64,000 nucleotides of DNA, taken from positions 4,555 through 68,554 of the forward strand of contig PLLJ01000021.1 in the NCBI GenBank assembly GCA_003140935.1. The letters run 5' to 3'. The DNA is from Candidatus Omnitrophota bacterium (GTDB lineage Bacteria > Omnitrophota > Omnitrophia > Omnitrophales > Aquincolibacteriaceae). The position numbers and the translations under genes were made by a program. The notes under the pieces were generated by a model. It ran no database searches. It worked only from the letters and a program-made list of their open reading frames with translations, and was not told the origin of the DNA. Below, piece by piece: positions 1 to 64,000 of the stretch. The stretch's first letter is position 1, and each line of letters starts with the position of its first letter.

Positions 1-1
1 T

Positions 2-220
2 TCGGGGAATGCGAGGTTCAATAAAGCAATCGAAGTGTCCGCGCCAGGCTCGGGCGTTTCGGATCTCGAAAAAATCGGGGCGGCCGTGAATGCGATGATC
101 AGAAAAACGGAAGCAACGAAGAGCCTTCTTGTCGGCAGAGCGCTCATTTCCAATTTCTCCAACGAGGTTGCAGCAGATGTGTGCTTAGTATATAGCCCAG
201 AACCTGTTTTAGAACAATAA
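2..220 (+). CDS. 3' end of an upstream gene that starts before the window (frame open from position 2 to a stop at 218-220); product unknown
   Basis: Frame 2 has no stop codon from the window edge to 220. The track's 35..220 ORF is the same frame starting from an internal GTG. No recognisable motif. Confidence 0.3.
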   Translation, partial: SGNARFNKAIEVSAPGSGVSDLEKIGAAVNAMIRKTEATKSLLVGRALISNFSNEVAADVCLVYSPEPVLEQ

Positions 221-459
221 TTTCTCAAAAAAGTTGCCCTTGATTGTTGATTGAGCATTAAACTGTCGAAATCTTAAAACATTCAGGCGATAGCAATTTA
301 TAGCAAAAAATCACTAAAAATGGATTTTTATGCTAACAGAAAAAAATATGTTAAACAGACTATGATAAATCCTTTTCCAACAGGTTGAAATTTAAAGAAT
401 ATGTGCTAATCTTCCATTAAGCAGCCGTCAGAAAATTCTGAAAGGAAAATGTCCATTTC

Positions 460-3400
460 ATGAATTGTCTCAAGCAGTTACAAAGATTTTTTTCTGGAAT
501 AATCGCCATCATTTTCTTTGTGACCAACACGCTCGTTCCGGTTTCCATCGCCCACGCTGCGAACGTAGAATCTCCGGCATTTATTTCTTCATTCACGATC
601 CCCGCGGAATTCGGCAAGGTTACGGACAGGATCAAAGGCTCTGAAGCAGGTCCCCTTCTTATCCACATCCAGGAAGCCCACGCCAATTACGATGCGCAAA
701 AGAACATCAAAAATATTCTGGAGTATCTTTCTAAGAATTACGGTATCCGGTTGGTGCTTCTGGAAGGCGCGGGAAACAAGCTTGACGCTACATTGTTCAA
801 ATTTTTCCCCCGGGAACCCGAACTCCAGCAAACAGTGAACGAGAAGCTCATGCAAGCGGGTGAGCTTACGGGTGCCGAGCTCTTCCTGATATCCTCTCCG
901 CAAGGTGCGGCAGAGGGATGGGGCGTTGAGAAAGCGGAAGCGTACGCTCAGGACCGGGAGGCTTTCAAACGGGTTTTTGAAGGACGCGAGCTTGCGCAGG
1001 ACTTTTCAGAAACCTTTTACCGCCAATGGCAGAAATGCGCCTCGCTCCTACTGAGCAAGCCTCTCAAAGAATTCTTGACCCGCGAAACAGCTTTCGAAGA
1101 GGGGCGCTTGCCGCTTGCGGATTGGATGGTTTCCCTGAAAATGGCGGCAGCCCGCGATCTCAGGCTCGATCTGGACAATGTCTTGGAACAAAAGGATTGG
1201 CCGGTGCTTGTCCGTTATTTCCGGTTAAAGACGATCGACCCCAGGATCGACACCGCTCAAGTGGAAAAAGAGAAAACGGTATTTCTCAAGGATCTTACGC
1301 AACGCGCAACAGGTGACGTACAACAAAATACAAAAGATAAGGACGTTGAACGCCGCGCGTTGAACGTCGTGCGCGAAGTGGAGCAGGTTTTTGAGCAAGC
1401 AAAAAAGAATGATCGCCCCTCTTACAAAACCCGTTTTGTTTTTGAAAAATTACTCGATCAGCTCCCCAAAGACTTTTCGTTCGACGCCTATCCCAACCTC
1501 AGGCTCTACCTTCAGCAGATCATTCTCTTAAGCGAGATACAGGGCGACACCTTGCAGAATGAGATTAAAAATCTAACCGAAAAACTGACCGCTCGCCTTA
1601 TCAAGACTAAGCAAGACCGGCGGTTTGCCGGGATCCTGCATGACTTCCGCCTTGTCAAAAAACTTTTTGAACTCGAACTGAGCCGCAGCGAATACCAAAC
1701 CATTCTTTCCGACAAGATCACGCTCGAGAAACTTCTCCAGGAACTTCAGGCGCTAGACCCGGAAGCGAAGGTCCTCAACAAGAGTCCTTCGCCCAAGCTT
1801 TTGCGCCTCAAGTCTCTCTACGGGACGGCAATCCGTTTTTACGAAGGAGCGATCGAACGCGAAAATTGGATGATGAAGCAAGCGCTTGCGCGCATGCAGG
1901 AGCGTAAGCAGACGAAGGCTGTGCTAATCACCGGCGGTTTTCACACGGAAGGTCTCAAAGAAAAAGTCCTCAGCGCCGGCAGTTCCTACGTCGAGATCAC
2001 GCCGCGCATTGGCGAGGTCACCGCAGATTCCAGGAAGAACTACCTGACAGCCCTCTTAGGCAAAAAGACCGTTGAGACCTCTCAGATCGCAGCGCTGGTG
2101 CGAAGCGATATGTATTTTTTGAAAGAGGTTTTTCCGAAAGATTGGCGCAGAAAATTAGCAGAGCTCGTAACAAACCTTCGCGGCAAATTGCGACAAGTCG
2201 TCAGTCCTGAGAGAGCTCAGGAGGCGGTTAGCGATTTTCTTGCAGCGGCTAGAGGTGTTCCGGCTTTGCAGCCGGCCGGTGCCCGTTCAGAAATGCGGGA
2301 ACCCGGGCAAGACGTTGTCAGCCCAAAGCCGGACCTCCCGGGGCTGACGCTGGGGATCCCGTTGGATATCGGGTCCGAAAGACGGGGGACAGGGATCGTC
2401 GAATTCGGCGCACTCAAAAAAGCGGCAAGGTTGCTTGAGCCTCTTAAGGAGAGTTTCGGGATGGGCCGTGTCTATCCGTATAACAGTCTTTTTGCCACGG
2501 GCGACATCTCGTCGGGCGTTCATCAGGTTCCGAACAAAGGAGAGCATTTTTTAATTTCCAAGAACAGAAAGACAACCGTGATGGTCCGGGGTTATGAGAC
2601 CAAAGGCCACGAACTGGGCGGGTTGACGCTTCGGGACGGGGCGAACAATTTTTCCATTCTTAGCATGCTGAAGCTCAACCCCCGGTTGTCCGACTCCAAC
2701 GCGGCCGAAGGAACCGCCGAGAAAACGGAAAGGGACGTTCGCGCTTTCAATAAAAAAGCCCACGGTCTCGGGATCAAAACCATGGCCAATTTTATTCCCT
2801 GGCTTGCACCCGACGCCATCGATGAAACGAATCTCGATTGGACGTTTTACGAAAAGCGGACCGCCGAGGAGAATGAGTATTTCCGCAGCCTTTCCGAGAA
2901 CGCGAAACAAAATTACATCAATAATCTTTTAAGGGAAAAAAACGGAGCCTTTTTCGCCCGGAGAATGGGGCAGGGGGACAAGGAAGAGGTCGTGCTGATC
3001 CGGCATTTTCCGGGAATGGGCGAAAATAACTATAACACCGATCAAGTCCTGCTCAATATTTTTTCTCCGGGAGTCCAGAACTACTATAAACGGTCGTTGC
3101 GCTACCTCAAGAAGCTCGGATTCGATGCGATCCGGGGCGATATGGGAAGCTATTTGCTTAAGAAGAATTTGTCTGGATTTCTTGCCGCAGCCGGTTTAGA
3201 TCCAGCAGCTTTTAAAGACAAAGATCCCCTTCGGGAGATCCTGAAAGACGCTTCGATGGAAATGGTTTTTGAAGCCTACGATCCGGGTGACCAGGAAGCC
3301 CTGATCGAAGCCGGGGAACCTTCTCCAGTCGCGGTCTACAATGACAGTTTCTTCAGGGCCCTGGCCGAATTTTCAGCGAATCCTTTTATGGTTGCCGACA

Positions 3401-6400
3401 GGATCGGAGCAATCATCGAAGAAGTGCTCCTTTACAAGATCCGGCACCCCGGGACCAAGAAACGGTTTCTTTTATATCCCACCAATTTTGACCAAAATTC
3501 TCTTAATGCCATGGCGCATTACCCCGAAGACCTCGGAAAAGGGTTCTCCGTCGCCGGTGTGCTCGCCCTTTCGTTTGTCACGGCTTATTTGGCGAAAGAG
3601 GACCTGGGTGTTATGTTAATACTTCGGGACGCGTTAGGCCAACGAGGTGATATTCGCCCGATCGTGGGCGGAGACATTTCGGGTCACCGCGCCGCTTTAC
3701 ACGGGGAGCATGCGAAACCTTTCGTGAATACTGCTGAGGAGCTTGCCGCGAGGACCGATATTGACAAATTGGAGCAGGCGATCCGCGAGGCCCCGGCTGC
3801 GAAGTTCAAGCGGGAGTTCATGACGGCCGTGAAGGGGTCAAAACAGAATTTTATCCGGCTTCTCGATAATGCGGACCTGAGTCGCATCGTCACCCTGGGA
3901 TGGCGGACTGAAAAAGGGGAATGGGTGGTTTTTGCGGTGAATCTCCGGCCGCGGCAAGGGCCGATCGATCTTAGCTTTATTGAGTTCCCCGTCCCATCGG
4001 AAGAAAAGCCCCGAGTGGGATCATGGGAAGCAAAAGACGCCGTGACGGGGGAACCCTTAGCACTCGTTACGGAACTTGCCGACGGAAGAGGATTCCCGAG
4101 GATTCAGGACGTTTCCTTTACGGACACGGACTACCGCTTGATCGTCCTTACCCCTAAAGCAGAGACGCAGCGCTCTGAAGCGAGGGAACAGAAAAAAAGG
4201 AATTTTCCGGTCAAAGGGCTCAAGGCGATCGCCAACGGCGAGGCAAAAGGATTCGAATATTTTGGGGCCCGTGAAGCCCGGGACTATATGAACGCCGCGG
4301 CGCTTCATCTGAGCGGGCTCGAATTACCCAACAGGATCGAGCTCGCCGAAGATTTTATGACGGGATTCCAGGCTCGTACAACTCAATTAAAAAGAATGGT
4401 GGATGCAAGAAGAGAAAGAGCGGTCTTTTATTATGGTAGGGCCGATTTCAAAGGCTTTGAAGGAATGAAGCCCGCGGAGTTTCTTGAGGCAAAAGGGATC
4501 TCTTTAGAGCAAGTGAGAGGGAAAAATATCCATGTTGTCGACAAGTATTCCGGAATGTCCCATCACGTAACGATTTCTATCAACGCCACGAACCTTGAGA
4601 GAGAGTTAAAACCGACCAAAAGATTAAATGTTACGGCCGTTTCGGACCTTGATCTCATTTGGATGGAAAAGACCAGCGACGATTCCGAAGAACAGGATGA
4701 GGCACTCGATACGACGAATCGTTCCGAAATGCGGCAAGCGGAGGGTTTACAAGGTTTTGCTGAAAGCACAAACGAACCGAACTGGACTAAAACACATACG
4801 CCGCGCACTGCGAAACAACATATTTATAGCCGTCAGTGGGAGTGCGGGCTGCCGATGGATCTTCTCGAAAAGATCGAAAAATTATACGGTGCTTATGTGG
4901 CCGGTGAAATTTCCCAGGTCACGCTGACCGGAGGATTGGGGGCTTTGATGCCGGACCTTTTCGAGGCGTGGACCGCGATCGGGCTGAATGTGACCGGGAT
5001 CCACCCGCTTTGGAATTTTATCAAGAACACGCCCCTTAAAGGGGCTGATGCCGCAGGATTAAGGAAATTTCTTGGCGAGATCGCAAAGCAACAAATGGAG
5101 GACACCGGTATCAACTTTGACGTTTCCCTGAATGTCCCCGGCTCAACCAAGCCCCGCGTGGTCTCTTTCCGTGTCTACAAAACCCAGTCCATGGTCCACA
5201 AGGCGCCTCAATACTATCTGGATGCTTACACAACGACGGCGGACGGCAAGGAAGAGCCGGCCTTTTTGGAAGTTTATGATGACACCGGTAAACGCGAGAT
5301 CGACATGGCGTTTTTTGCGGCGGCGAGTGAACGGCTCATTCAGATCCTTGAGAAGGACCCCAACCCGGGCAATGTGGTTCTCATCGACCATGAAGTATTT
5401 GTCAGTTTGCCTACACGCTATCTCAAGAAAGCCAAACGGGTGACCCTTAACCATACTGTATTCCGGCCGGGTCTTTTTGAGGCCTGGGAAGGGTATTACG
5501 AAATGTTGAATTTCCCGGAACGGCTACGTTCGACGATCACTCACGACGGAAAAATCAGCATCGCCGATTTCACAGCGGAGGTCTTCCATTTGATCACCGG
5601 CGTGAACCTGGTGGAACATCTTCCTGCGCTTCTGAAGAACATTTTTCGGACTGCTTGGCACCGCGTCATCGGTTTTTATGATCAGGCAAAACAGATCCGT
5701 AGCACGAATGGGATCTTTTTGCCGCGTTGGCAATCTCGGGAGGAAAGGACCTTGATCGAACGGGCCAAGGAGAAGCTCTCGATCCAAAAACCGGAACACG
5801 GTCTTCCGGCGGAAGCCAATGACCGACAATTCTTTGAGGAATTGGACAAAAACCCGGATCTTCAGGAACAGTTCAAGATCCAGCAGGAGTGGGTTGGGGC
5901 GTCGGACGGCGCCAAACTTCTGATCTGGCTTCGCGAAAGACGGGGATTCAAGGGCGCTTCGGATTGGCTGGGGAACACCTTTAAGGAATACCAGAAACAG
6001 CACCAGATGAGCGACGCAGAGCTCGTGCGGCATTTGGAAGAAATGGAAGCACTCATTTCGAAAACCGTTTTAAATGATGCCCCCGAAAACTGGCTGAAAC
6101 TTGAAGAGAAGTTCGCTCAGGCCCGCGATCTCATTCTCGGAGACCCGATCGTTTGTAATGTCCGGCGGCAAGTCCCTTACAAAGGACCGGACAAATATGA
6201 AGAAATACTTGCCGGCGTAATCCAACAGGCGGCAAAAGAGGCCGGCCTCTCCAATGAAATAGAAGGAGTGAGACCTTTTAACGGACGTTTCAAGGCCTGG
6301 AAAGACGGCAAGCTCGACCGGGAAGCCTTTAAAGTGCTGAAAGAGAAGCTGAAAGGGCAGCCGGCAGTCGAGGAATTGCGGAAAGAACTTTGCCGCGTGC

Positions 6401-9400
6401 TCATCGGCGGCCGGACCTTTGATTTGGACGAGTCCCATGACCGTTTCCTGTATATCCGGTTCCTGACGGAAGTACTGGGAGTCGAAGACCGTGTCGCGAC
6501 CCTCGAAGATTACACTTATTACGAAGCGCAGATCATTGCTCGAGGAGTTCAAGGTGCGGTGATGTTGTCGGACGAAGATCTGGAAGCTTCATCCACATTT
6601 ATGATGAAGGTCAAAGCGAATCGCGGAGAGGTGGTCGGGCCTTATGCCGGCAGTAATCCCGAAGTCTGGGACATTCGCGTCGTTAAAACGATCGGTGACG
6701 TTAAAACGATCGGTGAGAAGATCGAGGTTTTGAATGAAAAAGGCGAACCCAATACCAAGGTCATTACTCAAGACATTCTGCGTGAAAAGAATCGCACCGG
6801 GGAATGGGAAATCCGGGACGGCATTTTTGTCGCCTATGCGGACGAGGAACTGAGCCGGCAAGAAGGCGGGAAGAGACGTCCGTCCGCCCGAAGCCTGTTA
6901 GAGGCTTTGAAAAAGATGAAAAAACTTCGTTCGGATCCCGCAACACGGCGCGAGCGCATGTATGCCGCGATCTCGAACTCCTGGAAAGTGGACATGGTGA
7001 CCGGGCAGGCAATGGCTCACGCCTATTTGATCGAGAACATGCTTCGGGAAGAAGAAGAAAAAGAAGCGATGTTCGATTCTCTGCGATTCGAGTCTTCCGA
7101 TTATGCCGTTCCGATGAACGCTCACGATTTCGGGTGGAAGACCCGCCATCCGTTCGAAAGATATTCGGCCAAGGATTTTGGACTCTTCGGATTGTTCCGG
7201 TCTTTTCGCGACATGAAAACTTGGCAGGACAAGGGACCGTCGACCCGTGGGATCCAGGCCCTGGAAAGTCTAAGGCATCATGCTCAGTTCGGAGATATTT
7301 TCAAATACCTGCGAGAAGGGGTCCTGGTTCATCTTTCGCCGGGGCTGCAGCCTTTCAAGGACAAGATCGAAAGCCTGGCGGCAAAGGCTGAAACGGCAAG
7401 CGATAAAGAAGTCATCGCCCTCAATCTTGAGGCCATGGACCTGACGGAAATGCTTTTGGTCCGCATGGCCGGAGATTGGTTTGAGCGATACATGCGGGCC
7501 GATTCGTTTGATGAAGCGGAACCTTTAAGAAAAGAATTGGTCCAAGGCGTGGGGGCGGACTCCCAACCCTGGGCCGATTATATTGTACGTTATCTTGAAG
7601 GGCATCCGGATGCCCGCGCCTTAAGAACCCGCGAGAATAAGATCCGGTCTTTTGTCTTTGCCCCCGCAGGCCAACGGCCGGTCATGGTCAGTCTTAACAT
7701 GGGAGCTATCGCGCACCGTGAAAAAGACGCTTCTTTCGAAGGTCTAAAAGCGCGCACCCAAGTGATCATTGACAAGCAAGCCTTTCTCACGTTGACCGAA
7801 AATGCGACCGATGTAAAGTTCGTTCATCTTCGGGAACCGAAAAGGAAAAATGATTACGCGGTGCTGGAAAAAAAAGATTCGGTCGCAGAAGCCGAAATGG
7901 AAATCGGGGTTGGCATTCCGATGCCTCTGGGTATCGAAGTGATCGAATGGCGTCCAATGAAATTATCGGAACTTACCTCGATCCTGGCGGCAGTGGCGGC
8001 TGGTGAACGGGAACCTTTGGCGATTGATTCTCTGACGCAATTGATCCGCGAAACAGGAGCGGACAATGAATTGCCGTTGACAGCGATATTGATCGCGGTC
8101 GGGAAACAGGAGTCTTCCGCGATGGCTTCTTTCCGTCAATTGATCCGCGAGGCGAGAACGGATTATGAACCGCCGGAAGGGAGAACTCCTGCCGATCATC
8201 TTACAGAGCAGTTGGCGGTCCTTGCGGGTTTGGACCGGAAGAATGCCGCCACTCTTTTCGGGGAGAACTTAAAACCCTTGATGATGCTGATCGGTCTGCT
8301 CCGGCCGGACCTTTTAAAAACATCGCAAATTGCTTCATGGGACCGGGAATTTTTCAAAAAAGTCGAACGTGCCGTGGCCGATATCCAGACAACTTTCGGA
8401 GAAAGCCACGCGGCTGCCAAACAACATAACTATTATGTGATTGACTCTTCTCATCACGGAGCACTTGTCCTTGCCCGAAAAGACGCCAAGGGTGATTCTT
8501 TTTTTGTGACATTGCAATTCGCCGCTAATGATCGTGATGCCGCAAGTGATGGAAAGATCACTACCCAAGTTTCTTCAGAAGGCCTTGCACGAATGATCGA
8601 TCAAGGTGCTTTTTATCGGGTTATTGATATGCTGACGGGGGAAGACTACGGAATTCGCGGGGATCTTCTGCATGGATGGATCATTCGCACGCCTTTTGTC
8701 GGTGGTGCTGACCGCGTTCAAATGCTTCATCTTGAGAAAATAACGCCCGCGTCACGTTCCGAAATGCGCCTGGCGCCGCTTGCACATTCTCTGGAACAGG
8801 GGATCACCGCGATCACCGCACTGCAAGCGAGGATCGCTTCAAAGGCCGTTCTCAAGGAATCCGGAAAAAGGAATCTGAATCACCAGCCGAATTACTTCGC
8901 AGGGGTTTATTCTTACGGGGACATTTTCTGGGGCGGCCTTTTCGCGTGGGGGAGCGTTGCCGCTTTTTCAAACAACGGATCGAAGGCAAACCTGATGTCA
9001 GAGACGCCGGCCGTTTCTTTACCTTCCGAGAACATCATGATCTCTCGCGCACTGAACATTCCAAGAAATAGGGGAGCGAGTCTGGGCAGTCCGAAAACGG
9101 CCTTTTCGGTCGTCCGCTCGGAAACAAGGGATCATCCCGAGCTGAAGCCGACCCTGACGGCGCTGATGGAACGGTCCGCCGAGTTTCGTGCTGCGACCCA
9201 GGCGTTCAAGGACGCGTCCCCTGTAGGGATCTCGAACGACGTCTATTGGAAAGAACCGAAATTCGCGGTCGGATTCGAACGTATGAAGGCCCGGGACTGG
9301 AATGCAACACCTCACAGGGAAGTGATCCAAAAGTTCCTCTCGCTTGTGGGACGGAAAGACAAGCCGGTGCTGGACGTCGGGATGGGCAGCGGGAGAGCCC

Positions 9401-11694
9401 TTAAACAATTTAAAGAGAATGGCTTCACGAACCTTTGGGGAATTGACATTTCGCCGGAACTGGTCCGGCTTGCCGTCCAAGGCACGGCGTTCGGGGAATC
9501 GTTTGCGGGACGTTTCCGGGTCGCGGACCTCCGGACAATTCCTTTTCCCGGAAAGATATTCGGCGGCATCTTTATCAGCGATGTGCTACTTTACCTTTCG
9601 CCGGAAGACCAAGTGGACGCTTTGCTCAAGCTTCGCGATATGCTCGAAGACGGCTCGCCGATTTTTGTGCGTTGGGCGCCAGGGGAGAATCGGTTCACCG
9701 TTAAAGAACAGAATTTCTCCAGGGATCGGAAAAATCAAGGGTGGGTATTCACCGTCACCCCGTCTTACCTAACGGCGTTGCTTGAAGCGACGGGATTTCG
9801 TCTCGTCGAACCAGTCCGTCGGATCGAAGGCCCCATTTATGTCGGGACCGAATACGAAAAACAGCAGCCGTTCCTGACCGTATTTGCCCGGAAGGCCGTT
9901 CCCTCGAATCTCGTAGTCGCGCGTTCTGAAACGCGGGAAAGCCTCAAAGAAGTATTAACGCGAAAAGGAGTTCCTGGAAAGACACTCAAAGTAACACAGG
10001 GAAATTTGTCTTTTGAAGTCGCGCCGGATTACGGGGCGCATCTCCTTTCTTTTAATGTGGGCGGCGAAGAACAGCTTCACCAAAGTTACAAAAACGGCGC
10101 AGGGATCCTTAATATTGACCGTACCGGAAGCTGGTTGATGGCGCCTTGGGTCCAGGGCGCTTTTTTCCCTGAGGATAGGACAACCGTTGTGGGAGGCCGC
10201 GTGATCGACTGGAACGAAGCGCCCGTGAAATGGAAACAGGTTCCGGGCGGTTGGATCGCCAACCACGGCATTGCCCGGCAGCCGGTAAAATGGAGTGTGA
10301 GCGAAACGGATTCCGGGCTCCGGTTTGGACTGCGCTTTGAACATGTCCGGGGGATGGATCCCTATTATCACGGACTGCATCTTGCACGGACGCTGGAAAT
10401 ACAATCTTTTCAGGAGTTCGATAGCCTTACCATCGGTTTCGAGGCCGAAAATACGAGTGATCATGACATTTTGTTCGCTGCGGGCGAGCACTTGATCCTA
10501 GATGCGCCAAACAGAGGATCGACTTTTGCGATCATTCCGGCAAGTCGTTATCTTGAAAAAGACACATTAGGAATGCCTCTTCCGCAAGGACTCTCCGTCA
10601 CGACGCCGGCCTTGAATTTTTTAAACGGGAAATTTTTAGAAAGCGGATTAGATATCGCTTTGACGGGTTTGATGCCTTACCTCCAAGAGATCGTTTCCGC
10701 CCTGGTCACGATTCCTGGAGAAAGAATGGTTGCGGTGAGGCAAAGCGCGATGTACCAGCACTTCGGGCTCTGGACCCCCGCGGATATGCCGCGGGCTATC
10801 GGCTTCGAGCCGCTTAGCTCCGGCCTTGATATTTACCGCCGATCCCTGACCCAAGGTTGGGAGCCTCTTCTTATTGAACGTCACGGCGGAACAAGGTCCG
10901 GGCTGATCACCGTAGGCGTTTACAAGGGCTCGCCCGCGTCATTGGCTGCACGGCAAGTGAACAAGCGTTCGGAAATACGAGCCACTGCTGAGACGGTCAT
11001 GCCGGCAACGATGAACGAATTTATCAAGGGGAACGAATCGCTCGGCGGTGGGAAATTGCAAGGGTTCCGGGGAGTCATTGAAAAGATCATGGACGGCATC
11101 TTGTCGCTTACGGTGTATACGAAACACGCTGTAAATATTGTCACAACATTCTTTTCCCCAACAGCACAATCGCAAGAGACATTTGATATCGCCTCGGTTC
11201 CCGCGACCCCCAATGAACAGAAGCGTTTTGCGGATGCCCGGAAGGTGCTTCTGGGCAGCAAGGTCCTTGGGGCTTCCGATGCCCTGATCCTTGCGCCGGA
11301 ATTCGGCGTCGATCTTGGCGCGGCGCTTTTGATGCGTAAAATTGCCGGTGACGCACCGGTCGCCGTTCTCATCCGGAATGAGGCGGATCGGGGATTTCTC
11401 GATAAGATCAATGTCCAGCTTCATGCGGCCAACCGGCCGCTTATTTTCGCGACTACCGATCTTCATGAAGCCACGCGATTCCTTGGGAGAGCGGTCCGCG
11501 GCACGATGAACATTAAGCCGATGGTCTATTCCGATGAGAAGAACGCGCAAGCCGACCTCTTGTTGCAACAGTACGGGAATGCCGTGATCACGGTCACGCC
11601 CAGAATGTACAAGAACTTCCTAAGCCTTACCGGTGTCAGCGAGATCATCACGAGATTGCGCGACGAATATCTCGCGACCGCACGGTCCGCGTAA
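460..11694 (+). CDS. Giant (3744 aa) secreted multidomain protein of unknown function; N-terminal signal peptide; embedded class I SAM-dependent methyltransferase-like segment near aa ~2960; possible aldose-1-epimerase-like segment near the C-terminus
   Basis: Single uninterrupted 11,235-nt ORF. N-terminus MNCLKQLQRFFSGIIAIIFFVTNTLVPVSIAHAAN is a hydrophobic signal peptide with an AHA cleavage-type site. The methyltransferase glycine-rich motif VLDVGMGSGRALKQF...WGIDISPELVRLA...FGGIFISDVLLYL lies at ~nt 9330-9680. The antisense strand contains only short shadow ORFs. Confidence 0.8.
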   Translation: MNCLKQLQRFFSGIIAIIFFVTNTLVPVSIAHAANVESPAFISSFTIPAEFGKVTDRIKGSEAGPLLIHIQEAHANYDAQKNIKNILEYLSKNYGIRLVLLEGAGNKLDATLFKFFPREPELQQTVNEKLMQAGELTGAELFLISSPQGAAEGWGVEKAEAYAQDREAFKRVFEGRELAQDFSETFYRQWQKCASLLLSKPLKEFLTRETAFEEGRLPLADWMVSLKMAAARDLRLDLDNVLEQKDWPVLVRYFRLKTIDPRIDTAQVEKEKTVFLKDLTQRATGDVQQNTKDKDVERRALNVVREVEQVFEQAKKNDRPSYKTRFVFEKLLDQLPKDFSFDAYPNLRLYLQQIILLSEIQGDTLQNEIKNLTEKLTARLIKTKQDRRFAGILHDFRLVKKLFELELSRSEYQTILSDKITLEKLLQELQALDPEAKVLNKSPSPKLLRLKSLYGTAIRFYEGAIERENWMMKQALARMQERKQTKAVLITGGFHTEGLKEKVLSAGSSYVEITPRIGEVTADSRKNYLTALLGKKTVETSQIAALVRSDMYFLKEVFPKDWRRKLAELVTNLRGKLRQVVSPERAQEAVSDFLAAARGVPALQPAGARSEMREPGQDVVSPKPDLPGLTLGIPLDIGSERRGTGIVEFGALKKAARLLEPLKESFGMGRVYPYNSLFATGDISSGVHQVPNKGEHFLISKNRKTTVMVRGYETKGHELGGLTLRDGANNFSILSMLKLNPRLSDSNAAEGTAEKTERDVRAFNKKAHGLGIKTMANFIPWLAPDAIDETNLDWTFYEKRTAEENEYFRSLSENAKQNYINNLLREKNGAFFARRMGQGDKEEVVLIRHFPGMGENNYNTDQVLLNIFSPGVQNYYKRSLRYLKKLGFDAIRGDMGSYLLKKNLSGFLAAAGLDPAAFKDKDPLREILKDASMEMVFEAYDPGDQEALIEAGEPSPVAVYNDSFFRALAEFSANPFMVADRIGAIIEEVLLYKIRHPGTKKRFLLYPTNFDQNSLNAMAHYPEDLGKGFSVAGVLALSFVTAYLAKEDLGVMLILRDALGQRGDIRPIVGGDISGHRAALHGEHAKPFVNTAEELAARTDIDKLEQAIREAPAAKFKREFMTAVKGSKQNFIRLLDNADLSRIVTLGWRTEKGEWVVFAVNLRPRQGPIDLSFIEFPVPSEEKPRVGSWEAKDAVTGEPLALVTELADGRGFPRIQDVSFTDTDYRLIVLTPKAETQRSEAREQKKRNFPVKGLKAIANGEAKGFEYFGAREARDYMNAAALHLSGLELPNRIELAEDFMTGFQARTTQLKRMVDARRERAVFYYGRADFKGFEGMKPAEFLEAKGISLEQVRGKNIHVVDKYSGMSHHVTISINATNLERELKPTKRLNVTAVSDLDLIWMEKTSDDSEEQDEALDTTNRSEMRQAEGLQGFAESTNEPNWTKTHTPRTAKQHIYSRQWECGLPMDLLEKIEKLYGAYVAGEISQVTLTGGLGALMPDLFEAWTAIGLNVTGIHPLWNFIKNTPLKGADAAGLRKFLGEIAKQQMEDTGINFDVSLNVPGSTKPRVVSFRVYKTQSMVHKAPQYYLDAYTTTADGKEEPAFLEVYDDTGKREIDMAFFAAASERLIQILEKDPNPGNVVLIDHEVFVSLPTRYLKKAKRVTLNHTVFRPGLFEAWEGYYEMLNFPERLRSTITHDGKISIADFTAEVFHLITGVNLVEHLPALLKNIFRTAWHRVIGFYDQAKQIRSTNGIFLPRWQSREERTLIERAKEKLSIQKPEHGLPAEANDRQFFEELDKNPDLQEQFKIQQEWVGASDGAKLLIWLRERRGFKGASDWLGNTFKEYQKQHQMSDAELVRHLEEMEALISKTVLNDAPENWLKLEEKFAQARDLILGDPIVCNVRRQVPYKGPDKYEEILAGVIQQAAKEAGLSNEIEGVRPFNGRFKAWKDGKLDREAFKVLKEKLKGQPAVEELRKELCRVLIGGRTFDLDESHDRFLYIRFLTEVLGVEDRVATLEDYTYYEAQIIARGVQGAVMLSDEDLEASSTFMMKVKANRGEVVGPYAGSNPEVWDIRVVKTIGDVKTIGEKIEVLNEKGEPNTKVITQDILREKNRTGEWEIRDGIFVAYADEELSRQEGGKRRPSARSLLEALKKMKKLRSDPATRRERMYAAISNSWKVDMVTGQAMAHAYLIENMLREEEEKEAMFDSLRFESSDYAVPMNAHDFGWKTRHPFERYSAKDFGLFGLFRSFRDMKTWQDKGPSTRGIQALESLRHHAQFGDIFKYLREGVLVHLSPGLQPFKDKIESLAAKAETASDKEVIALNLEAMDLTEMLLVRMAGDWFERYMRADSFDEAEPLRKELVQGVGADSQPWADYIVRYLEGHPDARALRTRENKIRSFVFAPAGQRPVMVSLNMGAIAHREKDASFEGLKARTQVIIDKQAFLTLTENATDVKFVHLREPKRKNDYAVLEKKDSVAEAEMEIGVGIPMPLGIEVIEWRPMKLSELTSILAAVAAGEREPLAIDSLTQLIRETGADNELPLTAILIAVGKQESSAMASFRQLIREARTDYEPPEGRTPADHLTEQLAVLAGLDRKNAATLFGENLKPLMMLIGLLRPDLLKTSQIASWDREFFKKVERAVADIQTTFGESHAAAKQHNYYVIDSSHHGALVLARKDAKGDSFFVTLQFAANDRDAASDGKITTQVSSEGLARMIDQGAFYRVIDMLTGEDYGIRGDLLHGWIIRTPFVGGADRVQMLHLEKITPASRSEMRLAPLAHSLEQGITAITALQARIASKAVLKESGKRNLNHQPNYFAGVYSYGDIFWGGLFAWGSVAAFSNNGSKANLMSETPAVSLPSENIMISRALNIPRNRGASLGSPKTAFSVVRSETRDHPELKPTLTALMERSAEFRAATQAFKDASPVGISNDVYWKEPKFAVGFERMKARDWNATPHREVIQKFLSLVGRKDKPVLDVGMGSGRALKQFKENGFTNLWGIDISPELVRLAVQGTAFGESFAGRFRVADLRTIPFPGKIFGGIFISDVLLYLSPEDQVDALLKLRDMLEDGSPIFVRWAPGENRFTVKEQNFSRDRKNQGWVFTVTPSYLTALLEATGFRLVEPVRRIEGPIYVGTEYEKQQPFLTVFARKAVPSNLVVARSETRESLKEVLTRKGVPGKTLKVTQGNLSFEVAPDYGAHLLSFNVGGEEQLHQSYKNGAGILNIDRTGSWLMAPWVQGAFFPEDRTTVVGGRVIDWNEAPVKWKQVPGGWIANHGIARQPVKWSVSETDSGLRFGLRFEHVRGMDPYYHGLHLARTLEIQSFQEFDSLTIGFEAENTSDHDILFAAGEHLILDAPNRGSTFAIIPASRYLEKDTLGMPLPQGLSVTTPALNFLNGKFLESGLDIALTGLMPYLQEIVSALVTIPGERMVAVRQSAMYQHFGLWTPADMPRAIGFEPLSSGLDIYRRSLTQGWEPLLIERHGGTRSGLITVGVYKGSPASLAARQVNKRSEIRATAETVMPATMNEFIKGNESLGGGKLQGFRGVIEKIMDGILSLTVYTKHAVNIVTTFFSPTAQSQETFDIASVPATPNEQKRFADARKVLLGSKVLGASDALILAPEFGVDLGAALLMRKIAGDAPVAVLIRNEADRGFLDKINVQLHAANRPLIFATTDLHEATRFLGRAVRGTMNIKPMVYSDEKNAQADLLLQQYGNAVITVTPRMYKNFLSLTGVSEIITRLRDEYLATARSA
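6682..6717 (+). repeat. Near-perfect 18-bp tandem duplication inside the giant gene (in frame: VKTIGD-VKTIGE)
   Basis: gttaaaacgatcggtgac / gttaaaacgatcggtgag at 6682-6699 and 6700-6717. Confidence 0.8.
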
Positions 11695-11738
11695 ACCAAT
11701 TTATTGACCGCTTTCTTAAGTTTCCGTATAGTCTCCTT

Positions 11739-12626
11739 ATGACGAAGACATCCACAAAATTAATCCGGGTCGGCCACAGTCCCGATGCTGACGATGCCTT
11801 CATGTTCTACGCGCTCGCCAAGAAGAAGATCCCGATGCGCGGGTTTGAGGTCGAGCATGTCATCGAAGACATCGAAAGCCTGAATCAGCGGGCACTTCGC
11901 GGGGAACTTGAGGTGACGGCAGTTTCCTGTCACGCGTACGCCTATTTGATGGACCGTTACGCCGTGATGCGTTCCGGTGCGAGTGTTGGTGACCAGTATG
12001 GGCCGATACTGGTTCGTAGGGCACTAGGGACTAGCCCCTCAAGACTCGTTTTAAAGAACAAACGGATTGCCATCCCTGGTGAATTAACGACTGCTTATTT
12101 AGCATTACGACTTTATTCAAAAGCCACAACAAGTCCCGAGTCCCAAGTCCCGAGTTCCGATTTCCAACCGGTCTTTGTGCCTTTCGACCGGGTGTTCAAT
12201 GCGGTCAAAAGCGGTGAAACTGATTACGGACTCGTGATCCATGAAGGCCAGATCACATTTGCGGAGCACAGTCTTGAAAAAGTTCTGGACCTTGGTGCCT
12301 GGTGGCATGAGAAAACGAAGCAGCCGCTTCCACTCGGGGTCGATATTATCCGGCGCGATCTCGGCCAGGACGTCATGAGGTCCTTCTCGGGACTTTTCAA
12401 GGAAAGCATCGAATATGCCTTGTCTCACCGGCAGGAAGCTTTAGAATACGCGCTCCAGTTCGGCCGCGGGATCTCGGGAGCCTTGAATGATCGTTTCGTT
12501 GCGATGTATGTGAACGATCGCACGGTGGATATCGGCAAAGACGGAGAAGCGGGGTTTCGCAGGTTGCTGGATGAAGCTTATCAAGCCGGAATCATACCGA
12601 AAAAAGTGAATTTGGAATTCATATAA
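11739..12626 (+). CDS. MqnA/MqnD-family menaquinone biosynthesis protein (futalosine pathway; most like 1,4-dihydroxy-6-naphthoate synthase MqnD)
   Basis: 295 aa. N-terminal GHSPDADDAFMFYAL motif and overall periplasmic-binding-protein-like layout are typical of the VitK2_biosynth (MqnA/MqnD) family. Confidence 0.6.
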   Translation: MTKTSTKLIRVGHSPDADDAFMFYALAKKKIPMRGFEVEHVIEDIESLNQRALRGELEVTAVSCHAYAYLMDRYAVMRSGASVGDQYGPILVRRALGTSPSRLVLKNKRIAIPGELTTAYLALRLYSKATTSPESQVPSSDFQPVFVPFDRVFNAVKSGETDYGLVIHEGQITFAEHSLEKVLDLGAWWHEKTKQPLPLGVDIIRRDLGQDVMRSFSGLFKESIEYALSHRQEALEYALQFGRGISGALNDRFVAMYVNDRTVDIGKDGEAGFRRLLDEAYQAGIIPKKVNLEFI

Positions 12627-12694
12627 ATAAAATCGGACCACACAACCACGAGCCACACGCTACGTGGCGTGGCCCCTGGTCCGTGGAGCGGATA

Positions 12695-13294
12695 ATGGCT
12701 AACGACGAATTACGCATCAAAACAGTGGAGATCGCAAAACAGCACAAGGCGAGCTGGATCCAGCTTGGCCAGCATCTGTTCTCCATTTACAAAAATAAAC
12801 TTTATAAGGAATGGGGTTTTCAGGCGTTCGAGACCTATTGCAAAAAAGAACTGAGCATCAGGGAAACGACGGCTTCCAAGCTCATCAAGTCCTACGCCTT
12901 TCTTGAAAAAGAAGAGCCTCGCATCGTGAAGCCGGATTTTACAGAAGAAGAGGTCCCCCGGAAGATCCCCGATTATGAGTCCGTCAATCTCCTGAGGCTC
13001 GCGAAGAACAACAAGAATATCCCGACCCATGAGTTCGCGGAACTCCGGAACGACGTTCTCAATGAGGGCAAGGAGTGCAAAGAGGTCCGGGCGGCCGTGA
13101 AAAAGATCCTCGAGACGCACGCCCCGAAAGATACGCCGGAAATGAAAGATCAGAAAAGAAGTTCAGTCCTCAGACGACTGATCGGTTTTCTGAATTCCGC
13201 GAAGACCCAGCTTGAGGAAGAGGACCTTGTTCCGGATTATCTTTTAAAACAGATCGACGCCCTGACGCAGAAACTCGAAGATCAGTTGGATTAA
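12695..13294 (+). CDS. Hypothetical protein (approx. 200 aa, charged/helical C-terminus)
   Basis: ORF 12683..13294. The ATG at 12695 has a better-spaced GGAG upstream. No recognisable family motif. Confidence 0.45.
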   Translation: MANDELRIKTVEIAKQHKASWIQLGQHLFSIYKNKLYKEWGFQAFETYCKKELSIRETTASKLIKSYAFLEKEEPRIVKPDFTEEEVPRKIPDYESVNLLRLAKNNKNIPTHEFAELRNDVLNEGKECKEVRAAVKKILETHAPKDTPEMKDQKRSSVLRRLIGFLNSAKTQLEEEDLVPDYLLKQIDALTQKLEDQLD

Positions 13295-13373
13295 AAAACA
13301 AGCAGTGTTCATCGGAGAACGCCGGATGTTCAGGCTTTTTCGTTATCCGTTCCATGCTTCCCATTTCTAACCG

Positions 13374-13730
13374 CTATAGACGCTTCTTCCTCTTTTTCCT
13401 CGGGGCTTGTTCTTCGCCCCGGACGAGCGCTTCTTTTTTCTTTTTAGGCCATTCCTTTACTTCACATTCGCGTATCAGAGCGCTGGAGCGATCGCCGCAT
13501 GTTTCAGAATAGAGCATCTCCACGGGTCTGCGAGTCCGGGTGTAACGGGAGGCCTTGCCGTCTTGATGCATTTGGAGACGCCGCTCGAGATGGTTGGTGA
13601 TGCCGGTATAAAACGATCCGTCGCGGCATTGCAGAATATAGAGCGACCAGTCATTTCCGGCCTTCTTTCCGCGCGCGGAGGCTTTTTCTTTTTTCAAACC
13701 CACGAGCATTCTTTTATAGGTCGGATGCAT
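13374..13730 (-). CDS. GIY-YIG nuclease family protein (UPF0213-like)
   Basis: WSLYILQCRDGSFYTGITNHLERRLQMHQDG...YTRTRRPVEMLY matches the GIY-YIG catalytic module. Lys/Arg-rich C-terminal tail. Confidence 0.75.
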   Translation of the reverse strand: MHPTYKRMLVGLKKEKASARGKKAGNDWSLYILQCRDGSFYTGITNHLERRLQMHQDGKASRYTRTRRPVEMLYSETCGDRSSALIRECEVKEWPKKKKEALVRGEEQAPRKKRKKRL

Positions 13731-13770
13731 TTTTAAAAACAGGGAAGGATGAACGGGAAAAGGAAGAGCT

Positions 13771-14073
13771 TTACGTTCCCCGGGGACCGTTCCCCTTTCC
13801 TCCCATTTTATGATGATACTTTACGGTCACGAGCACCACCGCGGTGAAGAACACGACGTTTGTCCAGCCAAAAGCGCGGAAGGCCATGTTCTGTGAAGCC
13901 AGGACCGCGGGAGTCATGAGGAGGATACAGATCCAAACTCCAAAAAGCCAGACCAGGCTGATATCGTCGGCAGACTTCCGTTTGATGATCCTTATGATGA
14001 GCGGGATATTAAAAAGGGGAAGGACTGCCCCCGCCCACGCGCTAATCTTATAAAGAATATCCATAAGGTTCAA
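13771..14073 (-). CDS. SemiSWEET / PQ-loop family small membrane protein
   Basis: 100 aa with 3 predicted TM helices. LPLFNIPLIIRIIKRKSADDISL resembles the PQ-loop helix-1 region (A-PQ-xIKxxKTRSAxDISL) of bacterial SemiSWEETs. Confidence 0.55.
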   Translation of the reverse strand: MNLMDILYKISAWAGAVLPLFNIPLIIRIIKRKSADDISLVWLFGVWICILLMTPAVLASQNMAFRAFGWTNVVFFTAVVLVTVKYHHKMGGKGNGPRGT

Positions 14074-15491
14074 TGCTCCGGCGCGAGATTTTTTAAAAAC
14101 ATTTCCCGGAGAGCCGAGGCCTTCTCCATGGGCGCCACAAAGAAAAGCTCATCCATCCGTAACCATCTTCGCATGGTTAGGACCCCTTTCCAGTGAAGGT
14201 AAAGGGCTTGTAGGAGGGAGGGAAAAGCTTCGGTGGCTTGCTGCATATTGAGGTAATAGACAGGCCGGATGTCGTGCATATCATCAATAGCAAAATATTT
14301 CCGGATGTAAACAGCTAGAGGTAAATGAAGAGAATAAATCTTCTCAAAAAAAGGAAGCTTGGAAAAGAACGGAGGAAGCGAAACGGCGCTTTTCGCGGTC
14401 CCAAAAGGCCAGCGTGAAGCGTAAGCGCCGTGCACGGTGTAGAAGTATAAATTTCCTTTGACCGTGGGTGTCCGCTCGAGGGCTTCGAGCAGTGCAAGGG
14501 TGGTATATTGATGGTCCGAATGTCCGTCCGTCACAGGGCAGGGAGTCACGATGATCGAGGGGTTGATCTTGGTAAGGAGATGCTCTAGGTCCGCGACCAG
14601 GTTGTTCCAAGTGGGTTCCTGAGCGGGATCTTTTGGAAGCAGATCCGAAACGTTGTATTGACGGAAAGTATTCAAGTCGGCAGTTTTGACAAAAGGAGAA
14701 GATATTTTTCGGGAAGGGTTCTGGAACATCTTGCTTAACGTCTCATCAAAGTAGCCGAGGTTATAACATCTTAGAGGCGAGATGCCGCCCCAGAAGGGGA
14801 TCACAATACTGTCCCAAGCGCGGATCTTGCCCTTGAACAAGGCTTGTCTCGTCGAGTTTCCAAAAAAGCGTTTGTAGTTCGATTTTCCTCCCTCACCGGC
14901 CGTAAGAGTGACGATGTAGGCATCCTGATCGCTATAGAGGCCGAAAGCCGCGATCTCGGCATCGTCCGGATGCGGCGCGAGAATGAGGATCTTTGCTTTT
15001 TTTATCTCGGGATTTTGAAAAAGATAAAATTCGGAAGCGCTTTGATCCCAGGAGAGGTGATGCCCTTTGATGAAAAGTTTTTCTCCTTCGGCTAAAGACG
15101 GGGTTGCATTCAAAAGCGTACTTAGATTCAAATAACGGATCCCGCGGCCTGTCTTTTCGAAATATTGCTTCAAAACGACGTTGTGATAACGGATCTCAAC
15201 ATAGGGAAGAAATAAGAGGCTTGTCCAATCCGTCCGGATTGCTATTTTAAGGAAAGCCGTATCGGTGCCGGTCTTTACCGAGGGCCACTCGAACCCGTTT
15301 TTTCCAAGCATGACAGGGGAAACAGAATCTTTCGGGAAAGCATAGCCGTAGTCGGAATGAAGATTGTAAAAAAAGGTTTCGTAATAACGGTTTTCGGAAT
15401 CGACGTAGAAGAAAGCGGCGATGCATACCGGGATAAGGATCAACACCCAAAATAGAACGAACTTCTTCTTAGGTCTTTGCGGTGTTTCCAT
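14070..15491 (-). CDS. PIG-L/LmbE family deacetylase with N-terminal transmembrane anchor
   Basis: ILILAPHPDDAEIAAFG is the LmbE/PIG-L zinc-deacetylase signature. N-terminal hydrophobic helix FVLFWVLILIPVCIAAFFYV. Confidence 0.7.
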   Translation of the reverse strand: METPQRPKKKFVLFWVLILIPVCIAAFFYVDSENRYYETFFYNLHSDYGYAFPKDSVSPVMLGKNGFEWPSVKTGTDTAFLKIAIRTDWTSLLFLPYVEIRYHNVVLKQYFEKTGRGIRYLNLSTLLNATPSLAEGEKLFIKGHHLSWDQSASEFYLFQNPEIKKAKILILAPHPDDAEIAAFGLYSDQDAYIVTLTAGEGGKSNYKRFFGNSTRQALFKGKIRAWDSIVIPFWGGISPLRCYNLGYFDETLSKMFQNPSRKISSPFVKTADLNTFRQYNVSDLLPKDPAQEPTWNNLVADLEHLLTKINPSIIVTPCPVTDGHSDHQYTTLALLEALERTPTVKGNLYFYTVHGAYASRWPFGTAKSAVSLPPFFSKLPFFEKIYSLHLPLAVYIRKYFAIDDMHDIRPVYYLNMQQATEAFPSLLQALYLHWKGVLTMRRWLRMDELFFVAPMEKASALREMFLKNLAPEH

Positions 15492-15592
15492 AGGACTGTT
15501 TTTTGTCCGAGCGATGCGATGCGTTAGAATGTTGCGCTATTTTATGGAGCCTGCTGATTTTGTAAAGCTTATTAAGAGAATACAAGCGGCGG

Positions 15593-16717
15593 TTAGATCT
15601 CTAACGATCTCGGGAATTTCGTAAGGTTCTTGCAGCCTTTTTTTGTCACGACGACCACGTCCTCCAGGCGCACACCGCCCGCGCCTTTGTAATAAAGACC
15701 CGGTTCCACGGTTACGGTCTGACCTGCCTTCAGGACGTCCTGGCCCATGCTGATGCGCGGCGGCTCGTGCAGTTCCAGGCCAAGACCGTGGCCGGTGCTA
15801 TGGAAAAATCCCTGCATACGACCGTCTTTAAGGCCGGTCTTAAATCCGAGCCGTGTGAATCTGTCCTGAATAGCTTCGTGGATCTTTTTGACGGCAATTC
15901 CATGCCGGATCATCTTGAAAGCAATATCCTGGCCTTCTTTGACTGCCGCGTACATTTCCTTAAGCCTTGGCGACGCCTTGCCGCGCACCACGGTGCGCGT
16001 GAAATCCGCGTAATAAAGCGTTTTTTCACTGCGGGGGAAAATATCCATAATGACCGGCTGATAAGCGTAAATGGGACCGGATCCTTGATCATGCGGGTCG
16101 ATCGAATGATGGCCGCAGGAAACGATCGTGTGTTCGGCGGAGCAGCCTTCCGTCAGAAGCGTTTGGTGGATGGCCGTCCGGAGCATTTCGCTCGTGAGGA
16201 CCTTTCCCGAGAAATAAAGTTTGTTCTTCCGGATCACGGATCTCTTCAGGATCTGGACGGCCTTTCCGGCGGCCTTTTCTGTAGCGCGTAACGCCTGGGT
16301 GATCGCCGTGATCTCGGTCCGGTCCTTTATCAGGCGCTCTCCAAAGAAGACTCCGCTTCGATATCGAATACGGAGGCCGGCGTGCTTCAAAGGCTCGTAA
16401 TGGTGGACTGGAAAATTTCCGGGGACAAGGACGCTTTTAACTTTTTTCTTCCTCAGGAAATAAAGAACAAGCTCCGTGAAGGAACATATCTTTTTGTGCT
16501 TCTGTTTATATTCCGAGACGAGACGGGAAATCGAAAGGACTTCGTGGACACGGGCCTGTTTTTTGGCCCTGTCGAGCTCAAGATCGCTTACTAGGATATA
16601 TTTTTTCCCCCGGATCTGGGCGAAAATGAACGGATCCGGTGCAATGAACCGGGTCGCATAATAAAGATCCGCATTTTTTTCACTCGAAGCGATGATCAAT
16701 AAAGCTTGGTTCGACAT
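15593..16717 (-). CDS. M24 family metallopeptidase (Xaa-Pro aminopeptidase/dipeptidase type)
   Basis: HSTGHGLGLELHEPP (M24 metal-binding signature), GGVRLEDVVVVT, and a creatinase-like N-terminal domain. Confidence 0.8.
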   Translation of the reverse strand: MSNQALLIIASSEKNADLYYATRFIAPDPFIFAQIRGKKYILVSDLELDRAKKQARVHEVLSISRLVSEYKQKHKKICSFTELVLYFLRKKKVKSVLVPGNFPVHHYEPLKHAGLRIRYRSGVFFGERLIKDRTEITAITQALRATEKAAGKAVQILKRSVIRKNKLYFSGKVLTSEMLRTAIHQTLLTEGCSAEHTIVSCGHHSIDPHDQGSGPIYAYQPVIMDIFPRSEKTLYYADFTRTVVRGKASPRLKEMYAAVKEGQDIAFKMIRHGIAVKKIHEAIQDRFTRLGFKTGLKDGRMQGFFHSTGHGLGLELHEPPRISMGQDVLKAGQTVTVEPGLYYKGAGGVRLEDVVVVTKKGCKNLTKFPRSLEI

Positions 16718-16767
16718 GCGGTAAGAATATCATGAGTGTTGGGAGGGTGCAATGGACACAAAAAGTA

Positions 16768-16848
16768 GGAAGAAGGAGGGTGGATGGCCGATGGCGAAAA
16801 ATCTGTCTAATCCCAGCATCCATCCGCCCTCCTTCTTCCTATTTTTTT
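16768..16848. promoter_or_regulatory. Long imperfect inverted repeat (20-nt arms, ~32-nt spacer) followed by a T-run, in the divergent region upstream of the transketolase genes
   Basis: ggaagaaggagggtggatgg (16768-16787) and ccatccgccctccttcttcc (16820-16839) are reverse complements with one mismatch. tattttttt follows at 16840-16848. Confidence 0.4.
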
Positions 16849-16941
16849 AAGTTTTATTCATTGACGGCATTCGGGAAAGCCGCTAGACTTCGCTGTCTTT
16901 TTCCTCTATACAAATGACAAAATACAGGCATTCATCATTTA

Positions 16942-17760
16942 ATGGAAAAGCTTTCCGTAGAACAACTTAAGGCGAGAGCAAAATTAGTTCGCCGCCACAT
17001 CATTGAGATGACAGGGGCCGCAGCTTCGGGGCATCCTGGCGGCTCTCTCTCCGTCACCGAAATACTGGTGGCTCTCTATTCCAACCTCATGGAGCACAAT
17101 CCCCAAGACCCGCAATGGCCGGACCGTGACCGGTTGATCCTCAGCAAAGGGCACGCTTCGCCCGCTCTTTATGCTGCCCTTGCTGAAACCGGGTATTTTA
17201 GTCCCAAAACCCTTAAGGATTTTCGTAAGCTCGGCAGCCCGCTCCAAGGGCATCCGGACCGGCGAAAACTTCCCGGAGTAGAAGCTTCCACGGGATCGCT
17301 CGGACAAGGTCTTTCGATGGGGATCGGCATGGCGCTTGCGCGGCGTCTGGATAAAAAAAGCTATTACACCTATGTGATCACAAGTGACGGAGAAATGAAC
17401 GAAGGCCAGACCTGGGAAGCGGCCGCGATGGCTGCGCATCATAAGGTCGATCATTTGATTGCATTTTTGGATTACAACAAATTCCAGCTCGACGATTCCA
17501 CAAAAAATATCTGCGACATGGAACCTGTCGTTGAGAAGTGGAAGGCTTTCCGCTGGCATACGTTTGAGATCGACGGACACGATGTGAAACAGATCCTTAA
17601 CGCTGTAAAAAAGGCCAAAAAAGTCCAGGGCCAGCCGGTCATGATCATCGCGCACACGATCAAGGGGAAGGGCGTTTCCTTTATGGAAGGGAACAATGCT
17701 TTTCACGGGGTTGCACCGAAGCCCGAAGAAGTCGCAAAAGCCCTTAAGGAATTATCCTAA
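16942..17760 (+). CDS. Transketolase, N-terminal (TPP-binding) subunit of a split transketolase
   Basis: GHPGGSLSVTEILVALY, ILSKGHASPALYA and GSLGQGLSMGIGMA are transketolase N-terminal motifs. 272 aa. Confidence 0.85.
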   Translation: MEKLSVEQLKARAKLVRRHIIEMTGAAASGHPGGSLSVTEILVALYSNLMEHNPQDPQWPDRDRLILSKGHASPALYAALAETGYFSPKTLKDFRKLGSPLQGHPDRRKLPGVEASTGSLGQGLSMGIGMALARRLDKKSYYTYVITSDGEMNEGQTWEAAAMAAHHKVDHLIAFLDYNKFQLDDSTKNICDMEPVVEKWKAFRWHTFEIDGHDVKQILNAVKKAKKVQGQPVMIIAHTIKGKGVSFMEGNNAFHGVAPKPEEVAKALKELS

Positions 17761-18701
17761 TGCAAAAAATCTTAGGCAAAGCCACGCGGGATGCTTACGG
17801 GGAGACGCTTGTCGAGATCGGCAAAATGAATCCGGAGGTGGTGGTGTTGGATGCGGATCTTTCCAAATCCACGAAGTCCGCGCTCTTTTCCGAAAAATTC
17901 CCGGAGCGATTCTTCAACGTCGGGATCCAGGAAGCGAATTTAGTGGGAGTGGCCGCAGGGCTTGCCTCCTGCGGGAAGATCCCTTTTATCTCAAGTTTTG
18001 CGTCCTTTTTGGTCAGCAAGGGGTTTGATCAGTTCCGCATGGGTGTCGCGTTCTCCGAGCTCAATGTGAAAGTCGTCGGTTCCCACGGCGGTATTACGGT
18101 CGGGGAAGATGGTGCTTCGCAGATGGCGATCGAGGATGTCGCTCTGATGACGAGCCTTCCGGGTTTTGTGGTGATGGTTCCCAGCGATGAGATCTCCACG
18201 AGGGCATTGGTTTTTGAGATCGCGAAGTACCCCGGTCCTGTCTATATGCGTACCGGAAGGCCCAAAGCGCCAGTCGTTCATAAAGCGGGTACGGATTTCA
18301 AGATCGGGAAAGGGGTCCGGTTGCGTGAAGGTAAAGATCTGACGATCCTCGCCAACGGTTTGGAAGTTTTTGAAGCGCTTGAAGCGGCGGAACATCTCGC
18401 CGAGGACGGTATCAGCGCAAGTGTCATTGATATGCACACCGTGAAGCCGCTGGATACGGAGCTCCTCCTGGAAGAGGCCAAGCGGACCGGACACGTTCTC
18501 GTCGCCGAAGAACATCAGATCTGGGGCGGCCTCGGAAGCGCGGTCGCGACTTTCCTCGCAAAGCAACATCCTTGCAAGATGGGTTTTGTGGCCATTCAAG
18601 ACACCTTTGCGGAGTCCGGCAAGGCGGAGGAACTTTTGGAAAAGTACGGCCTCACTTATCCTCATATCATCAAAGCCGCGAAAAAAATCCTGGGCCGATA
18701 G
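17760..18701 (+). CDS. Transketolase, C-terminal (pyrimidine-binding/C-terminal domain) subunit
   Basis: Start overlaps the upstream stop (TAATG). FNVGIQEANLVGVAAGLA and later segments match transketolase central/C-terminal domains. 313 aa. Confidence 0.85.
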   Translation: MQKILGKATRDAYGETLVEIGKMNPEVVVLDADLSKSTKSALFSEKFPERFFNVGIQEANLVGVAAGLASCGKIPFISSFASFLVSKGFDQFRMGVAFSELNVKVVGSHGGITVGEDGASQMAIEDVALMTSLPGFVVMVPSDEISTRALVFEIAKYPGPVYMRTGRPKAPVVHKAGTDFKIGKGVRLREGKDLTILANGLEVFEALEAAEHLAEDGISASVIDMHTVKPLDTELLLEEAKRTGHVLVAEEHQIWGGLGSAVATFLAKQHPCKMGFVAIQDTFAESGKAEELLEKYGLTYPHIIKAAKKILGR

Positions 18702-18763
18702 TTACTCACTTTCTTTTACGTTCGGGTGACAGGCATTCCTCCTCATCGGAGAATACTTTCGAA

Positions 18764-20506
18764 ATGAAAATCCTCTTGTACACGGCGTTTTTAAAGGACT
18801 TTTTTTTAAGGATTTTCTCCGTACTACGTTCTTCTTGCGCCGCATTTACGTTTCTTCTCATCATCCTTTTTTCTCCGGGACTGCAGGCTGCCACAGCTGA
18901 AAAAGCCATGGTCGTCAGTCCGGACCCCCGTGCAACACAAGCCGCTTTGGAAGTATTGAAGCAGGGTGGGAACGCGGTGGACGCGGCCATCGCTGCGCAA
19001 TGGGTGATGGGCGTGGTCGAGCCGCAAGCTTCCGGGATCGGGGGCGGCGGCCTTCTTATTTTTTATGATATTGGTACGAGGCGCATTCTTTTTTTTGATG
19101 GAAGCGTCAAGGCCCCGGCAAAAGCTTCCCCCGGGATGTTCCTTGATAAAAATAAGATCCCCCTTCCTTATCAGCCCGAACGAAACACGGGCGGACTTCC
19201 GGTCGGCGTTCCGGGACTGTTGAAGCTCATGGAAGAGATTCACGCCAAATACGGGACTCATAAATTTCCGTTTGAGAAACTGATGGAGCCGGCGATCCAG
19301 CAGGCGGAAAAAGGGACGGAAGTATCCGCGGCCCTCGCTCGGACGCTTCGAGAGAACGCCGAAAGATTAGAGCTTTTGGATCCCAAAAAGGAAGTTTTTT
19401 TCGAGAATGGCGTTCTCCTTGAAGGAGGGCAAGAATTCTCCCAACCCGAACTTGCCAAGGCCCTGCGTCTGATCCAGGCCAAAGGGGCGAAGGTTTTTTA
19501 TAAAGGCGCGATCGCAGACGCGATAGCGCGCGCCGTTCGCAAAAATGTTTACCGAGCGGGCCTGTTGAGCGAGAGGGATCTCAAAGATTATGCGATTGCG
19601 ACGCGCGATCCTGTTCATGCGACTTACCAAGGATACGACCTTTTTAGCGCAGGACCTCCGGCAGACGGGGGCGTGATGTTGTTCCGCGGGCTCAATCTCC
19701 TTTCCCATTTTGGTCTTCCAGGCTTCGGGCAGGTTCCCGAGACCTACCATCTTCTCGGAGAAGCGCAAAAGATCGCTTTTTCGAACCGTTCAGGAGTGGC
19801 GGACCCGGATCTTTTTGATATCCCGCTCGAAAAGCTTCTTTCGGAAGCGTGGGCGCAAGACCGGATGAACGCCATCCAATTTGACCAGATCTTGAAGTCG
19901 GATGAGATGACGGTGGAAGTACCGGAGAGAGGAAAGAAGCGCATCGGTTCTTCGATTATCGTTGTAGATCCGAAAGGAAATATCGTGATTCTCACGGCGA
20001 CCCTCGGGGACGCGTTCGGTTCGGCGTTGAGAGTGCCGGGCTACGGTTTTTTTCTAAACGACCTGATTACCGATTTCGCCGCAGATCCATCCACTGTTAA
20101 AGATCCGAACTCGGCGGCGATCATCTCCGGCGGACAAAGACCACGCGGACCGGAAGCACCCCTATTTATTTTCAAAGAGGGGAGTCCTTCTATTTTGTTG
20201 GATGCTTATGGGTGGGACGACCCGGCCGCCGTGCTTTTAAATGTGATGGTCCAGAAGATCGATCTTGGAGCGTCCTGTTTGGGGGCCGTAGAATCCCCGA
20301 GGCTTTTAGTCCGTGGCAGGGCCCTTCACATGGAGTCCGGACTTTATGACCAGGAGACGATTCGATTGAAGCTGGCTCTTTTAGGACATGATATCGAGAA
20401 AGAAGATCCGATCGGATTTGCGCAAATAGTTTGTTTTGACAAGGGTTCTGGTAGAATAGAAGGCGAAAGCGATCCTCGAGCGAGCGGCGAGGCCGCCGGT
20501 TTCTAA
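18764..20506 (+). CDS. ggt: Gamma-glutamyltransferase (secreted)
   Basis: Chosen start MKILLYTAFL... gives a signal peptide and ~580 aa. AVDAAIAAQWVMGVVEPQASGIGGGGLLIFYD and TATLGDAFGS (Thr autoprocessing region) are GGT hallmarks. The longer ORF from 18572 overlaps the transketolase gene. Confidence 0.8.
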   Translation: MKILLYTAFLKDFFLRIFSVLRSSCAAFTFLLIILFSPGLQAATAEKAMVVSPDPRATQAALEVLKQGGNAVDAAIAAQWVMGVVEPQASGIGGGGLLIFYDIGTRRILFFDGSVKAPAKASPGMFLDKNKIPLPYQPERNTGGLPVGVPGLLKLMEEIHAKYGTHKFPFEKLMEPAIQQAEKGTEVSAALARTLRENAERLELLDPKKEVFFENGVLLEGGQEFSQPELAKALRLIQAKGAKVFYKGAIADAIARAVRKNVYRAGLLSERDLKDYAIATRDPVHATYQGYDLFSAGPPADGGVMLFRGLNLLSHFGLPGFGQVPETYHLLGEAQKIAFSNRSGVADPDLFDIPLEKLLSEAWAQDRMNAIQFDQILKSDEMTVEVPERGKKRIGSSIIVVDPKGNIVILTATLGDAFGSALRVPGYGFFLNDLITDFAADPSTVKDPNSAAIISGGQRPRGPEAPLFIFKEGSPSILLDAYGWDDPAAVLLNVMVQKIDLGASCLGAVESPRLLVRGRALHMESGLYDQETIRLKLALLGHDIEKEDPIGFAQIVCFDKGSGRIEGESDPRASGEAAGF

Positions 20507-20534
20507 TCACGTATCGAGGGGATACACAGGACTT

Positions 20535-21056
20535 ATGGAAGGGGGAGGTATGATCCTGCATAAAGGTAAATATCTTGAGCTGATCTCTGAAGATAGCTGG
20601 GAATACGTCAAACGGACCAACTGCAACGGCATCGTGGTCATTGTACCGATGACCAAGGACGGAAAGGTCATTTTGGTCGAACAGTTCAGGAGGCCCGTGG
20701 AGGCCCAGGTGATCGAATGGCCCGCGGGTCTTGTGGACGACAAGGCGTCGCACCCTTCCGAGACGCTGGAGGCGGCCGCCCGCCGCGAACTTTTGGAGGA
20801 GACGGGCTATCAGGCGGAGCATCTGTCGCTTTTGGTGGGGGGACCCGTCTCTAGCGGTTTGAGTTCCGAGATCATCACCTTCTTCCAGGCTTTAGACGTG
20901 GTCAAAAAAGGTTCGGGTGGCGGAGACGCTACGGAATCTATCAAGGTCCACGCAGTGCCGCTTAAAGAAGCGGACCTTTGGCTTTATGAGATGGAACAAA
21001 AAGGGTTTCTTGTGGACCCGAAGGTCTACGTGGGGTTGTATTTCTTAAAAACATAA
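20535..21056 (+). CDS. NUDIX hydrolase (ADP-ribose pyrophosphatase-like)
   Basis: NUDIX box GLVDDKASHPSETLEAAARRELLEETGY. Confidence 0.75.
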   Translation: MEGGGMILHKGKYLELISEDSWEYVKRTNCNGIVVIVPMTKDGKVILVEQFRRPVEAQVIEWPAGLVDDKASHPSETLEAAARRELLEETGYQAEHLSLLVGGPVSSGLSSEIITFFQALDVVKKGSGGGDATESIKVHAVPLKEADLWLYEMEQKGFLVDPKVYVGLYFLKT

Positions 21057-21114
21057 TTACAGGAAGGCGGATGGCGATCGGGCTCCATCCCCCATCCAGT
21101 TTTAGGAGTTTGTC

Positions 21115-21549
21115 ATGGCTGACATTACGATCTATCAAAAACCGTCTTGTACGACCTGCAAAGAAGTCTTTCAGATCCTAAAAGAAACGAATACGGATTT
21201 TGACGCGGTAGATTATTTCACTGATCCGATCCCCAAAGCGAAACTCAGGGAGCTCATTCAAAAATTAGGGCTTCCGGTCGAGGCATTGATCCGCAAAAAA
21301 GACCAGCTTTATTCGGACCTCCGGCTTGGTGAAAAACAACTTACCGAGGGCCAATGGCTGGACCTTTTGGCGATCTATCCCGATCTTCTCCAGCGCCCCA
21401 TTGTGGAAAGGGGCGACAAAGCGATCCTTGCTCGCCCCGCCAGGAAGATCCGTGAATTTTTGGCGCCCTCTGTTCCTGCGGATTCGCTTGCGTCCGGAGC
21501 AGTGCAAGACGTGCAAAGCGTAACGGAAAAACCGAACGTCGCGCACTGA
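21115..21549 (+). CDS. ArsC/Spx family protein (arsenate reductase-like thioredoxin fold)
   Basis: N-terminal ITIYQKPSCTTCKEV CxxC-type motif and size (144 aa) fit the ArsC/Spx/YffB family. Confidence 0.7.
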   Translation: MADITIYQKPSCTTCKEVFQILKETNTDFDAVDYFTDPIPKAKLRELIQKLGLPVEALIRKKDQLYSDLRLGEKQLTEGQWLDLLAIYPDLLQRPIVERGDKAILARPARKIREFLAPSVPADSLASGAVQDVQSVTEKPNVAH

Positions 21550-21614
21550 GCGTTGCCTGGCGCACATTTTTCAGATAAAATGCTCTCGATTTTTTAACAA
21601 ACTAGGAGGTCCCT

Positions 21615-22301
21615 ATGGACGATCCAAAGCATCAGCCTTTCTCATATCCCCAGGAAGCGGTTTTCTCGAATTTCATGCAACGAGTGTATCAATGGATGGC
21701 CATGGGGCTCGCGCTCACGGGCCTTGCGGCTTTTATCACGATCGGCAACGCCTCGCTCCTGCGTTTTCTCTTGCAGGGCGGCATGTGGCTTCTCTTCATT
21801 GCGGAGTTGGTTTTGGTCATCTGGCTTTCCGCAAGCATCCAGAAGATCTCGGCCCAGGCAGCGACGATCGGATTTCTGGCTTATTCAGTCCTGAACGGCA
21901 TCACGCTGTCGAGCATCTTTCTCGTCTATACGGCCGCCTCGATCTCCTCAACTTTTTTTATCACGGCCATGACGTTCGCGGGCGTGAGTCTGTACGGCTG
22001 GGCGACCAAACAGGATCTGACCTCAGTCGGAAGTTTTTGCGGGATGGCCCTTTGGGGTGTGATTATTGCCAGCATTGTGAATATATTCTTTCATGCGCCG
22101 GCCTTTAACTGGATCGTTTCCTATTGCGGCGTCGCGGTCTTTATCGGTCTGACAGCTTACGATACGCAGAGGCTCAAAGCGATCCACCAAAACATGGGGG
22201 GAGCGTCGGAACAACTGGCGATCTTCGGGGCGCTGATGCTTTATCTGGACTTCATCAATATGTTTCTGTTCCTTCTGCGTATTTTCGGTCGCAGGCGGTA
22301 A
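21615..22301 (+). CDS. Bax inhibitor-1/YccA family membrane protein
   Basis: 7-TM profile. FMQRVYQWMAMGLALTG start and YDTQRLK motif are typical of BI-1/YccA. Confidence 0.8.
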   Translation: MDDPKHQPFSYPQEAVFSNFMQRVYQWMAMGLALTGLAAFITIGNASLLRFLLQGGMWLLFIAELVLVIWLSASIQKISAQAATIGFLAYSVLNGITLSSIFLVYTAASISSTFFITAMTFAGVSLYGWATKQDLTSVGSFCGMALWGVIIASIVNIFFHAPAFNWIVSYCGVAVFIGLTAYDTQRLKAIHQNMGGASEQLAIFGALMLYLDFINMFLFLLRIFGRRR

Positions 22302-22382
22302 TTTGAAAAAATTCTGACCGGATCCTATGCTTTTTCAATTGTCACGCGGTACTCCGTACAGCGTACGGCGTACGGAGAAAAA

Positions 22383-23135
22383 ATGATCGACGTTCAATCT
22401 CTCACGATGCGTTATGGCCCGGCGATCGCGCTGGAAGATGTTTCCTTCCAGGCGAACCCGGGCGAGGTCCTGGGGCTTCTTGGGCCCAACGGGGCGGGAA
22501 AGACGACCGCCATGAGGATCCTCACGACCTACCTTTATCCTTCCTCCGGCACCGCGAAAGTAAACGGGTTCGATATTCTTGAAGATCCCATGGAAGTTCG
22601 CAAGCACATCGGCTACTTGCCCGAAACCATTCCGCTTTATGGCGATATGCGGGTCGATGAATATTTGATGTTTGTGGGTAAGGCGCGCGAGCTCGAAGGA
22701 TCCCAACTCACGGAAAGGCTCACATGGGTTCAAAATACCTGCCAGCTCAAGCCTGTGTGGAAGCATCTTTTATGTGAACTTTCCAAGGGGTACGGCCAGA
22801 GGGTGGGGCTTGCGCAGGCTCTGATCCATGATCCCAAAGTCCTGATCCTGGATGAACCCACTTCGGGGTTGGACCCGATCCAGATCATCGCGATCCGTTC
22901 ACTCGTGAAAAGCCTCGCCAAGGAAAAAACCATCGTTTTTTCCACACATATCCTGCAGGAAGTCGAAGCCCTTGCCGATCGCATCGTGATCATCAATGAA
23001 GGAAAGCTTGTGGCGCAGGGCACGAAACAAGAATTGGCGGAGAAAGTCCAAGTTCCAGGGAAAACGGCGCGGGATCTGAGCCTGGAAGAAATCTTTATCC
23101 AGTTGCTTGCGCCTTCGCAGGGAGCGAGTGTATGA
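22383..23135 (+). CDS. ABC transporter ATP-binding protein (GldA-like)
   Basis: Walker A LGPNGAGKTT, signature LSKGYGQRVGLAQAL, Walker B LILDEPTSGLD. Confidence 0.85.
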   Translation: MIDVQSLTMRYGPAIALEDVSFQANPGEVLGLLGPNGAGKTTAMRILTTYLYPSSGTAKVNGFDILEDPMEVRKHIGYLPETIPLYGDMRVDEYLMFVGKARELEGSQLTERLTWVQNTCQLKPVWKHLLCELSKGYGQRVGLAQALIHDPKVLILDEPTSGLDPIQIIAIRSLVKSLAKEKTIVFSTHILQEVEALADRIVIINEGKLVAQGTKQELAEKVQVPGKTARDLSLEEIFIQLLAPSQGASV

Positions 23136-25636
23136 GAAAACGCTCCAAACTTCTCGTGATCTTAAACAGGGAACTCGCGGCCTATTTTAATTCTCCCATC
23201 GCTTATATCTTCATGATCATCTTCACGCTCCTGAACGGCGGGCTTTTCATGACGCAATTTTTTCTCGTCGGGCGTGCGGATATGCGGGCCTTCTTCTACG
23301 CGCTCCCGTTCCTCCTCTCGGTCTTTTTGCCGGCGGTTTCCATGCGTCTTTGGGCCGAAGAAAAACGCGGGAACACGCAGGAATTGCTTTTGACCTTTCC
23401 CATCCAATCTCATGAGCTCGTACTAGGGAAATTCTTTGCAAGTTTCCTTTTCTACCTTATTGCGCTTGCCTGCACATTTCCGATCCCGGTGATGCTGGCT
23501 GTGCTCGGCCGGCCGGATATCGGCGTGATCCTGAGCGGTTATATCGGCGCGGCATTCTTGGGCGGCTTTTTTCTCGCGATCGGAACGCTTGTGTCGGGTT
23601 TTTACCGGGACCAGATCGTCGCGTTCATCCTTTCCATGATGATCTGCTTCGGGCTTTATCTTATAGGCACGGAATTCGTGGCCTCTTCCATCGACGGGTG
23701 GGTCGGGGGACTCGGGACCTTCCTCCGGCATTTTCTCGGCGCCGTGGACCATTACATTACGTTCGCAAAAGGAGTGATCGACAACCGAGACGTGCTTTAT
23801 TTCGTGCTCGGCAGTGCGGTGGCGCTTGTGCTGAACGGGTTTTGGATCGAAGGACGGATGCGGCCCAAGGCAGTCTCGATCTTCACGACAGTGGCGCTGA
23901 TCTCAGCCGGGATCTTCCTTCTGAGCAATTGGCTTGTCGCGGGGGTCCCCCTCGGTCGCTTCGATATGAGCGAAGGCCAAACCTATACGATCTCTCCGGC
24001 GACCCGGAAGATCCTGAGAAGCCTCCCATCGCCTGTCACCGTCAAATTCTACATTTCTAGTCAGGACAAAATGCCGACCGCCATGAAAACGCTTGAGCAG
24101 GATGCGCGTGACAAGTTGGAAGAATTGCGCGCCGTGTCCGAAGGTCATTTTCAGTATCAGGTCTTTCACATGGACGCTGCGACCGCGGTCGAGGGAGCGA
24201 AAAAAGAGGATACATTGGAGGAGCGGCTTTCCAAAAAGGGCATCCAACCTTTCCGCGTCGAGTCCATCCAATCCGATGAAGTCGGGGTCCGTCTTGTTTA
24301 TTCCGGAGTGGTGATCTCCTACAAGGAAAAACCCGAGGAAGTCCTGCCGCAGATCCATCCCGGAAATCTCGACGACCTGGAGTACGCCATTATTTCCAAG
24401 CTTTACCGCATGACCCTCCCCGAAATCCCGAAGATCGCGCTCATGGCGCCTTATAAAGAGCGCACGGTCGATCCCAACCTTATGATGTTGCTCCAGCAGC
24501 TCGGGGGACAGGTTCCGTCGAGCTACCGGGACGATCCTTACGAATATCTTCAGTTCGGTCTTGAATCCGAAGGTTATCCGGTCAAACGCATTTCATTGAA
24601 TGAAAAATTCAAAATTCCGGAAGGAACAAAAATGCTCGCGGTGGTCCAGCCGGACCAATTGAGCGAATGGCAGAAATATGAGATCAATCGCTTCCTTTGC
24701 CAAGGGGGTTCCGTTTTTATGGCGGTGCAGAATTACGAGTACAATTATAAACCCCAGGAATTGGGTTCCGTCGAGCTCGTTCCGAGCGAGAAAAACCCGG
24801 CCGTGAACGATCTGCTCTCGGCCTGGGGGTTCCAGGTCGACACCCGTATCCTGGCGGACGAACAAAACGAGGCCATCACTGTTTCGGGGGGCGGGCGCGC
24901 CGGACTTATGGGAGTCGCCTTTCCGGTCAAATTGCCGGTCCAGGTCCTTTTGACGGATTCCGAGATGAACACGCAGACTTCGATCACGGCGCGTCTCTCG
25001 GCTTTCTTTTATCTCTGGGGCAGCGCGATCACGATCGATGAGAAAAAAATCCAAGCCCAAGGGCTCAAGGTGCAGACTTTGCTTCACTCCAGCAAACATT
25101 CCTGGACTGTGCCGTTCAAACCGGGGACACTGATGCTCCAGGCGCTGGAGCGCAGCGCACAGAGCATTTCGGGGCCGTTCCCGTTGGCAGTATTGGCCGA
25201 AGGGCAATTTGCGGACGCATTTAAAAATAAGAAAGTTCCGGAATGGACCCCGACAACTGTCGGCGCGGAAGCCCCCAAGCCACCGGAAGAAGTAAAAAAA
25301 GAAAACGCCCCTCAAATTTTCCAGCCGAAACCGGGGAAGCTCTTGCTGATCGGAGCGGCGATTCCTTTCCAAAAGCAACTCATGCAAAACAGCGGGCATC
25401 TGAACTTCTTTCTGAACGCCACGGATGTCTTAACGCTGGGAGATGCCTTGATCGGTATCCGCTCGAAAGGTCAGGTCGATCGCGCGCTTCCCAAGGTTAC
25501 GGCCTCGGCAAAAATGGTATGGCGGCTCTTTGTTATGTTCCTGGTGCCGGCCCTTATCGCCTTTGCGGGTTTTGGACGGGCGTACATGCGCCGCCGGACC
25601 AAACAACTCTATCTGAAAAACCTGACCGTTTCTTAA
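23132..25636 (+). CDS. ABC-2 type permease fused to GldG-like domain (gliding-motility-type ABC transporter auxiliary component)
   Basis: Overlaps the ATPase gene stop (ATGA). The N-terminal ~250 aa are six-TM ABC-2 permease-like. The remainder resembles GldG/DUF4350 with a C-terminal TM helix. 834 aa. Confidence 0.6.
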   Translation: MRKRSKLLVILNRELAAYFNSPIAYIFMIIFTLLNGGLFMTQFFLVGRADMRAFFYALPFLLSVFLPAVSMRLWAEEKRGNTQELLLTFPIQSHELVLGKFFASFLFYLIALACTFPIPVMLAVLGRPDIGVILSGYIGAAFLGGFFLAIGTLVSGFYRDQIVAFILSMMICFGLYLIGTEFVASSIDGWVGGLGTFLRHFLGAVDHYITFAKGVIDNRDVLYFVLGSAVALVLNGFWIEGRMRPKAVSIFTTVALISAGIFLLSNWLVAGVPLGRFDMSEGQTYTISPATRKILRSLPSPVTVKFYISSQDKMPTAMKTLEQDARDKLEELRAVSEGHFQYQVFHMDAATAVEGAKKEDTLEERLSKKGIQPFRVESIQSDEVGVRLVYSGVVISYKEKPEEVLPQIHPGNLDDLEYAIISKLYRMTLPEIPKIALMAPYKERTVDPNLMMLLQQLGGQVPSSYRDDPYEYLQFGLESEGYPVKRISLNEKFKIPEGTKMLAVVQPDQLSEWQKYEINRFLCQGGSVFMAVQNYEYNYKPQELGSVELVPSEKNPAVNDLLSAWGFQVDTRILADEQNEAITVSGGGRAGLMGVAFPVKLPVQVLLTDSEMNTQTSITARLSAFFYLWGSAITIDEKKIQAQGLKVQTLLHSSKHSWTVPFKPGTLMLQALERSAQSISGPFPLAVLAEGQFADAFKNKKVPEWTPTTVGAEAPKPPEEVKKENAPQIFQPKPGKLLLIGAAIPFQKQLMQNSGHLNFFLNATDVLTLGDALIGIRSKGQVDRALPKVTASAKMVWRLFVMFLVPALIAFAGFGRAYMRRRTKQLYLKNLTVS

Positions 25637-25666
25637 GATCATTTAGCAAAGCCCGGTTTCAATCCT

Positions 25667-26461
25667 ATGAAACAATATCTGGATCTCTTAAAACATATTC
25701 TCGATCATGGCGCCGAGAAGAAGGATCGCACCGGCACCGGGACGATCAGCGCGTTCGGCTATCAAATGCGTTTTGATCTGGCCCGGGGGTTCCCGCTCCT
25801 CACCACCAAAAAGATCTATACCAAGGCCGTGATCTACGAGCTCCTTTGGCTGCTCCGTGGCGATACGAATATCAAATTTCTAAAAGACAACGGTGTGACG
25901 ATCTGGGATGAGTGGGCGGACGCCCATGGGGAACTCGGGCCTGTCTATGGCGCTCAATGGCGCGCGTGGAAGCGCCCGGACGGCACCACAGTGGATCAGA
26001 TCACGCAAGCGGTGGAGATGATCAAAAAAACCCCGGATAGCCGGCGGATTATCGTGAGCGCCTGGAATGCCGGAGAGATCGAAAAGATGCGGTTGCCGCC
26101 CTGCCACGCTTTTTTCCAGTTCTATGTATTGAACGGGAAGCTTTCCTGCCAGCTTTATCAGCGCAGTGCCGACGTTTTCCTTGGCGTGCCGTTCAATATC
26201 GCCTCGTATGCGCTTTTGACCCTGATGGTGGCACAGGTCACGGGCCTTCAGCCCGGCGAGTTCGTCCACACCTTCGGAGACGTCCATATTTATTCGAATC
26301 ACATGGAACAGGTGAAACTTCAGCTTTCACGCGAACCGCGTCCTTTGCCGGACATGGTCCTGAACCCTGACATTCAAAGTATTTTTGATTTTAATTACAA
26401 AGATTTTTCGCTCCAACATTACGACCCGCATCCGGCGATCAAAGCGCCGGTTGCCGTTTAA
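25667..26461 (+). CDS. thyA: Thymidylate synthase
   Basis: [12 protein letters not shown]...[11 protein letters not shown]..., [11 protein letters not shown] (catalytic Cys), 264 aa. Confidence 0.9.
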
Positions 26462-26520
26462 ATCAGACCCTAGCCTATAGCCGATGGCTCTAGGTTTCAG
26501 TCCAAAGTCGGAGGTTTAAA

Positions 26521-27015
26521 GTGCTCTATCACATTGTGGCCGTAGCCAATCATCGCGTCATCGGAAGGGGGAATCAGCTTCCCTGGCATTTTTCAAAAGA
26601 TCTACAGCATTTCAAGGCGACGACCCTCAGCCAAACCGTGATCATGGGCCTGAAGACGTTTGAAAGTCTGGGCTGCAAGGCCTTACCCGGCCGCACGAAT
26701 CTGATCCTGGACCGGAGCGGCCAAAAACCGTATCCGGGGCAGACATTTTTTGCTTCTCTGGATGAGGCCCTGAAGAACGTTAAGACCGAACATGCTTTTA
26801 TCATCGGAGGAGCGGAGCTTTACCGGACCACGATCGACCGCGTCGACGCGATCTATCTAACCCGCATTCACGCCGATTACGAGGGAGACGTTCTTTACCC
26901 GGAGATCCCGCCTTCTTTCACGGAAATAAAACGGCTTAAAATCCAAGAGAACCCAACGCTTGAAGTGATCTATTACGAGAAAACAAAGCACAAGGGCTGC
27001 ACCTGCTGTGGATAA
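26521..27015 (+). CDS. folA: Dihydrofolate reductase (GTG start)
   Basis: IVAVANHRVIGRGNQLPWHFSKDLQHFK, IMGLKTFESLG, 164 aa. Classic thyA-folA adjacency. Confidence 0.85.
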   Translation: MLYHIVAVANHRVIGRGNQLPWHFSKDLQHFKATTLSQTVIMGLKTFESLGCKALPGRTNLILDRSGQKPYPGQTFFASLDEALKNVKTEHAFIIGGAELYRTTIDRVDAIYLTRIHADYEGDVLYPEIPPSFTEIKRLKIQENPTLEVIYYEKTKHKGCTCCG

Positions 27016-27616
27016 CAAGGACGTTTATTTTAAACAGATCCCCGTGGGTTATATGGGAAATTTCATCTATCTCATCGGCGACAAAAAGAAAAAAGAATGC
27101 GCGATGGTGGATCCGGCCTGGGATGTTGACGCGGTGCTCAGGGAGGCCGAGAAAGACGGCATGAAGGTCGTGGCGGGGATCCTCACGCACACGCATTTTG
27201 ACCATTCAAACGGAGTTGAGGCGTTGATCCAAAAGACCGGGGCGAAGGTCTATGTGCATGAGAACGAGACGAAATATCTAAAAGAGATCAAAGGGCATCT
27301 TGTGGAGACAAAGGAAGGTTCCAAACTCCGGATCGGGGATCTGGAAATGACCTTTCTCCACACGCCGGGCCATACCGAAGGCGCGCAGTGCATTCTGTTT
27401 GGAGACAAGATCGTGACCGGCGACACGCTTTTCGTGGGGGCTTGCGGCCGATGCGACCTTCCGGGAGGCGATGAAAAAAAGATCACCCAGAGCCTGAAAC
27501 GTCTCGCCTCGCTGGACGGAACGCTCGAGGTTTTCCCGGGCCATGCCTACGGAGAAACAGATTCTTCCACGATCGAGCATGAGCGGAAGACGAACCCTTT
27601 CATGAAATTCAACTGA
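27008..27616 (+). CDS. MBL-fold metallo-hydrolase (glyoxalase II-like)
   Basis: THTHFDHSNG metal-binding motif, HTPGHTEG, FPGHAY. The GTG start overlaps the folA stop. Confidence 0.75.
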   Translation: MDNKDVYFKQIPVGYMGNFIYLIGDKKKKECAMVDPAWDVDAVLREAEKDGMKVVAGILTHTHFDHSNGVEALIQKTGAKVYVHENETKYLKEIKGHLVETKEGSKLRIGDLEMTFLHTPGHTEGAQCILFGDKIVTGDTLFVGACGRCDLPGGDEKKITQSLKRLASLDGTLEVFPGHAYGETDSSTIEHERKTNPFMKFN

Positions 27617-27646
27617 CAATACGGCTTAAGAACCCTCGAGTCAAAA

Positions 27647-28138
27647 ATGGATCCATTCCAAAACAATAAAGACGAAGATGCCGCGAAGTTTTTGCGGGAA
27701 GCTTACGAGATGCAAATGTCCGGGAAGGTGGATCTGGCCATCGATCTTTATCTCAAATCCCTTGCCGCTCAGCCTACGGCCGAGGCGCACACCTGTCTGG
27801 GATGGGCGTATAGCGTCAAGGGACGGTACGGGGACGCGATCCGGGAATGCGAAAAGGCTGTCCGTTTGGATCCGGGATATGGAAATCCCTACAATGATAT
27901 CGGGGCGTACATGATCGAGACAGGACGATTGGAAGAAGCGATCCCATGGCTTGAAAAGGCGACCACAGCCGAACGTTATGACGGAAGATTTTATGCTTGG
28001 TATAACCTAGGACGCGTCTGGGAACGCCAGGGCGATTGGGCCAGGGCGCTTGAGGCCTACCGTCACGCTCTCGAGCAAAACCCCGAGTACTCTCTGGCGG
28101 CAAAAGCCATTTCAAGAATGCAAGCGATGCTCAATTGA
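27647..28138 (+). CDS. Tetratricopeptide repeat protein
   Basis: Repeated A/Y/W-x-x-G TPR-like helical pairs (AHTCLGWAYSVKGRYGDAIRECEKAVRLDP, ARALEAYRHALEQNP). Confidence 0.7.
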   Translation: MDPFQNNKDEDAAKFLREAYEMQMSGKVDLAIDLYLKSLAAQPTAEAHTCLGWAYSVKGRYGDAIRECEKAVRLDPGYGNPYNDIGAYMIETGRLEEAIPWLEKATTAERYDGRFYAWYNLGRVWERQGDWARALEAYRHALEQNPEYSLAAKAISRMQAMLN

Positions 28139-28220
28139 GCGCGCGGGACTCGTAGCTCGGGACTAGGGACTCGTAAAAACAAGCAACCTGCCCGAGTCCC
28201 TAGGAACGAGTCCCGCAAAA
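28139..28220. repeat. Palindromic intergenic repeat element, copy A (GGGACTCG / CGAGTCCC arms)
   Basis: cgcgggactcgtagctcgggactagggactcg...cccgagtccctaggaacgagtcccgc lies between convergent genes. It is clearly homologous to the 40551-40640 element. Confidence 0.6.
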
Positions 28221-28223
28221 AAT

Positions 28224-28805
28224 TTACCCCTGTAAATTTTTTGAAACAAACTCCCAATTCACCAGATTCCAGAACGCCTCCACGTATTTCGCGCGGGCGT
28301 TCCGGTAATCGATGTAGTAGGCATGTTCCCATACATCGCAAGTTAGAAGGGGCGTTTGACCGTTCACGAGGGGATTGCCGGCATTCGACATGGATTCGAT
28401 CCCGATCGTGCCGTCCTCATCTTTGACCAGCCATGCCCAACCGGATCCGAAGAGGCCGACCGCCATGTTCGTAAAAAGCGTTTTAAACTCCTCAAAACTT
28501 CCGAAGGAGGCATTGATCGCTTCGAGTAAAGTGCCGGTGGGAAGTCCGCCGCCTTGGGGTTTCAGGCAGTGCCAGTAAAACGTGTGGTTCCAGACCTGTG
28601 CGGCGTTATTGAAGACGGGTCCCTTGGCGGTTTTGATGATCTCTTCAAGGGATTTACCACCTTCGGGTTTTCCTTCCGTCAGCTTATTGAGATTCGTGAC
28701 ATAAGCCTGGTGATGTTTGCCGTAATGATATTCGAGCGTTTCTTTACTGATATGCGGGGCGAGGGCGTCCCAGGCATAGGGAAGTTCTGGAAGTGTGAAT
28801 GGCAT
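28224..28805 (-). CDS. Fe/Mn superoxide dismutase
   Basis: MPFTLPELPYAWDALAPHISKETLEYHYGKHH..., DVWEHAYY. Start chosen at MPFT (ATG at 28805) because it has a perfect AGGAGG Shine-Dalgarno upstream (28808-28817 on the + strand as cctcct). Confidence 0.9.
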   Translation of the reverse strand: MPFTLPELPYAWDALAPHISKETLEYHYGKHHQAYVTNLNKLTEGKPEGGKSLEEIIKTAKGPVFNNAAQVWNHTFYWHCLKPQGGGLPTGTLLEAINASFGSFEEFKTLFTNMAVGLFGSGWAWLVKDEDGTIGIESMSNAGNPLVNGQTPLLTCDVWEHAYYIDYRNARAKYVEAFWNLVNWEFVSKNLQG

Positions 28806-28936
28806 GATATTTCCTCCTATTTGTTTATGATTCTCATTTAAGGTCTTCATTATATCACGAGATATTCACCTGCCAAGCAAGGACGATTTTTCTCAAGTCT
28901 CTGGCCTGGGGTCTGCAGAGAGGCTATAATCCTGTC

Positions 28937-30685
28937 ATGTTGCAAACAGACCGGAAAAAATTTCTTCCTATATCCAAACAAGATCTTGCGGAACGAGGCT
29001 GGGATGCGTGCGACATCGTCCTGGTGACGGGGGACGCGTACGTGGATCATCCTTCCTATGGCGCGGCGATCATCGGACGGGTCCTCGAAGACGCAGGGTA
29101 CAAGGTCGGGATCATTGCGCAGCCCGATTGGAAGACCGCCGAAGACTTTCTCGCGCTTGGGCGTCCCAGGCTTTTTTTCGGGATCACGGCCGGCAATCTC
29201 GATTCCATGGTGAGCCATTACACCGCAAGCAAAAAACCGCGCCGTACGGATGATTATTCGCCGGGGGGCCGCCCGGGTCTCAGGCCCAATCGCGCGACGA
29301 TCGTTTATGCCAATAAAATAAAAGAACTTTTTCCCGGCGTGCCGGTGGTGATTGGCGGTGTCGAGGCGAGCCTCCGGCGCCTCTCGCATTTTGATTATTG
29401 GACGGAGGACGTGCGCCGCTCGATCCTTCTGGACGCAAAAGCGGACATCCTGGTTTACGGCATGGGCGAAAGCCAGGTCCGGGAGATCGCAAGGCGCCTT
29501 TATGACGGAGAGGACGTTAAAAAACTGAAAGATATCCGGGGTACGGCGATCCTCCGAAGTCACAGCGAAGGCTTTGAGGGCGCGGTCCCGTTGCCTTCTT
29601 TTGAAGAAACGAGCACTGATAAGGATAAGTTCAATGAGGCATTCAAGCTCGCGTACCTGGAAGGGGACCCGGTGCGAGGGAAGCCCGTGATCCAGAAACA
29701 CGGTACCCGTTTCGTGATCCAAGAGCCGCCCGCGTTGCCGCTTACGACGGCTGAGATCGATCATTTTTACGGCCTGCCCTTCACTCGCGAATGGCATCCG
29801 GTTTATGAAAAGGCGGGGGGTGTCCCGGGATTCGAAACGGTACGTTTTTCCATCACGGGGCATCGAGGCTGCGCCGGAGAATGCAATTTTTGTTCCCTTT
29901 TTGCGCATCAGGGGCGGATGATCCAAAGCCGTAGCAAAGAATCGATCTTAGAAGAGGTTCGGACCTTGGCTCGCAAGCCAAGGTTCAAAGGCACGATCAC
30001 TGACATCGGGGGTCCGACCGCCAATCTCTACGGAGCTACATGCGAGCAATGGGAACATTCGGGCGCCTGTAGGACGAAGCAATGCATGATGCCCGTGAAA
30101 TGCAAAAGCCTGAAGTTCGGGTACGAAAAGTCCATCGAACTCTGGAAAGAAGTTCTGGCCGTTCCGAAGGTAAAGCATCTTTTTATTCAAAGCGGCCTCC
30201 GGTATGACCTGCTTGTGGAAAAGGAATCCGACGCATACCTCGAAGCGCTTTGTAAGAGCCACGTGAGCGGACAATTGAAGGTTGCCCCCGAACATGCTTC
30301 GGATGCCGCGCTCAGAATGATGAATAAACCACCGCTCGAGGTCTATGAGCGGTTTGCCGGGCGATTTAAGGCCATGAACCGGAAAGCCGGCAAAGAACAG
30401 TATCTTGTGAATTATTTCATCAGTGCGCATCCGGGGTGCGCGGACGGGGATGCCAGGAAGCTTGCCGCGTATTTATCGGCGAAACACATGCACCCGGAGC
30501 AGGTGCAGGATTTTATGCCGCTTCCCATGACTCTTTCGACCTGCATGTATTACACGGGCAAGCATCCAATGACCGGTGAAAGGGTCGTGACCGCCAAAAC
30601 TTACAAAGAACGGCAAGCTCAACGAGAATGGATCCAACCGAAACAAAAGATAACTTTTGCGCAACGCATAACAAAAAGACGTTGA
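28937..30685 (+). CDS. YgiQ family radical SAM protein (UPF0313)
   Basis: N-terminal DIVLVTGDAYVDHPSYG, radical SAM cluster motif GCAGECNFCS, 582 aa. Architecture typical of YgiQ. Confidence 0.8.
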   Translation: MLQTDRKKFLPISKQDLAERGWDACDIVLVTGDAYVDHPSYGAAIIGRVLEDAGYKVGIIAQPDWKTAEDFLALGRPRLFFGITAGNLDSMVSHYTASKKPRRTDDYSPGGRPGLRPNRATIVYANKIKELFPGVPVVIGGVEASLRRLSHFDYWTEDVRRSILLDAKADILVYGMGESQVREIARRLYDGEDVKKLKDIRGTAILRSHSEGFEGAVPLPSFEETSTDKDKFNEAFKLAYLEGDPVRGKPVIQKHGTRFVIQEPPALPLTTAEIDHFYGLPFTREWHPVYEKAGGVPGFETVRFSITGHRGCAGECNFCSLFAHQGRMIQSRSKESILEEVRTLARKPRFKGTITDIGGPTANLYGATCEQWEHSGACRTKQCMMPVKCKSLKFGYEKSIELWKEVLAVPKVKHLFIQSGLRYDLLVEKESDAYLEALCKSHVSGQLKVAPEHASDAALRMMNKPPLEVYERFAGRFKAMNRKAGKEQYLVNYFISAHPGCADGDARKLAAYLSAKHMHPEQVQDFMPLPMTLSTCMYYTGKHPMTGERVVTAKTYKERQAQREWIQPKQKITFAQRITKRR

Positions 30686-30714
30686 CCTTAGGCTGTTGCA
30701 CGCGAGGAGAGATT

Positions 30715-31905
30715 ATGGCTCAGCATGATGTGATCATCATTGGAGGCGGCGCAGCGGGAATGATGGCGGCGATCACCGCCAAGCGGCGCGGCGCGTCGGT
30801 CCTTATGTGCGAAAAAATGCCGAAACTCGGGAAAAAACTGCTCATCACGGGCGCGGGCCGATGCAACCTCTCGAACGATGTCCTCGATGCTTCTTTTTAT
30901 AATCCGGGAAGCCAAGCGCTTGTTCGTTCGGTGCTGGGCCAGTTTGGGAAAGAGGCCGTATTCAGATTTTTCAAAGAACTGGGCCTCGCGACTTATGCGG
31001 ACGAGGCGGGCCGGATCTTTCCGGTGACGAATCAGGCGGCCTCGGTGCTTAAAGTGCTTGAGATGGAGCTTGAGAGGCTCAAGGTGACGATCGATCTTGG
31101 CTGCGAGATAAAAAATATCCGTGTCGTAAAAAATGGATTTGAGATCTCGGCGGGGAGCGGAGAACGGGAAACCGGCCTCAAAATCATCTTGTGCGCCGGA
31201 GGGAAATCTTATCCGGCGCTGGGGGCGGACGGGAACGGCTACGCGCTTGCCGCGATGTTCGGACACAAGATCATTGAGCCGGTACCGAGCACCGTGCCTT
31301 TGCTCGTGAAAGATCCGTGGTGCCACGCGCTTCAGGGACAGAAGCTCCGGGTTTCCGTGACAAGCCGCATTCGCGGGAAAGAGGTTCGCACGGCTTCCGG
31401 CGAGCTTTTATTCACCCAATACGGACTTTCCGGCACGGCGGTTCTGGATGTAAGCGATGAGATCTCGATCGCTTTGAATCGCGATCATGAGGCGAGTGTT
31501 TCTGTGATCGTGGACCTCCTTCCTTTCATGGATGAAAAAGAACTGACCGCGGAATTGTCCGGAAAATTGGCGAAAGGCATCGCCTGCGAAAACCTTGTGG
31601 AAGGGCTGTTGCCTCATAAACTATCCGGCCTGCTTCGCGAAACGTTGCACGGTTCCGACGTTGCCGCGATCACGAGACTCCTCAAGCGTAAAGAATTCAA
31701 GGTGATCGGCACACGCGGCTGGAACGAGGCGGAATTCACGGCGGGCGGGATCCCGGTGGAGGAAGCGGATCCTTTGACACTGGAGTCCAAGCTCCAAAAA
31801 GGTCTTTATTTTGCCGGAGAAGTGCTCGACGTGCAAGGACGGCGGGGCGGTTATAATCTCGCTTGGGCCTGGGCCAGCGGCGCGGTGGCCGGGAAAACGG
31901 CCTAG
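30715..31905 (+). CDS. NAD(P)/FAD-binding flavoprotein, HI0933/BaiN (aminoacetone oxidase) family
   Basis: Start at MAQHDVIIIGGGAAGMMAAI (Rossmann GxGxxG) with GAGGAG upstream. C-terminal GRRGGYNLAWAWASG is typical of the HI0933 family. Confidence 0.75.
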   Translation: MAQHDVIIIGGGAAGMMAAITAKRRGASVLMCEKMPKLGKKLLITGAGRCNLSNDVLDASFYNPGSQALVRSVLGQFGKEAVFRFFKELGLATYADEAGRIFPVTNQAASVLKVLEMELERLKVTIDLGCEIKNIRVVKNGFEISAGSGERETGLKIILCAGGKSYPALGADGNGYALAAMFGHKIIEPVPSTVPLLVKDPWCHALQGQKLRVSVTSRIRGKEVRTASGELLFTQYGLSGTAVLDVSDEISIALNRDHEASVSVIVDLLPFMDEKELTAELSGKLAKGIACENLVEGLLPHKLSGLLRETLHGSDVAAITRLLKRKEFKVIGTRGWNEAEFTAGGIPVEEADPLTLESKLQKGLYFAGEVLDVQGRRGGYNLAWAWASGAVAGKTA

Positions 31906-33071
31906 ATTTTAGTCAGCCAGGCAAGCACTTCAATGTGCTTGGTGCGTGGGAACATGTCGAAGGGAACGACTTCCCGGATCTTGTAGCGGCCCGCGGCGAG
32001 GATCTGTTTCAGATCCCTCAAAAGGATCTGAAGATCGCAGGCAAGATAAAGGATGTTCTCCCCGACGTCTTCCTTGGCCAAAAAATCAGCAAGGGACGAC
32101 GCGATCCCTTGCCGCGGCGGATCCATGAATACCAATGTTCCGGGCCTGGGATTGCGAACGATAAAGCGCGGAAAGGTTTTTTCGACCTTTCCCGAGAAAA
32201 TACCCGCCAGAGGCAATTCCAATTCCCTGACATTCCTCCTGAGGCAACCCGTGCTATAAGGGCTGTCTTCAAAACAGTGGACTTCGGGCACGCCGCGGGC
32301 TACGAGAAGCGGGAAAGTCCCGACGCCGGCGTAAAGATCCAGGAACCGGGAGGGTTTTAAGACCGCGAGATACTCAGCCAATTTTTTCGCGATAAGTTCC
32401 GTCACTTCGATATTATTCTGGAAAAATCCCATGGAGCTCGTCCAGAGTGACAGGCCGCCGATACGGACGCGATAAAGTTTTTCCTCGTCACTCGTGAAGA
32501 TCCGTCCCTTTTCGTCCAGCTTGAAACCTCTTTTTTCCTCACGACGGTTAAGTTTATGCTCGGTGGTAAAGATCTCCTTAAGCCAATCATCCGCGAGCAT
32601 GCAATAATCGATCAAGACCTTGGAATAATTGTCATGGCCGATGAAACCGAGACGTTGGGGCTTATGGTTCTTTTCCGTGGTGCGGTGGATCGTGATGCTC
32701 GTCCGGTAGCCGTATTCCCTGGAGCCCTGCTGGATCGGAAGAATGGGGATATCCTCGGCCTTGAACGCTTGCGCGAAACTTTCACGCACCTGGCGTTCTT
32801 TCCATTTTAATTCCTCGGAGTAGGGAAGATCCTGATACTGGCAGCCGCCGCAGCGTTCGATATAAGGACATGGCGCAGGGATGCGGTTGGGAGAAGCCTC
32901 CAGAACGCGGATGAGCTTTGCTTTCATGAAGTTAGGCTTGTCGCTTAAGATCCGCGCGAGGACCTTTTCGCCCGGGAGGGCCCGCTCGACGAAGCAGGCT
33001 TTTCCGTCGACGAATCCCAGGCCGTCGCCTCCGAACACCAGTTTTTCGATCTTGAGTTCAATGTCCATCAA
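31902..33071 (-). CDS. 23S rRNA (uracil-C5)-methyltransferase RlmD/RumA family (TRAM + Fe-S + class I MTase)
   Basis: N-terminal TRAM-like GGDGLGFVDGKACFVERALPGE, Cys cluster CPYIERCGGCQYQ, MTase motifs DLYAGVGTF and later MDPPR. Confidence 0.75.
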   Translation of the reverse strand: MMDIELKIEKLVFGGDGLGFVDGKACFVERALPGEKVLARILSDKPNFMKAKLIRVLEASPNRIPAPCPYIERCGGCQYQDLPYSEELKWKERQVRESFAQAFKAEDIPILPIQQGSREYGYRTSITIHRTTEKNHKPQRLGFIGHDNYSKVLIDYCMLADDWLKEIFTTEHKLNRREEKRGFKLDEKGRIFTSDEEKLYRVRIGGLSLWTSSMGFFQNNIEVTELIAKKLAEYLAVLKPSRFLDLYAGVGTFPLLVARGVPEVHCFEDSPYSTGCLRRNVRELELPLAGIFSGKVEKTFPRFIVRNPRPGTLVFMDPPRQGIASSLADFLAKEDVGENILYLACDLQILLRDLKQILAAGRYKIREVVPFDMFPRTKHIEVLAWLTKI

Positions 33072-33985
33072 GCCGTCCGGAGATTGTCGGGTTTATTTTT
33101 CCACCGGCGATGACCCCAAAGCCATTGCTCGGGATGCGCCAGTATCTGGCGCTCAAGGACCTGGTTGAGGTCTTTCGTGACCGTATTTTCCCATCCTGGT
33201 TGTTCCATATCATGAGGAATGGGTTTTTCGATATAGATCTCATAATGTCCCGGGGCTTTTCGGAGACAATATGCAGAAACGAGCGAGCAACCGGTCTTCT
33301 CGGAGAGCCGGGCGGGGATCGAAGTAGTCGAAGTCTTGGTGTCAAAGAAATCGACCCAAAGACCTTCATTGCCGGCCCACTGGTCGACCAAGATGGCGAC
33401 TCCGTGGCCGGCTTTAAGTTCCTGAAAAATGGTCCTGACCGAGCTGTCTTTTGAGATCGGATTAACGGTCATAACGCGGCGCATCGCGTCGATCGCCTTA
33501 TTCAGATAGGGGTTTTTGATGTTTTTGACCACGACCGACCACGGCCGTTTTGTAAAGTAGGGGAGGAATGAAAGATATTCCCAGGAACCCAGATGGGAAA
33601 TGACCAGCACAACGCCGTGCTCTTTCGAAAAAGCTTCTTCCAGGAATTCGTTCCCGAAGAGCTTGAAGCGCGTGGCCGCCTCTTTTTTGATCTTTTCAAC
33701 CGTGAAAAGTTCCATCATGGAAAGCGCGGCGCTTTGAAATGCGGAGCGCGCGATTTCTTTTTTTCTTCGCTCCGGGAGGGAAGCTCCGAGGGCAGTCGCG
33801 ATATTTTCAAGCGCGATCTTGCGGCGCTTTCCCAAGATCCAGTAGGATAAAGTCCCGAATCCGCAGGCGATCCTGTGTGAAACCTCCACCGGAAGCGCTG
33901 TTGCAAGCAGGGCTAAAAAACGGACGATGAGATACTGAAGCCAATAGCTTAAAGAAGGTTTTTTGTGCATGGGGCATCCTAGCAT
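33068..33985 (-). CDS. Lysophospholipid/lipid A acyltransferase (LpxL/HtrB-like)
   Basis: N-terminal membrane helix, HLGSWE (HX4D/E-type acyltransferase motif variant), ~305 aa. Overlaps the upstream gene by 4 nt. Confidence 0.65.
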   Translation of the reverse strand: MLGCPMHKKPSLSYWLQYLIVRFLALLATALPVEVSHRIACGFGTLSYWILGKRRKIALENIATALGASLPERRKKEIARSAFQSAALSMMELFTVEKIKKEAATRFKLFGNEFLEEAFSKEHGVVLVISHLGSWEYLSFLPYFTKRPWSVVVKNIKNPYLNKAIDAMRRVMTVNPISKDSSVRTIFQELKAGHGVAILVDQWAGNEGLWVDFFDTKTSTTSIPARLSEKTGCSLVSAYCLRKAPGHYEIYIEKPIPHDMEQPGWENTVTKDLNQVLERQILAHPEQWLWGHRRWKNKPDNLRTA

Positions 33986-34084
33986 AAAATTTTAAAAAAG
34001 AAACGGCGTCCTTTTTTAAAACAAAATAACGAAGAGTAAATAGCGGAAAACCAAAAACCCCATAGGTCATCCGTCATTCGATTT

Positions 34085-35200
34085 TTAGAAAATCTCTCGC
34101 AGGAGATATTCGACGTCGTCCCGGGTGACGGGCTTGGGGTTCGCGGCGGTGGAACCGGAATGGAGCGTCTCGGAAATGATTTTTTCTTTGTCGAGCAGAG
34201 GCTTCCCTTTAAAAGGGGAAACGATCTTGAGCGTTTTTTGGAGTTCATGGATTTTTTGGAGAAGGTCCATACCGACGGCTTGGCTCATAATAGAATATTT
34301 CTGATTCCCCATAGCCTCAAGATTGAGTTTGATGGAAGGCGCAAAACAGACCGAACAGATCAGCCCGTGCGGGACATTGTAGAGCACGCCCAAGGGATGC
34401 GCGAGACCGTGGATCACGCCGAGCCGTGAATGAGAAAAGGCGACTCCGGAGAAAAAACTTCCAAGCATGAGCCCGCTGAGATCTTCGTCGCGGCCTGCGT
34501 TAAGCGCCGGCACCAAGTGACGGCTGATCAGCTGAATTGCTTTGAGCGCGAAGTTTTCGCTGAACCAAGTTGCGTTCTTTGAGATGAACGATTCATATGC
34601 CTGGACCCAGGCATCCATCCCCGAATGGCACATGACGGCGAACGGCAGGCCCCTGAGAAGGTCCGGGTCGAGAAGGACCTTGCGCGCAAGAAAATCTTTG
34701 TGGCGGATGGAGAGCTTCACTTTTTTTTCCGGATTGATGATCACAGAATTAAGAGATGCTTCCGAGCCGCTGCCCGCGGTCGTTGGAACCGCGACGAACG
34801 GGATCCCCGGCCTCTCAAGCGCCCCCCCTTCCTGATAATAGACCGGTTTTTCTTTGGCGTGGAAAAGTCCGGCTGCGGCCTTGGCAAGGTCGAGGACGCT
34901 GCCGCCGCCGATCCCGACAATCCATTCGATTTTCAAACCCTGTCCTTTTGCGATCACCGAGCTGATCTCATCTAAGGTCGGTTCGCCTTGCGGGCGGCAG
35001 AAGAACTCGATGGAAAGTCCTGCTTTTTTAAAATCGTCCGCGATCTTTTCCTTAAGGTTGTCTTTTTCAAGGGATGTTCCGTGGACGATCATGCCGCGAG
35101 TTCCCAATTCCACGGTTTCCTTGGCGAGGTCTGAAAGTCCACCTTTTTTAAAGAGGACTTTGGCCGGAAGAAAAGTTTCCTGCGGGAAGATGGGATGCAT
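34085..35200 (-). CDS. Iron-containing alcohol dehydrogenase family protein
   Basis: GIGGGSVLDLAKAAA (NAD-binding GGGSxxD), His-rich metal site HGLAHPLG, 371 aa. Confidence 0.8.
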   Translation of the reverse strand: MHPIFPQETFLPAKVLFKKGGLSDLAKETVELGTRGMIVHGTSLEKDNLKEKIADDFKKAGLSIEFFCRPQGEPTLDEISSVIAKGQGLKIEWIVGIGGGSVLDLAKAAAGLFHAKEKPVYYQEGGALERPGIPFVAVPTTAGSGSEASLNSVIINPEKKVKLSIRHKDFLARKVLLDPDLLRGLPFAVMCHSGMDAWVQAYESFISKNATWFSENFALKAIQLISRHLVPALNAGRDEDLSGLMLGSFFSGVAFSHSRLGVIHGLAHPLGVLYNVPHGLICSVCFAPSIKLNLEAMGNQKYSIMSQAVGMDLLQKIHELQKTLKIVSPFKGKPLLDKEKIISETLHSGSTAANPKPVTRDDVEYLLREIF

Positions 35201-35547
35201 CAGTATTTGATGATCACGGCGGTGACGACAAGGTCCTCAGCGCCGGTGTTCTTAATCGAATGAGAAGCGCCTTGGCCCGTGAGAATGGCGTCGCCGGTTG
35301 TGACGGGAAATTCCATGCCCCCGTCGGTCATAAGCCCCTGACCTTTTTGGATGAGATAGATCTCGTCTTCACCCACATGGTCGTGAAGACCGATGCTTGC
35401 GCCCGGGGGAAGGATAAGTTCCGCGCAAAGCCGCGTGCGAGCCTTGATCTCTTCGGACTTTAAATAATGACGGACCGTGACCGTGCCCGTGCCACCGCGC
35501 ATATTTTCACGTTTTTCGATCGTTTGAGCACTCTTTTTTTTGATCAT
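35200..35547 (-). CDS. Cupin domain protein
   Basis: Start at MIKKKS. GASIGLHDHVGEDEIYLIQKGQGL is a two-His cupin motif 1; GASHSIKN is motif 2. Confidence 0.65.
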   Translation of the reverse strand: MIKKKSAQTIEKRENMRGGTGTVTVRHYLKSEEIKARTRLCAELILPPGASIGLHDHVGEDEIYLIQKGQGLMTDGGMEFPVTTGDAILTGQGASHSIKNTGAEDLVVTAVIIKY

Positions 35548-35632
35548 TTTAAAATCGCGTTCCTCGGGGAATAAACAACGGGAAACAGAAACAAGCTCAC
35601 ATTCACCGTTAGCAACGGAATGCTTTCCGCGG

Positions 35633-37084
35633 TTATTCTTTAAATAAGAAATTCTTAAAGCACCAGAGATTTTTCTTGTCCAAGTGTGAACTTTGGTTTT
35701 CCTGGAAGAAAACCTGATAATTCTTGAAGGGGGTCCAATCATAAGGCTCTGAGATCACTGTGCCGAGATAAGGTTTCGCGATGGCGAGGATCTCTTTGTG
35801 CGGAAGATCGTCCGGGACCGAGACGCCTTTACTGGGATGTTCGATCATCCACATGGCCGCAGCGACCACGCCGATCGCCACCTGGATCGTGGTGGCGTTC
35901 TGATGCGGGACGAGCTTGCGCGCTTCGTCGATCGTGAGAACGCTTCCGCTCCACCAGGAATTGTATTTATGTCCCATAATCAGGGATCCCAGGATGTCCG
36001 CACCCTTGATGATCTCGTCCGACATGATACGGCATTTAGGTTGAAGCTCGTAATTGCGGCAGCGGAGCTCGTGGATCGAAGACATGGTTTCATTGCACGG
36101 CATATAAACGTAATGAACCGTGGGACGATAGATGGGTTTTCCGTTCTTCCAGACCGTGAGTTTTTCGGAAATGCTGAACGCCTCCCCGTGACGGATCACC
36201 ATGCCGACGATCTCAGAGTTCGGGACCCAGGAGCGCACCCACGTGTTCATACCCATCTGGGAAAGGAAGATCTGGTTCTGGGGGCCATAGTCCGGCACTG
36301 TGGTCAAGGGAGGCAATTCTTTTTCATGCGTGCCCCATCCTATCTCCGAGGGAGAAATCGCTTCTTCCCGGAGACCTTCGATCGACCAAGTCCCGACGAA
36401 TTCATCGACTTCTTTCGGCTGGTCCGTGATCTGGGTGTCGCGTTCGCTCACATGGATCGTTTTCACGCCAAGCTTCATGGCCAGACGGTGGAACTTTTCC
36501 TCGCGGATCAAATGTTCCAGGGATTTCCGGTCTTTTTTGGAAGTGGTCTTATCGCGGGTCACTTTCTCGGCGATGTCGAGAAGCCCCTGCTTTGTGAAAT
36601 GGCTGATGAGCCCGGGGTTGGCGCCGTGGTCCAGCACCGCTGTCGTGGAATCATGCGCCCACTTGGCCGTCATCTTGCGGAGTCCCATCTGCTTGAAATA
36701 AAGCGATTTTTCAAGCGGGGTCTTTTTTTCGATATTGGCGTACGGGTCCCATTCCTCGACGGAGGTGTTCACATAAAGCACCTTGTTATCATGGCACCAG
36801 GAAAGCATGTCGAGCGAGTCGACGTTCCAGGAAAGGTCGATGATCATGCCGCCGGAGGAGACGTATTTGGAAAGCGTCCGTGCGATATTAACGGGATTGA
36901 GTTTTTCCTGGGAGTAACGGACGCCTTTTTTGATCCAAGGCGCGAGTTCCTTACGCTTGTCCGCGAAGTCGAGCACCGTGATGTTCCTGTAAGGGATACG
37001 GATGTGTTCGAGGAGGATCGGCAGGGCGCACTTGCCTACGGAACCAAAACCGATGCAAAGGACTTTTCGTTTGAATTCCAGCAT
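35633..37084 (-). CDS. Saccharopine dehydrogenase-family enzyme, homospermidine synthase-like
   Basis: N-terminal Rossmann VLCIGFGSVGKCALPIL. Its ~480-aa length and layout are typical of bacterial homospermidine synthases rather than ~400-aa carboxynorspermidine dehydrogenases. Confidence 0.5.
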   Translation of the reverse strand: MLEFKRKVLCIGFGSVGKCALPILLEHIRIPYRNITVLDFADKRKELAPWIKKGVRYSQEKLNPVNIARTLSKYVSSGGMIIDLSWNVDSLDMLSWCHDNKVLYVNTSVEEWDPYANIEKKTPLEKSLYFKQMGLRKMTAKWAHDSTTAVLDHGANPGLISHFTKQGLLDIAEKVTRDKTTSKKDRKSLEHLIREEKFHRLAMKLGVKTIHVSERDTQITDQPKEVDEFVGTWSIEGLREEAISPSEIGWGTHEKELPPLTTVPDYGPQNQIFLSQMGMNTWVRSWVPNSEIVGMVIRHGEAFSISEKLTVWKNGKPIYRPTVHYVYMPCNETMSSIHELRCRNYELQPKCRIMSDEIIKGADILGSLIMGHKYNSWWSGSVLTIDEARKLVPHQNATTIQVAIGVVAAAMWMIEHPSKGVSVPDDLPHKEILAIAKPYLGTVISEPYDWTPFKNYQVFFQENQSSHLDKKNLWCFKNFLFKE

Positions 37085-37270
37085 AATCGTTGCCCCTCGT
37101 GAGGAAATTTTCTAATACTCAAAGAACTTTCTGAGATTATAGGGACTCAGGCTTGCCTGGGTCAACTTTTTCTTGCGCCTGATTTTCCATTAAGAAAAAA
37201 ATCGGAAAATCAGTGCAGCCCAAGTCAACATTGATGAAAAGAATAGCAAAGATTTGGGCGGAAAGAGTGC

Positions 37271-37975
37271 TTACGATTCCTTTTTCGGAGCGTCTTTTTC
37301 GCGCAGGCGCTCGAAGAATGTGATGTGGAGGCGGCTGACAAAGATACGCTCGATCACCAGCGCGATCACCAGGATCGCGGTAGCGATGATCAGAGGGATT
37401 TCTTCGGCCGGCGGTACTTTAGCGAGGAAAAGTTTGTCATAAAGCTGGATCATCATGAGCATAAGGAGGATGCCGGCGACCGTGATGTACTCGTGATGCT
37501 TGATGATGCGGCTCCAAAGGAAAGATCCCTTTTCAGGCGCTGCGTAAGGCGTCAGCCGCGGAAGGAATGAAGGGACGTTCTTGCAATAATCCCCGTAAGG
37601 TTTGCCGAACATCTCCCGCAGGTGTTTTTCTTCGCCGCGAATGGTTCCGGTATAGATCCCCAAGAACCCGACAAGAAAAAGGACCAGAATGATCCAGTTC
37701 CAGACGATCACGACCACGCCCAGCCCCAAGAAGAAATTACCGACATAGAGAGGATTGCGTACGAAAGCATAAGGACCGCTTGTGGCCAGTTTCTGTCCCT
37801 TTTTTTCCACGAATCCGAGCGCCCAAAAACGGATCAATTCCCCGGTGAGGACAAGGACCGTGCCCCATTGGAAACTCCGGTCGTTCATGTGAGAGCAAAG
37901 GAGCAAGATAGGGATCGAACCCCAGGCCAACAACAGCCTCATTTTTTTGAACTTGAACCACCCGCGTATGGACAT
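37271..37975 (-). CDS. Isoprenylcysteine carboxyl methyltransferase / phospholipid methyltransferase family membrane protein
   Basis: Multi-TM. GPYAFVRNPLYVGNFFLGLG and the EE..L...FG..Y..Y motif are typical of the ICMT/PEMT family. Confidence 0.65.
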   Translation of the reverse strand: MSIRGWFKFKKMRLLLAWGSIPILLLCSHMNDRSFQWGTVLVLTGELIRFWALGFVEKKGQKLATSGPYAFVRNPLYVGNFFLGLGVVVIVWNWIILVLFLVGFLGIYTGTIRGEEKHLREMFGKPYGDYCKNVPSFLPRLTPYAAPEKGSFLWSRIIKHHEYITVAGILLMLMMIQLYDKLFLAKVPPAEEIPLIIATAILVIALVIERIFVSRLHITFFERLREKDAPKKES

Positions 37976-38127
37976 AATTCCTCCCGTTGAATAATGGGGG
38001 ATTATACTTGAGCTTGCTCCAAGATGCAGGGATTTCTTTTTTAAAAATCCCGGGAAAGCGCTTCAACGGATTGTCTGCATTACCGCAGGCGTGCGATCCA
38101 GCCCCTGAGAGATAGCAGATTTTTTCC

Positions 38128-39225
38128 TCAATCCCGCGGCAGATGACACTGCGGTCTCATCCCGCGCTTTTCGAAATATCGCTGATGATAGTCCTCGGCT
38201 TTGTAGAATTCCTCCGCGGGCGTGATCCCGGTGACGATCGGGCGCTTGAACTTCCCGGATTTCTCCAGTTTTTCTTTTAAAGCGCGAGCCTCTTTTTCCT
38301 GTTCCGGAGAGTTATAAAAAATCGCGGAGCGGTACTGATCGCCGATATCCGGACCCTGACGGTTGACCGTCGTCGGGTCGTGGATCAACCAGAAAGTTTC
38401 CAGAAGTTTTTTGTAAGAAACTTTTGCCGGGTCGAATTCGATCTGCACCGCTTCCGCGTGTCCGGTCGTGTGCGAACAAACCTGGTCATAGGTCGGATCC
38501 TTCGTGTGGCCCCCCGTATAACCCACCGTAGTTTTGAGCACTCCCGGGACTGTTCTGAAGGCTGATTCCACGCCCCAGAAACATCCGGCCGCAAAAGTCG
38601 CGACCTGTGTCTTTTCTTTAGGAACCGTCGCGGCCTTTTTTGTTTCCTGACCAAATAATGTTAAATACCGGCCGTAACCCTCCTTCTCCATATCTTCGAG
38701 AGGGATGAACCGGAGCGAAGCGGAGTTGATGCAATAGCGAAGCCCCGTGGGCGCAGGTCCGTCCGGAAAAACATGACCGAGATGCGAGTCGCCTTTCGAA
38801 GAACGGACCTCGGTGCGTTCCATACCGAGGGCGGCATCCGATTTTTCGACGACCGCGCCTTTCTCGATCGGCTTAATGAAGCTCGGCCAACCGGTCTTGG
38901 AGTCGAATTTATCGGTCGAACTGAAGAGAGGTTCGCCCGTGACCCTGTCCACGTAGATCCCGGGTTTTTTATTGTTCCAGTATTCGTTTAGAAAAGGCGC
39001 CTCCGTGCCGTTCTCACGGATCACTTTATACTGTTCCGGCGTGAGGAGTTTTTTGAGTTCGGCATCGCTAGTGGGAAGGGCACATTGCATACCCTTTGAA
39101 ACGTCTTGCTTCTTGGATTTTTCCGTCATGGGGAAACCCTCCTGTGGGGCTTGGAACCCAAGCCCGAATGTGACGAGGCCAATGAACATTCCTATCATTA
39201 ACTTTCTCATGACGAATTGTACCAT
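38128..39225 (-). CDS. msrAB: Bifunctional peptide-methionine sulfoxide reductase MsrB-MsrA with signal peptide
   Basis: MsrB: GWPSF..., [17 protein letters not shown]. MsrA: [16 protein letters not shown]-terminal hydrophobic leader ([19 protein letters not shown]). Confidence 0.85.
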
Positions 39226-39286
39226 TCAAGCGGTGCCCCTGAAATAGGGGCTAAGCTGTAAGCGCTGTAAGAAAAAAGAGGGGAAG

Positions 39287-40504
39287 CTAAATGCTGATTT
39301 TGGAGACTTCGCGTTTCATGGCAAAGAAGAAGGGCAATGAGGCGAGTTCTAAAACCGCGACGCCGATCATGAGCGTGGGGAGCGAGCGATCGTAGAGAAA
39401 ACCCATCACGACACCACCCGCAAGCATCGCAAGGCCGTAGGCCACATTCAGAATGCCGTAACCCGTGCCGCGCTTCTTGAGCGGCGTGATGTCCGCGATC
39501 GCAGACTTCATGATGGTTTCATGCCCTGCCATGACAATGCCCCAGAGAATGATGCTTACAATGACGACCCAGGGTATGACAGTGAAACAAAGGAACGGGA
39601 TCACAGCCGAGAGGACCGGGATCATGAGAAGCGTTCCGATACCGGCCCATTCGTGTTTTTGTTTTTCTTTCATCCGATCATAAATTTTCCCGATCACGAG
39701 CGCGGCGGCGCCGTCGACGCCCATGGCGATCGCGTAGAAAAAAGGGATCTGGGCGTCAGAAAGCACATGCTGGGATTTAAAATGATAAGCCATCAGGACA
39801 AAGCTTACGAAGCCCGCAGTGGCGAAGAAACTGAATGCGGTATAGAGCCAAAAGATCTTCGGGAGTTTTTCAGATTCGTTTTTCATGACCGAGGTTTCGA
39901 GTATTTCCGGGTTCGGGGTTTTCCAATAAGCGAAAAGGACGCAGGCCATGCAAAAGAAAAAAGGAAGCCAAAGCAGATGATAACCCGCCTGATAATCCCG
40001 GAGGCCTTTTTCGGCCTGGGCGGTTCCCATGAACGCGACCGTGAAAAGAAGAGGCCCGATGATCGCCCCGATCTGGTCCATGGCCTCATTGAGGCCGAAA
40101 CCGAATCCCGTGCCAACCTGTTTGGTGGCTTGAGAAAGGAGGGTGTCTTTAGCGGGGCTTCGGATGGCTTTTCCGATGCGTTCCATTACGATCAGGAGCG
40201 CCGCGATCTTCCAGAAGCCGGTGAGTGCCAGAAGAGGGACACTGATGAGCAGGGCATAACCCAGGATCGTGAAGAACCAATAGGATTTCGTTTTGTCCGA
40301 AAAATACCCGGACAAAAGGCGTACGCCGTAGCCCATGAATTCTCCCAGTCCCGAGATGAATCCGACGACAAGGGCATTGGCCCCGAGGACTTTGAGATAC
40401 GGACCATTGACGCTTCGCGCCCCTTCGTAAATGATATCTCCAAAGAGACTTATGAGGCCGAAGAGGACGATGAGCTGAAGGGCTTTTCTTTTATTTTGAT
40501 CCAT
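39287..40504 (-). CDS. MFS transporter
   Basis: 12-TM profile with an MFS-type loop; 405 aa. Confidence 0.75.
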   Translation of the reverse strand: MDQNKRKALQLIVLFGLISLFGDIIYEGARSVNGPYLKVLGANALVVGFISGLGEFMGYGVRLLSGYFSDKTKSYWFFTILGYALLISVPLLALTGFWKIAALLIVMERIGKAIRSPAKDTLLSQATKQVGTGFGFGLNEAMDQIGAIIGPLLFTVAFMGTAQAEKGLRDYQAGYHLLWLPFFFCMACVLFAYWKTPNPEILETSVMKNESEKLPKIFWLYTAFSFFATAGFVSFVLMAYHFKSQHVLSDAQIPFFYAIAMGVDGAAALVIGKIYDRMKEKQKHEWAGIGTLLMIPVLSAVIPFLCFTVIPWVVIVSIILWGIVMAGHETIMKSAIADITPLKKRGTGYGILNVAYGLAMLAGGVVMGFLYDRSLPTLMIGVAVLELASLPFFFAMKREVSKISI

Positions 40505-40550
40505 AAATGAAGCTTACTGATTTTAGGCGGGAAATCAAATAGAATGTGAG

Positions 40551-40640
40551 GCGTGAAGCACCGCGGGACTCGCATCTCGGGACTCGGGAACCGTAAAGAC
40601 GAGAAACCCATTACGAGTCCCAAGGAACAAGTCCCGGTTT
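40551..40640. repeat. Palindromic intergenic repeat element, copy B
   Basis: cgcgggactcgcatctcgggactcgggaaccgtaaagacgag...cgagtcccaaggaacaagtcccgg is alignable over ~75 nt with copy A at 28139-28220. Confidence 0.6.
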
Positions 40641-40675
40641 TTTAAGAAACCCAAAGTTTGGGGATGTTCTAAGTT

Positions 40676-41938
40676 ATGAAAAACAATTTTTGGAAGCATT
40701 ACTCCTTTTCCATTCTTTTGCTTTGCTCGATCGCTTTTGGGGCCGGATTGGGGATCCTCTTCAAGGAAAAGATCGCGTTCGTAAAACCACTCGGTGATAT
40801 TTTTCTGAACCTGCTTTTCACGGCCGTGGTGCCGCTCGTCTTTTTTTCGATCTCCTCGTCGATCGCGGAAATGTCCGATCTCCACCGCCTCGGGAAGATC
40901 ATGACGTGGATGATGGTTCTATTCGTGGCGACGGGCTTGATCTCGGCGTCACTTATGATCCTGGGGGTGAAGATCTATCCGCCGGTACTAACAGGCCCTC
41001 CGATCCTTCAAATGAGCGCAGGCATCACACAGGTGAAGACCGTCGAGCAATTGGTGGGAGCCTTTACGGTGTCTGATTTCGTGCGGTTGCTTTCCAAGCA
41101 GAACATGCTGGCCTTGATCGTGTTCTCGATCCTGATCGGACTTTCGGCATCTTTGGCACGAGAGGACGGTAAAGCCTTCGTCAACTTCCTGGTCTCCGGC
41201 AATAAGGTGATGATGAAAGCGATCCACCTGATCATGTTCTACGCGCCTGTCGGCCTCGGCGCCTATTTTGCGTATTTGACCGGCGTGTTCGGTCCCCGTC
41301 TTTTGGGTTCCTATGCCAGGGTTGTCGTGCTTTATTATCCGTTCTCGATCCTCTATTTTTTTCTTGGATTTTCTTTCTATGCGTTCCTTGCAAGCGGAAT
41401 GAACGGCGTAAGAACGTTTTGGGTGAATATCATCCCCGCATCCCTGACCGCGCTGGGTACCGGAAGCAGCCTTGCGACCATCCCTTCCAATATCGAGGCG
41501 GCGGACAGGATCGGTGTGCCACGCGACATCTCAAAGATCGTCATCCCGATCGGTGCGACGGTTCACATGGATGGCACTTGCATTTCAGCGGTCGTGAAGA
41601 TAGCACTTCTTTTCGGATTTTTTGGCATGAAATTCTCCGGGATCGGTACGATCGCGACGGCACTCGGCATCGCGCTTCTGAGCGGGATCGTCATGACCGG
41701 TATTCCCGGGGGCGGATTTTTAGGTGAACTCCTGATCGTGACGCTTTATGGGTTTCCGCCCGAAGCGCTCCCGATTATTTCCATGGTCGGGACCTTGGTG
41801 GATCCGCCCGCAACCATGGTCAACGCGATCGGCAGCAATTCGGTCAGTATGCTGATTGCCCGGATCCTCGGCGGCCCCAATTTTTTAATAAAAGAGAATC
41901 GTGGCAGGGAAAAACGTCTTAATGAAAGCCCGGATTAA
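40676..41938 (+). CDS. Dicarboxylate/amino acid:cation symporter (DAACS, GltP/SstT-like)
   Basis: Multi-TM. PIGATVHMDGT and SMVGTLVDPPATMVNAIGS re-entrant loop motifs are typical of DAACS. Confidence 0.8.
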   Translation: MKNNFWKHYSFSILLLCSIAFGAGLGILFKEKIAFVKPLGDIFLNLLFTAVVPLVFFSISSSIAEMSDLHRLGKIMTWMMVLFVATGLISASLMILGVKIYPPVLTGPPILQMSAGITQVKTVEQLVGAFTVSDFVRLLSKQNMLALIVFSILIGLSASLAREDGKAFVNFLVSGNKVMMKAIHLIMFYAPVGLGAYFAYLTGVFGPRLLGSYARVVVLYYPFSILYFFLGFSFYAFLASGMNGVRTFWVNIIPASLTALGTGSSLATIPSNIEAADRIGVPRDISKIVIPIGATVHMDGTCISAVVKIALLFGFFGMKFSGIGTIATALGIALLSGIVMTGIPGGGFLGELLIVTLYGFPPEALPIISMVGTLVDPPATMVNAIGSNSVSMLIARILGGPNFLIKENRGREKRLNESPD

Positions 41939-42057
41939 GCCGAAAAGAAAGTAGCGTTGCGGGAGTTTTTTTCTTAGAATAATGTCAACCTTTTGGCCCG
42001 ATGTCCCTATTTGAAAAATAAGCCGAGTTGGCAGGAGTGGTCGGCAAAGGAGACGGT

Positions 42058-42435
42058 ATGGCGGTGAAAAAGATACTGGTCATTGATGATGATGGGGACT
42101 ACACAAAAATGCTCGAGTTACAATTGGAGGCAAAGGGTTATGAGATCTTGATCTCCAAAGATGGGGAAGAAGGGTTCGAAAAGGCTTTGGCCGAAAAGCC
42201 GCACCTGATCCTGCTGGATATCAAAATGCCGGAAATGGACGGGTTCACTTTTGTGCGGCGGCTGAGAGCCAACGAAGCGATCAAGAAAATACCCGTTGTG
42301 ATCCTGACCGGCTATGAGGCGATGAGAGATCTGTTCCGGTTCGAGGGGATCGCGGGTTACTTTGTGAAAGGGGGCGATAGGGCCGTCCTCTTCAAGAGCA
42401 TCGAAGACATACTCCTGTCCGCAGAATCCGCCTGA
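42058..42435 (+). CDS. Single-domain response regulator (CheY-like receiver)
   Basis: ILVIDDDGDYTKMLELQLEAKGYEI...LILLDIKMPEMDGF (phospho-acceptor Asp) ...PVVILTG. AAGGAG Shine-Dalgarno before the ATG at 42058. No output domain. Confidence 0.75.
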   Translation: MAVKKILVIDDDGDYTKMLELQLEAKGYEILISKDGEEGFEKALAEKPHLILLDIKMPEMDGFTFVRRLRANEAIKKIPVVILTGYEAMRDLFRFEGIAGYFVKGGDRAVLFKSIEDILLSAESA

Positions 42436-42613
42436 TTATCATTAATTTTTTCAACAGAAAATCAGCCCTGGTTCCCATAATTGAAAATTGACAGGTAACC
42501 AGGACAGTCCTGATCGCCCTTGAGGAAAAGAAAAACAAGACTTGGGCGCCTGATCCTCTCCAATTTTTTATTTCTCCCCCCAACATTCTTTGTAATGAAA
42601 AATGTTATGGGTC

Positions 42614-42643
42614 TTGGGAAAAGTGTTCTATCGGTGGTATAAT
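42614..42643 (+). promoter_or_regulatory. Candidate sigma70-type promoter with extended -10 upstream of the hyf-like operon
   Basis: TTGGGA (42614-42619), 18-nt spacer, TGgTATAAT (42635-42643). It lies ~90 nt upstream of the ATG at 42734, which is preceded by AAAGGTGG. Confidence 0.4.
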
Positions 42644-42733
42644 ACAAAAGTCTGCCCCAGGTTGGGTCCATAAAACAGATCCTTCTACCCTAAAAACATT
42701 CGCAGGCATCATTCCAAAGGTGGTTTTAAAAAA

Positions 42734-44761
42734 ATGGCGTTATTCTTTTATGCTCAAATTCTGCTCCATATTTTAGGAGGGATCGCGGGTTTTCTTTTTG
42801 AACAGCACGGAGAAAAGGCGAACCGCCTGACGCATGGTTTGGCTGTTCTGGCGAGCGCAGCGGGCATTCTTTTTTCACTCGGGATACTTCTGATCGGGAA
42901 ACCCTGGGCCTTAGAATGGCAGGGAAGTTTCCCTGTGGGCGCTCTGCGGTTTGTGGCGAATCCATTTTCGGCTTTTTTTCTCCTGATCATTTCTTTCCTC
43001 TCCTTGGCCGCTTCCATTTTTGCCATCGGTTATACACGGGAATTTCAAGGGAAAAAAAATATCGCTCTTTTAGGTTTTTTCTACAATTTTTTCATACTGG
43101 CCATGCTGTTCGTGGTTACGGTGCAAAATGCCTTTTATTTTCTCTTTTTTTGGGAACTGATGTCCCTCACCTCCTACTTTCTCGTGATCTTCGAACATGA
43201 AAGACCCGAAACCCGGTCTGCCGGGACGCTTTACCTGATCATGACGCATGTGGGGACCGCCTTTATTACCGCCGCATTTTTGCTCCTTTTTATCCATGCC
43301 GGGTCTTTTTCATTCGACGCATTCCGGGAAGCTGCCAGCACGCTGTCTCCGGTTCTTAAAAACGTTATTTTTCTCGCGGCGCTCATCGGATTCGGGACCA
43401 AGGCCGGCGTGATCCCGCTCCACATCTGGTTGCCCCGGGCCCACCCGCAGGCACCCAGCCATGTTTCGGCGCTCATGTCAGGCGTTATGATTAAAACGGC
43501 TGTTTATGGGCTGCTTGTGTTTCTTTTTAATTTTTTGGGGGAAACGCCCGGCTGGTGGGGACATGTGATGCTTGCAGTCGCCATTCTTTCCACACTCCTC
43601 GGCATTCTTTATGCGCTCATGGAAAACGATCTGAAAAGATTGCTCGCTTTTTCCAGTATCGAAAACATGGGAATCATCCTTCTGGGTGTCGGGATGGCAC
43701 TCGTCTTCAGAACACTTCACCAGCCTCTTTACGCAGGCTTCGCCCTTATTGCGGCCCTTTATCATGTGATCAACCACGCAATATTCAAAGGGCTTCTGTT
43801 TCTTGGCGCGGGTTCGGTCCTTTCCGGAACGCACACGCGGAACATAGAGGGCCTCGGGGGATTGATCCGGAGAATGCCCTGGACCGCCTCTTTTTTCCTG
43901 GTGGGAGCCATGGCCATTGCCGCGCTTCCGCCGCTGAATGGTTTTATAAGCGAATGGCTGACCTTTATCGCACTTCTTTTGGGATGCGAAAGCGTGAGTC
44001 CGGCCATGCGTTTTTTTTCACCGCTTTTAGCCGCGCTTCTTGGGCTTGCGGGCGCTTTGGCAGCGACTTGTTTTGTGAAGGCTTTTGGCATCAGCTTTTT
44101 AGGGAAGCCCCGCTCTGAACGCGCCGCTCACGCGCATGAAGCGGGCGGATTCATGAAAGTCGGAATGGGGATCCTGGCCGCGAGTTGTTTTGGGTTAGCG
44201 TTGACTGCGCCGTGGATTCTGCCCATGCTTGGGGAAGCGGCAAAAACTTTATCAGCCACGGATATTTCTATGACAGGGCTAACGCAAAAAGTGTTTTTAA
44301 TGTCACCCTCAGGGTCGAGCCAATTTTCTCCGCTTCTTATCGCTATGATCCTTTCAGTATTTCTGCTCGGGACCGTGATCCTTCTCCGGTTGACCTTTGG
44401 AAAGCAACATGTCCGGATCGGTCCCAGTTGGGATTGCGGTATGCCGGGACTTGAGCCCCGGATGCAATATACCGCAACGGGTTATTCCAAACCTTTGCGG
44501 CGGATTTTTTCTTTTCTCTATCAGCCGACCCGGCGCGTGGAATTGGAGGATGAAGGTCATGCCATGCTCAGGACTGCGCAGCGTTTTGAGTCAAAGATCA
44601 CCCATCACGTGGATGAATGGGTCTATCAACCTTTGTCTGAGCTTGTGGTCGATCTTTCCCGGAAGGCCAAGCAGATCCAGACAGGGCACATCCAGCTTTA
44701 TTTAAGTTATATTTTTATCACGCTGATCCTCCTGCTTCTTTTCTTCGGAGGGCGCTCCTGA
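42734..44761 (+). CDS. HyfB/HycC/NuoL-like proton-pumping antiporter-type membrane subunit
   Basis: 675 aa, ~16 TM. GTKAGVIPLHIWLPRAHPQAPSHVSALMSG is the conserved NuoL/HyfB motif. Confidence 0.8.
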   Translation: MALFFYAQILLHILGGIAGFLFEQHGEKANRLTHGLAVLASAAGILFSLGILLIGKPWALEWQGSFPVGALRFVANPFSAFFLLIISFLSLAASIFAIGYTREFQGKKNIALLGFFYNFFILAMLFVVTVQNAFYFLFFWELMSLTSYFLVIFEHERPETRSAGTLYLIMTHVGTAFITAAFLLLFIHAGSFSFDAFREAASTLSPVLKNVIFLAALIGFGTKAGVIPLHIWLPRAHPQAPSHVSALMSGVMIKTAVYGLLVFLFNFLGETPGWWGHVMLAVAILSTLLGILYALMENDLKRLLAFSSIENMGIILLGVGMALVFRTLHQPLYAGFALIAALYHVINHAIFKGLLFLGAGSVLSGTHTRNIEGLGGLIRRMPWTASFFLVGAMAIAALPPLNGFISEWLTFIALLLGCESVSPAMRFFSPLLAALLGLAGALAATCFVKAFGISFLGKPRSERAAHAHEAGGFMKVGMGILAASCFGLALTAPWILPMLGEAAKTLSATDISMTGLTQKVFLMSPSGSSQFSPLLIAMILSVFLLGTVILLRLTFGKQHVRIGPSWDCGMPGLEPRMQYTATGYSKPLRRIFSFLYQPTRRVELEDEGHAMLRTAQRFESKITHHVDEWVYQPLSELVVDLSRKAKQIQTGHIQLYLSYIFITLILLLLFFGGRS

Positions 44762-45711
44762 TGCCGGCGATCCTTTTATCCGTTTTTCAACTCTTGTTCT
44801 TGTCGATCCTGGCTCCTGCCCTTAGCTGGTTCATCAAAAAAATGAAGGCGGCCTCACAGAACCGCGTGGGACCAAGCTTGGTCCAGGTCTATTCGGATCT
44901 GCTGAAATTGTTCCGGAAGAACATGGTCATCTCGGAAACGGCATCCTGGATCTTTCATGCCATGCCTTTCGTCCTTTTTATGTCAACCTTTGTGGCGGCT
45001 TCCATGCTGCCAATCTTAGGCATCCGTTCTCTTTTTGGTTTTACGGGGGACGTGATCCTCTTTGTTTATCTCCTGGCTTTGGGGCGTTTCTTTTTAACAC
45101 TTGCGGCATTGGATACCGGTACCACGTTCGGTGGGATGGGTTCAAGCCGGGAAATGACGCTCTCTTCGCTCGCGGAACCGGCGCTTCTTCTCGCTTTTTT
45201 TTCCTTGGGTTTTCGTGCCCATACCCTATCCTTGGAAGGGATTGTTTCCTATTTTGCTTCCGGATCTCCTACTCAGATGCTGTTTTTCACAAGCCTTACT
45301 TTCGGCGCGCTGCTGATCGTAACGATTGCGGAAAGCGGAAGGATCCCTGTGGATAATCCGGCAACACACCTGGAGCTGACCATGGTCCACGAGGCCATGA
45401 TCCTCGAATACTCCGGACAGTATCTGGCTCTGATCGAATGGAGCCATCAGATCAAACAGCTGGTGTTCTTGACGCTCTTGTCGGATCTTTTCTTCCCCTG
45501 GGGGATTTCGAGTTCATGGGGCTTTCTGGCTTTTGGATTGTCGCTGGTACTTTACCTCGCGAAGGTTTTTTTTCTGGCATTTGTGATCGGATGGATTGAG
45601 ATCCATTCCGCAAAATTGCGCCTTTTCAGGGTTCCGGACCTGCTCGCGGTGGCTTTTGTTCTGGCCATCCTTTCTCTCCTGGGACAACTGATCATCGGGA
45701 GGGGAGCATGA
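44761..45711 (+). CDS. HyfC/HycD/NuoH-like membrane subunit
   Basis: 316 aa. Overlaps the upstream stop. 8-TM NuoH-like profile (..EAMILEYSGQYLALIE..). Confidence 0.75.
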   Translation: MPAILLSVFQLLFLSILAPALSWFIKKMKAASQNRVGPSLVQVYSDLLKLFRKNMVISETASWIFHAMPFVLFMSTFVAASMLPILGIRSLFGFTGDVILFVYLLALGRFFLTLAALDTGTTFGGMGSSREMTLSSLAEPALLLAFFSLGFRAHTLSLEGIVSYFASGSPTQMLFFTSLTFGALLIVTIAESGRIPVDNPATHLELTMVHEAMILEYSGQYLALIEWSHQIKQLVFLTLLSDLFFPWGISSSWGFLAFGLSLVLYLAKVFFLAFVIGWIEIHSAKLRLFRVPDLLAVAFVLAILSLLGQLIIGRGA

Positions 45712-46367
45712 GTCCGGAACTCGCGGCTTCGGCGATCCATTTTTTGGGGATGATGCTTTTGATCGCTTCTTTCTGGATCCTCACGTCTTCCCAGATCGGC
45801 ATGAGCATCCGCGCCTACGCCGCGCACTCTTTTCTGCTCGCGCTTATTACCGCGGTGATCGCGGTCACGAACCATGTGGAGCATCTGTTGGTCCCCGCGC
45901 TCTTGACGCTCGTTCTCAAGACGATCGTGATTCCGAACGTTTTTTTCAGGATCATCCGGCGGCTCGGGATCCGCAAAGAGGTCGAAAGTTATATCAACAT
46001 TCCCTTTTCGCTTCTTTTGGCCGTATTGCTCGTGTTTGTTTCGTTCTATGTCACGGGGGACGACAAGATCCTGAAGCCGGTCGCATTCAGCGAGTTCATT
46101 CCGCTCGCCATTTCGACCGTTTTTTTCGGCATGTTGATGATGACGACCCGGAAAAAGGCGATCAATCAGGTCCTCGGCCTGCTTCTGATCGAGAACGGCC
46201 TTTTTTTGATGGCCATCACCATGACCTTCGGCATGCCGCTTTTGGTCGAGATGGGGATCTTTTTCGACGTGCTGGTCGCCGTGATGATCATGGGAATTTT
46301 TGTTTTCAAGATCCGCGACGCTTTTGAAAGCATCGATGCGGATGATATGACCGTTTTGAAAGGATAA
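45708..46367 (+). CDS. HyfE-like small membrane subunit
   Basis: 219 aa and 6-7 TM. Overlaps the upstream stop (ATGA). Size and position match HyfE of hyf-type operons. Confidence 0.65.
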   Translation: MSPELAASAIHFLGMMLLIASFWILTSSQIGMSIRAYAAHSFLLALITAVIAVTNHVEHLLVPALLTLVLKTIVIPNVFFRIIRRLGIRKEVESYINIPFSLLLAVLLVFVSFYVTGDDKILKPVAFSEFIPLAISTVFFGMLMMTTRKKAINQVLGLLLIENGLFLMAITMTFGMPLLVEMGIFFDVLVAVMIMGIFVFKIRDAFESIDADDMTVLKG

Positions 46368-46371
46368 TGCC

Positions 46372-47847
46372 ATGACGATCGACAGGGTGCTTTGGATGCC
46401 CCTTATTTTTGCGTTTCTTTGTTTGATCCCTTGTCCCAAGAGGATGACGCGCCTGACGTTTATGACCGGCGCCGTTCTTTCCGCGATCGGAGCATGGCTC
46501 TTTGTTTTTGGGACATCCTGGTCGCCCCGCGTGTTTGCTTTTAACGGAAATCTTATGATGGATTCGCTGTCCGCGGTCTTTGTGCTTCTGATCACGAGCG
46601 TCGGAGTGCTTTCCGCCGTCTATGCGGGGGGATATCTCTTCAAGGAAGGGGATTCGAGCATTTCTCCTTTAAGGCTTCGCCGGTATGCTTTCTTTTTCCA
46701 TCTTTTCCTTTTTACCATGCTTTTGACCGTTTTTTCCAATAATCTTGGCATCATGTGGATCGCGATCGAGGGGACGACGCTAGCGTCGGCCTTCTTGGTC
46801 AACGTGGATGATAAAAAAAGTTCGATCGAAGCCGCATGGAAATATCTGATCCTTTGCAGCGTTGGGATCGCGCTTGCGCTTTTCGGGATCATCCTGGTCT
46901 ATTATTCGGCGATCGCTCAAGCGGTGGTAGGAGAAAGCGGTTTTTTACTGAATTGGACCTTCCTTTTGAGCAAGGCCAAACAGTTGGATCCGCAAGTTCT
47001 CCGGCTTGCCTTTATCTTCATTCTTGTGGGCTATGGCACGAAGGCAGGCCTCGCGCCGTTCCATTCCTGGCTTCCGGACGCGCACAGCCAGGCTCCGGCC
47101 CCCGTGAGCGCGCTTCTTTCCGGCGTACTTTTAAGCTGTGCGACTTTGGGGATCCTGAGGTTCCACATCCTGACCACGGCCGCGACCGGCTCCGCATTCT
47201 CAGGCACACTTCTCATTTTATTTGGGGTGCTTTCTGTAGCCGTTGCGACGCCCTTTATCCTGGAGCAAAAAGATTATAAACGTCTTCTAGCCTATTCCAG
47301 TGTCGAGCATATGGGGCTTGCGGCTGTGGGACTGGGTTTTGGCGGCGTACTCGGGATCTACGCAGCGATTCTTCATATCGTGAACCATGCATTCACCAAA
47401 TCCCTGCTTTTTTTCAGTTCAGGGCATCTGCTCCATCTTTTTCAGACCAAGGAGATCGGTAAAGTCAAAGGGATCTTCCGGAGGAATCCGTTTTTAGGCG
47501 TCGTTTTCTTTTTAGGCGCTCTGGCTATTGCCGGAATGCCGCCATTCAGCATTTTTGTCAGCGAATTTCTTATTTTGACCGCAGGATTCCTGGCCGGAAA
47601 ATTCCTTCCGTGCGTCATTTTGCTTGTTTTACTAACACTTATCTTTGTCGGTTTTCTGAGGCATGCAAACCGGATGACTTTTGGCGTTCCGGAAGGGCCG
47701 CCCCCGATCGAGGAAAAAAGTTTCTTGATGGACGGCGTTCTTGGCGTCGGCTTGATCGTGATCTTCGCGATGGGTTTTTATATCCCAGGCCCGTTCCAGC
47801 GACTGCTTTTGGAAGCAGGCCGCGTCGCTGGAGGAGTCATCGTATGA
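46372..47847 (+). CDS. HyfF/HyfD/NuoN-like antiporter-type membrane subunit
   Basis: 491 aa. GTKAGLAPFHSWLPDAHSQAPAPVSALLSG is the conserved NuoM/NuoN motif. Confidence 0.75.
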   Translation: MTIDRVLWMPLIFAFLCLIPCPKRMTRLTFMTGAVLSAIGAWLFVFGTSWSPRVFAFNGNLMMDSLSAVFVLLITSVGVLSAVYAGGYLFKEGDSSISPLRLRRYAFFFHLFLFTMLLTVFSNNLGIMWIAIEGTTLASAFLVNVDDKKSSIEAAWKYLILCSVGIALALFGIILVYYSAIAQAVVGESGFLLNWTFLLSKAKQLDPQVLRLAFIFILVGYGTKAGLAPFHSWLPDAHSQAPAPVSALLSGVLLSCATLGILRFHILTTAATGSAFSGTLLILFGVLSVAVATPFILEQKDYKRLLAYSSVEHMGLAAVGLGFGGVLGIYAAILHIVNHAFTKSLLFFSSGHLLHLFQTKEIGKVKGIFRRNPFLGVVFFLGALAIAGMPPFSIFVSEFLILTAGFLAGKFLPCVILLVLLTLIFVGFLRHANRMTFGVPEGPPPIEEKSFLMDGVLGVGLIVIFAMGFYIPGPFQRLLLEAGRVAGGVIV

Positions 47848-49421
47848 AGACGGTTTTTCAAGAGCTGAAAAAGAGACTCGGTGATGCGATCTTGGAGGTT
47901 TCTGAGGGGCCGGCGAAAGAATGGCATGTTCTTGCGCTAAAAGATTCGATTCTAAAGATCGCGGAATGCCTCATGGAAGTTTTCGGGATGCGGTTCCTTT
48001 TTCTTTCCGGTTCCGATACAAGAAAAGAAAACGGATCTTTTACTCTCCACTACATTTTTTCCTATGCTCAACAGGACCAGTTTTTAACCGTTCAAACGAA
48101 GGTTGAGGAAAAAGACCCTCGTTTCCCGTCTTTAGCCCATTTCTTGCCGAAGGCTAATTGGCATGAGAGGGAAGTCCAGGACCTTTTGGGACTGATTGCG
48201 GTGGGGCATCCGGACCCCAGGCGTCTTGTCCTTCACGAAGACTGGCCTCAGGGGCTTTTCCCGTTGAGAAAAGATTTTGGATCTCCCAAGAAGATCCCCA
48301 GGGCCGCGGGGGATTATGTTTTTGAGCGCGTCGAAGGAGAGGGGATTTTTGAGATCCCCGTGGGTCCCGTTCATGCGGGGATCATTGAGCCCGGGCATTT
48401 TCGTTTTTCATCGGCTGGGGAAAGCATCCTCAAACTCGAAATCCGTCATTTCTACACGCACAAAGGGACCGAAAAATCAGGCGAGGGGAAATCCCCCGAA
48501 CATCTTCTTTGTCTCGCCGAAAGGATCTCGGGAGATAACTCTTTAGCTCATGCGGTGGCTTGCGCTCAGGCGCTTGAGAACCTGGGACGGATAGAGGTTT
48601 CGCCTCGCGCTCAATTTCTCCGGGTTGTTTTTCTTGAAATGGAACGTCTTCATAATCACATGAGCGACATCGCGGGGATCGCTCTGGATATCGCGTTCAG
48701 TTTTGGCGCGAGCCAGCTGATGCGGATCAAGGAAACTCTTTTAAGGCTCAATGAGCGATTGGCCGGGACGCGTCTCTTGCGGGGTGTGGTCACTTTGGGG
48801 GGTGTCCGTCAAGACATCTCCGAGACTCAAAAGGAGTGGCTTATCCAAGAGATCAAAAAGATCAAAAATGATTTTGACCAGACGATCCAACTCCTTTGGC
48901 AGGTCGATTCCCTGATGGATCGGGTCGAAACAACCGGCACGATCAAGAAAGAAGTGGCGGAGGTTCTGGGCGGTGTCGGACCGGTAGCGAGGGCCTCCGG
49001 CATTGACCGCGATCTCCGGCGGGACCATCCTTACGCGGCGTATAAGGATCTCTTTTTCAGGGTTCCTGTTTTTATGGAGGGCGACGTCGAAAGCCGCATG
49101 AAAGTAAAGGCCCAGGAGGTCTATGAATCCTTCAAGCTGATCTACGACGCCCTTTATGCGATGCCGGCGGGCCCCTTGTGCGGCGCAGTCAAGCCGCTCA
49201 TGCCGTCTCAAAGCGCATTGGGCTATACGGAGTCCCCGCGAGGAGAATGCTTTCATTGGATCTCCACGGACGGTCAGGGAAAGATCTCCCGCTGGAAGAT
49301 CCAATCACCGTCGTTCAGCAATTGGCCGTTGATCGAATATGCCGTCCTGGAGAACATAGTTCCCGATTTCCCACTTATTAACAAAAGTATGAATTTATCT
49401 TATTCCGGGAACGATCGGTAA
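47844..49421 (+). CDS. Fused NuoC-NuoD-like (HycE/HyfG-type) large subunit LACKING the four [NiFe]-ligand cysteines
   Basis: Start MKTVFQ overlaps the upstream stop (ATGA), with GGAGGAG upstream. Where HycE has RxCGxCxxxH, this protein has ERISGDNSLAH. Where HycE has DPCxxCxxR, the C-terminus reads NLSYSGNDR. Overall NuoC (N-terminal) plus NuoD fold motifs (GPVHAGIIEPGHFRF, TESPRGE) are retained. Confidence 0.8.
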   Translation: MKTVFQELKKRLGDAILEVSEGPAKEWHVLALKDSILKIAECLMEVFGMRFLFLSGSDTRKENGSFTLHYIFSYAQQDQFLTVQTKVEEKDPRFPSLAHFLPKANWHEREVQDLLGLIAVGHPDPRRLVLHEDWPQGLFPLRKDFGSPKKIPRAAGDYVFERVEGEGIFEIPVGPVHAGIIEPGHFRFSSAGESILKLEIRHFYTHKGTEKSGEGKSPEHLLCLAERISGDNSLAHAVACAQALENLGRIEVSPRAQFLRVVFLEMERLHNHMSDIAGIALDIAFSFGASQLMRIKETLLRLNERLAGTRLLRGVVTLGGVRQDISETQKEWLIQEIKKIKNDFDQTIQLLWQVDSLMDRVETTGTIKKEVAEVLGGVGPVARASGIDRDLRRDHPYAAYKDLFFRVPVFMEGDVESRMKVKAQEVYESFKLIYDALYAMPAGPLCGAVKPLMPSQSALGYTESPRGECFHWISTDGQGKISRWKIQSPSFSNWPLIEYAVLENIVPDFPLINKSMNLSYSGNDR

Positions 49422-49441
49422 AAAACAAAAAGGGGTTTTGG

Positions 49442-50350
49442 ATGTTTCGAATTCTTAAAAAAAACATAGAAACGGGAAAAGTCACCCTTCCTTACGCGTC
49501 GCTTACGGCGAAAGCCACGGAAGGTTTTCTCGGCGCACCTGAGGTCGATCCCGCAAAATGCACGGGATGCGGAAAATGCGTCATGGCCTGTCCGACCAAG
49601 GCATTGACGATAGCGGATCCTTCGTCCGAGGACAAGCGCTTTTTTCATCTTTCTTATGGAGACTGCATCTTTTGCGGTCTTTGCGGGCCTGTTTGCCCCC
49701 ATCAGGCGATCTCTTTTAAAGGAAAATTCGATCTTGCTGCGCGAACAAAAAAAGAATTATGCCGGGAATTATCTTTTTCTTTATCCGACTGCCGGAAGGA
49801 TGCCGCCTTTATGGCTCAAGGGGCTTTACCGGTAAAGGAGAAGGTGAGGGAAGTCCCCGGGTTTGAGCAAGGTGATTTTGCCGGCCGGATCTCGACGGAA
49901 GAAATAGGTTTGAGATTAAAAGACAAGATCAAACGCCTTTTCGGCCGGTCGCTTCATATCCGCGAGGTTGACGCGGGTTCCTGTAATGCTTGTGAAGTGG
50001 AGATCGTGAATCTTTCGAACCCGGTTTATGATGCGGAGCGGTTCGGCGTTCATTTCGTTGCTTCGCCAAGGCACGCGGATATGCTTCTTGTGACAGGTCC
50101 GGTGACGCGGCAGATGGAGCTGGCACTCGTGAAGACCTACGAAGCAGTCCCTTCTCCCAAGCTCGTTGTGGTTTGTGGAAGTTGTGCGGTCAGTGGCGGG
50201 ATCTTCGAAGGAAATTATGCGGTGGTGGGGGGAGTGGACCGTTCCATCCCCGTGGATGTTTATATCCCCGGATGCCCTCCGCGGCCGGAAGCCATTCTCC
50301 ACGGAATTTTTCTCGCTTTAGATAAGATACCCGCAGTTAAAGAAGATTAG
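49442..50350 (+). CDS. Fusion of HycF/NuoI-like 2x[4Fe-4S] ferredoxin (N-terminal) with HycG/NuoB-like small subunit (C-terminal)
   Basis: Ferredoxin cluster motifs CTGCGKCVMACP and CIFCGLCGPVCP, then GSCNACEVE ... CGSCAVSGG ... GCPPRPE (the four ligands of the proximal [4Fe-4S]). Confidence 0.8.
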   Translation: MFRILKKNIETGKVTLPYASLTAKATEGFLGAPEVDPAKCTGCGKCVMACPTKALTIADPSSEDKRFFHLSYGDCIFCGLCGPVCPHQAISFKGKFDLAARTKKELCRELSFSLSDCRKDAAFMAQGALPVKEKVREVPGFEQGDFAGRISTEEIGLRLKDKIKRLFGRSLHIREVDAGSCNACEVEIVNLSNPVYDAERFGVHFVASPRHADMLLVTGPVTRQMELALVKTYEAVPSPKLVVVCGSCAVSGGIFEGNYAVVGGVDRSIPVDVYIPGCPPRPEAILHGIFLALDKIPAVKED

Positions 50351-50817
50351 CCGGTCTCCTGCCAGATGCTGCCTTTGCGGTCAATCTTGACAACGTTTGC
50401 GATCTTGATCTTAAGAACTATGAACTTCTTGCCCATTTCCAGTTCGTAATGATCGTGAGTTTTCCCGCTCTGGACACCTTCAATGACCCGGGTCGTGGCC
50501 ATCTTGACAAGTTTTTTATCCCATTCTTTGAAGACGTTTTTAAAGACCTTTCCTTTTTCGATCAGTTTCGCCGTGCCATTCAGGCGGTAAGCCTCGAGAC
50601 TGTCCATGTCCATGAAAGAGACCGAGACCCTCGGATTTTCCTTGAGGTTCGTTACCGTTTTTCCGAAAACATAATCAATGAGATAAATGAAATCCCCTTT
50701 GGCGCGGAAGAAGAACTTTGGGGCAGTATTCGGCCCTCCGTCCGGGGTCACTGTGGCGACCGAGACGAATTCCCGTTTTCCAAGAAGCTCGATGATCTTA
50801 TCTGTGATCGCGGCCAT
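50347..50817 (-). CDS. Pyridoxamine 5'-phosphate oxidase-like FMN-binding split-barrel protein
   Basis: 156 aa. REFVSVATVTPDGGPNTAPKFF and overall pattern match the PNPOx-like/general stress protein 26 family. Confidence 0.65.
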   Translation of the reverse strand: MAAITDKIIELLGKREFVSVATVTPDGGPNTAPKFFFRAKGDFIYLIDYVFGKTVTNLKENPRVSVSFMDMDSLEAYRLNGTAKLIEKGKVFKNVFKEWDKKLVKMATTRVIEGVQSGKTHDHYELEMGKKFIVLKIKIANVVKIDRKGSIWQETG

Positions 50818-50974
50818 AAAAGTCCTTTGAGGCTTTTATTATACCTCAATTCAGCTTAAAGGATGCAAGACTCGTGCCAACTGAGAACTCGTCACCCGGG
50901 AAACGCAGAACGGGGAACGTTTTCGTGCGACGTTTCCCATTCCACGGAGAGGCTGTCTTCTCTATAATGCTGTC

Positions 50975-52123
50975 ATGCGCGGCCTCTATGTCCACATCCC
51001 CTTTTGTCAAACACGGTGTCATTATTGCAATTTTGTAACCACGGCGGACCATTCTCCCGGTCTGCGTGAGCGATTTTTGGCAGCGGTTTCAACGGAAACA
51101 AAGCATGTGCGTGACCGTTACGGACGACTTTCATTTGACACGCTTTATCTCGGCGGCGGAACACCTTCGAGTTTGAACATTCCGGAACTGAGGCGGCTGG
51201 TCGAAGGCGTTCGTTCAGTGTTCGAGTTCAAGAACGGATATGAATTCACTCTCGAACTCAATCCGGGCGACGGCGATGAGACGAAGCTGAAAGCGTTTCG
51301 CGAGATCGGCGTGAATCGTATCAGTCTCGGCTGCCAGTCGTTCCGGGACGCGATCCTCAAAAAACTCGGCCGGAGGCATACGGTCCGGGATATCGCAGAA
51401 ACAGCTTCAAAAATACGACAAGCCGGGATCCTCAACGTCAGCTTCGATCTTATGTTGCGTTTGCCGGGCCAAACCGTCGAGGATTTTCGCGGTTCCGTGC
51501 GCCGATGCATCGAACTTAGGGCCTCACAAGTTTCACTTTACGATCTGGAGGTCCATGAGGGAACTCCGTTCGGGCAATCTCTCAAAGAGGGGGAGTTGGA
51601 TCTTCCGGGGGAAGAAGATCATGCCCGGATGTACGAAAGCGCGATCGAGATGCTCACAAGCGCCGGCTATGAACATTACGAGATCTCTAATTTTGCAAAG
51701 CCGGAGTTGGCATCCCGGCATAATCTCATCTATTGGCACAATCAGGAATATCTGGGTCTGGGTCCCGGGGCTTTTACTTATCTGAGCGGGATCCGCTCGC
51801 AGTTCGCATGGGATCTTGCGCGGTATTTTGAAAAATGTGAGGCCACAGATTGGAAAAACGACGTCGAAGACCGGCTTTCGGAAGAGGAGAAAGAGACCGA
51901 ATCTTTGGTCACGGGACTCCGGCTCTGCGAAGGTATCGCGCCCGCTTCATTTCCGAAGATCTATCCGGCGTTAAAAGACCGCCTTCAAACCCTTTATGAC
52001 GAAGGTCTCATAGAGATTTTTGGAGGAAAGAGCCGGCTCACCACTCGCGGAAAATTCCTTTCCGAGGATGTTTTCGCTTTTTTGCTCCTCAAGGGCGCCT
52101 CTTCAACAGCGACTCCCTTGTGA
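50975..52123 (+). CDS. hemW: Radical SAM heme chaperone HemW (coproporphyrinogen III oxidase-like)
   Basis: LYVHIPFCQTRCHYCNF (CxxxCxxC with the HemN/HemW-specific context), GGGTPS, 382 aa. Confidence 0.8.
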   Translation: MRGLYVHIPFCQTRCHYCNFVTTADHSPGLRERFLAAVSTETKHVRDRYGRLSFDTLYLGGGTPSSLNIPELRRLVEGVRSVFEFKNGYEFTLELNPGDGDETKLKAFREIGVNRISLGCQSFRDAILKKLGRRHTVRDIAETASKIRQAGILNVSFDLMLRLPGQTVEDFRGSVRRCIELRASQVSLYDLEVHEGTPFGQSLKEGELDLPGEEDHARMYESAIEMLTSAGYEHYEISNFAKPELASRHNLIYWHNQEYLGLGPGAFTYLSGIRSQFAWDLARYFEKCEATDWKNDVEDRLSEEEKETESLVTGLRLCEGIAPASFPKIYPALKDRLQTLYDEGLIEIFGGKSRLTTRGKFLSEDVFAFLLLKGASSTATPL

Positions 52124-52144
52124 TCCCTGCGGCCCGCGACGCGT

Positions 52145-52894
52145 CTATTTTTTGGCTTTTCCCTGATTTGCCACCGCATCCATGGCGGCTTTGATCTTTT
52201 CGGGGTCGCCCAGATAATAATGCTTTATGGGCTTGAGGTTCTCATCGAGCTCGTAAACAAGCGGGATGCCGGTCGGGATGTTCATGCCGAGGATCTCCTG
52301 CTCTGAGATATTGTCCAAATATTTCACAAGCGCGCGGAGGCTGTTGCCATGCGCCGCAATGAGCACCCTTTTCCCGGCCCGGATCATTGGGGAGACGACA
52401 TCATGCCAGAAGGGAAGGACGCGGGCGACCGTGTCTTTGAGGCATTCCGTGAGCGGAAGATCACTTTTCCTGAAACTCTGGTAACGCGGGTCCTTGGCCG
52501 GATTCCGGGGATCTGTTTTCTCAAGCGCCGGCGGCGGGACGTCATAACTCCGGCGCCAGATCTTGACCTGTTCTTCGCCGTACTTGGCCGCGGTCTCGGA
52601 TTTATTCAGCCCTTGCAGGGAACCATAATGGCGTTCGTTCAACCGCCAGTCCCGGATGACTGGGATCCACATAAGATCCATCTGATCGAGGACGATCCAG
52701 AGCGTCCGGATGGCGCGTTTCAGGACCGAAGTGAACGCGATATCGAAAACGTAGCCTTCTTTTTTAAGGAGCTGACCGCCGTCTTTGGCTTCCGCGAGGC
52801 CTTTTTCCGATAGATCCACGTCATACCAGCCGGTGAACCGGTTCTCTTTATTCCAGATGCTTTCTCCATGACGGATCAAAACGAGTTTATGCAT
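52145..52894 (-). CDS. gpmA: 2,3-bisphosphoglycerate-dependent phosphoglycerate mutase
   Basis: Start at [23 protein letters not shown] (catalytic His in RHGES), 249 aa. Confidence 0.9.
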
Positions 52895-53149
52895 AATAGC
52901 TATCTCCGGGTAACAGGGTTGATAAAGATTGAACAACAGGGGGGGAATATATCAGCTAGAAGGCCGAAAGCAAAGGTCAAAAACACCCATTGACCCTAAG
53001 ACGGTAATCTCTATAATTGGGGCTTCCAGAAGTGGTTTTTTTACTCTTTAACAGGTTATTCCCCTATCCTAAAGGACTGCGGGCAATGGCTTGTTCATGA
53101 ATCATGGAAAGTGACCGGCATATCGGTCACATGTTTTTTAAAAGATCAT

Positions 53150-53225
53150 TCCCCTGTAGCTCAGCTGGTAGAGCATGCGGCTGTTAACCGCAGTGTCCCT
53201 GGTTCGATCCCAGGCGGGGGAGCCA
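53150..53225 (+). tRNA. tRNA-Asn (anticodon GTT)
   Basis: Cloverleaf readable by eye: acceptor TCCCCTG/CGGGGGA, D-arm GCTC-AGCTGGTA-GAGC, anticodon arm TGCGG-CTGTTAA-CCGCA (GTT), T-arm CCTGG-TTCGATC-CCAGG, discriminator G plus CCA. Confidence 0.85.
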
Positions 53226-54803
53226 TTCCTTAACTTCCGGCGCACCAGCGCCGGAAGGGTTAGTCGTAGGTGGAAATTGCCCTTTTTGAGCTTCGTGCTC
53301 GAAGAGGGCAATTTCTATTTCTGAAGGTGTCCACGTTACCCGTTCCACAAACAAAGGCAGCAATTCCTTCATCTCCGCAGGATCAGCCGCTTCGTAGATC
53401 TGGCTGAATTTTGTCAGGGATTCATACATGATCCGGGCATTCATGGTCTGTTGCTGGATCTGCCCGATCTCAAAGTCAATATTCTGGATATCTTTCCCGA
53501 TCTGGTCTTTCTGGTCCTCAAGCTCACGAAGCTCTTCCGTGATCGATCTATTGATCTTGAGATCCGAATGGGAGGAGATGTTGTGCAGGATGTTCTTGAT
53601 CTTGCCTTTGATCCCGGTGAGCTTGATCTCCTGATGTTTCCTGTCTTTCTTTAATCCGACAAGACTGGATCCGGTATCCTTATTAGCTTCGTCTACTATC
53701 TTCTGAACCCTCTGTTTGTCGGTGCTCATCTTTTTGATCTCGCTTAATACAGCATTTTCCAGTTGGATCGCAGGCGCATACTTCATCTTGCAGGCAGATT
53801 TCCCGCTATTGGCATTGCGCGTACACTGATAGTAGTAGCAAAGTCCGTTTCTTCCGGTGCAGTACTTGGTAGACATGTAGTTTCCGCACCAGCCGCACTT
53901 AAGAAGCCCCTGGAGGAGGAACACATGCTTGACCTTCCGCTTGGGGTTGGTCCTTTTGGGAGCCTGTAGCTGGATCTTCCGGTTCACGTCGTGCCACAGC
54001 TCTTGGGTGACGATCGGAGGGTGCTGGCCGTTGTAAACTTTTTCGAGTTGCTTGATCTCCCCTAGATAAAGAGGATTGCTCAGGATATGCAGGACATTCT
54101 GGTTATAAAATGAGGAACCGCCTTTTTTAGAGTTCTTCCTTTTGGAGACGTATTCTTTTGTGCGATAACCATGCTCGTTGAGGAACTCCACGACCTTAAG
54201 GACGGAGCCCTTCTCCAGATATTTGTTAAAGATCAGGTTGACGAACTTCGCTTCCTGTTTATTTACGACAAGTTTTTTGTCGACAAGGTCATAGCCCAGC
54301 ACGTGTCCGCCATTCCAGAGCCCCTGCTGAGCCCGCCAAAGAAGCTTGTCCTTCGTTCGCTTGGAGGTCTGCTCTCGCTCCAGCTCAGCCCAGACAAGTG
54401 TCATCTTAAGCATTGCCTGCCCCATGGGAGTGGAGGTGTCGAAACCTTCCTCAAGCGAGATGAAATCGGCGTTGTGCCTTTTGAAGGTATCGCTCAGCTT
54501 GTAGAAATCAATGAGAGAGCGGGTGATGCGATCGATCTTGGTGCAGAGGACCGTGTTGATCCTGCCGTCTTTCACATCAGAGAGAAGTTCTTGCAGAGCG
54601 GGTCTGTCAGTATTCTTCCCGGACTTGCCTTCTTCACGGTAGACGCGGACCAGCTTCCATTTTGCGGAATCGTCGCTTCCCGGAACTTCACGGAATTTGA
54701 CGTACTGCTTGAGCCTGTCCGTTTGTGTATCAAGGGATCCGTCGCGTAATTCCGCCTGGCGCTCCGTAGAGACTCTGACATATAAACCGCACAGCTTGGC
54801 CAT
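53184..54803 (-). CDS. Large serine recombinase (resolvase/invertase N-terminal domain plus recombinase and Zn-ribbon/coiled-coil C-terminal regions); probable island integrase
   Basis: N-terminal LCGLYVRVSTERQ (catalytic Ser in the resolvase motif), 539 aa. The 3' end of the gene overlaps the last ~40 nt of tRNA-Asn. Confidence 0.85.
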   Translation of the reverse strand: MAKLCGLYVRVSTERQAELRDGSLDTQTDRLKQYVKFREVPGSDDSAKWKLVRVYREEGKSGKNTDRPALQELLSDVKDGRINTVLCTKIDRITRSLIDFYKLSDTFKRHNADFISLEEGFDTSTPMGQAMLKMTLVWAELEREQTSKRTKDKLLWRAQQGLWNGGHVLGYDLVDKKLVVNKQEAKFVNLIFNKYLEKGSVLKVVEFLNEHGYRTKEYVSKRKNSKKGGSSFYNQNVLHILSNPLYLGEIKQLEKVYNGQHPPIVTQELWHDVNRKIQLQAPKRTNPKRKVKHVFLLQGLLKCGWCGNYMSTKYCTGRNGLCYYYQCTRNANSGKSACKMKYAPAIQLENAVLSEIKKMSTDKQRVQKIVDEANKDTGSSLVGLKKDRKHQEIKLTGIKGKIKNILHNISSHSDLKINRSITEELRELEDQKDQIGKDIQNIDFEIGQIQQQTMNARIMYESLTKFSQIYEAADPAEMKELLPLFVERVTWTPSEIEIALFEHEAQKGQFPPTTNPSGAGAPEVKEWLPRLGSNQGHCG

Positions 54804-55036
54804 TTTTCCTCCGGGGTTGAATAATGGATCTCGATGCGCTATACTTAGCTAAGCAACAGTTATTATAAAGCATCGATAAGGAGAAATCAATCAAATGAGG
54901 AAGTTCACGTTTTGCCCCGCAATCTGCTACACTACAGCTATGATTTTATTCATGTTTGACTATCCTGTATGGACATGTTAGATTATATTTAAACCAAACA
55001 TCGAATTAAGCATATTAAAAACGTAGGATGACAACT

Positions 55037-55813
55037 ATGGATAGTCAAAAAGCAAGTAAGATAAACCAACTCATGAAAGCATGGCCGAAAGGGACTGTAG
55101 CCGTTTATAGCTGGCTGGCCTCCCAGGGGGTTTACCGCCAATTGGCCGGCAGTTATATCAAGGGATCCTGGATCGACCGGATCGGGCGCGGAGCTTTCAA
55201 GCGGGCGGGTGAAAAAGCGGACTGGACCGGCGCGCTCTATGCCATGCAGACACAACTGAAACTCTCGGTGCACGCGGCCGGAAAAACGGCGCTTGGGTTA
55301 CAAGGGTATGCGCACTATGTGCCCATGGGCGCCGGTCAGACGGTCGTTCTTTTCGGGAGTCCCACTGAGAAACTTCCGGAGTGGTTCCGGCGTTATGACT
55401 GGAAAATGAAACCGAGATACACCGCGACAGGATTCCTGGACGTCAAAAAGAGCACGGGCCTTGCCGATCACGCGCTGGGTGATTATTCGATAAAGATCTC
55501 TTCACCCGAGCGGGCGCTACTCGAGGTCTGCTACGATGTGCCTGACGAAGAATCCTATGAGGAAGCCGGTCTCTTGATGGAAGGCCTGACGACATTGCGT
55601 TCCGAGCTGGTCCGGGAGCTTCTAAAAGAGTGCCGCTCCGTCAAGGCAAAGCGCCTTTTCATGCATCTGGCTGAAAAACAGGGTCATGCCTGGGTGAAGA
55701 AGCTCGATCTCAAGAGGGTCGACTTCGGCAGTGGTAAGCGCATGATCGGCAAGCACGGAACCTATGACGCGAAATACAAGATCGTGGTGCCTGTGGCAAA
55801 AGAGGGAACATGA
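55037..55813 (+). CDS. AbiEi family antitoxin-like protein (type IV TA / abortive infection)
   Basis: The N-terminal region resembles the AbiEi_4 winged-helix domain. Immediately upstream of, and overlapping (ATGA), an AbiEii-type nucleotidyltransferase. The ATG at 55028 is an alternative start. Confidence 0.65.
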   Translation: MDSQKASKINQLMKAWPKGTVAVYSWLASQGVYRQLAGSYIKGSWIDRIGRGAFKRAGEKADWTGALYAMQTQLKLSVHAAGKTALGLQGYAHYVPMGAGQTVVLFGSPTEKLPEWFRRYDWKMKPRYTATGFLDVKKSTGLADHALGDYSIKISSPERALLEVCYDVPDEESYEEAGLLMEGLTTLRSELVRELLKECRSVKAKRLFMHLAEKQGHAWVKKLDLKRVDFGSGKRMIGKHGTYDAKYKIVVPVAKEGT

Positions 55814-56730
55814 AGAACAGCCTCTATTACAAACAAGCCGATCTTCTGATCCGCATCCTTCCGCATGTCGCGGAAGAACCCGATTTTGCCCTGCACGGCG
55901 GCACAGCCATTAATTTTTTCGTTCGCGGTCTCCCAAGACTGTCCGTGGATATCGATCTTACCTACCTTCCCGTGGAATCCCGGGAGGATACACTCCGTCA
56001 TATCGGGGAGAAACTCCGGATCATCGCGCAAAAGATCAGAAAGACCATCTCCGGAGTCAGGGTCGAAGAGAAGATCGACAAAACAAGCGGTGCCGTTACC
56101 AAGCTTTTTGCGAACCAGCAGGGAGCCCTTGTGAAGATCGAACCCAATCTGATCATCCGGGGAGCCGTTTCTGCCTGCGAGGAAAGGGAACTTTCAAAAG
56201 AAGCGAGAGACTTCTTCGAGAAATCCGTGAGCGTAAAGATGCTTTCTTTCCAGGACCTTTACGGCAGCAAGATATGCGCGGCATTGGACCGGCAGCATTC
56301 CCGGGATTTTTTCGATGTGAAGATACTCCTGGAGAACGAGGGGATCACCGACGCGGTCCGGAAGTCTTTTCTGGTCTATCTGATCAGCCATAACCGGCCC
56401 ATGTATGAAGTCCTGGCGCCTCGTCTGAAAGACCTCCGGCCTGTTTTTGAGAAAGAATTCTTGGGGATGACCCGGATCGCCGTGACCTGCGAAGAGCTCG
56501 AACGCGTCCGGAAAGAACTGATCGCGAAGGTCCGGAGCATGCTCACCCCGGATGAACGCGAATTTTTAATGTCCTTCAAGGAAAGAACCCCGAAATGGCA
56601 GCTTCTTGGGGTGGAGGGCGCCGAGCGGTTGCCCGCCGTACGCTGGAAGCTGGCCAATCTCGAAAAAATCGAGCGCGGAAAACATAAGGTCACCGTGGCG
56701 CGGCTAAAAAAAGCTTTAGAACTTTCCTGA
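55810..56730 (+). CDS. AbiEii/AbiGii family nucleotidyltransferase toxin (DUF1814)
   Basis: ALHGGTAINFF...RLSVDIDLTY is the nucleotidyltransferase GS...DxD-type motif of AbiEii. 306 aa. Confidence 0.75.
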   Translation: MKNSLYYKQADLLIRILPHVAEEPDFALHGGTAINFFVRGLPRLSVDIDLTYLPVESREDTLRHIGEKLRIIAQKIRKTISGVRVEEKIDKTSGAVTKLFANQQGALVKIEPNLIIRGAVSACEERELSKEARDFFEKSVSVKMLSFQDLYGSKICAALDRQHSRDFFDVKILLENEGITDAVRKSFLVYLISHNRPMYEVLAPRLKDLRPVFEKEFLGMTRIAVTCEELERVRKELIAKVRSMLTPDEREFLMSFKERTPKWQLLGVEGAERLPAVRWKLANLEKIERGKHKVTVARLKKALELS

Positions 56731-56900
56731 AATATCAACGGCGCAATCGGCGATCTTCCCTTCAAAAGTGGTCCTTTTTTCTATCCGTTCGCGATTAGAG
56801 AAATTTCTTAAAACTCTCCTCAAAGGGGTTAGAATACGCGCGTAGCGGCAGTGTGATAAGTAGCGGCCAACATGGAGACAATTAAAATAGGGAAGAGTGT

Positions 56901-57887
56901 ATGCAAGAACTAAAAAATAAACTAAATGAGATAGCTCAGCAGCTTAAAAAAGGAGTTTCACCTGCAAGAATGAGTGCGCGTGACATCCTGAAATTGCTTA
57001 ATTCTTCTCGACGGGGGAGCAATGTCAATTCTTTGGTAAGAAGCGCTTTGGAAAAAGCCGGTCTTCAAACTCAGCCTGATTTTGAATGGGCATATATTGA
57101 TGGTGCCATTAAATTCGTTGCAATTGGATCTGACGAGGATCGACAGGCTATAGCTACAACTTACCGAATTGACGGGCTGGGGTCGGCGCATCGCAAACCA
57201 GTTTCGATTAAGCCAGATAGTTCGCTTAATGAGGCGACCACTATAATGATGGCTAATAATTTTTCCCAATTACCTGTCATGACTACTGAACGCGAAGTAA
57301 AGGGTGCTATCAGTTGGAAATCAATTGGGTGTCGGTTGTCATTAGGTAAAAAGTGTACGGTAGTGCGAGAATGCATGGATTCCGCTAAAATAATAGGAAT
57401 GGAATCCTCCCTTTTCGAGGCAATAAAAATAATAGCAGAACATGATTATGTGTTAGTTCAATCGCAAGAGAAAATTATATGTGGCATAGTTACGGCAAGT
57501 GATCTAAGCCAACAATTTAGTGATTTGGCCGAACCTTTCGTGTTGATAGGCGAATGCGAGAATTTCATACGCCGTCTTATTCATGGAAAGTTCTGCGTGG
57601 AGGAGCTAGATGGAGCAAAGAATCCCAATGAGCTGAGTCGCGTAGTGGAGGGGGTAGCGGATTTGACATTTGGAGAATATGTGCGATTGCTTGAAGATGA
57701 AAAACGTTGGGACAAATTGAAGCTCTCTGTAGATCGGTGCGAATTTATCAAATGGCTGAACAGGGTTCGAAACATTAGGAATGATGTAATGCATTTCGAT
57801 CCGCAGGGCGCCGACCCTGTAGCTATGCAAGCATTAAGAGAGTTCGTGCATTTCTTACAGGAGTTACGTCGTCTTGTTGTGCTGTAA
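56901..57887 (+). CDS. CBS-pair domain protein with C-terminal HEPN-like (Rx4-6H) region
   Basis: Two CBS motifs (KPDSSLNEATTIMMANNFSQLPVM..., ...IIGMESSLFEAIKIIAEHDYVLVQSQEKIICGIVTASDL). C-terminal NRVRNIRNDVMHFDP contains an R-x4-H HEPN-type motif. Confidence 0.5.
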   Translation: MQELKNKLNEIAQQLKKGVSPARMSARDILKLLNSSRRGSNVNSLVRSALEKAGLQTQPDFEWAYIDGAIKFVAIGSDEDRQAIATTYRIDGLGSAHRKPVSIKPDSSLNEATTIMMANNFSQLPVMTTEREVKGAISWKSIGCRLSLGKKCTVVRECMDSAKIIGMESSLFEAIKIIAEHDYVLVQSQEKIICGIVTASDLSQQFSDLAEPFVLIGECENFIRRLIHGKFCVEELDGAKNPNELSRVVEGVADLTFGEYVRLLEDEKRWDKLKLSVDRCEFIKWLNRVRNIRNDVMHFDPQGADPVAMQALREFVHFLQELRRLVVL

Positions 57888-57980
57888 ATAAGGGGATGCT
57901 AAGTGCTTGCCCGCCGCCGATTTTTGGCAGGGGGGGGCACCGTCCGGGTTACGTGAAATTAAAATAAAGGCAAATATGTT

Positions 57981-59417
57981 ATGAAAAAATATGAGAAGCT
58001 CGATCAGTTTTTCGAACGGGTAAAAAATTTAGGTTTTTGGCAAAGAATCTTCAGTTGGCGGCTCGTGCAAAGTTTGAGCTACGAGGCTTTTGAGGAGTAC
58101 AAAAATCTAATCCATTTGGTAGTGAGTAGTGAGGAACAGCTAGCTACTTCTTCCAATAAGATCGACTTGCTAAATAACGACAATTCCCATATCAAATCCG
58201 AGTCCGTGAAACTGCAAAGCTCACTGGATATTTCGAATACAAAACTTACTTCTGTAGAGACAGCACTTTCCGCCCATAAAGCCGCTTTAGCTTCCAGAGA
58301 AGAGACTATAAAACAGTCAGATAAAAAAATAATCGAACAGCAAGCAGAATTAAAATCATTGAAGGAAAAACACACATCCGTAGAAACCATGCTTTCCAGC
58401 GCTGAGGCTACTTTGGCCTCAAGAGAGGAAAATATAAAACAGTCCGAGAAAAAAGCAGCCGAGCAACAAGCCGAATTAAAATCCTCAAAAGAAAATGCGA
58501 GATCTCTACAAGAAGAGCTCGCTGTTCTCAAGGAAGAAAACGCAATTTTTAAAAGTACAGAAAATGATAGAAATCAAAGTTACGAAACCAAGATCGCAAC
58601 GCTTGGCGCAATCACATCGCAAGTTCAAAAAGAGCGCGAAGTGGAGAAACAGAAAAATCTGGAAAAAGAAATTCAGCGCCTTACTGCAATGAAAGAAACA
58701 TGGGCAAGACATCAGGCGAGTGTTCAAGAAGCCATTAAAATGATATGTCAGAAGCATACAATCGAGTACATAGACCAAGTTCCTTTTAAAGGGAAGCCCG
58801 ATAATACCATTCAAATAAGTGACGAATACATTATTTTTGATGCGAAAAGCCCTTCCTCCGACGATCTAAAAAATTTTCCAATCTATATTAAAACTCAAAC
58901 AGAATCAGTAAAAAAATACATTAAAGAAGCGAATGTGCGTAAAGATATATTTCTTGTGATCCCTTCTAATGCAGTTGACGTCATTGATAACTTTAGCTTC
59001 AACATGGCTGACTATAATGTGTACGTTGTAACGATAGATGTACTAGAGCCCTTAATCCTTGCTCTTAGAAAAATCGAAGACTATGAATTTGTTGAACAAT
59101 TAACCCCGGAAGATCGAGAAAATATTTGCAGAATAATCGGAAAATTCGCACATATTACTAAACGAAAAATACAAGTTGATTTTTTCTTCACAAAAGAATT
59201 GATGGGTGTTCTTAAGAAATGTGAAGCAAATTTGCCTTCAGACATTATGGGAAAAGTGGTGGAGTATGAAAAATCTGAAAAAATAAATCCTCCTCGCGAA
59301 GCACGGTCAAAGCAAATTCTAACAAAAGAGTTGGAAGTAGAAAGCGAAACCATTCAATCTAGTTTTAAAGGTCTTCCACTCAACGAGAACGATGAGACTG
59401 TCCCAAGCCACCCTTAA
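57981..59417 (+). CDS. RmuC-like coiled-coil protein (DNA recombination protein RmuC family)
   Basis: A long N-terminal coiled coil with a ~42-aa tandem repeat. The C-terminal region has the RmuC-like motif KPDNTIQISDEYIIFDAKS. Confidence 0.55.
   Translation: MKKYEKLDQFFERVKNLGFWQRIFSWRLVQSLSYEAFEEYKNLIHLVVSSEEQLATSSNKIDLLNNDNSHIKSESVKLQSSLDISNTKLTSVETALSAHKAALASREETIKQSDKKIIEQQAELKSLKEKHTSVETMLSSAEATLASREENIKQSEKKAAEQQAELKSSKENARSLQEELAVLKEENAIFKSTENDRNQSYETKIATLGAITSQVQKEREVEKQKNLEKEIQRLTAMKETWARHQASVQEAIKMICQKHTIEYIDQVPFKGKPDNTIQISDEYIIFDAKSPSSDDLKNFPIYIKTQTESVKKYIKEANVRKDIFLVIPSNAVDVIDNFSFNMADYNVYVVTIDVLEPLILALRKIEDYEFVEQLTPEDRENICRIIGKFAHITKRKIQVDFFFTKELMGVLKKCEANLPSDIMGKVVEYEKSEKINPPREARSKQILTKELEVESETIQSSFKGLPLNENDETVPSHP
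58245..58500 (+). repeat. Two tandem ~126-bp imperfect direct repeats inside the RmuC-like gene (coding 42-aa coiled-coil units)
   Basis: ...TSVETALSAHKAALASREETIKQSDKKIIEQQAELKSLKEK / ...TSVETMLSSAEATLASREENIKQSEKKAAEQQAELKSSKEN, with a matching DNA-level repeat. Confidence 0.7.
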
Positions 59418-59597
59418 ACCACACACAGATGACAGAAACGGTTCTGGCGGGGACAGTTTGGTCGTGGATATGTCCCGCTGAGAACCGATCCAATTTGCAG
59501 GCATGTGCGGAGATTTGGAAGGATTGGCTGGTATGGCTTTTACCGCAAATAAAAATATTAAAATTACCAAATTCTAATCAGGCTTCAAAGGAATAAA

Positions 59598-59813
59598 ATG
59601 CGCCGTGATCCCGTTAGTTCGTCCGACATTGAATCAATCGGTTACGATGAAGGGACTCAAACTCTAGAAATTGAATTTAAAAGAGGGAGTGCTTATCAAT
59701 ATTTTGCTGTTCCGCGAGAGGTGTATGAAGCAATGATGGCTAGTTCATCATGCGGAAAATTTTTTTATTCAAACATCAAAGACAATTATTCAAGTTCAAA
59801 GGTTTCTAGATGA
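59598..59813 (+). CDS. KTSC domain protein
   Basis: IESIGYDEGTQTLEIEFKRGSAYQYFAVPREVYEAMMASSSCGKFFYSNIKDNY matches the KTSC domain consensus. The stop overlaps the start of the OLD-family gene (ATGA). Confidence 0.7.
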   Translation: MRRDPVSSSDIESIGYDEGTQTLEIEFKRGSAYQYFAVPREVYEAMMASSSCGKFFYSNIKDNYSSSKVSR

Positions 59814-61561
59814 AAATAATATCTTTTGCCGTCGATAATTTCCGCGGAATATCCGGGGGGTTAGAACGAAATATCATTTACTTTGATAATTCCAACACAT
59901 TATTAATCTTTGGCCAAAACAATACCGGCAAGTCAGCATTCCTGCATGCCTACGAGTATTTCTTCTATAATACCCATCCCTCGTTAGAAGATTTTTATCT
60001 GCAAGATCCCAATAATAAGATAAGTTTTGAATTGGAAGTCGAATTATCTGATGCAGACAAGGGCATACTTGAGCAAAAGAGTAAGAAAGCAAGCTACATG
60101 TTTCAAAATTATTTATCGAAAGATGGAAGATTAAAGATGCAGAAAATATGGGGTTCGGAAGACGTCAAAACGAAATCTAAAACTTATAAGGAAACCAATA
60201 GAACTTTTAGCCCCAAAACCTCTGATTGGGATGACAAATATTATGGTGGGATAGGGCTACATGAGGTTTTTCAAGAAAGCTTGCCCAAACCAATTCATAT
60301 AAAGGCTATGCCCACCGAGGAAGAGACTGAAAAAATCGTGAATCAAATTTTAGCGATTAGGGCCGAAGAGTTTTTAAAAGATGCCGCGAATCAGAAATAC
60401 AAGGATGCGATAGAGGCCATTAAAGAATTGAAAGAAAAGATGTATGACCCAGAAAGAATTCAACAATACAAGACTCACGTTAACGAGCAATTTCAAAAGC
60501 TATTTTCGGATACACAAATTGAATTAGATCCAAAAGAGAAAAAAAATAATTTGACCATGAGTATTGTAGGCAGAGACTATGGAGTCAAATTTTATAGACT
60601 TAACAGCGACAAAGGTATTAACGAAGCCATTCCAAGTTCATATCATAAAATAGGACATGGAGCAATTCGAACGGCAATATTTACTTTATTTCTCATGAGG
60701 GATATTGCTGAAGGATATGAGCGCAAAATGGGGCGGAAGAATTATTTAGTTCTTTTTGAGGAGCCGGAGCTTTTTTTACACCCAAAACTAATAAAAATAC
60801 TTCGAAGTTTAATCTATCAAATAAGTCAAGATGACCTGCCTTTTCAGATTCTATGCGCTTCTCACTCTCCACAGATGATAGATATTACCAAGTCAAAGTC
60901 ATCGCTGATTCGTATGACCAAGACAGACGGGAAGACCAGATTGTTTCAAATTGACGAAACGATATTAATGGATAAGGCTAAGATGGAAGTGAAGCACGAG
61001 CTTTATGAAGCTTTGCGGTTTAATCCGTACATTTGCGAATCATTTTATGCTGACGAAATAATATTAGTTGAAGGAGATTCCGAAGCGGTAATTTTGCGTG
61101 CATTTTTGCAAACAGCTAAAACTAGCAAGGATATTTTTGTACTGAACTGCGGCACTGTAAATAATATTCCATTTTTTCAGAAAATCTTTTCAAAATTTAA
61201 TATAAAATATCATGTGTTTTGCGATACAGATGGTCGTTTTAATGGAAAATTCGACCAGAATAAACAACCAATTTTTGAAAAATTTATACAGGGAAAAATA
61301 TATGAACAAATTAATGAAGATGTCAAAAAGACTGGCTACCGAGTAGGAATTTTAAGAGTGCATGATAAAAATTTTGAAGAAGCTCATCGGTTAATTGGCT
61401 CGAATTTGAAATATCCTTTTTCTGATGATGAGATTAAACAAGATGGTAAGCCATTTTGTGCCAATAGATATTGGGATGATGTATTGAAACCTAATCTGGG
61501 GCGTTCTGAGATTGATAATGTCCCGATAATTAAGTATTTAAAAGAAATGTTGGCTCATTGA
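59810..61561 (+). CDS. OLD family ATP-dependent endonuclease (ABC-type ATPase + TOPRIM)
   Basis: N-terminal FAVDNFRGISG...LLIFGQNNTGKS (Walker A), ...LFEEPELFLHP (Walker B/D-loop region). C-terminal TOPRIM IILVEGDSEAVILRAF with a downstream VFCDTDG (DxD). 583 aa. Confidence 0.8.
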   Translation: MKIISFAVDNFRGISGGLERNIIYFDNSNTLLIFGQNNTGKSAFLHAYEYFFYNTHPSLEDFYLQDPNNKISFELEVELSDADKGILEQKSKKASYMFQNYLSKDGRLKMQKIWGSEDVKTKSKTYKETNRTFSPKTSDWDDKYYGGIGLHEVFQESLPKPIHIKAMPTEEETEKIVNQILAIRAEEFLKDAANQKYKDAIEAIKELKEKMYDPERIQQYKTHVNEQFQKLFSDTQIELDPKEKKNNLTMSIVGRDYGVKFYRLNSDKGINEAIPSSYHKIGHGAIRTAIFTLFLMRDIAEGYERKMGRKNYLVLFEEPELFLHPKLIKILRSLIYQISQDDLPFQILCASHSPQMIDITKSKSSLIRMTKTDGKTRLFQIDETILMDKAKMEVKHELYEALRFNPYICESFYADEIILVEGDSEAVILRAFLQTAKTSKDIFVLNCGTVNNIPFFQKIFSKFNIKYHVFCDTDGRFNGKFDQNKQPIFEKFIQGKIYEQINEDVKKTGYRVGILRVHDKNFEEAHRLIGSNLKYPFSDDEIKQDGKPFCANRYWDDVLKPNLGRSEIDNVPIIKYLKEMLAH

Positions 61562-61579
61562 TCGCGCCTGTTTCATTGT

Positions 61580-62326
61580 TTGGTCAACTATTGTATGGGC
61601 ATTCTTAGTTATAAGATTGAACGATTAGAAAAAGTAATAGCGTGGGGTCGCTATCTTCATTGGTGTGATCTTCATCGTAAACGGTTTCAAAAATGGATAG
61701 AGATCCCTCATGATGTTTCGGATGCCATAGATGGTTGGCATTTTGTCGCTCTTGCCTCGCAGTGGTATGCGAGTCTTTGGGTGGTGATAGAAGGCTGGGC
61801 TGAGGCCAAATTAAAAGATCAAGCAATTGATGAGCTTTTGGAAAAAACAAAGAACAATAATTCTCTCTTAAAAAGGTATCGTAATGGGATTTATCATTTT
61901 CAACCGTCTTTATTAGAACCACGGCTTGTAGATTTTTTAAAAGAATCAGAAAAAAATGTTATGTGGATTCATGCTATGCATTTTGAATTTCTGAGGTTTT
62001 TCTGGAATTATGTGCATAGCATCCCAGGAAATAAAAATAAGCAGGAGTTCCATGAGCAAGTCATTGCAATACTTGGATGGATGCCCACGGATATTCCTGA
62101 TGCTTATCAGTGGGATGTTGAGCAATTATGTAATGAGGCAAACACATTAGTTTACTCTTCAGATGATGCGTCTTCTACGGATTCAAAGGAGCTTCTTTCT
62201 GCCGCATCTGATGCCTGCGTACAAGTCGAGAAAGGAGCTGAGCGATATAGAGAGTGGATTCAAGATTTAATAGACGCAATTAAAACCAATAAGACGGTTA
62301 ATCATATCAGCAACATTAGACCATGA
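61580..62326 (+). CDS. Hypothetical protein (248 aa), candidate partner of the OLD-family nuclease
   Basis: Begins 19 nt after the OLD gene stop on the same strand. No recognisable motif. Trp/His-rich helical protein. Confidence 0.5.
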   Translation: MVNYCMGILSYKIERLEKVIAWGRYLHWCDLHRKRFQKWIEIPHDVSDAIDGWHFVALASQWYASLWVVIEGWAEAKLKDQAIDELLEKTKNNNSLLKRYRNGIYHFQPSLLEPRLVDFLKESEKNVMWIHAMHFEFLRFFWNYVHSIPGNKNKQEFHEQVIAILGWMPTDIPDAYQWDVEQLCNEANTLVYSSDDASSTDSKELLSAASDACVQVEKGAERYREWIQDLIDAIKTNKTVNHISNIRP

Positions 62327-62442
62327 GACTATCAGAAAACGAAAAAAGAGATGCGGTGAAGTTGCTTCAAGAAGGCAAACCCCTGCCTGAGAAGTACCGT
62401 TTTCTTTTGTTTCAGGATGACCGGGAAGGTGAGCTTGGATAA
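62323..62442 (+). CDS. Possible 39-aa small ORF translationally coupled (ATGA) to the preceding gene
   Basis: ATG at 62323 overlaps the TGA of the 248-aa gene. Encodes MRLSENEKRDAVKLLQEGKPLPEKYRFLLFQDDREGELG. Not in the supplied track because it is under 60 aa. Confidence 0.25.
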   Translation: MRLSENEKRDAVKLLQEGKPLPEKYRFLLFQDDREGELG

Positions 62443-62611
62443 CCGGACGGCGTCCAATGAATGGGGAGGGGTAAGTCCGTTGAATGTACCAAACCCCAAT
62501 GGTTTGGTGCGGCTTTGGCGGGAGCCCGATGCTTCTGTTCGATCCGTGTGTCAGAAATAGCCATCACTTTTGCACGCAGTATCTTTGTGATAGTTTAAGA
62601 GCTGGAACGTC

Positions 62612-63295
62612 ATGGATAAAAAAAACCTTAGCGATTTCATCAAACATATTATATTCCTAAGTTCGGAGCTTGGGATAGTTTTAACCAAAACGCCTCTTAT
62701 AAAACTTCTCTATCTAATTGATGTTGAGTACTATCGTGCTACCGGAGAAAAATTAACTAACATCGATTGGATTTTTTATAAATATGGTCCCTATGCTTTT
62801 GAGTTAGAAGGAATTTTAACTGGCATGGGTCTCTCTGAAGAAATAGAAAGCACGACTTTTTCTTCTCCCCAAGGGAAAGGAGTTGCTTTCAGATCATCTC
62901 ATGGCGTTAATTTTCCGCTCAAAGATCCCGTCGCTCGCGGAATTGCTCAAGATATAGTTCGGAATTGGACAGATAAAGAGTTGAATGAATTGCTTAACTA
63001 TGTTTATTTTTACACTGAACCCATGAAATATGCAAAGTGTCGAGGAGAGAAGTTGGATTTTTCAAAAATTAATAGGGAACGAGAAAAAATATATGAAATA
63101 AAATTGAATCAAAATAAATTGGATGATTTAAACGCGAAATTGCGTGCTTTAGGTAATGCGCCAAAAATCAAAGAAAAGATGAAGGCGTTCATTAACTATG
63201 GCGTAAGAAACACATACTATTGGCCAGAGGATGATATTAATCTAAGCGGTAACGTTCTCATTGATCCTTCATGCGGTGAGGACAATGATGAGTAA
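62612..63295 (+). CDS. Panacea-domain (DUF4065, SocA-like) putative antitoxin
   Basis: KLLYLIDVEYYRATGEKLTNIDWIFYKYGPY fits the Panacea/DUF4065 pattern (KLxKLLY...G...F..W..GPV). 227 aa. Confidence 0.6.
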   Translation: MDKKNLSDFIKHIIFLSSELGIVLTKTPLIKLLYLIDVEYYRATGEKLTNIDWIFYKYGPYAFELEGILTGMGLSEEIESTTFSSPQGKGVAFRSSHGVNFPLKDPVARGIAQDIVRNWTDKELNELLNYVYFYTEPMKYAKCRGEKLDFSKINREREKIYEIKLNQNKLDDLNAKLRALGNAPKIKEKMKAFINYGVRNTYYWPEDDINLSGNVLIDPSCGEDNDE

Positions 63296-64000
63296 AAAAG
63301 GATTAAAGCAGATATTTCCAGCTAATTTTTATTCCGAAATTGATCATGCGCATGATTTTTACGTTGGGCAGATTTGCTTTGCACACACAGTGCGGCCGAA
63401 CCGAGTTCCTACCTTTCTTTCACCAGTAAAACAGGCGGAAGTAGATGGCGGGGAAGATCTCTTTAAACTGATAAGTAGTCAAGGCGGTGTTCCAAAATCC
63501 CACCTCCCAATACATAAATTTAAACTAGAAAATGACGAATTTTTTTATGTTCAGCGTGGGAAAATACGTCCCGTTGTTATTTTGGCGAGAGCCTCAGAGA
63601 AAAATTGGATTCAAGGCAAAATAAAGGGCGCTGTGTATTTATGCACCCCCATTTATTCGATAAGACCGGATCAGGGCCAAGATTTTGTTGTTCGTGTTCA
63701 AACGTATCAAATGGCGAACCTTTTTTACTTGCCAGAGTCGCCCAAGGGGATCGAAGAAGAAGGAATAGTTCGGTTCGAGATGTTGCAACCCGTCCACGAC
63801 TCTTGCCTGCAAAGGATGAAAAATATTAGTCGCAATTTCGTATGTCTTCACGAGGATGCTTTAAAATTATTTTTGAATCAGTATCATAAATTCACCACTG
63901 GAGTTCCCATCGATCCTTCAATAGATGAAATCGCCACTTTGTATGCACAAGATGTTTTAACCGAATTTGAAGTGATTAAGGCTCAAGAGAAGATGTCGGC
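63285..64000 (+). CDS. Unannotated ORF (at least 238 aa, runs off the window end) overlapping the Panacea gene by 11 nt; candidate cognate toxin
   Basis: From the ATGATG at 63285-63290 the +1 frame has no stop to position 64000. The predicted protein starts MMSKKGLKQIFPANFYSEIDHAHDFYVGQICFAH. It is absent from the track because no stop falls inside the window. Confidence 0.45.
   Translation, partial: MMSKKGLKQIFPANFYSEIDHAHDFYVGQICFAHTVRPNRVPTFLSPVKQAEVDGGEDLFKLISSQGGVPKSHLPIHKFKLENDEFFYVQRGKIRPVVILARASEKNWIQGKIKGAVYLCTPIYSIRPDQGQDFVVRVQTYQMANLFYLPESPKGIEEEGIVRFEMLQPVHDSCLQRMKNISRNFVCLHEDALKLFLNQYHKFTTGVPIDPSIDEIATLYAQDVLTEFEVIKAQEKMS

Follow-up and report, generated by a model that had tools for sequence, protein, structure and literature searches.

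EhrS of an Omnitrophota-like genome: a ferredoxin domain and a NuoB-like small subunit encoded by one gene at the end of an Ehr operon

The ehr operon and its terminal gene

The window (the whole 64-kb stretch of DNA that was analysed) contains a tightly packed operon of six genes on the forward strand, 42734-50350, of which ehrS is the last (Table 1). Three of the five junctions are overlaps of 1-4 nt: ehrB starts on the last nucleotide of the ehrA stop codon (TGATG), and ehrC and ehrL each overlap the preceding gene as ATGA. At the other two junctions 4 and 20 nt separate the genes. A purine-rich stretch, AAAAAGGGG, is found upstream of ehrS, its 3′-end lying six bases before the ATG. The operon is flanked upstream by a gene for a response-regulator receiver protein and downstream by a convergent PNPOx-like gene.

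Table 1. Genes of the ehr operon, and domains and cluster-ligand motifs of EhrS, with positions in the window
Feature	Positions	Strand	Length, residues and support
EhrA, HyfB/NuoL-like antiporter-type membrane subunit	42734..44761	+	675 aa; Pfam Proton_antipo_M, E 3e-56; first gene
EhrB, HyfC/NuoH-like membrane subunit	44761..45711	+	316 aa; Pfam NADHdh, E 5e-41
EhrC, HyfE-like membrane subunit	45708..46367	+	219 aa; weak Oxidored_q2 (NuoK), E 1e-4, below the Pfam cut-off
EhrD, HyfF/NuoN-like antiporter-type membrane subunit	46372..47847	+	491 aa; Pfam Proton_antipo_M, E 1e-55, and Proton_antipo_N
EhrL, NuoC-NuoD fused large subunit	47844..49421	+	525 aa from the ATG at 47844; Pfam Complex1_30kDa, Complex1_49kDa and NiFeSe_Hases
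EhrS, fused 2x[4Fe-4S] ferredoxin domain and small subunit	49442..50350	+	302 aa
N-terminal HycF/HyfH/NuoI-like domain	49442..49798	+	aa 1-119; NCBIfam, PDB 7z0s_F, pLDDT
First CxxCxxCxxxCP motif, CTGCGKCVMACP	49559..49594	+	aa 40-51 (C40, C43, C46, C50)
Second CxxCxxCxxxCP motif, CIFCGLCGPVCP	49664..49699	+	aa 75-86 (C75, C78, C81, C85)
Linker, poorly conserved, of varying length	49799..49912	+	aa ~120-157
C-terminal HycG/MbhJ/NuoB-like domain	49913..50332	+	aa ~158-297; PDB, Foldseek, Pfam Oxidored_q6
GSCNAC, ligands 1 and 2 of the proximal (N2-like) cluster	49976..49993	+	aa 179-184 (C181, C184)
CGSCAVSGG, third ligand of the proximal cluster	50174..50200	+	aa 245-253 (C248)
GCPP, fourth ligand of the proximal cluster	50270..50281	+	aa 277-280 (C278)

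The ehrS reading frame runs from an ATG to a lone stop at its end with no interruption. A preliminary description of this DNA, made from the sequence alone, had called it a single polypeptide in which two CxxCxxCxxxCP motifs are followed by the proximal-cluster set SCNAC, GSCAVSGG and GCPP, and the motifs do lie where it placed them. All 12 Cys ligands are present, giving the full three-cluster grade. Pfam places two Fer4 stretches at aa 33-91 and Oxidored_q6 at aa 181-289 (E 2e-32). Positions 1-119/120 of the NCBIfam HycF/HyfH models PRK12387 and PRK08222 correspond to aa 1-119/120 of EhrS, and the NCBIfam NuoB alignment covers aa 182-297. The protein scores above the cut-off of the NuoB subfamily model PRK06411 (149.1 vs 116), and below those of TIGR01957 nuoB_fam (133.8 vs 142.7) and TIGR01971 NuoI (59.2 vs 113).

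A search of the PDB aligned residues 1-119 of HycF (7z0s_F) with aa 1-119 of EhrS (E 3e-22), while the C-terminal domain found MbhJ (6cfw_J) as its top match (E 2e-44) and HycG (7z0s_G), residues 25-161 of which correspond to aa 158-294 (E 1e-41). No solved PDB chain spanning both halves of EhrS was found; in the solved structures of FHL, MBH and complex I each part is a chain of its own. The preliminary description had noted that they are separate genes in hyf, hyc, ech and nuo. The Pfam, NCBIfam and PDB matches agree in identifying an in-frame fusion of a HycF/NuoI-like with a HycG/NuoB-like protein, again as first described. In an alignment of 88 sequences all eight ferredoxin Cys residues and C184 are invariant, while 90% or more of the sequences keep C181, C248 and C278.

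The AlphaFold2 model of EhrS, built on this 88-sequence alignment, has a mean pLDDT of 79 and a pTM of 0.78. Both domains reach a pLDDT of about 85-95 (about 90 over aa 31-130), and aa 136-150 fall below 50, forming a disordered linker. The pTM suggests that the two modeled domains hold a defined mutual orientation. Foldseek matched the C-terminal domain to HycG, NDUFS7 and MbhJ (for the last, TM 0.84 and rmsd 2.2 Å), so that structure prediction and Foldseek agree with the two expected folds.

Distribution of the fusion and its linker

In a search of 5.8 billion protein clusters the best 120 of 8000 matches were examined. These share 51-94% identity with EhrS over at least 89% of the query, and 119 of them are 276-315 aa long and combine Fer4 with PF01058; the sole exception is a partial sequence. 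A genome scan, with one genome per species, matched at least 593 genomes. In about 76 of the 80 best loci (L001-L080) the match spans query residues 1 to about 296; elsewhere the match begins only at residue 28-29 (two loci) or 49-50 (three loci), and in Methanoperedens L077 two genes take the place of one. The best 80 loci belong to Omnitrophota, Ignavibacteria/Bacteroidota, Acidobacteriota, Verrucomicrobiota, Bacillota, Planctomycetota, Dormiibacterota, Limnocylindrales and Methanocella, the Bacillota including a cultured carrier, Anaerobacterium chartisolvens DSM 27016 (L046). The preliminary description had suggested searching for the same fusion in related genomes, and by these counts it is common there.

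The six-gene order precedes the fused gene in essentially every sufficiently long locus of L001-L080. EhrA is syntenic in all of the full loci, the position of EhrC is kept in homologous operons, and in some loci a HyfB-like or HyfF-like gene is present in an additional copy. Among the best 150 representatives at 50% identity, where fusion was scored by a phmmer domain test, the N-terminal domain stands upstream of the NuoB domain in 48; the other NuoB-domain matches are unfused and of NuoB/HycG size. A regular expression for the Cys motifs undercounts fusions, since many of these representatives have degenerate motifs.

A frameshift or missed stop within the linker, by which an assembly or sequencing artefact would have merged a hycF-like and a hycG-like gene, was considered and rejected. 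The linker is poorly conserved and poorly modeled, as such an artefact might lead one to expect, and in L077 there are indeed two genes, with their junction in the linker region. Against this, the colinear fusion recurs in the clusters, which come from independent sources, and in the species genomes counted above, and for this reason the artefact is excluded in practice. A protein identical to EhrS is present in NCBI, JGI, ENA and Logan and occurs on five contigs of up to 967 kb. Across the linker both alternative forward frames hold stops (49717, 49833, 49845, 49864, 49873 and 49905-49917) and consequently only the annotated frame is open there, and conserved residues (K103, L106, G156, F167 and R169) flank the junction and run through it. 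The chance of an artefact appears to us negligible. We hold it to be highly probable that EhrS is a natural and ancient in-frame fusion that forms the terminal gene of an ehr operon, and we extend this confidence to the remainder of the explanation preferred here.

Compared with other Ehr proteins the window EhrS, from an Omnitrophota-like genome, is unusual for the length of its linker. Counted between EhrS positions 119 and 160 it has 41 residues, a length shared with L001; most other lineages have 13 to about 26. Many homologues have only 13 residues in this span; the two domain termini should therefore be close together in the assembled state, which lends indirect support to a putative HycF-on-HycG geometry. 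A fixed stoichiometry and a fixed geometry of the electron wire, the putative benefit named in the preliminary description, are a plausible rationale. Assembly or stability would be an equally good reason, and the likely benefit lies in co-folding and assembly of the Fe-S arm and not in new chemistry.

The large subunit and the affiliation of the complex

The identity of the complex depends upon EhrL. Relative to HycE (7z0s_E), RVCGICGFAH is replaced by RISGDNSLAH and DPCYSCTDR by NLSYSGNDR; the four [NiFe] Cys positions are occupied by S, N, S and G, and all of the Cys ligands are gone. The S-G-D / L-S-Y-S-G pattern is found in the window EhrL and in all other loci with a readable EhrL except L061. 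Gly and Ile stand at the positions of Tyr87 and His38 of Thermus Nqo4, which we take to be the quinone head-group ligands in established complex I structures. Lacking all four [NiFe] Cys, the operon is therefore assigned to an Ehr complex and not to a hydrogenase; lacking the Nqo4-type His and Tyr as well, EhrL places the complex outside both the hydrogenases and the canonical quinone reductases. The remaining features are congruent with Ehr: Pfam reveals a subunit set of the group-4-hydrogenase/complex-I type in six contiguous genes, the large subunit has no CxxC pairs (L1 and L2 motifs), and the NuoB-NuoI and NuoD-NuoC fusions are both present. The preliminary description had likewise placed the fusion in an Ehr-type operon, and the subunit set and the Cys-less EhrL are in agreement with it.

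Readings as a true hydrogenase and as canonical complex I were both considered and rejected. That EhrS serves a genuine H2-evolving group 4 [NiFe] hydrogenase, similar to Hyf or FHL, could be argued from its best solved homologues (HycF, HycG and MbhJ), from an operon order equal to hyfB-C-E-F-G-H-I, and from a sister clade (L061, L081-L107) in which the same fused subunit occurs and the four [NiFe] Cys are kept. EhrS itself has what such enzymes possess, namely a proximal-cluster small subunit and a 2x[4Fe-4S] part with all 12 Cys. However, its partner in the window lacks the L1/L2 Cys motifs, with S, N, S and G in place of Cys, and no fdh, nuoEFG or hyp maturation genes were found among the domain-scanned ORFs (a part of the total) of the 64-kb window. 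A hydrogenase is accordingly very improbable; to judge from its motifs, EhrS is a protein that would work like the Fe-S arm of a hydrogenase, outside a hydrogenase. As for complex I, which calls for NuoA, J, K and others, the operon comprises only six genes and EhrL does not have the quinone-ligand Tyr/His.

Close relatives of EhrS are E. coli HycF and HycG of FHL (PDB 7Z0S/7Z0T) and HyfH and HyfI of Hyf, which have the same Fe-S ligands, are colinear with it and are encoded in adjacent order, but are two polypeptides where EhrS is one. EhrS lacks residues 120-180 of HycF (the C-terminal third), the N-terminal extension of HycG and the approximately 90-residue C-terminal extension of HycG, and the partner large subunit of Hyc has a [NiFe] site, whereas EhrL does not. 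In Pyrococcus furiosus MBH (MbhJ and MbhN, PDB 6CFW), MbhJ is the best solved match to the C-terminal domain. MBH and MBS (PDB 6U8Y) are ferredoxin-driven and ion-translocating and have no NADH module, in which respects Ehr may be analogous to them; MBH differs in having separate chains and in being a true hydrogenase, and both differ in their Mrp-type membrane arms and larger number of subunits. NuoI (N6a/N6b) and NuoB (N2) of complex I show the same fold and the ligand pattern of the three-cluster terminal wire, although in nuo operons, which contain 11-14 genes compared with six in ehr, each has its own gene and the two are not neighbors. Fusion of neighboring peripheral-arm subunits is also typified by NuoC-NuoD in E. 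coli and Aquifex and by NuoB-C-D (NCBIfam PRK13292); the partners there are C-D or B-C-D as opposed to I-B in EhrS, and NuoC-NuoD is found in the window operon as well.

The Ehr family is said to have been treated by Marreiros et al. in 2013, and the Geobacter sulfurreducens ehr cluster, GSU0739-45, reportedly by Coppi in 2005. The window operon shares with Ehr complexes of Geobacter, the Marreiros family and Margulisbacteria RA1A the two antiporter-like subunits, the NuoH-like and HyfE-like subunits, the Cys-less NuoC-NuoD and the small subunit. The Geobacter cluster (EhrA-D, EhrL and EhrS) is the founding example (PMC7894505). In the Ehr of Margulisbacteria a NuoI homologue shares one gene with NuoB, as NuoC does with NuoD (PMC6349859, Supplementary Note 4), and the remaining subunits, HyfB, HyfF, NuoH and HyfE, are those of the window operon (PMC6349859). 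In its text on Ehr, the same paper describes NuoI-NuoB and NuoC-NuoD fusions for Firmicutes, thermophiles and Margulisbacteria (PMC6349859; Matheus Carnevali 2019, citing Marreiros 2013). Since the fusion is published for Ehr complexes in that text, it was already known and the window supplies one more instance; the novelty implied by the preliminary description is not upheld, the exact window protein also bearing a JGI name that draws on both COGs, [quoted passage not shown] Literature searches on a HycF-HycG fusion and on the group 4f small subunit did not find the fusion. The EhrS fusion is thus real, conserved and functional-looking, and already described and annotated.

As a discovery the fusion matters little, being a known trait of Ehr complexes. 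Its value lies in annotation: homologues are named “NuoB” or “formate hydrogenlyase subunit 7” at NCBI, and the former name hides the ferredoxin half of EhrS, with the result that the operon is easily misread as complex I or a hydrogenase.

The suggestion that the fusion could mark this Ehr subtype did not survive comparison of the loci. Fused EhrS accompanies EhrL of type 1 (motifs ER[IV]SGD.../LSY[SA]GND; the window, Bacteroidota, Bacillota and archaea) as well as type 2 (ES[IV]SGDS.../LSYSGTDR; Acidobacteriota and Verrucomicrobiota). In Planctomycetota L061 the fused subunit lies beside a large subunit with all four [NiFe] Cys (ERICGVCAASH ... LCYSCTD), and within the [NiFe]-Cys sister clade, L081-L107, the fusion is present in 21 of 21 metagenome loci with a visible small subunit. 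Methanoperedens L077, by comparison, has a Cys-less large subunit and two genes, the first of 112 aa with its stop overlapped by the next start as ATGA, and the Cys-less variants L114 and L118 have a short, unfused small subunit. Because it occurs in two Ehr types and in loci with [NiFe] Cys and is missing from the Cys-less L077, the fusion is not a subtype marker. The ATGA junction of L077 illustrates how a single step could lead from two genes to one, or back. Most likely, ehrS would have arisen by in-frame fusion of adjacent genes of the hycF/hyfH and hycG/hyfI types through loss of a stop/start overlap. On the simplest reading of these loci, fusion in a hyfH-hyfI-type pair would have preceded loss of the [NiFe] site, with occasional reversals later.

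Proposed electron path and cofactor grades

By analogy with FHL, MBH and complex I, EhrS would bind three [4Fe-4S] clusters and so supply the peripheral arm with its complete electron wire. Electrons would pass from the distal ferredoxin cluster to the second ferredoxin cluster, then to the N2-like cluster and on to a pocket between EhrL and EhrB, where the S-G-D / S-Y-S-G residues of EhrL may form the acceptor site together with EhrB. The two antiporter-like subunits would presumably couple turnover to the translocation of ions. Most likely, soluble ferredoxin would reduce the distal cluster directly, as in MBH, Ech and cyanobacterial NDH-1. No equivalent of a donor module, either HycB/FdhF or NuoEFG, is among the six genes of the operon, which makes ferredoxin the most economical direct donor.

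Two other proposals concern the ends of this wire. A minimal complex-I-like ferredoxin:quinone oxidoreductase, delivering electrons to menaquinone, would account for the NuoH-like subunit and the N2-like cluster. Because a menaquinone-biosynthesis gene (VitK2_biosynth, MqnA/D-type; 11739-12626) lies in the window, quinone stays a candidate despite the missing Tyr and His. The Gly and Ile at the Nqo4 Tyr87 and His38 positions speak against it, however, and a lone mqn-type gene is no proof of a quinone pool; we regard this proposal as unlikely. At the other end, the N-terminal domain could dock the Fe-S subunit of a formate dehydrogenase, giving an FDH-Ehr complex. Geobacter sulfurreducens contains more of every Ehr subunit when grown on formate (PMC7894505), and Margulisbacteria and Saganbacteria have been proposed to possess an FDH-Ehr complex (PMC6349859), so that ferredoxin is not the only candidate donor. 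Yet no fdhA or nuoE/F-like gene is found among the scanned ORFs of the 64-kb window, nor in the 18.8-kb L061, the sole homologous locus with domain-scanned flanking genes. A formate dehydrogenase partner, the main alternative to a ferredoxin donor, is in our estimate an unlikely one.

A ligand census of 80 fused proteins reveals that 26 keep all 12 Cys, whereas the other 54 show the pattern W-A-A-C / C-C-C-x, in which C40, C43, C46 and C85 are lost together and C50, C75, C78 and C81 are kept. By the standard ligation rule for 2x[4Fe-4S] ferredoxins this loss removes exactly one cluster, which, following the Thermus Nqo9 assignments, we take to be the distal, N6a-equivalent one. Since so many relatives have lost a ferredoxin cluster, the family can do without a three-cluster wire. 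The three-cluster form is found in the window, Omnitrophota, Bacteroidota/Ignavibacteria, Bacillota, Methanocella and the sister clade bearing [NiFe] ligands; the two-cluster form, in which the other ferredoxin cluster and the N2-like cluster are kept, is found in Acidobacteriota, Verrucomicrobiota and others. The cofactor grade correlates with the pocket motif of EhrL, ER-x-SGD vs ES-x-SGD.

It is conceivable, at somewhat less than an even chance, that these are discrete cofactor grades of EhrS, of which no description was found, and that, taken with the fused relatives of the [NiFe] type, they point to a fusion older than the loss of the [NiFe] site and older than the shortening of the wire. 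If true, the grades would constitute a natural series for working out Ehr function. The wider question is what the widespread six-gene Ehr complex oxidises or reduces, and the fusion makes it no easier to approach; concrete starting points are provided by the ligand census and by A. chartisolvens as a cultured carrier. Among the 50%-identity representatives there are also proteins with no complete Cys motif, and P0124 is without the N2 ligands.

Iron-sulfur ligands in the fused small subunit

The EhrS protein of the window, a fusion of a 2x[4Fe-4S] ferredoxin domain with the small subunit, represents the complete three-cluster version (ferredoxin-domain ligands encoded at 49559-49699). A ligand census of 80 fused EhrS proteins revealed that in 54 of them (loci within L004-L080) the cysteines equivalent to C40, C43, C46 and C85 are substituted jointly, their places being taken by W-A-A ... 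S/T/D/gap; the same proteins retain C50 and C75/C78/C81. Judged from this pattern of ligands, the joint replacement is predicted to be a clean removal of exactly one ferredoxin-domain [4Fe-4S] cluster. The proteins affected derive chiefly from the Acidobacteriota and Verrucomicrobiota, and the loss correlates with an ES[IV]SGDS motif in the large subunit.

Additional Fe-S ligand losses were observed in some fused relatives, among them the 50%-identity representatives P0124 and P0121. P0124 is devoid of the N2/proximal-cluster cysteines, the corresponding stretches reading AAGSENSCDW, GDEACSGG and GDPP. Loss of this type hints at Ehr-like complexes whose electron wire is crippled or absent.

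Variation in operon architecture

A groundwater Planctomycetota-type clade (L061:6888-9792 and the metagenome loci L081-L107) possesses the same six-gene operon and fused small subunit, and its large subunit retains all four [NiFe] cysteines (ERICGVCAASH / LCYSCTD). In a Candidatus Methanoperedens MAG (L077:9001-9824), the Ehr operon is Cys-less as in the window, and the ferredoxin domain (112 amino acids) and small subunit are found on separate genes, the stop and start of which overlap as ATGA; either the two genes are naturally split, or a 1-nt frameshift interrupts what is otherwise the fused gene.

A second HyfF-like or second HyfB-like antiporter subunit is present in some Ehr operons (L020, L022, L023, L039 and L068; L008, L033 and L077), the first five being Verrucomicrobiota/Limnocylindrales. 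Locus L071 carries two Ehr clusters in tandem, each terminated by a fused small subunit.

Other genes in the window and at related loci

Coordinates of individual features (window positions unless a locus is named)
Feature	Position	Strand	Remark
EhrS, C40/C43/C46/C85 replaced	L004:8956-9843		example
EhrS, C40/C43/C46/C85 replaced	L016:8989-9912		example
PD-(D/E)XK nuclease-family gene	L061:8543-8947		between large-subunit and fused genes
Giant ORF, 3744 aa	460-11694	+	signal-like sequence at N-terminus
VitK2_biosynth family protein	11739-12626	+	MqnA/MqnD-type (menaquinone via the futalosine route); E 1e-70
Large serine recombinase	53184-54803	-	
AbiEi + AbiEii	55028-56730		defence/toxin-antitoxin island
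CBS-domain protein			same island
OLD-family AAA_15 + TOPRIM nuclease	59810-61561		same island
SocA/Panacea antitoxin-domain protein	62612-63295		same island

The VitK2_biosynth gene suggests that the organism may synthesize menaquinone, a possibility relevant to the question of the Ehr acceptor. Within the giant ORF, a Pfam search gave two matches only: a methyltransferase domain (residues ~2960-3117) and an aldose-epimerase-like match that remained sub-threshold at 24.2 bits, the cut-off being 27, with no individual stretch significant by itself. The remainder of the ORF is unannotated. The large serine recombinase is followed by the defence/toxin-antitoxin island, and this region (53184-63295), which lies downstream of the ehr operon at a distance of about 2.8 kb, is probably an integrated mobile element.

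Follow-up and report, generated by a model that had tools for sequence, protein, structure and literature searches.

An intact tRNA-Asn(GTT) gene and a convergent open reading frame of 539 aa, encoding a large serine recombinase (LSR), overlap by 42 nt in the 64,000-nt stretch of Omnitrophota DNA analyzed here (the window). The tRNA is the only one called in the window by ARAGORN, and it scored 63 bits against Rfam RF00005, for which the gathering score is 29. The recombinase matched the Resolvase (PF00239, E=1.6e-37), Recombinase (PF07508, E=2.3e-17) and Zn_ribbon_recom (PF13408, E=1e-12) domains, and Y8, R10, S12, R67, R92 and R95 are invariant in 49 homologs. In the AlphaFold2 model of a homolog, P0006, long helices at residues 375-452 follow the zinc ribbon. 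The recombinase stop codon TAA is the reverse complement of TTA in the tRNA anticodon loop. The features of the locus and of the adjoining cargo are collected in the table.

Features of the tRNA-Asn locus and the adjoining island, in window positions. L001 is a contig identical to the window over 11,389 nt that extends it by 9.3 kb; L104 is a 13.5-kb contig of a 77%-identical element with no tRNA.
Position	Strand	Feature	Evidence
52145..52894	-	Host flank: gpmA (phosphoglycerate mutase)	Pfam; homologs named Omnitrophota, up to 95% identity
53150..53225	+	Intact tRNA-Asn(GTT); forms the B arm of attL, plus the element-supplied CCA	ARAGORN; Rfam RF00005
53184..54803	-	LSR ORF in its integrated-state form, 539 aa; Ser12 and Arg10 invariant in the family	Pfam; alignment of homologs; closest solved structures are the TP901-1 and A118 integrases
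53184..53218	-	Host-derived tRNA DNA encoding the last ~11 codons (..RLGSNQGHCG) and the stop codon of the integrated recombinase ORF	Sequence and translation; homologs end in the same kind of reverse-complement tRNA peptide
53210..53222	+	13-nt tRNA 3' segment CCAGGCGGGGGAG, recurring 19.7 kb downstream (L001 20279-20291) in front of a terminator; marks an older, distal tRNA fragment	Short-query blastn; sequence; terminator scan
53219..53222	.	GGAG, the only sequence common to attL, attR, attP and attB; acceptor end and discriminator base of the tRNA	blastn of L104 against L001; junctions placed in register
53223..53225	+	CCA supplied by the element	Recombinase-free tRNA-Asn genes of relatives (L100, L097) end in GGGGGAG followed by TTA and TTC, respectively
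53226..53257	+	P' arm of attP: spacer (TTCCTTAAC) and hairpin 1 (stem 53234-53243 paired with 53248-53257); encodes ..PSGAGAPEVKE of the recombinase	Fold; conserved, with compensatory changes, in L095 and L104
53273..53322	+	Hairpin 2 (arms 53273-53291 and 53297-53315) and T-rich tract; candidate intrinsic terminator for the tRNA, embedded in the codons EIEIALFEHEAQKGQF	Repeat search; fold z = -8.1; terminator-like hit; homologs keep a hairpin plus U tract with different arm sequences
54862..54890	-	Promoter-like site upstream of the recombinase gene (TTGATT-17-TATAAT)	Consensus scan only (L001 2251-2279)
55028..56730	+	AbiEi / AbiEii toxin-antitoxin (abortive infection) cargo	Pfam; PADLOC
56901..59417	+	Cargo: CBS-domain protein and 478-aa coiled-coil protein, both of unknown role	Pfam; weak JetC-like hit
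59598..62326	+	Cargo: KTSC-domain protein, OLD-family ATPase-TOPRIM nuclease, and a 243/248-aa partner protein	Pfam; PADLOC Old, 2.6e-61
62612..64000	+	Cargo: SocA/Panacea-domain antitoxin and the start of its 256-aa partner; island runs off the window end and continues to window-equivalent 71566	Pfam; gene table of L001

The overlap is not a matter of chance. Among 58 homologous loci with a complete ORF end, 38 have the ORF running 8-99 nt into a convergent tRNA 3' end, and four more run into a tRNA-Asn that ARAGORN missed because it carries a group I intron. This makes 42 of 58 loci from at least 9 phyla. In contrast, none of the roughly 10 distant Firmicutes LSR loci retrieved in the same scan has an adjacent tRNA. 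One could still argue that the recombinase is a resolvase or invertase unrelated to integration, whose ORF merely reads on until the first stop codon inside a neighboring tRNA. Indeed, the part of the tail beyond the crossover varies in length and sequence across the family and is thus probably not selected for itself. However, the protein has the full LSR architecture, an attP form exists, cargo differs between strains at the same tRNA, and no other integrase was found among the island genes screened. We therefore regard an incidental overlap as very unlikely.

An earlier note had read the overlap as an island integration junction, in which the element supplies a replacement tRNA 3' end, with the attL core expected inside 53184-53225, and had proposed to look for a direct repeat of the tRNA 3' segment beyond the window end. 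Our analyses support this interpretation. No repeat of the tRNA 3' segment was found within 52800-64000, in agreement with an island that runs off the window, and a 31-nt tRNA 3' pattern with up to 3 mismatches matched only the tRNA itself in L001. The ends could be placed with the help of L104, which is assembled in the attP configuration and aligns colinearly to both ends of the island, i.e., 3249-4668 to L001 2024->608 and 4665-5336 to L001 18955->18253. The alignment breaks at GGAG in both places, L001 608-611 at the tRNA and L001 18952-18955, the latter 7.56 kb past the window end. When placed in register, attL, attR, attP and a recombinase-free tRNA share only these 4 bp, as expected for an LSR, and strand exchange hence occurred within GGAG. 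A dyad-symmetry scan for the central dinucleotide, made with the distal P arm, was uninformative (10 of 24 matches at best). The reading of the note needs refinement on three points. The element replaces at most the last 4 nt of the tRNA and supplies CCA, a trailer and a candidate terminator, so that most of the 42-nt overlap is host DNA. Only GGAG is repeated at the true attR, whereas a 13-nt tRNA fragment lies 1.3 kb further out, beyond an acyltransferase cassette. Finally, the recombinase ORF spans attP and is split by integration.

We conclude with good confidence that the locus is the attL junction of an integrative element of about 18.35 kb, probably inserted by its own LSR at the extreme 3' end of the host tRNA-Asn gene. 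GC content falls from 0.52 to 0.35-0.45 inside the island, whose cargo also includes type III R-M. Relatives with 95% GpmA identity carry a 74%-identical recombinase with different cargo at the same tRNA, and recombinase-free tRNA-Asn genes of relatives lack an encoded CCA. No clean empty site with both flanks matching was found, however. Recombinase-free relatives (L100-L103) have a tRNA-Asn with a native trailer but still carry an orphan attR and HTH gene 6.9 kb from the tRNA, and the exact recombinase, GpmA and Panacea proteins were found only at occupied sites. Likewise, no read or contig shows the predicted attP (..GATAATCGCGGAGCCATTCC..; junction GATAATCGCGGAGCCATTCCTTAAC) or attB (GATCCCAGGCGGGGGAGTTTTTTGGGACAC) of this exact element. 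An exact-pattern scan of IMG/VR for the predicted attP gave 0 hits, as did one for the distal attR/attB sequence in a collection of metagenome contigs that seems to lack this organism; a scan for relatives of the flanking type III PKS also gave 0 confirmed hits there. L104 has no terminal overlap and could be a junction between tandem elements rather than an excised circle. A search for attR cores within the 10-kb flanks of 31 homologous loci found nothing convincing, so those islands are probably larger than 10 kb.

The distal 13-nt match raises the possibility that the island is a single 19.7-kb element bounded by this direct repeat, with the inner GGAG site as an internal relic and the distal joint AAAGTCCACCAGGCGGGGGAGCCATTCC as its excision product. 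The match is perfect (E=0.059 for a 240-nt query), ends exactly at the discriminator base and is followed directly by a strong terminator, and GC content remains low through the acyltransferase gene. In contrast, L104 joins the recombinase end to L001 18955 and not to 20291, and the P arm (GCGCTTGGTTTGRTAAY) next to the HTH gene is conserved in L104 and in the orphan attR of L100. Moreover, an in-frame ORF of 688 aa arises only with the inner junction, and a 13-bp core is atypical for a serine integrase. A single larger element thus appears improbable. Most likely the outer segment, consisting of terminator T1, the acyltransferase gene, the 13-nt fragment and terminator T2, is an older remnant in tandem, which makes the island composite with an unresolved history.

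Between the crossover and the cargo, the element-supplied CCA, trailer and two hairpins are all written inside the C-terminal codons of the recombinase. The hairpins fold with z = -8.1 in the window and with z = -4 to -8.7 in 12 homologs. RNAalifold on a MAFFT alignment of 17 trailers returned no consensus structure because the hairpins are not in register, and our statements hence rest on single-sequence folds. We infer that the hairpin plus U tract terminates tRNA transcription and insulates the recombinase gene from antisense read-through, although the terminator and promoter calls are consensus or folding predictions only.

The attR end abuts a ParB-type HTH gene that reads inward. In the attP arrangement, as seen in L104 and reconstructed for this element, the recombinase ORF continues in frame into this HTH domain to give 688 aa. 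Integration therefore splits the gene into a 539-aa catalytic recombinase and a separate HTH module. The reconstructed ORF is colinear with P0006 over residues 1-687 at 75.5% identity, and by our reading the linker codons differ mostly by synonymous changes, i.e., the linker shows protein-level conservation. For P0006, AlphaFold2 gave pLDDT below 60 only for residues 507-533, the stretch encoded by attP, followed by a confidently predicted C-terminal domain (pLDDT 85-96) that begins before the internal Met with a beta-hairpin and resembles ParB/Noc/KorB DNA-binding domains. The frame is open across the junction in four lineages of 39-75% identity (P0006, P0055, P0059, P0109), two homologs (P0253, P0272) lack the internal Met, and more distant LSRs of 637-743 aa also carry a C-terminal HTH. 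Nevertheless, the fusion might be only read-through of two adjacent genes whose products are always made separately, so that splitting would have no functional consequence. This remains a real possibility. In the locus L109 the recombinase stops and the HTH ORF starts 80 nt later, most HTH homologs have their own Met start and are called as proteins of 129-131 aa, and the att-encoded stretch is predicted to be disordered. That the splitting has a function, and that the HTH domain is made, fused or co-transcribed, mainly in the excised state, is an inference.

Like the phage-type large serine integrases phiC31, Bxb1, TP901-1 and A118/LI, the recombinase shows the order of catalytic domain with a serine nucleophile, Recombinase domain and zinc ribbon with a long coiled-coil insertion, a very short att core, and a gene next to its attP; PDB sequence matches are to the TP901-1 and A118 (4kis) integrases. 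However, identity to any annotated phage integrase is at most 32%, only 2 relatives were found in IMG/VR, the target is a tRNA 3' end rather than a protein-coding or intergenic site, attP lies inside the integrase ORF, and an extra ParB-type HTH domain or gene lies across attP. With tRNA-targeting islands of tyrosine integrases (Islander signature; P4-like and related) the element shares integration into a tRNA gene that is left functional, an intact tDNA at one end and a tDNA fragment at the other, an integrase gene next to the tRNA, accessory and defense cargo, and tandem remnants at the same tRNA. It differs in enzyme family, in an identity block of 4 bp instead of tens of bp, and in a site at the last bases of the acceptor stem and discriminator, so that almost no tRNA sequence is replaced. 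SSV-type "suicidal" tyrosine integrases of archaea likewise have attP inside their own ORF and are split by integration (PMC7253208), but into two inactive pseudogenes. Here the enzyme matches serine recombinase domains only, and the split removes only the C-terminal HTH module while the 539-aa catalytic and DNA-binding core stays intact.

tRNA genes are the classic targets of tyrosine integrases, and only these were known to target tDNAs when the Islander work appeared (PMC4383910). Our literature searches found no later report of a tRNA-targeting serine integrase, which does not prove that none has been described, and the LSR survey of Durrant et al. does not mention tRNA in its main text. 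The present finding points to a whole, so far uncharacterized clade of LSRs that target the last bases of tRNA genes, mostly tRNA-Asn but also His, Gln, Glu, Met and Asp, in Omnitrophota, Planctomycetota, Latescibacterota, Desulfobacterota, Myxococcota and other phyla. Serine integrases are the preferred genome-engineering integrases, and enzymes whose natural attB is a highly conserved tRNA 3' end could act as landing-pad-free tools in many organisms. The candidate tRNA terminator inside recombinase codons is a compact example of dual coding at an att site. We may speculate, although we consider it rather unlikely at present, that this clade uses its own gene structure as an integration-state switch. 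The excised element would make a full-length 688-aa recombinase with a C-terminal ParB-type DNA-binding domain, and the integrated element a truncated 539-aa enzyme with a tRNA-encoded tail and a separated or silent HTH module. The two isoforms would then bias the reaction toward integration or excision, or maintain the circular form, without a conventional separate directionality factor. Independent of this, an ORF that spans attP and is split by integration is a bacterial, serine-family parallel to the archaeal SSV-type integrases, and makes the question of how LSR directionality can be coupled to integration state directly testable.

ARAGORN found a single tRNA gene in the window, a tRNA-Asn(GTT), which the tRNA model of Rfam scored with 63 bits against a gathering score of 29. 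The convergent ORF on the opposite strand encodes 539 aa and matched Resolvase (E=1.6e-37), Recombinase (2.3e-17) and Zn_ribbon_recom (1e-12), which is the architecture of a large serine recombinase (LSR). Both features overlap by 42 nt. Read on the − strand, the 3' half of the tRNA is translated as W-LPRLGSNQGHCG-stop, and the TAA stop codon is the reverse complement of TTA in the anticodon loop. The overlap reported in the earlier note is exact, and its interpretation as an island integration junction is supported, although with three corrections. Only the last ≤4 nt of the tRNA are exchanged, the true attR shares only 4 nt with attL, and most of the overlap is host DNA.

Left of the tRNA, housekeeping genes of the host, an Omnitrophota bacterium, comprise gpmA, a HemN-like radical SAM gene and a hydrogenase/complex I-like operon. 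A 19-nt direct repeat (84% identity) furthermore copies the tRNA leader and the first 6 nt of the tRNA 90 nt upstream of the gene. A similar duplication appears in a relative (contig L100). The repeat may be a scar of an event on the 5' side. Right of the recombinase we found AbiEi/AbiEii, a CBS protein, a coiled-coil protein of 478 aa whose gene contains two tandem copies of a 126-nt unit (71% identity), KTSC plus an OLD-family nuclease, and a SocA/Panacea pair. GC content falls from about 0.52 to 0.35–0.40 from about position 57000 onward. Looking up the last complete protein of the window returned a contig, L001, which is identical to the window over 11,389 nt (window coordinate = L001 coordinate + 52611) and continues 9.3 kb further. 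This continuation holds a methyltransferase and a ResIII helicase (type III R-M-like), an RF-1-domain protein, a 271-aa protein, a small HTH_ParB gene and an acyltransferase, followed by a type III PKS gene at host-like GC.

Positions of the features described in the text
Feature	Sequence	Position	Strand
tRNA-Asn(GTT)	window	53150-53225	+
Large serine recombinase ORF (539 aa)	window	53184-54803	-
Left end of the element (GGAG)	window	53219/53222	
Right end of the element (GGAG)	window-equivalent	71563/71566	
13-nt tRNA 3' end	window	53210-53222	
13-nt copy of the tRNA 3' end	L001	20279-20291	
Hairpin 1 of the trailer	window	53234-53257	
Hairpin 2 of the trailer (arms)	window	53273-53291 and 53297-53315	
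HTH_ParB gene	L001	18470-18865	-
Segment between attR and the host PKS gene	L001	18956-20345 (window-equivalent 71567-72956)	
19-nt direct repeat	window	53047-53065 and 53137-53155	
Tandem copies of a 126-nt unit in the coiled-coil cargo gene	window	58241-58492	
Single 3744-aa ORF in the host part of the window	window	460-11694	+
Orphan attR and HTH_ParB gene, and tRNA-Asn 6.9 kb away, in relatives without the recombinase (also L101-L103)	L100	985-1520 and 8423-8497	
tRNA-Asn(GTT) with group I intron	L015	6340-6575	
tRNA-Asn(GTT) with group I intron	L019	7774-8023	
tRNA-Asn(GTT) with group I intron	L021	1901-2301	
tRNA-Asn(GTT) with group I intron	L022	11606-11822	
tRNA-Asn(GTT) with group I intron	L097	~9300-9870	

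The earlier note had predicted a downstream repeat of the tRNA 3' segment. Such a repeat exists as a perfect 13-nt copy of the tRNA 3' end, CCAGGCGGGGGAG, on L001, followed directly by a terminator. It is, however, not the recombinase's own attR. Four homologues of the recombinase (P0006, P0055, P0059 and P0109) are 602–691 aa long and continue past '..EVKKWL' into an HTH_ParB domain. The island's own HTH_ParB protein is a close homologue of the C-terminus of P0006, and the DNA just upstream of the island's HTH gene is homologous to the P0006 linker. Moreover, the contig that carries P0006 (L104, 13.5 kb, without a tRNA) aligned to L001 in two colinear pieces, with L104 3249-4668 matching L001 2024->608 and L104 4665-5336 matching L001 18955->18253. 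L104 is therefore a related element (77% nucleotide identity) in the attP configuration, which joins exactly the sequence right of the tRNA to the sequence upstream of the HTH gene. Finally, when placed in register, attL (window and L095), attR (L001 and L100), attP (L104) and a recombinase-free tRNA-Asn (L100) share only GGAG. From this it follows that the element spans about 18.35 kb and that the crossover lies within GGAG, the last acceptor and discriminator bases of the tRNA. A 4-bp core is what a serine integrase would give.

The segment between the inner attR and the 13-nt fragment, of so far unresolved origin, looks like an older remnant in tandem. It consists of terminator T1, an Acyl_transf_3 gene, the 13-nt fragment and a second, similar terminator T2, contains no integrase and looks like what is left of an earlier insertion at the same tRNA. 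Relatives without the recombinase (L100 and L101–L103) keep an orphan attR (P arm-GGAG-TTTTTTT) and the HTH_ParB gene 6.9 kb from tRNA-Asn, with a 2020-aa PATR autotransporter gene in between, which appears to be a decayed or rearranged element.

Recombinase-free tRNA-Asn genes of relatives (L100 and L097) end in ..GGGGGAG followed by TTA or TTC and a terminator, with no encoded CCA. In contrast, occupied sites read ..GGGGGAG-CCA followed by a conserved trailer. In the window, this trailer folds into two strong hairpins with an energy of −59.1 kcal/mol and z = −8.1. Hairpin 1 shows compensatory changes between the window, L095 and L104, i.e. CCGGCGC/GCGCCGG, CCAGCGC/GCGCTGG and CCAACGC/GCGTTGG, whereas hairpin 2 is followed by TATTTCT and was flagged as terminator-like. 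Twelve homologous trailers also fold far better than shuffled sequences (z = −4 to −8.7), and in most of them a hairpin is followed by a U-rich tract, although stem sequences differ between lineages, for example GCCCUUUUUGAGC, AUAGCCCUUUG and AUGGGCCUC. All of this lies inside the last ~45 codons of the recombinase, and hairpin 2 and its U tract encode EIEIALFEHEAQKGQF. We hence infer, from folding and consensus scans only, that the element carries a replacement terminator for the tRNA, which would also shield the convergent recombinase gene from antisense read-through.

In an alignment of 49 homologues (37–80% identity) we found tails such as WLPG-LDSNQRPSG and WLPR-EDSNLGHCG, which are translations of reverse-complemented tRNA 3' halves. 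A scan of one genome per species returned 80 loci, 58 of them with a complete ORF end. In 38 of these 58, the ORF overlaps a convergent tRNA 3' end by 8–99 nt (Asn 27, His 4, Gln 3, Glu 2, Met 1 and Asp 1), and the overlap is exactly 42 nt in 12 loci. Four more ORFs end in a tRNA-Asn that carries a group I intron in its anticodon loop. Such introns (Rfam RF00028, 51–95 bits) interrupt the tRNA-Asn(GTT) genes of several Omnitrophota and Planctomycetia relatives and cause them to be missed by ARAGORN; by our reading of the sequence, the intron appears to contain a small HNH-like ORF in L022 and L097. Hosts include Omnitrophota, Planctomycetota, Hydrogenedentota, Latescibacterota, Desulfobacterota, Myxococcota, KSB1, Nitrospirota and Acidobacteriota. 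In contrast, the distant Firmicutes LSR loci from the same scan have no adjacent tRNA. Small serine recombinases on Woesearchaeota contigs (L079–L088; 255 aa in the two loci checked, L080 and L085) often have a tRNA-Leu 1.5–4 kb downstream on the opposite strand, although it is unclear whether this reflects another tRNA-linked serine recombinase group.

A strain with 95% GpmA identity carries a 74%-identical recombinase with different cargo at the same tRNA-Asn. Defence cargo recurs in this element family, as an attP-form element found in four samples (L105–L108, the contigs of P0109, 18.8–22 kb, assigned to Patescibacteria in one source) has its 691-aa recombinase-HTH ORF flanked by CBASS-like E2/ThiF genes, MazE/PIN and an AAA_13 ATPase. 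Only two relatives were found in IMG/VR, and no annotated phage integrase exceeds 32% identity. The clade therefore consists mainly of non-phage islands in uncultured lineages.

Joining the two ends of the island in silico gives a 688-aa ORF that is colinear with P0006 over residues 1–687 at 75.5% identity, and three observations suggest that the linker is translated. By our reading of the sequences, the 31-codon linker differs from that of P0006 by about 10 synonymous and 7 mostly conservative changes, including two CGG-to-AGA arginine changes. AlphaFold2 modeled P0006 with a mean pLDDT of 88.9, where only residues 507–533, the stretch encoded by attP, fall below 60, and where the predicted C-terminal domain (540–688, pLDDT 85–96) starts with a beta-hairpin encoded upstream of the internal Met. 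In addition, two homologues of the stand-alone HTH module (P0253 and P0272) lack this internal Met. The C-terminal module alone resembles the DNA-binding domain of ParB, Noc, KorB and SopB, with 6s6h as the closest fit (rmsd 2.4 Å over 92 columns). Among the best 150 hits to P0006 in the library of 50%-identity cluster representatives, about a dozen are 637–743 aa long, and most of those we examined carry a C-terminal HTH-like motif. The fusion is not universal, however. In L109, another attP-form contig, the recombinase stops after WLPKFPVLLTAVR and a separate HTH ORF starts 80 nt downstream on the same strand. In the integrated state, the HTH ORF of this island can start at ATG (131 aa) or at an upstream TTG in the host flank (166 aa), and no sigma-70-like promoter was found upstream of it. 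Whether a fusion protein is made, and what it might do, is inference.

By its domains and its short core, the enzyme is a member of the large serine recombinases. It behaves, however, like a tRNA-targeting island integrase, a role that the literature assigns to tyrosine recombinases. Streptococcal surveys report serine integrases in protein-coding genes (PMC5357655), and the large LSR survey of Durrant et al. does not mention tRNA in its main text, although such islands might be listed without comment in databases such as TIGER. The location of att inside the integrase's own ORF parallels the archaeal SSV-type 'suicidal' tyrosine integrases (PMC7253208); here, however, the catalytic core survives the split.

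Beyond the junction described in the earlier note, our analysis points to a whole clade of tRNA-3'-end-targeting serine integrases, to an inferred tRNA terminator encoded within recombinase codons, and to an integrase ORF that spans attP and loses a ParB-type HTH domain on integration. What is firmly conserved is the layout, i.e. recombinase, then attP, then HTH in one orientation, and integration sends the two genes to opposite ends of the island.
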